Positions 1 to 64,000 of a stretch of 64,000 nt of DNA are shown piece by piece. A program made the position numbers and the translations under genes. The DNA is from Macrostomum lignano (taxonomy: Eukaryota), in the NCBI GenBank assembly GCA_002269645.1, contig NIVC01000176.1, forward strand, positions 620,001-684,000, given 5' to 3'. The notes beneath the pieces are model-generated. The model did not search any database. It had not been told where the DNA came from and worked only from the letters and a program-made list of their open reading frames with translations. Position 1 is the first letter of the stretch, and every line of letters begins with the position of its first letter.

Positions 1-150
1 AGAATCTCACTCTTAAGACTATCTTTTCCAAGAATCTCACCCGTGATAATCTCAAGAGTGAGATTTTTATCTGCTATAAGAATCTCATTTATTCGAACAG
101 CATTCCCCAGGAGTTGAAGCGGTCATCAAAGAACCCGACGGTAGTCTCAC

Positions 151-3100
151 CTTCTCGCCCAGATGTTCGTACAGCTCAGCCAACCGGAACAGGGCCATTG
201 TGTCCGGATCGCCCAAGTGAAACGCTTTCACGTAGCATTTCTTCGCCTCCTCGTTGAGACTAACCCGACTGTAGCTCTCGCCCAGGGCAACCATAACGCG
301 AGGATCTGTATTGCACAGGCGTTGGCATTCGCGGAAATAATAAATTGCGTAATAGGATTTGTTGTTTAATTCGTGCGCGTGGCCCAGGCCGTACCAGCCG
401 CGGTAGTCCGCTGGGTTGAATGTGACCGCCTTGTGGTAGGCTTGGATAGCATTGCTCACCTGCTCGGGCGGGTTAGGGATAGAGATTCTTACCTGTGCAG
501 GTCACTCTTTGCTGTCTACCTGTCCACCACACTGTCTGAACTCTACCTGTCAACCACACTATCTGAACTCTACCTGTCCACCACACTGTCTGAACTCTAC
601 CTGTCCACCACTCTGTCTGAACTCTACCTGTCCACCACACTGTCTGAACTCTACCTGTCCACCACACTGTCTGAACTCTACCTGTCAACCACACTGTCTG
701 AACTCTACCTGTCCACCACACTGTCTGAACTCTACCTGTCAACCACACTGTCTGAACTCTACCTGTCCACCACACTGTCTGAACTCTATCTGTCCACCAC
801 ACTGTCTGAACTCTATCTGTCAACCACTCTATCTGAACTCTATCTGTCCACCACACTGTCTGAACTCTACCTGTCCACCACTCTATCTGAACTCTATCTG
901 TCCACCACACTGTCTGAACTCTATCTGTCCACCACTCTATCTGAACTCTACCTGTCCACCACTCTATCTGAACTCTATCTGTCCACTCTATCTGAGAACT
1001 CTACCTGTCCACTCTATCTGAGAACTCTACATGTCCACTCTATCTGAGAACTCTACCTGTCCACTCTATCTGAGAACTCTACATGTCCACTCTATCTGAG
1101 AACTCTACCTGTCCACTCTATCTGAACTCTATCTGTCCACTCTATCTGAGAACTCTACCTGTCCACCACTCTATCTGAGAACTCTACCTGTCCACCACTC
1201 TATCTGAGAACTCTACCTGTCCACCACTCTATCTGAGAACTCTACCTGTCCACCACTCTATCTGAGAACTCTACCTGTCCACTCTATCTGAACTCTATCT
1301 GTCCACTCTATCTGAGAACTCTACCTGTCCACCACTCTATCTGAGAACTCTACCTGTCCACCACTCTATCTGAGAACTCTACCTGTCCACCACTCTATCT
1401 GAGAACTCTACATGTCCACTCTATCTGAGAACTCTACCTGTCCACTCTATCTGAACTCTATCTGTCCACTCTATCTGAGAACTCTACCTGTCCACCACTC
1501 TATCTGAGAACTCTACCTGTCCACCACTCTATCTGAGAACTCTACCTGTCCACTCTATCTTAGAACTCTACCTGTCCACTCTATCTGAGAACTCTACATG
1601 TCCACTCTATCTGAGAACTCTACCTGTCCACTCTATCTGAGAACTCTACCTGTCCACTCTATCTGAACTCTACCTGTCCACTCTATCTGAGAACTCTACC
1701 TGTCCACTCTATCTGAACTCTACCTGTCCACTCTATCTGAGAACTCTACCTGTCCACTCTATCTGAGAACTCTACCTGTCCACTCTATCTGAGAACTCTA
1801 CCTGTCCACTCTATCTGAGAACTCTACCTGTCCACTCTATCTGAGAACTCTACCTGTCCACTCTATCTGAGCTCTACCTGTCCACTATCTGAGCTCTACC
1901 TGTCCACTCTATCTGAGAACTCTACCTGTCCACTATCTGAGCTCTACCTGTCCACTCTATCTGAGAACTCTACCTGTCCACTCTATCTGAGAACTCTACC
2001 TGTCCACTCTATCTGAGAACTCTACCTGTCCACTCTATCTGAGAACTCTACCTGTCCACTATCTGAGCTCTACCTGTCCACTCTATCTGAGAACTCTACC
2101 TGTCCACTCTATCTGAGAACTCTACCTGTCCACTCTATCTGAGAACTCTACCTGTCCACTCTATCTGAGAACTCTACCTGTCCACTCTATCTGAGAACTC
2201 TACCTGTCCACTCTATCTGAGAACTCTACCTGTCCACTCTATCTGAGAACTCTACCTGTCCACTCTATCTGAGAACTCTACCTGTCCACTCTATCTGAGA
2301 ACTCTACCTGTCCACTCTATCTGAGAACTCTACCTGTCCACTCTATCTGAGAACTCTACCTGTCCACTCTATCTGAGAACTCTACCTGTCCACTCTATCT
2401 GAGAACTCTACCTGTCCACTCTATCTAAGAACACTGAAATCTACCTATTCTATAGAAAATGCCAAACCAAAAAAGTCACGAAGCGGAACAGCTACCTGCT
2501 TCAACTCCAGGTACTCGTGCCCAACCAGAATCCACACCAAAGCATAGTCGGGCCTGAGTCGCAGGGCCCGTTGAAAATAAGACAGCGCCTTGTCGTGACT
2601 GCCTCTTAATCCGTAATAATTGCCAACAACGCAGCAGGTCTCCGGTCGGTATTTATCAACTAGGACGCATTGGTGCGCCAGATCGGCCATCAGAGAGTGA
2701 TTGTTGTCAACGTACAGAATGTTGGAGTAGACATCGGCACCATCTAGGGCGCATCTGTTAGGGTGGGTCGGCCAGTTTGTTTTTTAATTAGCGAGGGAGT
2801 TGCGAGCACAGCTACTCAATAGATTTCCACAGAATCCCTGTTCAGCTGTTCATCCGCGCAAATACCACAACCGTTAATCTACAGGATCTAATTATTTTAA
2901 TCCACTGAAACTCATACCCAGTTAATCCGCTGAATCTTATACCCTGTTAATCCGCTGAATCTCATTCCCAGTTAATCCTCCGAATCTCATAACCCGTTAA
3001 TCCACTAAACTTCATACTCCGTTCATCCGATGAATGTCATTACTCTGTTAATCCACTGAATCTCATACCCAGTTTGTTAATCCGTTGAATCTCATACCCT

Positions 3101-5124
3101 GATAATCCGCTGAATTTCATACCCTGATAATCCGCTGAATCTCATACCCTGATAATCCGCCGAATCTCATACCCTGATAATCCGCTGAATCTCATACACT
3201 GATAATCCGCTGAATCTCATACCCTGATAATCCGCTGAATCTCATACCCTGATAATCCGCTGAATTTCATACCCTGATAATCCGCTGAATCTCATACACT
3301 GATAATCCGCTGAATCTCATACCCTGATAATCCGCTGAATCTCATACTCTGATAATCCGCTGAATTTCATACCCTGATAATCCGCTGAATCTCATACCCT
3401 GATAATCCACTGAATGTCATACCCTGATAATCCGCTGAATGTCATACCCTGATAATCCGCTAAATCTCATACCCTGTTCATCCGCTGAATCTCATAGCCT
3501 GTTATGAGTAATCCGGCTTAAAATGAAACCACCCGATCAGCCTAATCGGAATTCTTAGAATGGCTCTAGTAATGTAAACAACCCAAACAAGCAGTCGAAC
3601 AAATCCAGAAACTTGCCTGTCAGACTCGAACAGCTGTTTAAACACAGCCTTAGCCTCGCCCATGGATCTCTGCTGATCCTTCACAATGCCCAGATAGCGC
3701 ATCAGATAGGCGCAATCGGCAAGGCAGCCGCCATGCGCCGCAGTCAATTCGTTTAGCAGCAGTTCCGCTTTGCCGCTCTCGTGCAGTCGAACATAGGCGG
3801 CAACTAAAAAGAACTGACGCATCCAATGTCTAGGCAAGACTAGGCCCTCCAGTTCGTGCCGATTTCGTACCAGATCGGCCAGCATTGACCAGGCCGGCCA
3901 TAGGGCTGGCTCCTGCCTCAGCGAGGTGGTCAGCGCCGCGCTAGCCTGATCCTCGTAGCCCAGCGATTTCAGCACCAGCGCGTACAGATAGTAACAGTAG
4001 GCGTCCAGGCCGGGACCTGGGCGGCGAATTCGAAGTTCGAGTTCGCGTTTGATCTGCAAAAGTTTTATTTTTAATTGGAGGTGTAGATAAGAAACTAGAA
4101 TGCATGCTTTAAGCTCTTGTACTTTGATGTACATTGGCGGCGATTACGGCGACTATCCCGGCAGGGTAGGGATAATAGTTTGGAATGTACATTAGCGGCA
4201 AGGCAGGAAGAATTGTTTTAAATGTACATTGGCGGCGGGACAGGAAGAATTGTTTTGAATGTACATTGGCGGCGGGGCAGGAAGAATTGTTTTGAATGTA
4301 CATTGGCGGCGGGACAGGAAGAATTGTTTTGAATGTACATTGGCGGCGGGACAGGAAGAATTGTTTTAAATGTACATTGGCGGCGAGGCAGGAATAATAT
4401 TTTAAATGTACATTGACTGCGGGGCTGGAATGCCCAAAGTAGCCTTTACACGCACAGCTATCCCCGCACTAACCTCGATCAGTTCATTCTGCACAACGGC
4501 ACTACGGGAGCCTCCTAAACCGGCCGCTCCGCCAACTACAGGAGCAGGCTGCTGCTGTTGCTGCTGCTGCTGCGGTGATTGTTGCTGCTGCTGTTGTTGC
4601 TGCGTTGACGGTTGCTGCTGTTGCAGCCAACGCAGCTCGGCTTCATCGTCTAATCGACGCTTCTCAGCGGCTCGATACTTTGAGTACAAATACAGAAAAT
4701 ACAGCAGCGGATGCGCCGGCTGCTCAGCGCTATCGTTAGCGCAACGCTTCTTAGCGTAGGCGCAAGCGCGTAGAAATTCTCCCCGATCCAAATAGGATTT
4801 GGCTAAACTGTAGGCGGTATAGCCGTCGGAGCCCAGGCTCAGTATGAGCTCGCAGGCCGACTGCGCTGAGCCGCTGCTGCCGCAGGCGCCTCCTCCACCG
4901 CCACCTCCTTTAGCCAGCAGACAATCGGCAATTTCTGCCAGCCAAGAAGCCGACGCATTCAAGCCGCGCATCTGGCACTGCGGCAACAGTCGGCTAACAT
5001 CGTCAAGAGCCTGACGGGGCGTCGGGGGTGGAACTGGTGGAAGATGCCGCTGAGCCTGCTGCTGTTGCTGCTGTTGCTGCTGAGGCGGCGGCGGTGGCTT
5101 TAGATCGGGAGTTGAAATATCCAT
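151..5124 (-). CDS. CDC23: Anaphase-promoting complex subunit 8 (CDC23), 3'-partial; exons 5124-4474, 4053-3617, 2754-2496, 459-151, continuing beyond the window start
   Basis: Joined exons keep frame (phases 0,2,0,0). They give APC8 N-terminal motifs (YSLAKSYLDRGEFLRA, LYFLYLYSKYRAAEK, LYALVLK, W-x-AW) and TPR motifs (DVYSNILYV, KYRPETCCVVGNYYGLRGSHDKALSYFQRALRL, DYRGWYGLGHAHE). Confidence 0.95.
520..2426. repeat. Intronic minisatellite: 27-bp unit (ctctacctgtccaccacactgtctgaa) drifting to a 26-bp unit (ctctacctgtccactctatctgagaa)
   Basis: Tandem copies visible directly; fills CDC23 intron 3; source of spurious ORFs 373-1047, 452-1021 and 473-910. Confidence 0.95.
2915..3500. repeat. Intronic minisatellite, ~25-bp unit (aatccgctgaatctcataccctgat)
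   Basis: Tandem copies in CDC23 intron 2. Confidence 0.9.
4126..4415. repeat. Intronic minisatellite, ~37-bp unit (aatgtacattggcggcgggacaggaagaattgttttg)
   Basis: Tandem copies in CDC23 intron 1. Confidence 0.9.
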
Positions 5125-5531
5125 TTTTTCACCTGGAAATCAAGAGTTACACAAATTATATATAGGGAAAATTTTCTGTCCAATATATCTTAACCAAGAT
5201 CGCCTTGCTAAAGCCAAAGATACTTTAAACTATTGATAGTTGTCACCAACAGAAAGTGCTTATCTACTATTTGGTAGCAAAAGTAGCGCTTTTCGCTTTC
5301 ACTAAATATATAAATTTCAAAACATTTAAATTCAAAGCTTTTCTGAAGTTGCAACAATCGCCCTGGACTCTCTACAAGCGGACCCATTGATTTAACATCT
5401 TCATCCTGTTTGAAGCTGCACCCAAATCCAATGCGTGTGCATGGCGAGCAAGAGAAAACGGCTGGCGCCCCAACCAGGCTGAGAACCAGTTTGGCTCTCA
5501 TCTTGCCGCTTGTCTGACTGTCCTCTTTTTC

Positions 5532-6080
5532 TTACTGCTCTCTCATTGGCTGAGCCAGTTTGGGCCTGCGGCCCCCTAGGCTGAGTCTTATCCGTCTGAC
5601 TTTGACCTCTCTCCTTACTGCTCTCTCATTGGCTGAGCCAGTTTGGGCCTGCGGCCCCCTAGGCTGAGTCTTATCCGTCTGACTTTGACCTCTCTCCTTA
5701 CTGCTCTCTCATTGGCTGAGTCAGTTTGGGCCTGCGGCCCCCTAGGCTGAGTCTTATCCGTCTGACTTTGACCTCTCTCCTTACTGCTCTCTCATTGGCT
5801 GAGCCAGTTTGGGCCTGCGGCCCCCTAGGCTGAGTTTTATACGTCTGACTTTGACCTCTCTCCTTACTGCTCTCTCATTGGCTGAGTCAGTTTGGGCCTG
5901 CGGCCCCCTAGGCTGAGTTTTATCCGTCTGACTTTGACCTCTCTCCTTACTGCTCTCTCATTGGCTGAGCCAGTTTGGGCCTGCGGCCCCCTAGGCTGAG
6001 TCTTATCCGTCTGAATTTGACCTCTCTCCTTACTGCTCTCTCATTGGCTGAGCCAGTTTGGGCCTTGCAGCCCCTAGGCT
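5532..6080 (-). promoter_or_regulatory. 83-bp tandem repeat x7, each unit carrying a consensus CCAAT box (AGCCAATGAG on the minus strand), upstream of CDC23
   Basis: attgg occurs at 5545, 5628, 5711, 5794, 5877, 5960 and 6043 (exact 83-bp period). The repeat is seen directly; its regulatory role is inferred. Confidence 0.6.
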
Positions 6081-6914
6081 TGAGTTTCGTCGGTCTTGCG
6101 TTCACTTGTAAACATCAAGTCAAATGCTTGTTTTTTTAACCCCATAAGCTCCTGAGGCCGCAAACCTACAGTAAGGAAAGGAAATTTTTACTGTCACATT
6201 AAATTTAAGTGATTAGCCACTCTTTTTATTCACAAATCTAATTGCGTGTGACATATCTGATTATTCTAGTATCTGTGAATAAAAGCCGATCATTTAGGAG
6301 TTCGAGTAGCTTAGACTACCATATTAAAAAATAAATTAATTTCTTTTATAATTATCAATTGGCTTAACTAAGAGCGCTAACTCTAATCCTAACCTGAATT
6401 ATTGGCAGTCAAATGTTGGCACTATTTAGAAATATACTCGTACATCGGAAGTAGGAATACCTAACTGCTTCGCAAAATTTCAAAGAAAATAAAGTTTAGA
6501 ACCGTTTTTTCGCCATCATAAATCCAAGCGCCTTATCTTTGTATTGGCCAGTCTTTTTGGCAGCTATTCTGCTGTGAAAAAAAAATATATAATTGGTTCA
6601 AAAACAGCGCACAATTCTAAAGGCCGCACAAAAGCTGGTATTGCAATGATTCAGTTAGAGTTTCTTTTGGTAAAACAACTATAATAATAATAATACTTGA
6701 AACTTAAAATAGAAAAAATATCGAGATGTGTTTTATTTATGCTGAACTAGTAGCCTTTAGTACTCGGGTCCATTGTAAGTTAAATCAGAGTCTGTCATTG
6801 CAACTGTTTAATTAAACAGAAAATTAATGCTTTGAAATATATGATGCCTAGTTATATATATGCATGTTAGTAACAATAATGAAACAATTCTTAATCAGAA
6901 AGTGTAAATTTGAA

Positions 6915-7360
6915 GGAGGAGAGGGAGAGAAGAGAGGGAGAGAAGGAAGAGAAGAGAGGGGGAGAAGGCAGGGTTGAGAGGGGGAGAAGGCAGGGTTGAG
7001 AGGGGAAGAAGGCAGATAAGAGAGGGGGAGAAGGCAGAGAAGAGAGGGGGAGAAGGCAGAGAAGAGAGGGGGAGAAGGCAGAGAAGAGAAGGGGAGAAGG
7101 CAGAGAAGAGAAGGGGAAGAAGGCAGAGAAGAGAAGGGAAGAAGGCAGAGAAGAGAGGCGGGGAAGGCAGAGAAGAGAGGCGGGGAAGGCAGAGAAGAGA
7201 GGGGGAGAAGGCAGAGAAGAGAGAGGGAGAGAAGGCACAGAAGAGAGGCGGGGAAGGCAGAGAAGAGAGGCGGGGAAGGCAGAGAAGAGAGGGGGAGAAG
7301 GCAGAGAAGAGAGAGGGAGAGAAGGCACAGAAGAGAAGGCAGAGAAGGCAGAGGGGGAGA
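6915..7360. repeat. Purine-rich (A/G) low-complexity tandem repeat
   Basis: gagaagagagggggagaaggca-type units. Confidence 0.9.
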
Positions 7361-7559
7361 AGACAGATAGGCATGATAGGGGATAAAGAATGAGATTACT
7401 GCTGTGAAACAATCAGTTGAGTAGGTATTTATAAACTCTTATTTTTCAATCGAAATAAACACACAGGGTAGAAAATTTATACCAAAATGCACAGTAAACA
7501 TGCGACAACCTGTGAAAGGCTCTGACAAAACAAAACGAAAAACCAAACATGGTAAAGAA

Positions 7560-7764
7560 TGTAATGCCACTCTGGCCAGTACTAGCTTGAACATTGTATT
7601 AGCACGTACATGTCGCTACTCAACTTATGTACGTAAGGCACGCGGCTCAATTGTGCACGTTGCAATCAGATCGCTTCCAAATATAAATATCGTCTCACCC
7701 TACTTGGAGGGTTAAGGCTTTTTCTCGCACGCCACAAACACTGCCTGACTCCTGAGTCATTACA
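7560..7764 (+). repeat. 5' LTR
   Basis: Direct repeat of 11884-12088. Confidence 0.97.
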
Positions 7765-7785
7765 TTGGCGTCGCAAGGCTGAACC

Positions 7786-10700
7786 ATGGCCTTCCTACAA
7801 CTGCCGGCCCCAGGTAACTTTAGCATTAGAGACGACCCCCACTCCACAAGCAAGCGCTGGCAGGAGTGGTCATCCAACCTTCTACGCTACCTGGCGGCCA
7901 CGGGCATCACAAACGAGACACAGAAACGCCAGATCCTCCTATACACGGCAGGCAAAGAAGTAAGCGACCTGTATAGCGAGATCATAACAACAGAGACCGA
8001 CACAACAGAAGGCGAACCTACAGTCGAACCCACGGTCGACCAGCTGATCGCTCTGTTCACCAAGCATTTCCAAGGTCGCGACAACATTGTGTTTCTCCGC
8101 TACCAATTCCGCCAGTGCGTGCAGGACGAAGGCGAGTCGATAGACGCCTGGCACAGCAGACTCTGGAGCGCCTCGGAAGCCTGCCAGTTCGAGAGCCTAC
8201 GTTATTCGCTCGTCAGGGACCAAATTGTGGCCAGCTGCCGCAGCGAGTCGCTGAGGAAGCGGCTGCTGAACATCCCCAACATCAACCTGGCGGACACCCT
8301 CCAACTGGCCAGGACGCACGAGGCAGCAGAAAAGCAGGCGGCCATCATGTCCAGGACAGCGGCAGCCTCTGAGGAAGTAGCGCAGGTGCGCCGCCAGCGC
8401 TACCCGCCGCCGGAACTGTCGCGCCAGCCGCAGCCATCCGCGAAGTGCATCCGATGCGGCGAGTCGGGCCACAGGAGCTGCAACAGGGCGCAAGGCAAGC
8501 GGTGCACCAACTGCGGCAAGTTCAACCACCTGGCCAAGGCCTGCCTCAGCCGCTCGAAGATCAACGCGCTACAGCCCGAGCAAGACCAGCTTGCAGACCA
8601 GCCAGTCAACGAGGTGTTCTGCACGCTCAGCGGCAAGGACAATAGCGCCAAATTCCCCATCAGCATCAACGGTCAGCAGGTCTGCACACTGATCGACAGC
8701 GGAGCAAGCTGCAACGTACTGGACATGGCGACGTTCCGCAGAATTTGCCGCCGCGGCACGCCACTTGCGCCGTCCAGCACCAGAGTCTTCGCGCTCGGCG
8801 CCAGCGAGCCGCTGGAGGCAGCCGGTCAAACGACGCTCACCGTCAGGGCGAACCACCGCGAGCTGCAGGCGAACTTCATTGTCATCCGGAGCAGCTGCAC
8901 CCCAATCCTCGGCAGAGCGTCCAGCACGAAGCTCGGTATGCTGAGAGTCGGCCCAGAGGCCTGCACGAACTCGGCGGTGGTGGCCAGCCTGGCCAATCCA
9001 GCGAGATGCGAGGATCAGCACTTGCCTAAGCAGCTACAGCTTGAGAGCATCCTGGCCGACTTCAGCGACCGCTTTCAGGGCATTGGATGCGTGAAGGGCG
9101 TCACCATCACTATCAAGCTGAGATCAGATGCCAGCCCAGTTTGCCAACCGCCATCCCGAGTGCCAGTGCACCTCAGGGCGGCCGTCATCAAAGAGCTGGA
9201 AGAGCAGCTTGCCCTGGGAATCATCGAGCGGGTGCATGGGCCAACAGCCTGGTGCTCCAGGATGGTCGCGGTCCCGAAGGCCGAGCAGGGAGAGGTGCGC
9301 ATCACCCAGGACCTCCGCGAGGTGAACAAGTACGTCATCCCGGAGAAGCAGCCGATCCCCACATTCGAAGAGGTAACCGACGAAATGGCCGGATCGACGT
9401 ATTTTTCGGAGCTGGATGTCGCCAAAGCGTTCCACCAAATTGAAGTCGCCGAGGAGTCCAGGGATCTGCTGACGTTCTCCACGCCAATCGGGCTCCTACG
9501 GCTGCGCCGGCTCTGCATGGGCTACACATCCGCCTCCGAGATCCTCCAGCGGGTGATGTCCTCCGTCCTCAGCGGCCTGCCCGGCGTCCGCTGGGTGCAC
9601 GACGACATCCTGGTGTATGCGAAGAACATTGAGGAGCACAACCAGCGCCTGCGAGACTGCCTGGCTCGGCTGAAGGCCAGCAACATCACGCTGAACCCCA
9701 AAAAGTGCCGCTTCGCTCAGCGAGAGGTCGATTTCCTCGCCATGCGGCTGTCGGCAGTCGGCATTCACCCCAGCACCGAGAAAGTGGCGGCCATCAACAG
9801 TTTCAAGCGGCCGACCAACGCGACCGAGGTCCGCTCGTTCCTCGGCCTCGTCACCTTCGTCGCGCGCTTCATCAGCAACCTGTCCGACAGGGCTCGGCCA
9901 CTCCGAGAGCTGACCCGACAGGCCGCCGAGTGGACATGGGGTGAGCAACAGGAGGCCGCGTTCAAGGACATTAAGCAAACGATCGCCAGCAGCGAGGCGC
10001 TGGCATTCTTCAACAGCAAGCTTCCGACCCAGCTAATCGTGGACGCCAGCCCCACAGGCGTCGGCGCCATCCTCGCCCAAGTCCAACCTGACGGATCGAC
10101 GCGGCCGGTGGCGTACGCGAGCCGCAGCCTGAGCCCGACCGAGCAGCGCTACTCCCAGACGGAGCGGGAGGCGCTCGCGGTGAAGTACGGTGGCCTGAAG
10201 TTTCATCACTACCTCAGCGGCGGCGGCAACTTCAAGGTAATCACCGACCACAAGCCGCTGGTATCCCTGTTCAGCCCGGGGTCGCGGCCGCCGCCCCGCA
10301 TTGAGCGCATGGCGCTGCGACTGCAAGACCTGGTCTTCCAAGTGGTTTATCAACCCGGAGCCGGCAATCCGTCCGACGTCCTGAGCCGCCAGCCGCTGCC
10401 AATGCCGCCGAACAACGTCGGTGAGCAGGCGGATGCGATCTACGTGGCCACGGCAGTGCGGGCGGCCACCCCGGTGTCCATCAGCCTGACCATCATCAAG
10501 GCCGCCTCCGACCAAGATTCCACTGTCCAAGCAGCTCTGCACGCCATCCGCGGGAACCAGTGGGACAAGAGCGACACGCGCCTACAGGGACTGCACGGCG
10601 TGGCCCACGAGTTGTCCGAGCTGGACGGCCTGCTGCTGTGCCGCAGCCAACTGTACATGCCGACGGCTCTGCGGTACCGGTGCCTGCAGCTGGCCCACCA

Positions 10701-11769
10701 GGGCCACCAGGGCGTCAGAAAAACGCTGGACCGCCTACAACCGAAGGTTTGGTGGCCCGGCATGCGAGCATCCGTAGAAGCGCACGTGGCAGCCTGCATC
10801 AGCTGCCAGGCCTGCACCCGCGAGACCGCGCCGAAATCCACGCCACTCAAGCCGACCGAACTACCGGAGGGCCCCTGGCTCGAGCTGGGGCTGGACTTCC
10901 TCGGACCAGTAAGCGGCAAGTCGCTGCTCGTCTGCACGGACCACTTCTCCAGGTTCCCGCTCGTGGAGGTCATGCCCAGCACCACCGCCTCCGCCGTCAC
11001 CAAGGTGCTGCGCCGGTGGTTCAGCATCTTCGGGCAGCCGACAAAGGTAACTACAGACAACGGCCCGCCCTTTGCATCGGCCGAGTTCAGCAGCTTCCTG
11101 GCGGACCAGGGCGCCCGGCACCATCGAATCACGCCTCTCTACCCTCAGGCCAACGGCGCAACGGAGCGGTGCAACCAGGGGCTGAACAAGGCTATTCGCG
11201 CGGCGGTCCTCGAAGGTCGGGACTGGACGCTGGCCTTGGACGAATACCTGGCAGCGTACAGGCGCACTCCACACTGCGCCACAGGCGTCGCACCGGCTAG
11301 TCTGCTATTTGGCAGGCAAATCAACGACGTGATCCCGAGCCTCCAACACTCGCAGCCCATCGACGCGACAAGAGCGGCCATCGCCGACCGCGACCGCCAG
11401 GCCAAAGAGGAGATGAAGCGGCTCGCCGACCAACGCTCCAGGGCAGCAGACCACGCCATCCGTCCGGGCGACCGCGTCCTGAGGCGTCTGCAATCCCGGC
11501 AGAAGACCGACGCCTTCTACGAGCCAGTGCCATGGACCGTGGCCGAGGTCCAGGGCGACTCCCTGCTCATGCAGCGCGACGAGGTCGTCTGCCGCAGGCA
11601 CGCTACGCAGGTCAAGCGGCTGTCCGAGCAGCCTAAGCAGTCCGAAGGGCAGCCGCTCCAGCCGCCTGGCCCCCCTGAGCCCACGGAGCCGATCGCTGCC
11701 CGGCCGCATCCCCGGCAAGCAAAGGACCCGGAGAGGAACTACAAAGAGCCCGACCTGCGCAGAAGCTGA
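7786..11769 (+). CDS. Gag-Pol polyprotein (Gag with CCHC knuckles, aspartic protease, RT, RNase H, integrase)
   Basis: 1327-aa uninterrupted ORF: CTNCGKFNHLAKAC knuckle, LIDSGA protease, VHDDILV RT, VDAS RNase H, AHQGHQG...C-x2-C and LDF...TDNG...ER integrase. The PR-RT-RH-IN order is the gypsy order. Confidence 0.97.
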   Translation: MAFLQLPAPGNFSIRDDPHSTSKRWQEWSSNLLRYLAATGITNETQKRQILLYTAGKEVSDLYSEIITTETDTTEGEPTVEPTVDQLIALFTKHFQGRDNIVFLRYQFRQCVQDEGESIDAWHSRLWSASEACQFESLRYSLVRDQIVASCRSESLRKRLLNIPNINLADTLQLARTHEAAEKQAAIMSRTAAASEEVAQVRRQRYPPPELSRQPQPSAKCIRCGESGHRSCNRAQGKRCTNCGKFNHLAKACLSRSKINALQPEQDQLADQPVNEVFCTLSGKDNSAKFPISINGQQVCTLIDSGASCNVLDMATFRRICRRGTPLAPSSTRVFALGASEPLEAAGQTTLTVRANHRELQANFIVIRSSCTPILGRASSTKLGMLRVGPEACTNSAVVASLANPARCEDQHLPKQLQLESILADFSDRFQGIGCVKGVTITIKLRSDASPVCQPPSRVPVHLRAAVIKELEEQLALGIIERVHGPTAWCSRMVAVPKAEQGEVRITQDLREVNKYVIPEKQPIPTFEEVTDEMAGSTYFSELDVAKAFHQIEVAEESRDLLTFSTPIGLLRLRRLCMGYTSASEILQRVMSSVLSGLPGVRWVHDDILVYAKNIEEHNQRLRDCLARLKASNITLNPKKCRFAQREVDFLAMRLSAVGIHPSTEKVAAINSFKRPTNATEVRSFLGLVTFVARFISNLSDRARPLRELTRQAAEWTWGEQQEAAFKDIKQTIASSEALAFFNSKLPTQLIVDASPTGVGAILAQVQPDGSTRPVAYASRSLSPTEQRYSQTEREALAVKYGGLKFHHYLSGGGNFKVITDHKPLVSLFSPGSRPPPRIERMALRLQDLVFQVVYQPGAGNPSDVLSRQPLPMPPNNVGEQADAIYVATAVRAATPVSISLTIIKAASDQDSTVQAALHAIRGNQWDKSDTRLQGLHGVAHELSELDGLLLCRSQLYMPTALRYRCLQLAHQGHQGVRKTLDRLQPKVWWPGMRASVEAHVAACISCQACTRETAPKSTPLKPTELPEGPWLELGLDFLGPVSGKSLLVCTDHFSRFPLVEVMPSTTASAVTKVLRRWFSIFGQPTKVTTDNGPPFASAEFSSFLADQGARHHRITPLYPQANGATERCNQGLNKAIRAAVLEGRDWTLALDEYLAAYRRTPHCATGVAPASLLFGRQINDVIPSLQHSQPIDATRAAIADRDRQAKEEMKRLADQRSRAADHAIRPGDRVLRRLQSRQKTDAFYEPVPWTVAEVQGDSLLMQRDEVVCRRHATQVKRLSEQPKQSEGQPLQPPGPPEPTEPIAARPHPRQAKDPERNYKEPDLRRS

Positions 11770-11883
11770 TTGACTTGATTGATTGACTGTCTCTCAAATG
11801 GACTGCACATGCATGAACTGTTAGTCACTTTTTATGGTTCCCTTTGTGTTTTCACCGTTACTTTTAATCCACTCGAGGAGGAA

Positions 11884-12088
11884 TGTAATGCCACTCTGGC
11901 CAGTACTAGCTTGAACATTGTATTAGCACGTACATGTCGCTACTCAACTTATGTACGTAAGGCACGCGGCTCAATTGTGCACGTTGCAATCAGATCGCTT
12001 CCAAATATAAATATCGTCTCACCCTACTTGGAGGGTTAAGGCTTTTTCTCGCACGCCACAAACACTGCCTGACTCCTGAGTCATTACA
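11884..12088 (+). repeat. 3' LTR
   Basis: Direct repeat of 7560-7764. Confidence 0.97.
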
Positions 12089-12232
12089 AAGAAGTTCGGG
12101 AAAAAAAGCTGAAGCTCTTGCTAATAAGACAATATAGTCTGTGTTATCATTATCCAAAGCTGGGAGCTCACTTTGGTCTATCAGTTTGGCAGGCTCCATC
12201 TGTAGGGTCATCAGATGACAGACACACATATT

Positions 12233-14764
12233 CTATATTAGTACCGGATTTAATTGTTTTTTGTGCTTCCGACCGCGCTGATGAGCCGGGTAGCTGCTGG
12301 GCCACATTGCCACATTGCACACCTTGCACAGTATGGGCAGTTGACGGACCAACTGCACCATGGCAGCTGCGGGCAGGGTGAGCGGCTGATGCTGGGGTTT
12401 GAGGTGGCTGACACTGGGAGCTGAGGTGGCTGACACCTGGGAGCTGAGGTGGCTGACACTGGGAGCTGAGGTGGCTGACACTGGGAGCTGAGGTGGCTGA
12501 CACTGGGAGCTGAGGTGGCTGACACTGGGAGCTGAGGTGGGTGACACTGAGAGCTGAGGTGGCTGACACTGGGAGCTGAGGTGGCTGACACTGGGAGCTG
12601 AGGTGGCTGACACTGGGAGCTGAGGTGGCTGACACTGGGAGCTGAGGTGGCTGACACTGGGAGCTGAGGTGGCTGACACTGGGAGCTGATGTGGCTGACA
12701 CTGGGAGCTGAGGTGGGTGACACTGGGAGCTGAGTTGGGTGACACCTGAGTTTGAGGTGGCTGACACAGAGCTGAGTTGGGTGACACCTGAGTTTTAGGT
12801 GGCTGACACTGAGAGCTGAGTTGGGTGACACCTGAGTTTGAGGTGGCTGACACTGAGAGCTGAGTTGGGTGACACCTGAGTTTGAGGTGGCTGACACTGG
12901 GAGCTGAGGTGAGTGACACTAGGAGCTGAGGCGGGTGACACTGGGAGCTGAGTTGGGTGACACTGGGCGCACGAACGCAATGCCTCACCATCAGCAGAGG
13001 CCAGTTTACTGGTATGCCCAAACGAGTTCAGGTGTTCCAAAACCGCGTCAAACGAATCGAAGTCGCATTTGCACAGCTGGCAAGCAATCTGCTGTCCCTG
13101 AGAAAATTTTATCATCGACTTCGAATTTTAAAATGTTAGTTCAGGTACTGCCCTTCAGCTACTTCAGGTCTGCCTTTTAGCTACTTCAGGTCTGCCCTTC
13201 AGCTACTTCAGGTTCCCCTTCAGCTACTTCAGGTCTGCCTTTTAGCTACTTCAGGTCTGCCCTTCAGCTACTTCAGGTTCCCCTTCAGCTACTTCAGGTC
13301 TGCCTTTTAGCTACTTCAGGTCTGCCCTTCAGCTACTTCAGGTCTGCCTTTTAGCTACTTCAGGTCTGCCCTTCAGCTACTTCAGGTTCCCCTTCAGCTA
13401 CTTCAGGTCTGCCTTTTAGCTACTTCAGGTCTGCCCTTCAGCTACTTCAGGTTCCCCTTCAGCTACTTCAGGTCTCCCCTTCAGCTACTTCAGGTCTGCC
13501 TTTTAGCTACTTCAGGTCTGCCCTTCAGCTACTTCAGGTTCCCCTTCAGCTACTTCAGGTCTCCCCTTCAGCTACTTCAGGTCTCCTTTAAAGCTACTTC
13601 AGGTCTCCTCTTCAGCTACTTCAGGTCTGCCCTTCAGCTACTTCAGGTTCCCCTTCAGCTACTTCAGGTCTCCCCCTCAGCTACTTCAGGTCTCCTTTAA
13701 AGCTACTTCAGGTCTCCTTTAAAGCTACTTCAGGTCTCCTCTTCAGCTACTTCAGGTCTCCACTTCAGCTACTTCAGGTATCCTTTCAGTTTCTTCAGGT
13801 TTTCCCTTCAGCTACTTCAGGTTTTTCCTTCAGCTACTTCAGGTTTTCCCTTCAGCTACTTCAGATCTGCCCTTTAGCTACTTCAGGTCTGCCCTTCAGC
13901 TACTTCAGGTTTCCCCTTCAGCTACTTCAGGTTTTCCCTTCAGCTACTTCAGGTCTGGCCTTCAGCAAATCAACTTACCTGGTTCAACTCGTTGTTATTT
14001 TTAAGCCGGAATATTTTCTGCTGCTGCTGCTGGACTGTATTAGAATTGTTTGACTCATCCGCTGTCACTGTTATTCCAGTCATATTTAACATAGGCGGAA
14101 CAGTCTGCGGCGGTGGCAACTGCGGCGGTGCTTCATACATGCCCATGAGCTTGGCAACCGATACATAGTGCCTAGACGTAGCCCTGTGCAGTGCTAATCC
14201 GCCAGACAGATGCCTCACCGATAAGCCGCATTCGATGCAATAATCCACGCCAGCAACTGGCGAAGGCGACCTCGATCGCGGCGACCCCACCGATTGCTGC
14301 TGTTTGTTTAAATGCTTCACAGATCGGTGGTGCCGCTTTAACGACGCTTCGCTAGTTAACGACAAACGACATCGACAACACCAGAATGGGCCGCAAACTG
14401 TTGCGTCTGTCTGGTCGGTTTGGCCTTCTGAATGAAGATAATTCTGCACTACATCGTCTGGCGGAGGCCAGGGTAAGTGCTCGGCCCACAGAGAATGCTG
14501 CGGGATTCAAGGGTTGTTTTGGCATTAATATTTTAGGTTCCATAACAAACTATTCAATCCCCGCCATTGATAAATCGATTTTCCCTTTCTACCTTACTAA
14601 CAGTAGAAATATTAAAAGTCAAAATTAACTAATAATTTTTGGTATTTCTTCATTACACTACTTATAGTAAAAATATAAGGAAATTCGGAACAAATAATAG
14701 AAAAAGACAACATAACATCTACCTCGACAGGGTCAGGGGTTACAGACGATTTTACTCGACACAT
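12233..14764 (-). CDS. Protein with four matrin/U1/JAZ-type C2H2 zinc fingers; exons 14497-13979, 13097-12989, 12366-12233, plus a tentative first exon 14764-14723
   Basis: Splice phases agree (0,0,1). Fingers C-x2-C-x11-13-H-x5-H: CCRC..HHRSVKH, CIEC..HRATSRH, CQLC..HLNSFGH, CKVC..HQRGRKH. The 5' end is uncertain. Confidence 0.72.
12400..12965. repeat. Intronic minisatellite, 22-bp unit (ctgaggtggctgacactgggag)
   Basis: Tandem copies filling the last intron of the zinc-finger gene. Confidence 0.9.
13145..13965. repeat. Intronic minisatellite, 21/22-bp unit (cagctacttcaggtctgccctt)
   Basis: Tandem copies filling the intron between 13979 and 13097. Confidence 0.9.
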
Positions 14765-14935
14765 AATTTACCATCATTATTTATGCTGATAACACAGTTT
14801 ATAAAATTGTTTGAATTTCATATCGTAAGAGATCAGGAGAGTCAACATAACAGTCCAGATCAGGACTCTGACGGACATGAAAGACTTGGGCAAAACTAAT
14901 TTAAACTGTTAATCACTAAACAGCAGCTGCTACTA

Positions 14936-15262
14936 TTAAGGTTTAGTACTATCAAAGAACACGACATCCTGGGAGCCAACAACTTCGGCATAATGCACAG
15001 TGTCCTTGGGAACCAGCACCCTGTCACCGGGTTCCAGCACAACCTCTTCGCCAAACATTCTGAACAGAAATCTGCCAGACACGATTGCGTCCATTTTGTC
15101 AACGGGGTGAGTGTGATCGGGGAACACGGTGCCGGGGCCGAAGGTGTACCGGCAGCTGGAGTAGCCAAGGGAGCGGAGCTTCCGCTGCATGGCCTCTGAG
15201 GACAGCGGGCCGTCCGAGCTGGCGTCCCATTTAAATACGTTGAGGCTGCGCGACGAAGTCAT
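14936..15262 (-). CDS. Single-exon small cupin-domain protein (108 aa)
   Basis: MTSSRSLNVFKWDASSDGPLSSEAMQRKLRSLGY...PGTVFPDHTHPVDKMDAIVSGRF...GDRVLVPKDTVHYAEV. Contains cupin motif 1 (HxH) and motif 2 (G-x5-P-x4-H). An acceptor-like ttgcag lies 31 nt upstream of the ATG. Confidence 0.8.
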   Translation of the reverse strand: MTSSRSLNVFKWDASSDGPLSSEAMQRKLRSLGYSSCRYTFGPGTVFPDHTHPVDKMDAIVSGRFLFRMFGEEVVLEPGDRVLVPKDTVHYAEVVGSQDVVFFDSTKP

Positions 15263-15329
15263 AACGCTATTGTTGCAAAGGGTTTCAGTGCGCCTGCAAT
15301 TGGCAGTGTAAGTCTGAATTAGATTTGAT

Positions 15330-15640
15330 AGCTCAGCAACTGAGGATCTGGGAGCCTGACCCAGAGACTCAGGATCTGGGAGCCTGAGCCAGCAACTGAG
15401 GATCTGGGAGGCTGACCCAGAGACTCGGGATCTGGGAGCCTGAGCCAGCAACTGAGGATCTGGGAGGCTGACCCAGAGACTCGGGATCTGGGAGCCTGAG
15501 CCAGCAACTGAGGATCTGGGAGGCTGACCCAGAGACTGAGGATCTGGGAGGCTGACCCAGAGACTGAGGATCTGGGAGGCTGACCCAGCAACTGAGGATC
15601 TGGGAAACTGGCTCAGCAATTGAGGATCTAGGAGGCTGGT
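15330..15640. repeat. 28-bp-unit minisatellite (agcaactgaggatctgggaggctggccc family)
   Basis: Tandem copies; the same family occurs at 55185-55880. Confidence 0.9.
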
Positions 15641-15830
15641 CCCCTGACAAAACATAAAAAACAAAGAAGACTATATGTGAAAAACGGAAAACAAAGATAT
15701 TTACATATATTTATTGCGCATTTCAGTATTGAAAGTTTAAAGCAGGAGAAATTACACTATATTTTGCACGCAAGCATTCAGCTACATGTATATGCAAAGC
15801 GAAATGCAGTCCCTATCGATCCGACCTGAT

Positions 15831-18794
15831 TCATCTGTCCCCAGACGCGATCCGATTGGCCCGGGCGAACAGCTTTGCGCTCTCCAACGTCAGCGGCCAA
15901 GGCAGGCCCTTGGCCAGCAGCCAGTCCTCCAGCGTGGCCACCTTCTCGGCCAGATCTGTCGCCGAAGCCAGCTGTTTCTTAGGAAATTCCAGACCGGATT
16001 CTTTGTGCACTCGAAGCAGGTCGGAGTAGCGGCTGGACAGGGCTCGCCTGGCCTCGTCTGCCGAGGCTTTCTGTTGCTGCGAAAGTCGCGAGTTCGATTT
16101 CTGCACGCCTTTTTCTTCTTCGAAATAGTCGTCTTCGTATTCTTCATCTGACGCTGGAATATTATCTAATTTATATCGGCTAGAATCGGTATCCATGGCA
16201 ACCGTGGAGGTTGATGGCTGCTGCGACACTCTTTGCACCTGAATGTGAATCATCTGCAAAATTATAAAATGTGACAAAATGCAATTTGTATAAAGTTAAA
16301 CAGTTTTATCCATAAATAATTTGAAAGGCCATCAAAATCAGTCTAACAGTCTAACAGCATGACAATACACCAAAATCTCACAGTCTAACAGCATGACAAT
16401 CTTCCGAAATCTCACAATCTAACAGCATGACAATCTTCCGAAATCTCACAATCTAACAGCATGACAATCTTCCAAAATCTGACAGTCAAATAGCATAACA
16501 ATCCACCAAAATCTGACAGTCTAACAGCATGACAATCTACCAAAATCTCACAATCCAACAGCATGACAATCTACCAAAATCTCACAATCCAACAGCATGA
16601 CAATCTACCAAAATCTCACAATCTAACAGCATGACAATCTACCAAAATCTCAGTCTAACAGTATGACAATCTACCATAATGTTATTCTGAGTATGACAAT
16701 CTACCATAATGTTATTCTGAGCATGACAATCTACCATAATGTTATTCTGAGCATGAAAATCTACCATAATGTTATTCTGAGCATGACAATCTACCATAAT
16801 GTTATTCTGAGCATGACAATCTACCATAATGTTATTCTGAGCATGACAATCTACAATAAAAGCCTGACTCACCTGCTTCTGACCCGAACTAGCACTGGTC
16901 ACCGGGATGCAATAAGTGGACACCGGTGGTTGCGACTGGTGCTGCTGTTGAAGCGATTTAACAGGCGTCGTAGACGAGGACAGGATTCGAGCTCCTGACT
17001 GTCGCACTAAGCCGGTGATGCCGTCAAGCGACATCTGGCTGCACTCGGAGCCAGCCGGAGAGGCCGAGGCCACGGAGATCAAACGTTTAGTTGAAGCCGA
17101 CGTCAAGGCGGGGCCAGTCACACTTTTAGCAACTATTGGTTCAGTCGATGAGGCCGATGGCGAAGTTGCTGGGCTCTGGCCAATCAAGGAACAGAAAGTT
17201 TCGATGCTTTATTGTATTTATTTTAATAGTACGACAAAGGACTTTGGCACTTAGATTTCGGGTGTTATAAAGATTTAGGATATCAACCCAATGAAAACGG
17301 TACCTAGTTTGAGAAGCCCCCCTCCCACCATCGTTTTAGAGTCTTTACAGGGAACACAAGTAAAGTAAGAAGTCACTCTAAACGACTCTAAAGCGACGAG
17401 ATGTACAAATCCTCTAAGAGTCAATTTGAGGTGTTTTATTGTCCGTGACTCTGGAGCCGTAGAGTTGTATCTGGGGCGTGCTAGAGTCGCTGTAATTCAC
17501 TTCATGAATTAGAATAGCATTTCGCAATTATAACGCATTTAGTCTACTTAGTCAGTAGAAAGTTAAGCGCTAACAAAGCGACTTTTTCGCGGCTTTTTTT
17601 ACGATTCTGCAACTCTCTCTCTCCTCTTCCCTCTCCTCTCTTTTCTTTCCCCTCCTCCCTCCCCTCTTCTCGCGTGATGCGCTCGTGACTCGACAGTTGC
17701 CTCTCAGAGTCGCATTACAGTCGTTTGAGTCGCTAAAAGGTCACGAGTCGGGTCCTTTGAAACTTCAAAATTACAATCCGGCCCGCTCCAGGTTAGTCTC
17801 TTCTCAGCTCTCTCTCTCTCTCCTCTCATCTTCCCTCTCCTCTCTTTTCTTTCCCCTCCTCCCTCACCTCTTCTCCCTTCCTCCCCTCTCCTCTTCTCCC
17901 TTCCTCCCCTCTCCTCTTCTCCCTTCCTCCCCTCTCCTCTTCTCCCTTCCTCCCCTCTCCTCTTCTCCCTTCCTCCCCTCTCCTCTTCTCCCTTCCTCCC
18001 CTCTCCTCTTCTCCCTTCCTCCCCTCTCTTCTTCTCCCTTCCTCTCCCCTTTCCTCCTCTCTCCCTCTTTTTCTCCCCTCCTCTCTCCCCTCCCCTCTCC
18101 TTCTCTCTCCCCTCCCCTCTCCCCCTCTCTGCCCTCCTTTCTCCTCCTCTCTGCCCTCCTTTCTCCTCCTCTCTGCCCTCCCATCTCCTCCTCTCTCCCC
18201 TCCCCTCTCCTCCTTTCTCTTCTCCTCTCTCCTCCCTCCCTTCCTCTATACCCCCCTCCTTCCTCTCTCTTTTCGTCCCAAATCTCCTCTCTTCTCTCTC
18301 AGGCCCGCTGTGCCCTCTGTGCACTAGATTCTACATCCGGTCCCAAAGTTAAAAAGTTTTCTTAAAAAGTAAAAACTCTAACCTAATGGTTAGAGCGTCG
18401 GACTTGACTTGAAGGTTGGGGGTTCTATTCCCGATCCCACTCGGAACAATTTGTGTCCTTGAGCAAGACACTTAACTCTGCATTGCTTCAGTTTATCCAC
18501 CTGTAAAATGTGTAGCAGCAATAGTTATGTGTATTGAGGGTGTGTGTGTGTGTGTGTGACGACCCCTCATTACATACTCACCGCAGTTGCCACTGCAGCT
18601 TCTTGTCGCCTAGCAACAAAAGCGACAGTCAACTCGGCAAACATACGCCGCTCACGCCGATTAAGCAACGAATCTGTCTCCTTTTCAAACTGGGCCAACA
18701 GTTGGCGCAGGGTTAGCAGTTGCAAATCGACGTGCGAATATTTGGACATAAAGTCAAGGAATAGAAGTACTTGTTCGCGAAGATCGGTACCCAT
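15831..18794 (-). CDS. HIRIP3-like putative histone chaperone (~312 aa); exons 18794-18582, 17175-16873, 16253-15831
   Basis: All phase-0 GT-AG introns; AATAAA at 15715-15710. Helical N-terminal domain resembling the DEK_C/HIRIP3 N-terminus, S/T-rich linker, acidic patch, and a C-terminal RVHKESGLEFPKKQL...EKVATLEDWLLAKGLPWPLTLESAK segment resembling the HIRIP3 C-terminal motif. The family call is recalled similarity only. Confidence 0.55.
16345..16860. repeat. Intronic minisatellite, ~33-bp then 30-bp unit (..gcatgacaatctacc..)
   Basis: Tandem copies in intron 2 of the HIRIP3-like gene. Confidence 0.9.
17290..17755. mobile_element. Dispersed repeat of unknown class, homologous to 60270-60560
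   Basis: Shared blocks: cgtgc(t/c)agagtcgc, aattagaat(a/c)gcattt, gcgctaac, tttgagtcg(c/t)taaaa..gtcac. Confidence 0.6.
17775..18362 (-). mobile_element. Truncated copy of the hAT-like MITE at 60562-61127, with an internal CT microsatellite
   Basis: atccggcccgctccaggttagtctcttctcagctctc matches the reverse complement of ~61035-61070. atccggtcccaaagttaaaaagttt resembles the reverse complement of ~60573-60600. Same internal purine/pyrimidine tract. Confidence 0.6.
18385..18520 (+). mobile_element. tRNA-derived CORE-SINE-like copy
   Basis: A-box-like TGGTTAGAGC and B-box-like GGTTCTATTCC, followed by gtccttgagcaagacacttaactct...cttcagtttatccacctgtaaaatg, which resembles the CORE domain of MIR-type SINEs. 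Confidence 0.7.
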
Positions 18795-18863
18795 TGGTGT
18801 GCTTAGAATTGGTTAATATCAGCAGAAACATAAGTTTTATAGGTGTAATCTATAAGACCCTTA

Positions 18864-19652
18864 GGCTCATTCCATATAAGCATGGTCGTAACATGACAGG
18901 CTATTTTTACTTATAAAATGAAATCTAATAATAGAATATACTAAACCAATATTTTAAATGTAAGATAATTTTGTCAAAAATATTTTTATAGAGTTTCATG
19001 TAGATATCATCATTAGTATAGATGCTATTAAACCTTGAATGGCACTTATGGTCGTAACAACAGGATTTTTGACATATAGAAACTAAAAGGTAAAAGTCTT
19101 ATAACATTTTTATTTTTGATATTTTGCAATACATTTTTTTAAAACTTGACTAAGAACATCTTTAGTAATCATACTCTTTTATTAGAATATATAAACTCAA
19201 AAAGGCAACAAAGATACAAAAGAAAAGGCAGCCTTATGGTCGTAACATTATGGTCGTAACATATTTTTTTCTGTCAATTCAGTAACTTTGAGGTACCAAT
19301 ATATTAAAAATATAATAGATTATTTGGTCACCAATACTTTTATCTGATGATGCAAGTACTATACTTTTATCTATAGTTTGTTTCAACCTTCCAAAGCTTT
19401 CTATTTGTTTTTAAAAGGTACACAAACTTAATGATGTCTTTTGCTTAGAAAAATGTTTAAATTTTTACAAAAATGACTTTTTGCCACTTGATAGCATACT
19501 AATCTAACATTTTATTATTCATTTATTCTTAGATTGTAGATATTACACATAAAAAACATTTGGTAAAAAAATTGGCTGATAAGGCAATGGCAAGCAAAAA
19601 TATTGACTTTTTTCTATTTTCCAAAAATGTCCATCTTATATGGAATGAGCCC
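18864..19652. mobile_element. Non-autonomous TIR element (PIF/Harbinger-like MITE), ~790 bp
   Basis: TIRs GGCTCATTCCATATAAG / CTTATATGGAATGAGCC(C). TTA flanks both sides (18861-63, 19653-55). Internal repeated (t)atggtcgtaaca motifs; AT-rich, no ORF. Confidence 0.75.
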
Positions 19653-22600
19653 TTAATTTACTTCGACTAAAATCGAATTGCAACAATCAGGTTAAAAATA
19701 AATATTTTGAAATTACTATTGGAATAACTGATGTTTGTGAGAAAATATTGTAGAATTGTAGAAAAAAGTAAATTTAGTATTTACCCAGTCACCTATCTAA
19801 AAGCCTAGTATCATTGCTGTGGTCCAGATGAGAAAAGAGATCAGAGGAAAGATAAGAGGAGAGGGAAGAATTAGAGGTTGGATGGGATTGAAATCATTGG
19901 GTGGGATTGGGATTGGGATTAATCTTTTTCTTGGGATCATGATCAAGATTTGGGAATCAGGGTTAGGTCTTTTCTAGTATACTGTAGTTTGTAGGTCATA
20001 TAGAGTTGAACAAAATTGAACCAACAATATCAAGATCAAAAGCCAAAGGTGAAACATGATAGAATAGATGCAAAGTTTTGTAACCAACAACAAAATAACA
20101 CTTAGAAATTACTAAATCTACAAATTTTGAATAAAAAGACCTGTTTCTAATTCCTTTTTAGGGTTGGGACTAGCAATCTTCGCCCCCTGATAGGGGACAT
20201 CTGGATAGAATCTTTGTTCTTTACAAGTAACAAATAGACAACAAAAAAACAATAGACATTTCCTAACCAACCTCTAGGAAGAAGAGAAAAAAGAAAGAAA
20301 AGGGGAGAAAGAAAACAAAGGAAACAAATGATAAGCCAGTCAAATTGTTGTTTTGAAGTTTTATAAGACATAAGAGCAAGATAGAGAGGCTTTATGGGCT
20401 ACATATGGCCCATGTGACAAAGTTTGTCATTTCTTAAACTATGTAGTCAGTATTTAGCATGAATGAAATCAGTTGGCATGCTTATGTGCAAACAATATAT
20501 TTAAAATTTTCAAACTTGAACTATATAAAAGCTAGCTTATAACTAATATAATACTTAAAAACTAATACTAATAGCCATTGGTATAGTACTTTATACTTCA
20601 AAGATATCTTTATTAAAGTTTAAATAGGCCTATACTAGGCCTATTTAGTATTAACTAACTTATACTTATTTATCTATTTTAGAATAACATTTAGAGGCCT
20701 ATATAGCAAATTTGTAGATATAGGCCAAATATAAATTTGAAAATTTATTTGTTAATAGGGCACTACTTTTTGACTAATAAATATACCACTTATAGTTTTA
20801 TACTTGCTATAGTGATCTAATACAACACTAGTAAAATTTTAAATAGGGATTCCAATCCTATTCATTATAAGCCTAAAATTGGATTGTCTGCATTATCTAT
20901 TTTATAGAATATATAGCCAATAAGAAATGTTTAGCCTTTAGGTATACAAAACAGACAATCACAAAAATACTCACATTAGAGTCTAGTGTCTAGCTTGGAT
21001 TAGGCCTACACCCTTTAGCTTTAGCAATGAATAAAAACATTTTTTACTTTTACTGAGAAGCTTTTGGCTATTTTGATTATATAATTTAGTTAGGCCCTAA
21101 TATTATCTTTTTTAGTAAAAAGAAAGCTAGGCCCTAGGCCTATAATTATAAAACCTAAGTATTATAAAACCCAAAAAGCATAGGAATTGTTTTAGTAGGC
21201 TAAGCTTACAAAATTGTAGTTTTGGGAAAGCAAGCTTTTTTGTGCTTCAGCTTAATGAAACTGTCTAAAAGACTCAAGCTTGTCTGGACGACACTAAATA
21301 TATGTAAGGCCTAAAAAATATTTGTAAAAAATCTAGGCCTACGCCTAACTTTTTTACTAGGCCAGGTGATCAGAGTAGGCCCAGCCGAGCCTAGGCCTAT
21401 CTAACTAGGCCTAACCTAGGCTAGGCCTAATTGGTAAATACACGATAGGCCTAATATAACTAACTAATAGGTGTTAAAATAAAAAACATGTTTTGTAACT
21501 TTTTCACTACTTGACCAATGTCACGGGTCAAATGATAACGAATGTTCAAACGTCAAGAGTAAGATGTGCTTTTTACTCGAGCAAGTGAAATTTATCAAAA
21601 AATTAAAACCAAAAGTAACTTGAAAATCTCAAAGCACAAAAGATAAAGCGAAAGGGATGCAAATCAACCATAAGTTTTCCATCCTTCATTAACAGTTACT
21701 GTATCTATATAGGCTTGATATTCGACTGATAGTGATATGATATAGTATAGGGTAGGGCCTATTTGCTGCGAAATGCACGTTGTAGTTTTTTCTATTACGT
21801 GAAAGAACTGTACATAGAAAATAAATCCGTTTAGTAAAGTTTAACAAATATATAATTTTTATATGAAATTAGTAAAAAGCAAAATATTATTTAGTTGCAA
21901 TGTTTTAACAAATAAATAATTAAATGAATAAAAAGCTTTTACACCGATAAACTATACTCTTATTTGTAGATATTATCAATGAAGATTATTCAACAAGAGC
22001 TGGAAAATATTAATAAGATTCACCCGACGCTGGTGTCCTGAAGACTGAAGCGTAAAATTCAGCAGGATTCTGGTGCTGAAAGACACGCAAGTTGGATTCT
22101 GTTTGGACTGTAAGACTTTGTTTCTTGTACTGTTATGGATTCGTAAACATTTTATAACCGATTCGAAATATGTTTCAATGACAATAGCCAAAACAGAACA
22201 AACTTGACACAAAGTTCTGGTTCATCATAAATTTTATTAGTCAGTTACAACTAAAAAGCAACGCAATATTAGGTTCGTTGCGATATATGTCAATTTCAAA
22301 ATAACAGTAACACTGAAATAGTCCAGTATGGTATTGCTATAGCATAGGAAACAAGAAGTGCTTCTCGTTTTTAAATGCAGACCAATGCATTGAAATCATG
22401 AATACACTTTTCGTCGTTAATGAAACCTAGAAATGCATGCAAGACTAAATAAAAAAAAACAAGCTTATTTGGGCAAATTTCGAATCAAGAAATTTTGAGT
22501 TATTCTTGCTTGGTCACAAATGATCCGAAATGTATATAATTTTATTCATAATAATAGTATAATAATAGTAATGATAATATCATATCATTTATATTATTTC

Positions 22601-22879
22601 AGTCAAGTAATGAAGTACTTTCTATAGCAAGTTAGAGTATAATATGAATATGAAATGATCTTTAGTATAGTCTGTTGGTTGATTTATATGCTCGTAGGCT
22701 ATAAGTATTTGAATAGCTTAGACTATACATACTTACTGGGGCGCAAATGGGGTAACAGCTGAGTAATTATGGGAATTCCGGGTAACTACTAGTGAAGGAC
22801 TTTTCTTTATTGAATACGATTATTGTTAAAATACTGGTAATCACTAATACTTGAATTCATTCATTTCAGCCTTTGTCAA

Positions 22880-37070
<14,191 letters not shown>

Positions 37071-37289
37071 AGCGAAATATCCTCCCCCTATGCTGAAGCC
37101 GTCTAGAAACTGTATACAATCATTACAGTAACGTATTTTCAAGCCTTAATATTTATGTAAACATGTTGAATTGTGTAAGTTTATTTATATATGTTTTTAT
37201 CTACAGCTGAATACAAAAGAAGAGCAAATTGACATTTTCTTTTTCTCTTCTATTAAGGATCTCTACTTAGAACAGAATACCTGCTTCAT

Positions 37290-38392
37290 TGTGACTTCAG
37301 TAAGCCACCCTGACTTCAGTAAGCCACCCTAATCAGACTTCAGTAAGCCACCCTAATCAGACTTCAGTAAGCCACCCTAATCTGACTTCAGTAAGCCACC
37401 CTGATCTGACTTCAGTAAGCCACCCTAATCAGACTTCAGTAAGCCACCTTGACTTCAGTAAGCCACCCTGACTTCAGTAAGCCACCCTAATCTGACTTCA
37501 GTAAGCCACCCTGACTTCAGTAAGCCACCCTAATCTGACTTCAGTAAGCCACCCTAATCTGACTTCAGTAAGCCACCCTAATCTGACTTCAGTAAGCCAC
37601 CCTAATCTGACTTCAGTAAGCCACCCTAATCTGACTTCAGTAAGCCACCCTAATCTGACTTCAGTAAGCCACCCTAATCTGACTTCAGTAAGCCACCCTA
37701 ATCAGACTTCAGTAAGCCACCCTAATCTGACTTCAGTAAGCCACCCTAATCTGACTTCAGTAAGCCACCCTAATCTGACTTCAGTAAGCCACCCTAATCT
37801 GACTTCAGTAAGCCACCCTAATCTGACTTCAGTAAGCCACCCTGACTTCAGTAAGCCACCCTAATCTGACTTCAGTAAGCCACCCTAATCAGACTTCAGT
37901 AAGCCACCCTAATCTGACTTCAGTAAGCCACCCTAATCTGACTTCAGTAAGCCACCCTGACTTCAGTAAGCCACCCTAATCTGACTTCAGTAAGCCACCC
38001 TGACTTCAGTAAGCCACCCTAATCTGACTTCAGTAAGCCACCCTAATCAGACTTCAGTAAGCCACCCTAATCTGACTTCAGTAAGCCACCCTAATCTGAC
38101 TTCAGTAAGCCACCCTAATCTGACTTCAGTAAGCCACCCTAATCTGACTTCAGTAAGCCACCCTGACTTCAGTAAGCCACCCTAATCTGACTTCAGTAAG
38201 CCACCCTAATCTGACTTCAGTAAGCCACCCTAATCTGATTTCAGTAAGCCACCCTAATCTGACTTCAGTAAGCCACCCTAATCTGACTTCAGTAAGCCAC
38301 CCTAATCTGACTTCAGTAAGCCACCCTAATCTGACTTCAGTAAGCCACCCTAATCTGACTTCAGTAAGCCACCCTGACTTCAGTAAGCCACC
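37290..38392. repeat. 24-bp minisatellite (gacttcagtaagccaccctaatct) with 19-bp variant
   Basis: Tandem copies downstream of FHAD1. Confidence 0.95.
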
Positions 38393-38809
38393 CCTTACAT
38401 TAATTATCTCAAGCCATGCTTGTTGGCTTTCACTTTTGCACTATTAGTATATGTAGCTTGCTCACTGACCTTCTCTGTTACTTTCACATGATGCCCAATT
38501 TTATTTCTGTATGTGTAATTTACCTATTCTTTCTTGTTCGTTTTATTTAAGATTACACAAGCTACATACAGATATTTTGTAGCAGTCTATCAGCTGATAA
38601 AGCTATTTGGTTTTCTGACGATAGAAATAGTTTTCTTCGTGTCGATTCTTTATTGTTTCTTTGCTAATGTTGCTGCACACTTCAGACACTACTTACAGTA
38701 GCTGAATTGCGGCGCAGATATGAATTTTCATATCTAAATATTTACTAAAATTATATTTCGACTACGAATTACTGGATTTTAAAGAATTGCTAACCCCTAA
38801 ATCTTTATT

Positions 38810-39655
38810 CCGGCGCCCCCTAGACACTTTGATACCGGCGCCTCCTAGACACTTTGATTCCGGCGCCCCTAGACACCTTGATACCGGCGCCCCTAGACAC
38901 TTTGATTCCGGCGCCCCTAGACACTTTGATACCGGCGCCCCTAGACACTTTGATTCCGGCGCCCCTAGACACCTTGATACTGGCGCCCCTAGACACTTTG
39001 ATTCCGGCGCCCCCTAGACACCTTGATACCGGCGCCCCTAGACACCTTGATTCCGGCGCCCCCTAGACACTTTGATACCGGCGCCCCTAGACACTTTGAT
39101 TCCGGCGCCCCCTAGACACCTTGATACCGGCGCCCCTAGACACTTTGATACCGGCGCCCCTAGACACTTTGATACCGGCGCCCCTAGACACTTTGATTCC
39201 GGCGCCCCCTAGACACCTTGATACCGGCGCCCCTAGACACCTTGATTCCGGCGCCCCCTAGACACTTTGATACCGGCGCCCCTAGACACTTTGATTCCGG
39301 CGCCCCTAGACACCTTGATACCGGCGCCCCTAGACACCTTGATTCCGGCGCCCCCTAGACACTTTGATACCGGCGCCCCTAGACACTTTGATACCGGCGC
39401 CCCTAGACACCTTGATTCCGGCGCCCCCTAGACACTTTGATTCCGGCGCCCCCTAGACACTTTGATACCGGCGCCCCTAGACACCTTGATTCCGGCGCCC
39501 CCTAGACACTTTGATACCGGCGCCCCTAGACACCTTGATTCCGGCGCCCCTTGACACAGCTTGATTCCGGCGCTCCTAGACACTTTGATACCGGCGCCCC
39601 TAGACACCTTGATTCCGGCGCCCCTTGACACAGCTTGATTCCGGCGCTCCTAGAC
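38810..39655. repeat. 24/25-bp minisatellite (gataccggcgcccctagacacttt)
   Basis: Tandem copies. Confidence 0.95.
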
Positions 39656-40274
39656 ATATTTTTCTTCTGGTGCTATTTAAATATCTTCATCAACACTTCA
39701 AAGCAATTAGAACCATACAGTACAGACTAACAATTTGGGATTCTATCTGTCTATCCCCTTCCTTGAAATCGTGTCCCATATGAGTCTATAATTGACAAAT
39801 ACTACCAGCAGAATTTTGTCCACGTGGAATATCCTCTTCAAATAGAATGTGACCAGCAGTGGCCCGCATCTTCTATTACCTGAGTGTGGAGAATCCCATC
39901 TTATAAAATCCTATTTATATTTATAAGGACCCGCATCCGCGATGCGTGCTTGAAGAAAAGACCAACAGACAGTTTGAGAAGAAATTTCGGAGCTTTGAGT
40001 TTAGAGCTCAAAGAAGACGAATGATGATGGTAGCTAAAATTGTGTGTCTAATTGCTCATCTGCGGTGGAAGTTATGGGGATATCATGTATAGGGGTTAGA
40101 GCTAAGGCAGCAGGGCGTGTTGCGCGCGTGGAGTCTCACTTAGCTTTTAGAAGAGTGGGGTGACTCACTTGCTCGCTTCAGTGGCGCGTGGTACAGTGCA
40201 AGGTGATCTTGAAACAAAGAATCTGGATTGTCACCCTGTTTTACACCACAATGATGCAGATTTGATAGGAGCTC

Positions 40275-41425
40275 AAAACTTCACGATAAGCTCTCGAAAC
40301 TTCACGATAAGCTCTTGAAACTTCACGATAAGCTCTCGAAACTTCATTATAAGCTCTCGAAACTTCACGATAAGCTCTCGAAACTTCACGATAAGCTCTC
40401 GAAACTTCACGATAAGCTCTTGAAACTTCACGATAAGCTCTCGAAACTTCACGATAAGCTCTCAAAACTTCACGATAAGCTCTCGAAACTTCATGATAAG
40501 CTCTCGAAACTTCATGATAAGCTCTCGAAACTTCACGATAAGCTCTTGAAACTTCATGATAAGCTCTCGAAACTTCATGATAAGCTCTCGAAACTTCATG
40601 ATAAGCTCTCGAAACTTCACGATAAGCTCTTGAAACTTCATGATAAGCTCTCGAAACTTCACGATAAGCTCTCGAAACTTCACGATAAGCTCTTGAAACT
40701 TCACGATAAGCTCTCGAAACTTCATGATAAGCTCTCGAAACTTCATGATAAGCTCTCGAAACTTCATGATAAGCTCTCGAAACTTCATGATAAGCTCTCG
40801 AAACTTCACGATAAGCTCTCGAAACTTCACGATAAGCTCTTGAAACTTCATGATAAGCTCTCGAAACTTCACGATAAGCTCTCGAAACTTCACGATAAGC
40901 TCTCGAAACTTCATGATAAGCTCTCGAAACTTCATGATAAGCTCTCGAAACTTCACGATAAGCTCTCGAAACTTCATGATAAGCTCTCGAAACTTCACGA
41001 TAAGCTCTCGAAACTTCACGATAAGCTCTCGAAACTTCACGATAAGCTCTCGAAACTTCATGATAAGCTCTCGAAACTTCACGATAAGCTCTCGAAACTT
41101 CACGATAAGCTCTCGAAACTTCACGATAAGCTCTTGAAACTTCATGATAAGCTCTCGAAACTTCACGATAAGCTCTCGAAACTTCACGATAAGCTCTTGA
41201 AACTTCATGATAAGCTCTCGAAACTTCACGATAAGCTCTCGAAACTTCACGATAAGCTCTCGAAACTTCATGATAAGCTCTCGAAACTTCACGATAAGCT
41301 CTCGAAACTTCACGATAAGCTCTCGAAACTTCACGATAAGCTCTCGAAACTTCACGATAAGCTCTCGAAACTTCACGATAAGCTCTCGAAACTTCACGAT
41401 AAGCTCTCGAAACTTCATGATAAGC
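40275..41425. repeat. 21-bp minisatellite (aaacttcacgataagctctcg)
   Basis: Tandem copies; source of spurious ORFs 40315-41454 and 40462-41511. Confidence 0.95.
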
Positions 41426-41505
41426 TGCGGAAGTGTAGCTCGTCTAACAAATAGTAGGAAAATAAACGTCAACAAAAACATAAAAAGTAAACTTTGTTTA
41501 ATTCT

Positions 41506-41546
41506 AGCCAACGCGTTTCGTCAAACACAAGACGTCGTCAGGGCAA
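41506..41546 (-). ncRNA. Minimal type I hammerhead ribozyme motif (Penelope/retrozyme-like)
   Basis: Minus strand reads UUGCC-CUGACGA-C-GUC(uuguguuu)GAC-GAAA-CGCG-UU-GGC: core, stem II, palindromic stem III and a short stem I. Confidence 0.7.
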
Positions 41547-41743
41547 ATTCAATCAACCTAAGATCACACCACCAATATATTTAAGCAAAAATCACTGTAC
41601 AGTCCAGAGGCAGGTCAAAACAGTTTTTGTTTCAAAACAGAACTTGTTTCAATTGAAAACTACGTACATTAATTTATATTGTGTATTCAACTTATTACAG
41701 GTATATTTATTCAACTGTTTATTCAAATTTTCTATTTTATTAC

Positions 41744-41783
41744 TGCCCTGACGATGACCTACAAAGGTCGAAATGCATTGGCA
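41744..41783 (+). ncRNA. Minimal type I hammerhead ribozyme motif (Penelope/retrozyme-like)
   Basis: UGCC-CUGACGA-U-GACC(uacaaa)GGUC-GAAA-UGCA-UU-GGCA. Confidence 0.72.
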
Positions 41784-42564
41784 ATTAAATTAAAGCAAAT
41801 AAAATCAAGTTAATGTTTGTTCTCTCATTCATTTTATTCCTATTTATTAAAGCGAGCTACTCTACCAGAAGCTTGAAAAAGAAACTTTCGAAAATCGAGG
41901 GTTGCCCTAGGATAAGATGGCGACTCAACCAGATTCTCTATGAAAAATCTCCTTGAACAATCAATTCAGTCTTGACTTATTACGCGGCCACTGGGTGAGC
42001 CTAGGTGCAACAGCAACCCTTCATCTCCTCTTCAAGTTCTTGTATCGTAGACTATTCTTAGAAAAAACCCGCAGATTTTTAAAACCGGGCCTTCATTTCT
42101 TAGCCCCCCCCCCCCTACTCATCCCTCAGGGGGGCGGCAGCTCCTCAGACCGACCCGTTCCTACCTGCCACTTGTAAGAGGCGCGCATGCGGGGCGGGAT
42201 CTGCGGGGAGAACGGAGGAGCCCAACTGTTCATCTCGCCTCGCTGCCACCTTTGTGGCTTTCTGCTGGTTGATGTGGGTGGCCCTTGTAGAGCCCCTCCG
42301 GGGGATGGGGGGGCTGGTCCTGTGGTGGGCGTGAATCAGTCAGTCCCCCTAGCAACTAAGAGCTTCGCTTGCTTGCAAATTTCTGATTCTAATTCTTATC
42401 AATCTCCAATATCCCAGTTGCAATATGGGGCCTATGGGGTTAAATTCGTTGTAAAAAATTCGATTGGAGAAGTTTTGAATCATTAATAATATTGCTCATT
42501 TGACATAATTATGAGACATTGTGGTGAAAATTTTGTTGATAACTTTTTAAGAGGAATGACAACG

Positions 42565-43210
42565 AGAGACAGGGGAAAGACAGGGAGAGACAGGGGAGAG
42601 ACAGCGGAGAGACAGCGGAGAGACAGCGGAGAGACAGGGCAAAGACAGGGCAAAGACAGGGGAGAGACAAGGGAGAGACAGGGCAAAGACAGGGGAGAGA
42701 CAGGGCAAAGACAGGGGAGAGACAGGGCAAAGACAGGGGAGAGACAGGGGAGAGACAGGGCAAAAACAGGGGAAAGACAGGGCAAAGACAGGGGAGAGAC
42801 AAGGGAGAGACAGGGCAAAGACAGGGGAGAGATAGGGGAGAGACAAGGGAGAGACAAGGGAGAGACAGGGCAAAGACAGGGGAGAGACAGGGCAAAGACA
42901 GGGGAGAGACAAGGGAGAGACAGGGGAGAGACAGGGCAAAGACAGGGGAGAGACAGGGCAAAGACAGGGGAGAGACAATGGAGAGACAGGGGAGAGACAG
43001 GGGAGAGACAGGGCAAAGACAGAGAGCGACAGGGGAGAGACAGGGCAAAGACAGGGGAGAGACAAGGGAGAGACAGGGCAAAGACAGGGGAGAGACAGGG
43101 CAAAGACAGGGGAGAGACAAGGGAGAGACAGGGCAAAGACAGGGGAGAGACAGGGCAAAGACAGGGGAGAGACAATGGAGAGACAGGGGAGCGACGGGGG
43201 AGAGACAGCA
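42565..43210. repeat. A/G-rich 12-bp-type repeat (agacaggggag / agacagggcaa)
   Basis: Tandem copies. Confidence 0.9.
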
Positions 43211-44214
43211 GAGATGGCTGGAGCAGAAACGTAAATCAACATCAGTTTTAAAGTGGTTTAACATAGACCCACGCGTCAAACCGAAAAGCATAATTAGTAG
43301 TCAGCTCGCACCATCAATATCAAGTTTCGGTCACAAGGTACCCTTGTATGTCATCACTCATTACATATCTTACATCACAAAAATGACATCGTAAATCTGT
43401 ATATGAAGGACAGAAAATTTCAATTGATTTCTACAACGACACAATTTCGGCAACATGTTGCAGTGGGTATATAATTAATAAATACAACAAGCTACTGAAA
43501 TTCATCTTAATGATTAAACATGAATCGCCTTACGAACTACCTGACAGATGGGTGAAGGCACTCTATAGTTGAAGTAATGAAAATATGGAATATGATAAAA
43601 TTGCTGTCCAACATATTAATAATCACTTTGCAAAGAGAAGTCTTGATAGAGTTATATTATCTCAAGATTGCAGCTTTATTAGACAGAAAATGATACAATA
43701 TCTGAATCCCAATGCAGCTCGACTAAAAAAAACTTTTCATTTCCTCAACAGATGGTTTATTATAAACAGCATCGACTCGCGAAACGCTCAAGCCGTCTGT
43801 TCTTTGATTTTTTCTCTGCTTTTTTTCAACCCACTGTGTCTGTCGGTCCTTCTTTCTCAATGGTCCGCATCTCCCTCAATCTCCTTCTAGTCTGTCTGAT
43901 CAGGAAAAAAAATTTCCGTTTCAATGCTTGGCTTCTAGAAGCAACAGAAACACGTAAAGTGATTGCAGAATTTGATGGGAAGAATTGAGAGGGTCCCACA
44001 GCAGCTCCCTCACCTGTCCTAAAAGTCAGTCAAGGATTTACGAAACACGAGCATGAATATTATTATTGCTAAATGTTGTTGAGCTTGTCTTTCACTCTCT
44101 TGAAGCAGAAAAATCTGCAAATTTCTGGCCCTTGGCTTGCCTCCCACTTGAGGGGAATCTGGCACAGACAGTTGGAATCAGTGAGCCTACTTGATCTAGC
44201 CTACTCACTCTAAA

Positions 44215-44840
44215 TCCCATCTCCATCCCCCTAACTAAATCCCATCTCCCTCTAACTAAATCCTATCTCCCTCTATCTAAATCCCATCTCCCTCTAACTA
44301 AATCCTATCTCCCTCTATCTAAATCCCATCTCCCTCTATCTAAATCCCATCTCCCTCTAACAAAATCCCATCTCCCTCTATCTAAATTCCACCTCCCTTT
44401 ATCTAAATTCCATCTCCATCCATCTAAATCCCATCTCCTTCCATCTAAATCCCATCTCCCTCTATCTAAATCCCATCTCTCTCTAACAAAATCCCATCCC
44501 CCTTACTCTAAATTCCATCTCCCTTACTCTAAATTCCATCTCCATCCATCTAAATCCCATCTCCCTCTATCTAAATCCCATCTCCCTTTATCTAAATCCC
44601 ATCTCCCTTACTCTAAATTCCATCTCCCTTACTCTAAATTCCATCTCCCTTTATCTAAATCCCATCTCCCTCTATCTAAATCCCATCTCCCTCTATCTAA
44701 ATCTCATCTCTCTCTATCTAAATCCCATCTCCCTCACTCTAAATCCCATCTCCCTCTATCTAAATCCCATCTCCCTCTATCTAAATCCCATTTCCCTCTA
44801 ACTAAATCCCATCTCTCTCTATCAAAATCCCATTTCCCAA
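44215..44840. repeat. ~21-bp minisatellite (aaatcccatctccctctatct)
   Basis: Tandem copies; the same family is inverted at 48125-48450. Confidence 0.9.
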
Positions 44841-45714
44841 GACTAAGTTAAGAGCCAGTCCAATCGCCGAAAATCGAAAGTTTCCAAGCTTTCAATCTTC
44901 AACTTACAGATAGTTGCTATGCATTGCAATAAATTTGGTAAATACAGAGTCGCCCGAGTAAAGGACTAATTCTGGATATTATGCATCGCACACATTATAT
45001 ATATGTATAAACAGTATACAAATCGAAGCTGTGATAACCGTAACGCAGGCAGCCAGTCTGTCGCGTGGTCAATAATAGGTACTGAAATTTCCGATGATGA
45101 TGATGGGAATTACTAGCTAAATACCCCTGCTTAGCAACTATATAGTGGATGCGAATTTATACACGCCATGTGCAGTTTTATTGCCAGGTTCAGCGAAGCC
45201 GTAGCAATGGCCTTTATTTATACTTGAATTGCTCTTGTTTCTTGAAACTATAAACTATAAAAACTCTGAAGCAGACTTGCGAGAGATTATAAACATTCAC
45301 CAGAATTTTTGCTTGTCCACTTTGTCACCACACCATGCAGCTGGATCTGATAGAGTTGCTGCAGAAATTGCTTTCGTTTGTTTAAAAAGTCCCACACATC
45401 ACGGACCGTCTCCCTATGCGGGGAACCAGCTTCCATATTTAGATGCTTTTTTGATTATCAAACCCAAGACTATACGGCACCAGCAATTCCAGGTATACAG
45501 CGCTGGGTTGTTCGACGCTGTAAATGCTGATTGCGCGGTACTTGATGTCCCGAAAGTCGTAAAAAATACGGAATTGTGCATAAGCCAGCCACCAAGATTA
45601 TTTAAGCTATAGATTTGTGTTCTTGTGGTCACAGAAATTGTTTTGAATCTGAATTCGAAAGCTTCTGATTGACTCTTTTGGGGGGGGGGGCGGTAATAAT
45701 GCAAAATTTACGTT

Positions 45715-46388
45715 TCCGAAGATGTCTCGAAGGTCCTGAAGGTGTCTCGAGGATCCTGAAGGTGTCTCGAAGGTCCTGAAGGTGTCTCAAAGGTCCTGAA
45801 GGTGTCTCGAGGGTTCTGAAGGTGTTTCAAAGGTTCTGAAGGTTTTTCGAAGGTCCTGAAGGTGTCTCGAAGGTCCTGAAGGTGTCTCGAGGGTTCTGAA
45901 GGTGTCTCAAAGGTTCTGAAGGTTTCTCGAAGGTCCTGAAGGTGTCTCGAGGGTCCTGAAGGTTTCTCAAAGGTCCTGAAGGTGTCTCGAGGGTCCTGAA
46001 GGTTTCTCAAAGGTCCTGAGGGTTTCTCAAAGGTCCCGAAGGTCCCGAAGGTCCCGAAGGTCCCGAAGGTCCCGAAGGTCCCGAAGGTCCCGAAGGTCCC
46101 GAAGGTCCCGAAGGTCCCGAAGGTCCCGAAGGTCCCGAAGGTCCCGAAGGTCCCGAAGGTCCCGAAGGTCCCGAAGGTCCCGAAGGTCCCGAAGGTCCCG
46201 AAGGTCCCGAAGGTCACGAAGGTCCCGAAGGTCACGAAGGTCACGAAGGTCACGAAGGTCCCGAAGGTCCCGAAGGTCCCGAAGGTCCCGAAGGTCCCGA
46301 AGGTCCCGAAGGTCCCGAAGGTCCCGAAGGTCCCGAAGGTCCCGAAGGTCCCGAAGGTCCCGAAGGTCACGAAGGTCCTGAAGGTCCT
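45715..46388. repeat. 21-bp unit (gaaggtgtctcgaaggtcct-type) collapsing to a 9-bp unit (gaaggtccc)n
   Basis: Tandem copies. Confidence 0.95.
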
Positions 46389-46899
46389 AAATAGGCAAGC
46401 GTGTTGTCCATGAATTCTAATTCAGTTTATCAATACCTTAGGCTAACGCTTTTACAGCTTTTTGTTGCTAAGTGCAATGGCCCATGGCCGCCACCGCCGC
46501 CACCGCTATCTGTCCCCTGTCCCCTCGAACGTCTTCTTCTATTTCGTATATGGATTCCAAAGGGGAAGCCTGGAAATTCCGCTGGTTGTCTGTCTAGAAG
46601 AGAAAGAGATGGCCGAACATTAAAAACCAACTCTGATAAGAGAAATCTCCCACTTGGGTGGCACTTGCCGTATATTTAATAGAAATAATATAGTCCCAAC
46701 AGGCCAAGAAGAAGTTGACCTTAAGAGTTTGGGCAGAATTTTTGCCGATTTGCTAGCATAGCGGCGGACATTAAAAATGTGGCAGAAAGGTTAAAACTGG
46801 GAAAAGTTATTTTCCTGGATGCCTGTTGTTGGGAGATAATTTCTACAGAAATGGCCGGCTTAAGATAGACCGGGCGGCGCCAGCTTCGGACATTAGGAC

Positions 46900-47520
46900 A
46901 TTGTGGAAATCAATTGAGACATTGTGGATCCAATTGAGACATTTTGGATCCAATTGAGACATTTTAGGATCCAATTGAGACATTGTGGATCCAATTTAGA
47001 TATTATTGGATCCAATTGAGACATTTTAGGATCCAATTGAGACATTTTAGGATCCAATTGAGACATTGTGGATCCAATTTAGATATTATTGGATCCAATT
47101 GAGACATTTTAGGATCCAATTGAGACATTTTAGGATCCAATTGAGACATTTTAGGATCCAATTGAGACATTGTGGATCCAATTGAGACATTGTGGATCCA
47201 ATTTAGATATTATTGGATCCAATTGAGACATTGTGGATCCAATTGAGACATTGTGGATCCAATTGAGACATTGTGGATCCAATTGAGACATTGTGGATCC
47301 AATTGAGACATTGTGGATTCAATTTAAATATTATAGGATCCAATTGAGACATTGTAGATCCAATCGAGACATTTTATAATCCAATTGAGACATTTTAGGA
47401 TCCAATTGAGACATATTTGGATCTAATTGAGACATTTTAGGATCCAATTAAGACATTTTGGATCCAATTGAGACATTTTTAACAAACTTAGACACTTGGG
47501 ATCCAATTAAGAAATTATGG
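46900..47520. repeat. 20-22-bp minisatellite (ggatccaattgagacattgt)
   Basis: Tandem copies. Confidence 0.9.
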
Positions 47521-48124
47521 ACATTGCCCATGTTGTACAATGATGCATCAATATAGGAAAAAGTCGGTCAGTGACTGGGCTGTGAAAAATGTCCCTAACT
47601 TTTTAGTCCCTCCCTAAGCCATATACAACGAGGTCGGGAATGGGTCGAATGGCCCGAAATTCTGCTGGTACGGAAGCCAAGAGATTCTGGGGAAGACTCA
47701 GACTCCATTCGGCCTCATCCCGCATTGATGAGGATTTCTCGCATGCCAAAATCTTCGGTTTTGACAAAAGCTCTTCCTTATGCGGGCGAGGAAGCAAACC
47801 TCATCTTTCTTCCCCATCAAGTTATCCCACATATCCTCATAAACTTCCTTTCTTATCTCTCTATAACCCTCAGACACCACCCCTCATTTATTCACAATGC
47901 CAAAGGGCTCTGTGTGTCTACAGACCCAGCCTTCATCATACGGGCTCTATGGACCATACTGTACAGACAGGCCCACCGCAGTCTCCAGTGTTCCCCTTGT
48001 CACATTCTATTCCTGTATTTATAGCATATAGAAGGATTGCTTAAGCTTTTCTTATAACTAATGTGTTAATATATAGGTTCTTCGTGTTCAGTTTTTAATA
48101 ATAACTTTCTATATAAGTCCTTTA

Positions 48125-48450
48125 CTAGCCTTCGATGGAGGGAGATGGGGTTTAGATTGAGATAGATGGGATTTGGAGTGAGGGAGATATGCTTTAGATG
48201 GAGGGGGATGGGATTTAGATGGAAGGAGATGAGATTTAGAGTGAGAGAGATGGGATTTAGATGGAGGGAGAAGGGACTTAGAGTGAGGGAGATGGGACTT
48301 AGAGTGAGGGAGATGGGATTTAGATAAAGGAAGATGTGATTTAGACAGAGGGAGATGGGACTTAGAGTGAGAGAGATGGGATTTAGATAAAGGAAGATGT
48401 GATTTAGACAGAGGGAGATGGGACTTAGAGTGAGGGAGATGGGATTCAGA
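48125..48450. repeat. ~21-bp minisatellite (gagggagatgggatttaga-type)
   Basis: Reverse-complement family of 44215-44840. Confidence 0.85.
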
Positions 48451-48954
48451 AGAAGTAAGATGTAAAGTGAGTATTAGGGGTATGTTTCCAAGAAGGCAAA
48501 ATTCAACTTCTATAGCAATAAAATGAATCAAATGAAACGTAAAACTTCGGAAAATTGTTGAAAATGGTGGCTTGAAGCCATAAAAAATCGAAGGAACGGA
48601 CACTGGAAACAAAGGTCCGCCAGAGTGTATCTGTGCGCACACATGCAATGATGGATTGCACTGTAAATGGACACTTCCAGTTTAGAATAAGTGGCAATGG
48701 CAATTAATATACAAACTTAGGCCGTTAAAGCTACGTTATTGCAATAATTGGCCACTTCAGTTTTTCCTTTGAAAATCGTGTTTTAACGAAATAATATTAT
48801 ATGCGAGAAAATTTACAATGTGGTGTATGTGTCGTCGTTTTTTGATTAAGGTCTCACGTGCTTCAGTGTCAGATAGATAGATCTGACCACAAATCTTGTG
48901 ATTGAAGATGAGCAGCATTAAGCTGACTGCGCAACTTGGGACTTTAATTACCTG

Positions 48955-49525
48955 ACCCTCAATCTGGACTCCTGATACTCAGTCTGGACTCCTGACACTC
49001 AATCTGGACTCCTGACACCCAATCTGGACTCCTGACAGTCGATCTGGACTCCTGACACCCAATCTGGACTCCTGACAGTCGATCTGGACTCCTGACACCC
49101 AATCTGGACTCCTGACAGTCGATCTGGACTCCTGACACCCAATCTGGACTCCTAACACTCAATATGGACTCCTGACACTTAAATCTGGACTCCTGACACT
49201 CAATCTGGACTCCTGACACTCAATATGGACTCCTGACACTTAATCTGGACTCCTGACACTCAATATGGACTCCTGACACCCAATCTGGACTCCTGACACT
49301 CAATCTGGACTCCTGACACTCAATCTGGACTCCTGACACTCAATCTGGACTCGGGATACTCAGTCTGGACTCCTGACACTCAATCTGGACTCCTGACACT
49401 CAAACTGGAATCGTGACACCCGAATAGCCGCCACTGACACCCGAATAGCCGCCACTGACACCCGGATAGCCGTCACTGACACCCGAATAGCCGTTACTGA
49501 CACCCGAATAGCCGCCCCCTGACAC
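48955..49525. repeat. 21-bp minisatellite (caatctggactcctgacact) and a following variant
   Basis: Tandem copies. Confidence 0.9.
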
Positions 49526-50109
49526 CCACGCAAAGCAGCTTCACGGAGCCATCAATGAGCACTGCTTCTGATGTTTGCCTTAAGCTTTGAAGAGCTGTAT
49601 CGCCTATCAGACAGAACAGCACACATTTCTCTCCCTTGTTGCGTCACTTCAGATTCCTTTTATCGCTTCATATCTTATCCATCCTTCAACTACATTTGAT
49701 GTCTCCGACAACAGGTTATATGCGATGTAATAAGCTTCACCTGAGCTAGCGATATCACAAAAGCGCAATTCCCATATAGCCCATACTCAGTGACGTCACA
49801 CAATTTCTGAGGGACTTATTATTTCTTTTATTGATCTCCAACTCACGGGAGTATTTAAGTCGAACGCGCCCGCATTTGCGATCCCCTTTGATAATGCGGA
49901 CTTCCCCAACTCCCTTGGGGAGCACGCGCTGTGATAAATTTTCAATGCGGGTGTAAAGAGGACGGAGGAGATAAAGGAAGGAAGGAAGGGGGGAGGGAGA
50001 CACGGGAAGTGTGGGCCACCATGGAGAACTTTCAAGTGTTGGAAGTCTGGAGCGGTAAACCCATTTTGCAGACTGAACTGAAGAATCTCTAGTTTGAACA
50101 TATATAGTG

Positions 50110-50580
50110 TTCACAAACTATGGAATCATCACAAACTATAGAATCTTCGCAAACTATAAAATCTTCACAAACTATAGAATCTTCACAAACTATAGAATCA
50201 TCACAAACTATACAATCCTCACAAACTATAGAATCATCACAAACTATACAATCCTCACAAACTTTAGAATATTCACAAACTATATAATCTTCACAAACTA
50301 TAGAATATTCACAAAATATAGAATCTTCACAAACTATAGAATCTTCACAAACTATAGAATCTTCACAAACTATAGAATCTTCACAAACTATACAATCTTC
50401 ACAAACTATAGAATCTTCACAAACTATAGAATCTTCACAAACTATAGAATCTTCACAAACTACACAATCTTCACAAACTATAGAATATTTAACAAACTAT
50501 ATAGACTCTTCACAAACTACAGAATGTTAAAAAACTATAGATTATTCAAAACTTATAGAATCTTTACAAACTACAATAGA
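50110..50580. repeat. 18-bp minisatellite (acaaactatagaatcttc)
   Basis: Tandem copies. Confidence 0.9.
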
Positions 50581-50640
50581 ATTACAATCTACAGCATGGC
50601 GGAAAACTTCAAACCCAAATAAAGCTATAATTCGGGTTGA

Positions 50641-53600
50641 ATGCGTCACGTCACAGACCCCCAGCTGGTCCCCCCGTATCTCCCAGCAGCCGCCTCGACC
50701 AACCAGAACGCGGCAGCCAATCCCAGGTCCCCCTTCGGCCCGCATGCCTTTAGGAGAGGAGAGGAGAGGAGAGGAGAGCCGGTGGAATCTTATTATAAAT
50801 ACGACAAGACACGCTTCTCCAGCCTCGAAAGCCACAGACTGAACTCGAATCATTTTGAGAAGCATCGAACTGGGCAGTTTGAGTTCTCACAACAAAAGCC
50901 TGACTTGTCCTCATTAAAGGGTAGACAAAAAAAGAGCATGTCGGCCGATTTCTGTGTCCGATCGCTGCTGGCAATGAGTTCAGCAGCCACCTCGTCGGCG
51001 GTGAAGTCGACAGTCAGCCGTCAGGAGCATCAGCAGCTCGCCCGCCTCCGTCGAGACAGCGGCGACTGCAGCCGAAGTAGCAGCAGCAGCTGCTGCGCGC
51101 CCAACGACATCGAAGCGGAGGCCGAGCTGACTGAGACATCGCCGCCGCGGTTTGAACCGTCAGCAGCGTCGGCGCTGCTTCTGACCGGCACGCCGTCGAT
51201 GCTGGCAGGCGCCGCAAAGCCGATCGCTGCTGTCGCCGCCGCCAACGCCGCTACAACGTCCAGCTCCGACGAGGTGAACATCGAAGATGAATCAATCAAT
51301 GCAGACGACGAGAAGGTTGAAGAGACTGCAAGTCCCGAGCAGCAGCCTCAGGCGCCGCCGGCGGTCGACACCAGCAACAACATGGCGCACCTGTGCGAGC
51401 TGCTGAAGCAGAGGGTCAGCCAAGACCTCAACAGAATTGTCGATGCAATGATGACTCAGCTGGTGCAGAATCTGTACTCAGCTAATGCTCAGCAGCAGCA
51501 GCACCAGCCGCAGTTTACCCTGCCTCCTGTCCACCGGCTGACTCAGCAGCAGTCTTCGTCGATCTTCTATCCTCCTTTGTTCATGCCGCCGCCGCCGCCG
51601 CCTCCGCCGCCGCCGCCGCCGCCGCCGATGTTTCAGCCGCAGCAGCTGCAGGACTCCTGGCGGCAGTTCGCCTGGCCTGCTGGCGCAGCTACAGCCGCGG
51701 CTGATTCAACGGCGGCCGCGGGCACAGCTGACGCCTGCGACGATGAGACGCCGAAACGGAAACGGGCGAAGGTGAGAAATTAATTATCAATAATTACCTG
51801 GTATCAATATATAATATATTAATAGTTAGCCTGATTGTTTATTACTTAATATTGAATTCCCCCATACTCTATACCAGATCACCGACATCCGGTGTCCGGC
51901 TCCAGTTTATGCTACGGCGACTGCCGCCGCGTCTGACTGCAGTCGGGCCTCGACGCCAAATTTCCCAGCGGCGCCTTCGCATCGTCAGCAGCAGACGGCA
52001 GGCGATGAGCTCAAGGTTGGTGCTATTGCTGTGATTCTCTGGCTGTTTACCGTGATTCCTCCTCTCCCCTCTCACCCTCTCTCTCCCCGTCTCCCTACTC
52101 TCACCCTCTCTCTCCCCGTCTCCCTACTCTCACCCTCTCTATCCCCGTCTCCCTACTCTCACCCTCTCTCTCCCCGTCTCCCTACTCTCACCCTCTCTCT
52201 CCCCGTCTCCCTACTCTCACCCTCTCTCTCCCCGTCTCCCTACTCTCACCCTCTCTCTCCCCGTCTCCCTACTCTCACCCTCTCTCTCCCCCGTCTCCCT
52301 ACTCTCACCCTCTCTCTCCCCGTCTCCCTACTCTCACCCTCTCTCTCCCCGTCTCCCTACTCTCACCCTCTCTCTCCCCGTCTCCCCACTCTCTTACCAT
52401 TTCTTCTCTTCTCCCTAATCTCTCTCACCCTCTTTCCCGGTCTCCTTACTCTCACCCTCTCTACCCGTCTCCCTACTCTCACATTTTCTAATATCCAACT
52501 CCCACTTCCATTCGTTCATCTTGTTGCTCCCATTCTCTTTCTGATCCCTTCGAAAGTTATCTTAGTCACCCCCACTTAAAGATTTCCCAAACCGCCTTGC
52601 GCTGTTTCCCCCTCGATCTCTCTCCCCTGTTGATATTGTTTGCCTTCCATTCCCAATGCCCAGCATGCTCGCTCCTCATCCTTCAATTAAAAATCTTACA
52701 GACCACCCAACCTTCCCTTAGAAGCAGAACCAGCTCACAAATCTCAGAGACCCGGAGATAAAAAAGAAGAGAGGGGGACCACTTAAATAAGGGAAAAAAC
52801 TTCTCAAGTGCCTGCTCAGTGCTCACTACTCTAACTCGCAATCAAATATTTGATCTGGTCTATCACCCAGATTTCAGCCTTGCCCCCACCCCTCTGAGAC
52901 ACTGCGTCTTCTCAAACTTCTTATGTTTGCTTGGCAATCAATTTCAATTTAAAAACACACTATGCTTTTGTTTCATATGGAATGTCAACAATAACCTGAC
53001 CCCCCCGGGAGCTGCTTGGTCCAGTCAGATGGCCCAATGGGTCTTTGTGTGCTTTTTCTATACCAACCCATGGTTGAAGCGAGCAAGCTAAACTTTTTTA
53101 GGGGAGGCCACGTATTGGATTAAACAATTGAAAGTAGAGTCTCAAAATTCACTTAAAATATAGATTTGGGCAGAGCGAGATTTGGGATCTGAGGAGCGAA
53201 ATTTGGGATTCATTCTGTACTCCGTTCTAAACAATGTAAAATAGTACATCACCATCTCACCCTTCCCAAAAAACAAACCGCTCATGCAGACGTTCACGCT
53301 GTCGCCGGTTCACCTGCGCAAGGCCAAGCTGATGTTCTTCTACACCCGCTATCCCAGCACGGCAACGCTGCGAACTTTCTTCCCGGATGTGCACTTTAAC
53401 AAGAGCAACACGGCCCAGGTGGTCAAGTGGTTCTCCAACTTCCGGTGAGCAAAATAATCTACTATATTCTAATTTGAGAATTTTTCTGAAAATAGTGATT
53501 ATAAAATATATCAGGGATTTTGGATAAGGATCAGAGAAGTAAGGACATCATTGGGATTTGGGAATTGGAATCATTGGGATTTGGGAATTGGAATCATTGG

Positions 53601-54528
53601 GATTTGGGATCATTAGGATTTAGGATCATTGAGATTTGGGATCATTGGGATTGGGGATCGTTGGGATTTAGGATCATACGGATTTAAGATCGTGAGGAAC
53701 TCACTATCGAGTGTAAGTTGGGAGATTAAGAATGGAAAAGGTCCTCATTTGAATCTGAGAGAAAATGTGATATTAGAGAAAATCCCAAAAAAGGAAATCA
53801 ATCTGAAAATAATCCCCAGTATCCCAAAAACGCTGGGTCGATAGGCCACTTGAGGGAAAGCAATAATCATAAGCAACAATAATATTGCAATTCCCCAACA
53901 CACCTGTCACTCCAGAGAGTTCTTCTACATCCAAGTGGAGAAATTCGCTCGCCAGGCTCTGCAGACCTGCGGCAGCGCAGCCGCCAACGCCGCAGTCCAA
54001 GATGGAGACTTCGCCTTCGAGGCCTCTCAAATTTCGCTGGACAATCTTCTTCGAGTTGACGAGAATTCAGAGATATTTCGCGTGCTCAACATGCACTACA
54101 ACAGGAGCAATCGGTTTCAGGTAAGGCTGAGTGACTTACGAGTATGGCCTTTGCTATGATTGATTGACAGGTTTAAATTATAATTTCAGAACGCTTCTAT
54201 GTATTTAAATGTGAAATGACCTTTTATTGGCAATTCTAGCTAGAATGTTTGAAACTTTTCATATTCGGTTCAAAATGACAATACTTGCTTCTAATAGAAG
54301 ATAAAACCAAAAAATGGCATCATTTCATCCCGCTCTGTGCAGGTGCCGCGCCATTTCGCTGCCGTGATCGAGAAGGCCCTGCGCGAGTTCGCGGCCGCCC
54401 TGGCCGCCCGCCGCGACCAGGAGCATTCGTGGAAGAAGCCCATCTACAAGGTGATCGCTAGGCTGGACTGCAGCCCGCCCGACTATTTCCGGCTGCCCAA
54501 TTGGGCCACGTCAGGCTACGATCAGTGA
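50641..54528 (+). CDS. pros: Prospero/PROX homeodomain transcription factor; exons 50641(?)-51771, 51878-52015, 53290-53444, 53916-54120, 54343-54528
   Basis: Homeo-prospero domain [20 protein letters not shown]...[31 protein letters not shown]...[14 protein letters not shown]; KRAKITDIR motif; consistent splice phases. The true 5' end is uncertain. Confidence 0.95.
52055..52480. repeat. ~31-bp C/T-rich minisatellite (ctctcaccctctctctccccgtctccctact)
   Basis: Tandem copies in a prospero intron. Confidence 0.9.
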
Positions 54529-55184
54529 GCGTCAACGCGTTTACTACTCTACTGTCAAGTAGCCAAGTAGAGCAAATTGTTGACAAAATTTATTTGACTA
54601 GACAAAACCTCTAAATTTCCACTCAGGCTTCATAATGACCATTTATAGGCGCCAAAGCATGATTATAGCTAGCTATTGTAGCGATTTGTAGGGATCGCTC
54701 TGTTAATCCACCAAAGTCACCCAAATCCGTTGCCTTGCATCAAAATAGTTTGTATATTTTCTTTGATTATAAGAGCATTTTCTGGTCCAATTTGTGTTTC
54801 TGTATTATTTTTCTCATGCACTTTTCAATTTGCTCTATTTCGCAACTTTGTGCGATAAGTTTGTTCAGTACGTGAAACTGAGGAACTTGCTTTTGCACGC
54901 GAATTTCTTGTTGCTTTTTTGTGTCTGCACCTCCCAATTTCTCTCAGTGTTCTGCCGCTGTTTTTCTATCGAGTTTTTCGTCGCGAAATTTTTCTGTTCG
55001 AATTTTTGTTCATCGCTTCAATTGCAAATCGAATTCTGCGTCGCCCGTCACTTTGTTGCATTGCGTATTATTAAATTATACTACTAATAGTAGAGTTTCA
55101 AGCGAAAATCGCAAAAAGTTAAATGTGAAAATGTGTCCACTGGTAAATTCTTTTTGTAAATCTATAACTTGCCGCAAACTGCCG

Positions 55185-55880
55185 GCCCAGCAACTGAGGA
55201 TCTAGGAGGCTGGCCCAGCAACTGAGAATCTGGGAGGCTGGCCCAGCAACTGAGGATCTGGGAGGCTGGCCCAGCAACTGAGGATCTGGGAGGCTGGCCC
55301 AGCAACTGAGAATCTGGGAGGCTGGCTCAGCAACTGAGGATCTGGGAGGCTGGCCCAGCAACTGAGGATCTGGGAGGCTGGCCCAGCAACTGAGGATCTG
55401 GGAGGCTGGCTCAGCAACTGAGGATCTGGGAGGCTGGCTCAGCAACTGAGGATCTGGGAGGCTGGCCCAGCAACTGAGGATCTGGGAGGCTGGCCCAGCA
55501 ACTGAGGATCTGGGAGGCTGGCCCAGCAACTGAGGATCTGGGAGGCTGGCCCAGCAACTGAGGATCTGGGAGGCTGGCCCAGCAACTGATGATCTGGGAG
55601 GCTGGCCCAGCAACTGAGGATCTGGGAGGCTGGCCCAGCAACTGAGGATCTGGGAGGGTGATGGCCCAGCAACTGAGGATCTGGGAGGCTGGCCCAGCAA
55701 CTGAGGATCTGGGAGGCTGGCCCAGCAACTGAGGATCTGGGAGGCTGGCCCAGCAACTGAGGATCTGGGAGGCTGGCCCAGCAACTGAGGATCTGGGAGG
55801 CTGGCCCAGCAACTGAGGATCTGGGAGGCTGGCCCAGCAACTGAGGATCTGGGAGGCAGGCCCAGCAACTGAGGATCTGG
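55185..55880. repeat. 28-bp minisatellite (agcaactgaggatctgggaggctggccc)
   Basis: Tandem copies; same family as 15330-15640. Confidence 0.95.
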
Positions 55881-57333
55881 GACGTGTTATCTGTAAGTTT
55901 GAGCTGCAGAATAAAACAAAGAGAAGAAAACTTTGCAATCGTGATTTATGCGTTAACGCGCCGACACTATTAATATAGTAATTACGATAATAGTACTCAT
56001 AAGTAGTTAACAGTAAAAGCGCTTCGTGTTTTCCATTTTTAATGCATAAATAAATAATTATAAGAATAAATCAGTAACGTCATATCATTAGTTTCCGAGG
56101 GGTATAGGAAGGCAAATATGTACACAATAGTGAATAACACGTTTAACAAAAGCAAGCCAACTTTTACTAACATGATTAAAAGACATTTTTTAAGTAATTA
56201 GCAAAATTAAATAAATACGCGAATTTAGCTACTAAGTAATAAGTAGTACAATTAGCAATTTTGCACTTAATGTGGTGAATATCAGAAGAAATAAAATGAG
56301 TCAGAGAAGAGATTGCTGAAACAGCTCGGACAAAAAATTTCCCAGATCCCAAAGGGTGATAAAGTAATCATTGTTTAGAGGAATTAAATTTGGGCCAGTG
56401 AGGGAATGTCTATCCCTATTATCAGTAAAAATATTGCAATTGTTTAAATAAATAGCTTAACGGAGTTAATTTAATAAAACAAAAAACTCTCAATAACACC
56501 GGAAAATAAGAACTAACGAATTGCTTAATAAAATATTGAATATTAATAAGTGTGCACTACTGGCAAGGGTATAACGTGCTTGGAATTGCTATTTTTGACA
56601 TAGTAATTCAGAAATATTTATTTGATTTAGTAGATAATGTAGTGCAATAAATATTAGAATTATTTGCCTCATAAATATGTAAAAGTACGTCACTAAGGCA
56701 TATAAAAATTTAACGGAGCAATGAAAAATAAACAAACAAGCCAATAAATTAAATCTTTATAATTATTCTTTATATAATAAGCAATAATTAAACAAACAAC
56801 AGTTCAATATTACTTACTAATTCCGTATGCACTTACCAGTATAAATGTGGGACGGTCACATTTGAAGGTCACAATGGAGGGACACATGTGTTACCGTTGT
56901 TTAAGGGTCCGTCCCACATTACAGAAAGTGTGTTATTCAATAAAAAAGATGAATAAACCAATAAAGCTGATGAAGGCTTAGAAAACAGGTAAGCATCTCA
57001 GGCTACTAACCGCAACCGGCTCTGCTTAACTTACAAGCGTTGACAGTAAATCTAAGTTCTTGCTAATGATTGAAGTGTGATTTTTTTGAAGGGAAAGACG
57101 GAGCCAAATGAAAAGTTACAAATGGAGCTACTTATTAGTAGTGAATTTAAATTTGTTTCGGAATTTGAACAAAACTTCTGAGAAAAAACAGACACAAGCA
57201 GAGGCGACGGCAAAAAAGCGAATCCAGTGTAGAGAGAGAGAGGGGGGGGGGACACGGGGCTCGGGTGGATGGGAGGCATCGGCGAGGTCAAATCAATAAA
57301 TTTATCAATATTAATACATAAACAAATAATGAA

Positions 57334-58471
57334 TCATTCGCGATCGGAGTCGCCGGCAGCAACAGACGGGAAGCTGTGCAATTCTTCTTGAAGCAATTCA
57401 AGCAACGGTTCGAACAATTTCGAATAGCCCAAATCGGTCAGGTTGCAGTAGTCGTACATGTCTCGATGGGACAGGCTCTTGTCCGGCTGTAGGAAGGTGT
57501 CCCAGTCTGGGATCAGCACAGTAGTGCGGCCACTCTGGGACAGCTGCTCTGTCAGCAGGCGGTTCACCTCGGCATGCTTTGTACGCCTGGGATTTTTGTG
57601 CTCACCGACTGGCAGGAGGCCTAGCACGATCACATTGGCGCCGGGCAGCTGCCGGTGCACCACTTCGGCCAGGTTGCGAATGCCTGCAATGAGTGCAGTT
57701 GTGCGCAAGCTTGAGATGGACAGGTAGGCAGGTAGAGATGGAGAGGTAGACAGGTAGCAGGAAGAGATGGAGAGGTAGACAGGTAGAGATGGACAGGTAG
57801 CAGGAAGAGATGGAGAGGTAGACAGGTAGAGATGGACAAGCAGACAGGTTGAGATGGACAGGTAGACAGGTAGAGATGGAAATGTAGACAAGTAGAGATG
57901 GACAGGTAGACAGGTAGAGATGGAAATGTAGACAAGTAGAGATGGAAATGTAGACAGGTACAGATGGACATGTAGACAGGTAGAGATGGACATGTAGACA
58001 GGTAGAGATGGACATGTAGACAGGTACAGATGGACATGTAGACAGGTACAGATGGACATGTAGACAGGTACAGATGGACACAGACAGGCCAACAAACGCA
58101 CCAGCAGCGATATCAGCAGCCAGTTCCGGATTATTATTGCCAGCATGGAGCACCACCACTTTCGGCGAGCAGTCCTCCAACTCGCCGTCCTCAATCCTAT
58201 AAAGAATATTCTCGATCCGGTCCTCGTATATGCCGAAGTTCAAGCAGTGCAATGGTTCGATGTGATCCTGCCAGGTTGAGGTGAACTGCATTCGCTGCAC
58301 AATATTGTCGCCGATAAAAATGACATCCGGCTCTCTATCGACGGCTTTCTCGCGGAATCGTTTGTGCTGACTGAGCCAGCGACCGTCCCCTAACAGATCC
58401 ACAGGCAGTGTAGGGTTCAGCACGTTGCTGCCGGTGCTACCGGTGCTGGGGACACTTGGTAAGTTAGCCAT
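57334..58471 (-). CDS. PAFAH1B2: Platelet-activating factor acetylhydrolase IB alpha subunit-like (SGNH fold), catalytic residues substituted; exons 58471-58102, 57683-57334
   Basis: GDGRWLSQHKRF...EPDVIFIGDNIVQ...PLHCLNFGI...RIEDGELEDCSPKVVVLHAGNNN...VLGLLPVGEHKNPRRTKHAEVNRLL. Phase-1 GT-AG intron. Confidence 0.92.
57715..58085. repeat. Intronic ~21-24-bp minisatellite (gacaggtagagatgga..)
   Basis: Fills the PAFAH1B-like intron. Confidence 0.9.
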
Positions 58472-58534
58472 GAATGTTCGATTTTTTTAGTTTTTAAATA
58501 GAGAAAAATGGCTTTTTTATCATGGGACACTTAC

Positions 58535-58950
58535 TTAAGCTATTTGGGATCTTTGGACTCTTAATTGGGCTATTTGGGATCTTTGAACTCTTATTTGGAC
58601 TATTTGGGATCTTGAGACATTTAATTGGGCTATTTGGGATCTTGGGACTCTTATTTAAGCTATTTGGGATCTTGAGACTTATTTGGGCTATTTGGGATCT
58701 TGAGACTCTTATTTGGGCTATTTGGGATCTTGAGACTCATAATTGGGCTATTTGGGATCTTGAGACTCATAATTGAGCTATTTGGGATCCTGGGATTCTT
58801 AATTAGGCTATTTGGGACCTTGGGACTCTTAATTGGGCTATTTAGGATTATGGGACTCTTATTAGGGCTATTTGGGATCTTGAGACTCTTAATTGAGTCA
58901 TTTGGGATTTTGGGACTCTTAATTGGGGATCCATTGGGGATCTTGAGCTT
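58535..58950. repeat. 30-bp minisatellite (gctatttgggatcttgagactcttaattgg)
   Basis: Tandem copies. Confidence 0.9.
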
Positions 58951-59286
58951 CACCATGAGATTGCGCGATTTTCCTAGCAATCATGAGATTTTTTTTACCA
59001 ATTTGCATCATAATTTTTTGGTATTAGGATTAACATTAATTTAGAAAAGGTAAAAAGTAAAGAAATCCAAGTCCTCACAAACTTGATAAAAAACAGCATT
59101 ACCTTGTTAGCTTAATGCCACTTAATAATAAAATATTGATACAAAAAAGCATCCTAAGACACACGAGGCTACAAACAAAGAAAATATGTTATAAACTCAA
59201 CCAAGAAACACACAATTATCACAGATTCTTGAAGTGTACTCAAAGCGAGAATTTTTTTAGCTGAGTAATAATCATGCACAGCCTCT

Positions 59287-62200
59287 CTAAGTCTTGGACG
59301 CGGCCGATTCTTTTCTAAGAAACTCCCTCGATTCGAAGTCGGCCAACCTGGTCGGCTCGGGCACCCGATAGCGGCAGCAGTGGCCGACAAGCCAGACCGC
59401 AGTTGACAGGGAGATCATGTGACCGCAGCTGATGTACACCGGGTTTTTTACTGACGCGTCGGGCACGTGGGCGCAGCCAATCACGGCGCCGCTCTCGCCC
59501 TTGATATAGTAGTCTCTGAGGTGCAAATGAGCGCGAATGTTATTGTATCATTGATACGAGTATTTACTTATTTAAAATTTGGCCATCTTATTGGGATTCT
59601 GAGACTTTTATGGGCTATTTGGGATCTTAGAACTCATCTTGCTCGCAATTTGGGATTTTAAGACTCATCCTGAGCAGTTTGTGATTTTAAGACTCATCTT
59701 GAGCAGTTTGGGATTTTAAGACTCATCTTGAGCAGTTTGGGATTTTAAGACTCATCTTGAGCAGTTTGGGATTTTAAGACTCATCTTGAGCAGTTTGGGA
59801 TTTTAAGACTCATCTTGAGCAGTTTGGGATTTTAAGACTCATCTTGAGCAGTTTGGGATCCCGGAACTCATCTTGCTTGCATTTGGGATTTGAAGACTCA
59901 TCTTGAGCAGTTTGACATTTTAAGACTTATCTTGAGCAGTTTGGGATTTTAAGAGTCATCTTGAGAAGTTTGGGATCTCGGAACTCATCTGGCTCGCAAT
60001 TTGGGATTTTAAGACTCATCTTGAGCAGTTTGGGATTTTCAGACTCATCTTAAGCAGTTTGGGATCTTCAGACTCATCTTAAGCGCAGTTTGGGATCTTG
60101 GAACTCATCTTGAGCAGTTTGGGACCTTGGAACTCATCTTGAGAAAAGGCCTTCGAAACTTTTCCGAGAAACAATGTGTCAACTTGTTCCGATCATAGCG
60201 TGTGTCATGAAATCAAGTTTAACTTTTAACATCCTGAATTTGGACCCCGTATACCGAATAACACTGCAATCCTGACGCTTAAAACCCTGGTAAAGGGCTT
60301 AGGATGGGGTTTAAGTATGGTGAGGGTGTCGTAAAAGCTTAGGGGTCGTGCCAGAGTCGCCGCAGAATCACTGAGTTGCGTCTAAAGCGCATCTGCATCA
60401 CTTTACAAATTAGAATCGCATTTTGCATTTATAAAAAATCTATTCAGCCTACTTAAATTAGAAGAAATTTGAGCGCTAACACTGACGACTATTGGACAAT
60501 GGAACTATAGAAGTTTGAGTCGTTAAAAAAAGTCACAAGAGTCACCCCAGACTCGCTAGAGCAGGAGTCTGCAAACTTTTTTTTACCTCAACGACCAGAT
60601 AGAGAACCTAAAGCATGATTGCGGGTCAGAGGAGGGGAGGGAGAGGGGAAATGGAATAGAGAACATAGAAGAAAGGAGAGGCGAGGAAAAAATGAGACGA
60701 GATGAGGAGAGAGAAGAGGAAAGGAGAGGGGAAGAGGAGAGAAGAGACAAAAGAGGAGAAAAGAGAGGAGACAGGAGAGAAGAGAAGAGAGAGGAGACAG
60801 CAGAGGAGAAAGGAGACAGTAGAGGAGAGAGGAGAGAGTAGAGGAGAGGAAAGAGGAGAGAGGAGAGGAGAGGAGTGGAGAGAGGAGAGAAGAGGAGAGA
60901 AGGGAGAAGAGAGGAGAGGAGTGACGAGACAGCAAAGAAAAAAGGAGACAGTAGAGGAGAAAAGAGAGGAGAGAAGAGAAGAGATGAGACAGAAGAGAGG
61001 AGGAGAAGAGAGAAAAAGAGGTGATTAGAGAAATGAGAGCTGAAAAGAGACACAAACCTTGAGCGGGCCGGATAGAGAGGCTCCGCAGGCCGCATGTGGG
61101 CCGCGGAGCGGAGTTTGCCAACCCCTGCGGCTGCGCTAGAGGCACTAGTGACAGTGAGTCTTGTCACCGTGACGTTTTCAACGTTGTGTAAGGTTTGGGA
61201 TCATGCTTGGGCGCAACCTAGGGATTCACCCGGCCGTTTCTATTGGCAACACACACATGTAAGTCGCTATTGGACGGAATAGTAGTCACGTGACTGCTCT
61301 CAGCCAATGGCGACTTACATGTGTGTGTTGCCAATGGAAACGGCCGGGTGATTCCCAAGGTTGCGCATGTATGAAATTGGGATCGGCGGTCAATAGTGAA
61401 ACTCTGACAATTTATCGATTCTAACTATGCCACTAACCTGTTGCCGGCCTCCTTAACCAGCTTTCGCACCTGCCTCTGGTCGAGCCCGTCAACATGGAAG
61501 AAGCTCTTAGCCGTGCCCACAGTCGGTAGGCCGGCCAGCACGCCAACGTGGCAGGCCAAACCGAATCCGCGCGGGTGCAAGGTGCCATTGCCGTCAAGTA
61601 GCAAAGCCTGCGGCATCAGCTCCGGCTTTGTAGCGCGCAGCTCGTCCAACAGTTCAAGCACCGGTGGTGCCTCGCGGAAGCTGAGAAATCCTGGCACGTA
61701 TGGATGCGAGACTTTGACTTGGCGACAGATTTTGTGCACTGGGCTGAGATCGGGCAGGCTGAGCACAACTAAGCTGGCGCAGGCGGTCTCTGAGTCGCCT
61801 TTGACAAATGACAGATCGGCGCCGGCCACTAGCCGCAGGCAGTGATTGGCGCCCATCGGGCAGGACAAGCTGGGGTTGTTCAGTTCACTGGCGGATGGAC
61901 AGTGGCTGACTAAGCGCCTGGCTTGTTGCCATGGCAACTCGTCGATTAATTTCAGCTGACGCTTCAGGTCTAGTTGAAGCCTGTTAAATTATTTTGTGAA
62001 TAGAAAGTGTAGATCAAAATAGACTGCCATACCCGAATTCATACATGCGCAACCTCCCTGATATACACCAGCCGCGCGACTTCCCTATGAAAGAAACAAG
62101 CAAAATCAAAGTAAGGGGATGTGAATTTAAGAGTCAAAATGGAGCCTGAAGCATTGGGTCCCGATTTCTCTACACCAATCCCTTCATTTGGAGCCAAATA

Positions 62201-62611
62201 GCTCCCGTTATGCCGAAAACCCGACCACTTTAGCACTTGGGGATCTCTGAGGGGAGCTATTTGGCTCCAAATGAAGGGATTGGCATAGAGAAATCGGGAC
62301 CCAATGCTTCAGGCTCCATTTTGACTCTTAAATTCACATTCCCTTTTAAGTAAACGACAGGAGTAACTATAACTGTATTATTAATGCTAAATGCCTCGTC
62401 ATCTAATTAGTACTAGCTACATCTTTTTTAGATAGGCATTTACTAAATCTTAAAGTTATTGCCATCTATGCCAAAGGCCATTATGTTGAAATAATTTGAT
62501 TGAACTTTATGAACTTTAAGTAAGAATTTAGGTTTAAAAAATGAGTACTTACTCAATCCATTCCTTATTAACTTCCTCGCCTATTTGTTGTTCTAAGTTT
62601 TGGTCTGCCAT
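59287..62611 (-). CDS. ENDOV: Endonuclease V; exons 62611-62553, 61980-61438, 59515-59287
   Basis: LVAGADLSF, PYVPGFLSFREAP, LLDGNGTLHPRGFGLACHVGV, GTAKSFF, NPVYISCGH and YRVPEPTRLADFESRE motifs; phase-2 introns keep frame. Confidence 0.95.
59590..60145. repeat. 29-bp minisatellite (gagcagtttgggattttaagactcatctt)
   Basis: Tandem copies in ENDOV intron 2. Confidence 0.9.
60270..60560. mobile_element. Dispersed repeat, homologous to 17290-17755
   Basis: Shared sequence blocks listed for the 17290 copy. Confidence 0.6.
60562..61127 (+). mobile_element. hAT (Charlie-like) MITE with an internal A/G microsatellite
   Basis: Ends CAGGAGTCTGCAAAC / GTTTGCCAACCCCTG. The 8-mer CGCTAGAG lies at 60554-60561 and again at 61134-61141. 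Confidence 0.75.
61211..61366. repeat. Foldback inverted repeat, 63-bp arms with 4 mismatches
   Basis: 61211-61273 versus the reverse complement of 61304-61366. Confidence 0.9.
62113..62345. repeat. Foldback inverted repeat, ~94-bp arms with 3 mismatches
   Basis: 62113-62206 versus the reverse complement of 62252-62345. Confidence 0.92.
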
Positions 62612-63629
62612 GCAATAATTCAGAATAAGAAATATCAAATGAGTGCTAGAAAGTAAGCTCTGGCCTGTGGATGCTTTGAAATTATGTAGTAACTTTAACT
62701 TTACAATAGCAATATAGCATGCTCATCTTGTCTCTTTTCTCAACTCTTTCTTTTCTTTCTTTTTTTCCTATCTCTCCTTATTTTTTTAGGCTTCTCTTCT
62801 CTTTTCTCTTATCATATATGTTCTATCCTCTTTTCTTTTTAATTTCTTTTGGTCTACTATAAGCTAGATTCTCTACTATCTGGCCTTTGAGATAAAAAAG
62901 TTTGCTAACCTTATTTTATCTTTATAGCAATACAATGATATATTCTTATCTTATCATATTTTTTTATTGACTTTTGAAATGATTAAAATTTGGTCAAACA
63001 TGATTCAATTTTTAATATTTTAGGTTAAATTAGGGTTTTTATTTTTTTTACTAAGATCCTAGCATTTTAAGATTCAAGAATATGATTAAAATATTTGTTT
63101 AATATATAAGCATATAGAAGTTAGAAAAGATTTTCAGTTTTTAATTGATTTTGGATCCTATCCTATTTATAATCTAGAAAACCCATCACTTTTTTTTAAA
63201 GTTTAAATATTTTTATCTAAAAGATAGGATAAGATCTTTATTTAAGATTTACTCAGTTAGATAGAATTTGAAATATTTTATTATAAAAAATATATTCTTT
63301 CTTGTTTAATCTAATATTCTAATTTATTTTTTGCAGTGTAAAGCTAGGCCTAATATAGCCAATAAATCAAATATTAGATAGGATCCTATGGGTGCCAGTC
63401 GTTTTGTCTGCTGACAGTTTGTCTGCTAAGCAGATGAAAAGTTTTCTCTTTCTAAAACTGTTCATCTGCCGGGAGATGGGGGTGGGGCCGGGTATGTAGA
63501 GTGGGGTGGGGAGCTGCCCAACTCACAACCTTTCATTAACATTTTTAAACTGCTGTAGGGACAGTTAGCCTCTTCAAAATGAATCTCTTCAAAATATGTC
63601 ATCCGTGTCATCTGTAAACATTTAAACAG

Positions 63630-63740
63630 CTGCAGGTGGATCCGCAGCAGCACTGGCATAGATAGCTGCAGGTGGATCCGCGGCAGCACTGGCGTGGATA
63701 GCTGCAGGTGGATCTGCAGCAGCACTGGCGTAGACAGCAT
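63630..63740. repeat. 36-bp unit x3 (gctgcaggtggatccgcagcagcactggcatagata)
   Basis: Three imperfect tandem copies. Confidence 0.8.
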
Positions 63741-64000
63741 TTTCTGTTCTACTGTTTTTAGTTAAGCTTTCTTATTTTAGGTGATTGTAAAATAGTTTGT
63801 TAAAATGATGAAAGACTGGGCTATACATGCAGCGCTTTATAACAATGTTAATGGACAGAGAAGTTGTCCAGATAGAGGCAACTCCCCAGTCCCCCAGCTC
63901 CCTACCCCACTCCTCATCCCCATCCCATTTCCCAGCAGACGAACAGTTTTAGAAGGAAAGGGCGTTTTGTCTACTCAGCAGATGAACTGTTTTGGCAGAC

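Follow-up and report, generated by a model that had tools for sequence, protein, structure and literature searches.

What leaves two small ribozymes lying back to back and pointing away from each other? The locus that raises this question lies in a 64-kb stretch of the Macrostomum lignano genome (assembly GCA_002269645.1, contig NIVC01000176.1, positions 620,001 to 684,000), which we call the window and in whose coordinates all positions are given. The original prediction had placed two related hammerheads here, about 200 bp apart on opposite strands. It assigned them to the minimal type I kind of Penelope-like pseudo-LTRs and explained them as an inverted pseudo-LTR remnant or a small non-autonomous element. 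Minimal hammerhead ribozymes (min-HHRs) lie in the pseudo-LTRs of Penelope-like elements (PLEs; Cervera & de la Pena 2014, PMC4209133), and their families are highly variable inside one genome. Most of the published examples are isolated and have been ascribed to truncated PLEs (PMC4209133).

Read directly from the sequence, both motifs are complete. Copy A lies on the minus strand and runs from 41544 to 41507 as GCC CUGACGA c GUC uuguguuu GAC GAA ACGCGU U GGC. Its stem I pairs GCC (41544-41542) with GGC (41509-41507). The core CUGACGA (41541-41535) is followed by an extra C (41534), a stem II of GUC (41533-41531) and GAC (41522-41520) around an 8-nt loop, G12 A13 A14 (41519-41517), the palindromic helix III ACGCGU (41516-41511), and U17 (41510), with the predicted cut between 41510 and 41509. 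Copy B lies on the plus strand at 41744-41783 and reads UGCC CUGACGA u GACCU acaa AGGUC GAA AUGCAU U GGCA. Here stem I pairs UGCC (41744-41747) with GGCA (41780-41783), and the core (41748-41754) is followed by an extra U (41755), a 5-bp stem II of GACCU (41756-41760) and AGGUC (41765-41769) with the loop ACAA, G12 A13 A14 (41770-41772), the palindrome AUGCAU (41773-41778), and U17 (41779), with the predicted cut between 41779 and 41780. Each copy has C3 U4 G5 A6 N7 G8 A9, G12 A13 A14, the A15.1-U16.1 pair, and a position 17 other than G, as a type I hammerhead should. Of the three helices, helix I is open in both copies (3 and 4 bp) and helix II measures 3 and 5 bp, while helix III is in each case a 6-nt palindrome that can pair only between molecules. 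The anatomy first described, with one extra base after the core, a stem II that is fully paired in each copy but not the same in both, two palindromes, a UU cleavage site, and a GCC/GGC stem I, is all present, and the plus-strand stem II extends further than had been noted, to 5 bp. The ribozymes are separated by 199 nt and their sense strands face outward.

To find such motifs we used a min-HHR descriptor written for this analysis, in which helices I and II each have a minimum of 3 bp, CUGANGA is followed by zero or one extra base, GAA is followed by a loop-less A...U palindrome, and position 17 is any base other than G. On both strands of the 64 kb the descriptor matched at these two sites only, and it matched nowhere in 300 dinucleotide-preserving shuffles. 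Relaxed by one defect, it still returned the same two sites, and none in 20 shuffles. A search with hammerhead models, which had been put forward as a check, gave a mixed answer. Across the whole window Rfam called nothing at the gathering score, neither copy included, and neither reaches the 34 bits of RF00163. In a 501-nt local scan, however, copy B matched Hammerhead_1 over the full length of the model at 18.8 bits (E=0.09; gathering score 34), whereas copy A gave no Rfam match even at E<=10. Low scores are expected of motifs with 3-bp stems and no helix III loop, since the Rfam model assumes that helix III is looped and that the stems are longer; we nevertheless count this as a genuine failed test. 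A SNORA48 match that appeared in the local E-value scans was discounted as spurious.

Three hallmarks of PLE min-HHRs are not imposed by the core (PMC4209133): a nucleotide separates A9 from 10.1, positions 10.1 and 11.1 form a G-C pair, and helix III is palindromic and loop-less. Both copies carry the unpaired base (C 41534 on the minus strand, U 41755 on the plus strand), the G10.1-C11.1 pair, and a palindromic 15.2-16.2 in a helix III without a stable loop. They also resemble PLE min-HHRs in being type I, with a short open helix I that lacks a clear loop 1, and in varying in sequence with compensatory changes; their stem II, at 3-5 bp, is shorter than the 7-8 bp of the Schistosoma mansoni PLE min-HHRs. 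We conclude, from features read in the sequence, that the motifs are genuine PLE-type minimal hammerheads, and the class first proposed is supported by the hallmarks in both copies. The outward-facing pair is likewise real but less unusual than had been implied. Opposite-strand pairs of min-HHRs, 100-700 bp apart, were reported in 2014 from S. mansoni (PMC4209133), also a flatworm, and the window pair falls within that range. Inverted partners are, moreover, standard for PLEs, in which an inverted 5'-truncated copy adjoining the element is the typical insertion signature (Evgen'ev & Arkhipova 2005; Craig et al. 2021, PMC8557442) and the hammerhead sits close to the 3' end (PMC8557442). The layout in the window is of this form, with the minus copy on the left, the plus copy on the right, and both tails directed outward.

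The likeness between the two arms extends past the ribozymes, and the claim that their 3' tails are homologous was borne out. The region matches itself in inverted orientation by BLAST (E=1e-14). In a MAFFT alignment the homology starts just upstream of helix I and reaches a perfectly shared CGAGCTAC block (minus 41442-41435, plus 41853-41860), with 50 of 72 positions identical (69%) and six gap columns in the tail between ribozyme and block. It likely continues for about 30 nt beyond the block, from AGCTT to TTTCGA (colinear extension, P ~0.013), and so spans the ribozyme and about 110 nt downstream. The left-arm tail (minus, 41422-41506) consists of an AT-rich stretch, the conserved block CGAGCUAC, and a possible hairpin seen in a local fold only, GAGCU (41441-41437) with AGCUU (41426-41422) around the loop ACACUUCCGC. 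An nhmmer match to this tail (E=9e-36) serves as a coordinate check only, since the arm profile was built from the same arms. The right-arm tail (plus, 41784-41898), delimited by the arm alignments, has the same order of AT-rich stretch, CGAGCUAC, and hairpin, CGAGCU (41853-41858) with AGCUUG (41870-41875) around the loop ACUCUACCAGA, which is present in the minimum-free-energy fold. Block and hairpin start 68 nt past the predicted cut in the minus arm and 74 nt past it in the plus arm, and in both arms a small hairpin of the form GAGCU, an AC/C-rich loop of 10-11 nt, and AGCUU is possible 68-95 nt past the cut. Between the ribozymes lies an AT-rich spacer (41545-41743, no strand assigned), presumably the 5'-truncated heads of both copies, in which no Pfam domain was found in six frames. 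Upstream of the ribozymes there is no significant homology between the arms, only an imperfect central palindrome at 41618-41649.

On the left the arm runs into a 21-bp minisatellite (minus, 40272-41426) with the unit AGCTTATCGTGAAGTTTCGAG (TRF, 55.0 copies, 95% matches). The array begins precisely at the 3' strand of the hairpin that terminates the left arm, and its first unit is a stretch of the left arm whose aligned counterpart in the right arm (AGCTT...TTTCGA...CGAG, plus 41870-41898) is single-copy. Because the stretch is repeated on the left and single on the right, the minisatellite appears to be an expansion of the last 21 nt of the left arm, as far as the alignment of the arms can tell. 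We also considered a continuation of the arm homology past the minisatellite (40240-40196 against 41914-41958) and rejected it; the match is colinear but not significant, with 14-54 of 300 shuffles equaling it.

We compared the arms position by position within the ribozyme. Over 38 nt they differ at 12 positions (68% identity), the same level as in the tail. All 12 differences fall in the extra base, in loop II, or in stems where pairing is restored, and every constrained position is identical. Two pairs are compensated, 10.2-11.2 (U-A to A-U) and 15.2-16.2 (C-G to U-A), and the covariation evidence amounts to these two pairs from two sequences. We simulated neutral decay in two lineages from a common ancestor at the divergence of the tail (d=0.39). 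One lineage kept a descriptor-valid ribozyme in ~1% of cases and both did so with a frequency of ~1e-4. Given this P of ~1e-4, the arms must have diverged under selection on the ribozyme, as members of an active family, and the suggestion that structure was conserved while sequence diverged is borne out. Near-identical arms, as expected from a single template, are not what we see (69% identity, with a compensated ribozyme). The arms are two diverged, once-mobile copies and not the decay products of one duplicated insertion.

We then compared the pair to genuine PLEs, which were fetched using the Anolis PLE protein Poseidon_Ac as the query. An element from Sitophilus oryzae (L011), whose ORF contains RVT_1 and PLE-specific domains, carries the motif CCU CUGAAGA u GCUAGC..GCUAGC GAA ACGU U AGG at two outward-facing sites, minus 5312-5272 and plus 8305-8345. 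Its arms are inverted, 99-100% identical, and flank the RT ORF, with about 3 kb between the ribozymes, and the arm ends are 56 nt beyond the cut (86 nt when a 30-nt tail is included). A PLE from Tenebrio (L010) likewise has head-to-head arms, of 1031 nt. The window pair shares with the S. oryzae element the ribozyme architecture, the head-to-head arms with 3' ends outward, and ends that lie tens of nucleotides past the ribozyme. The two loci differ in that the S. oryzae arms are near-identical around an intact RT ORF, whereas those in the window are ~69% identical, truncated just upstream of the ribozyme, and 199 nt apart.

Poseidon_Ac itself offers a second comparison. Its protein cleaves and extends both DNA strands, and reverse transcription is initiated internally, at an AC-rich stem-loop ~85-92 nt past the hammerhead cut (Frangieh et al. 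2024, PMC11167929). The hammerhead is not required for insertion in vitro, and a tail of 30-40 nt is optional in the Anolis element (PMC11167929), as a tail of 30-40 bp is in PLE insertions more generally (PMC8557442). In the Poseidon_Ac hammerhead, A9, U, and G10.1 spell AUG, helix III is a palindromic ACGU, and helix I has 3 bp. That AUG opens an 846-aa ORF, whereas the corresponding AUG of the window's plus arm opens only 19 codons and the minus arm has ACG. The window hairpins, with their AC/C-rich loops 68-95 nt past the cut, resemble the Poseidon_Ac initiation stem-loop in position; because the hairpins are weak and show no covariation, we treat this predicted match as only a hint.

The pair occupies a 1.1-kb unique island between the 21-bp array (40272-41426) on one side and an 11-bp array (42564-43208) on the other. 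No exon or domain adjoins it, and no target-site duplication is definable. The statement that no RT ORF lies nearby held up: six-frame Pfam searches of 41420-42570 and 43200-44230, together with a tblastn search of the whole 64-kb window with Poseidon_Ac, found no remnant of a reverse transcriptase or endonuclease, either beside the pair or at any other place in the window. In the regions searched there is thus no pseudo-LTR with an RT and GIY-YIG ORF around the pair, and in having no PLE ORF in the 64-kb window the pair differs from the PLE min-HHRs. A telomere-associated (EN-minus) PLE was rejected as an explanation, the ribozymes having no telomeric repeat adjoining them.

The wider window is rich in repeats of other kinds. 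It contains 44 minisatellite arrays, which make up 36.8% of its 64 kb, and an intact Ty3/gypsy polyprotein gene at 7786-11769 whose product is 100% identical to an annotated M. lignano protein, with relatives also found in assembly GCA_002269645.1, which marks the window as nuclear DNA of this free-living flatworm. An exact-protein look-up of this gypsy ORF and of the ORF overlying the left arm returned no record.

Could the ribozymes work where they now lie? The original prediction had transcripts from both strands processing themselves, and for this we found no support. Predicted monomers of neither copy fold as a hammerhead: that fold scores -4.6 and +0.5 kcal/mol, whereas the minimum free energies are -12.0 and -13.5. 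For a homodimer of copy B, the minimum-free-energy structure is a classical double hammerhead (-28.5; designed fold -25.9) in which helix III forms between the two molecules and the helix I strands are exchanged. This predicted dimer resembles the double hammerheads described for tandem transcripts of satellites and viroids (Forster et al. 1988, cited in PMC4209133), but the locus has no second copy on the same strand, so a partner transcript would have to come from elsewhere. Copy A is worse placed, its double hammerhead (-18.5 kcal/mol) losing to an alternative duplex (-29.4), and the palindromes ACGCGU and AUGCAU cannot pair with each other. Published PLE min-HHRs show weak, dimer-dependent cleavage and are poor cleavers even as tandem dimers (PMC4209133). 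Since there is one dimer-dependent copy per strand, on opposite strands, self-processing from this locus alone is unlikely, and the ribozymes are, on these predicted folds, probably inert.

Further copies were sought in several ways. The 135 kb of M. lignano DNA examined (the window and L006, L012, and L013) contains no other arm or ribozyme. A search with the Poseidon_Ac RT-EN region gave no M. lignano PLE protein among the 120 matches listed of 3215, in which other taxa dominate. Looking for a paralogous locus by way of the neighboring exon produced distant homologs only (34-55% identity), with no hammerhead in their flanks (L007-L009). Collections were also scanned with the core pattern. 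One metagenome sequence, L002, has a min-HHR downstream of the end of a GIY-YIG-like ORF, and other metagenome min-HHRs have a perfect but different stem II. The motifs in L002, L004, and L005 are real eukaryotic min-HHRs, but we do not place them in the same family as the window pair because their tails are unrelated. Two further hits, one viral and one from a metagenome (L001 and L003), are chance matches in GC-rich, prokaryote-like DNA without a stem II.

Taken together, these observations make it likely that the locus consists of two severely 5'-truncated 3' ends of a PLE, or of a PLE-dependent element, which lie head to head and belong to diverged members of one family. The case for a PLE rests in part on the S. 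oryzae element, in which the same ribozyme architecture occurs in the same outward inverted layout, and the framing as an inverted pseudo-LTR remnant or small non-autonomous element was the right one. Each fragment would comprise a PLE-type minimal hammerhead and a 3' module of ~75-110 nt ending near the CGAGCUAC hairpin. PLE reverse transcription begins ~90 nt downstream of the hammerhead, and the enzyme is able to cut and extend both strands of the DNA; short insertions therefore retain just the hammerhead and ~100 nt, and paired copies have their 3' ends, with the ribozymes, outward. During its mobile phase the source family would have maintained the ribozyme by selection. The arms may stem from a single insertion event that used two templates, or from two events of which the later landed next to the earlier, and the last 21 nt of the left arm would later have grown into the 55-unit minisatellite. 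Several observations count against truncated PLE ends: the searches named above found no RT or GIY-YIG remnant and no further copy in 135 kb, the Rfam scores are below threshold, stem II is short, no target-site duplication is definable, and the arm homology sets in almost at the first base of each ribozyme instead of at two random truncation points.

The last of these observations favors an alternative, which we consider unlikely, in which the whole ~480-bp inverted structure is one non-autonomous, PLE-dependent element that moved as a unit, much like a retrozyme with inverted ribozymes, and its arms diverged as the family spread with both ribozymes under selection. Diverged arms that retain valid ribozymes and the 3' block would fit such long-term selection on a mobile RNA, and the structure has no coding capacity. 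Like retrozymes, the pair is small and non-coding, with type I hammerheads and a small palindromic helix III, and animal retrozymes have been argued to be non-autonomous derivatives of PLE pLTRs (Li et al. 2026, bioRxiv 10.64898/2026.07.22.740005). Retrozymes (Cervera & de la Pena 2020, PMC7229834) are direct tandem repeats of ~170-400 bp with ribozymes on the same strand that give circular RNAs, and typically carry canonical hammerheads with loop-loop contacts. The window pair, in contrast, is inverted and of the minimal type, and we found no direct repeat of the unit. In a single transcript of the composite one ribozyme would be sense and the other antisense, so that at most one could act per RNA; no second copy turned up in 135 kb of sequence from M. 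lignano; and ordinary PLE insertion fully accounts for the inverted layout.

The origin of the minisatellite admits an improbable variant, in which the 21-bp array was laid down at insertion by a telomerase-related PLE reverse transcriptase that recopied the element's last 21 nt. Were this so, PLE insertion would be one source of the minisatellites that occupy ~37% of the window.

Very improbable, in our judgment, is a single ancient twin insertion with identical arms that was then held in place by host selection as an exapted, bidirectional RNA-processing site. Genuine PLE twin insertions do begin with identical arms, and purifying selection acting at the site could, in principle, produce compensated divergence. 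Yet copy A is a thermodynamically poor hammerhead, neither copy has a same-strand dimer partner, the surroundings are minisatellites rather than exons or domains, the flanks of the neighboring exon's distant homologs contain no hammerhead, and the within-genome variability of PLE min-HHR families (PMC4209133) explains diverged arms more simply. Least credible is a non-ribozyme inverted repeat, such as a MITE with long terminal inverted repeats or a palindromic duplication, that spells a hammerhead-like string by chance: the very short stems, two covarying pairs, and Rfam results (below threshold for copy B, no score for copy A) would suit it, but the descriptor is silent in all 300 shuffles, the extra base, G10.1-C11.1 pair, and palindrome match both PLE min-HHRs and the ribozyme of a genuine PLE although the core does not impose them, all 12 ribozyme differences avoid constrained positions, and the predicted homodimer of copy B is a textbook double hammerhead.

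If the locus is, as we favor, a pair of truncated PLE 3' ends, what does it add? The outward layout, the ribozyme class, and the link to PLEs have all been published already, and the locus reveals no new mechanism. Among the papers searched we found no report of PLE-type minimal hammerheads in M. lignano, and the pair extends them to this flatworm, a model for regeneration. For annotation, such relics should be treated as PLE 3' ends and not as genes, and Rfam thresholds miss them. The locus also amounts to a small natural experiment, in which the arms differ at one position in three and yet have kept every catalytic and pairing requirement together with a shared 3' block. Their retention across the diverged arms argues that selection on the element's RNA acts on the hammerhead and the putative 3' initiation module, even though the ribozyme is dispensable for insertion in vitro.

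Upstream of the ribozyme pair, the plus strand carries a series of coiled-coil exons rich in alanine and glutamate (23269-35334), for which no Pfam match was found. The last of them ends about 6 kb before the pair, and the next long ORF (50641-51783) begins about 9 kb downstream of it. Further host exons, all on the minus strand, encode ANAPC8/Cdc23 (3502-5124), a cupin-domain protein (14936-15664), and endonuclease V (61425-61937). The window also contains an intact, apparently young Ty3/gypsy retrotransposon (7557-12088), with 100% identical LTRs of 208 nt each (7557-7764 and 11881-12088) and a polyprotein of 1327 aa that is encoded without interruption (7786-11769). A UniProt gene model, P0002 (3836 to 24539), joins this element to adjacent host exons.

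Between the exons and repeats of the window are tandem arrays, about one per kilobase. Together, the 44 arrays occupy 36.8% of the window (1-64000), most having units of 11-36 bp and an array length of 0.3-1.3 kb. Two pairs of distant arrays have a unit in common: a 28-bp unit is found in the arrays at 15334-15638 and 55184-55882 (96% identity, same strand, 40 kb apart), and a 21-bp unit in those at 44226-44838 and 48134-48450 (90% identity, reverse complements, 3.3 kb apart). Thus, the minisatellite arrays, or the elements that carry them, seem to be dispersed repeats.

Both arms of the ribozyme pair, each consisting of a hammerhead and its 3' tail, can form a GAGCU/AGCUU hairpin of 5-6 bp with an AC/C-rich loop (41853-41875 on the plus strand, 41441-41422 on the minus strand), located 68-95 nt past the predicted cut. 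There is no covariation in these stems between the two arms, because the stems are identical in both. In the left arm, the 3' strand of the hairpin (41426) coincides exactly with the start of the adjoining 21-bp array.

Within the plus ribozyme, A9, the extra U, and G10.1 form an AUG (41754-41756), after which come only 19 codons; the minus ribozyme has ACG where the plus copy has AUG. In the Anolis carolinensis Penelope-like element (PLE) Poseidon_Ac, the ORF starts inside the element's own hammerhead, at the same position as this AUG, and the ribozyme of the Sitophilus PLE likewise has an AUG at A9-U-G10.1.

NCBI assigns one PLE reverse transcriptase (RT) hit, P0108, to Escherichia coli, as a partial protein from a contig of 2.6 kb; it is almost certainly eukaryotic contamination of a bacterial assembly. 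At the Sitophilus oryzae locus (L011), which carries a genuine PLE, an 88-nt piece that begins within the hammerhead and includes the 30-nt tail extension (5189-5276) recurs directly upstream of the ORF (5773-5860). This recurring piece is a very short third copy, an example of the small size that 3' fragments of PLEs can have.
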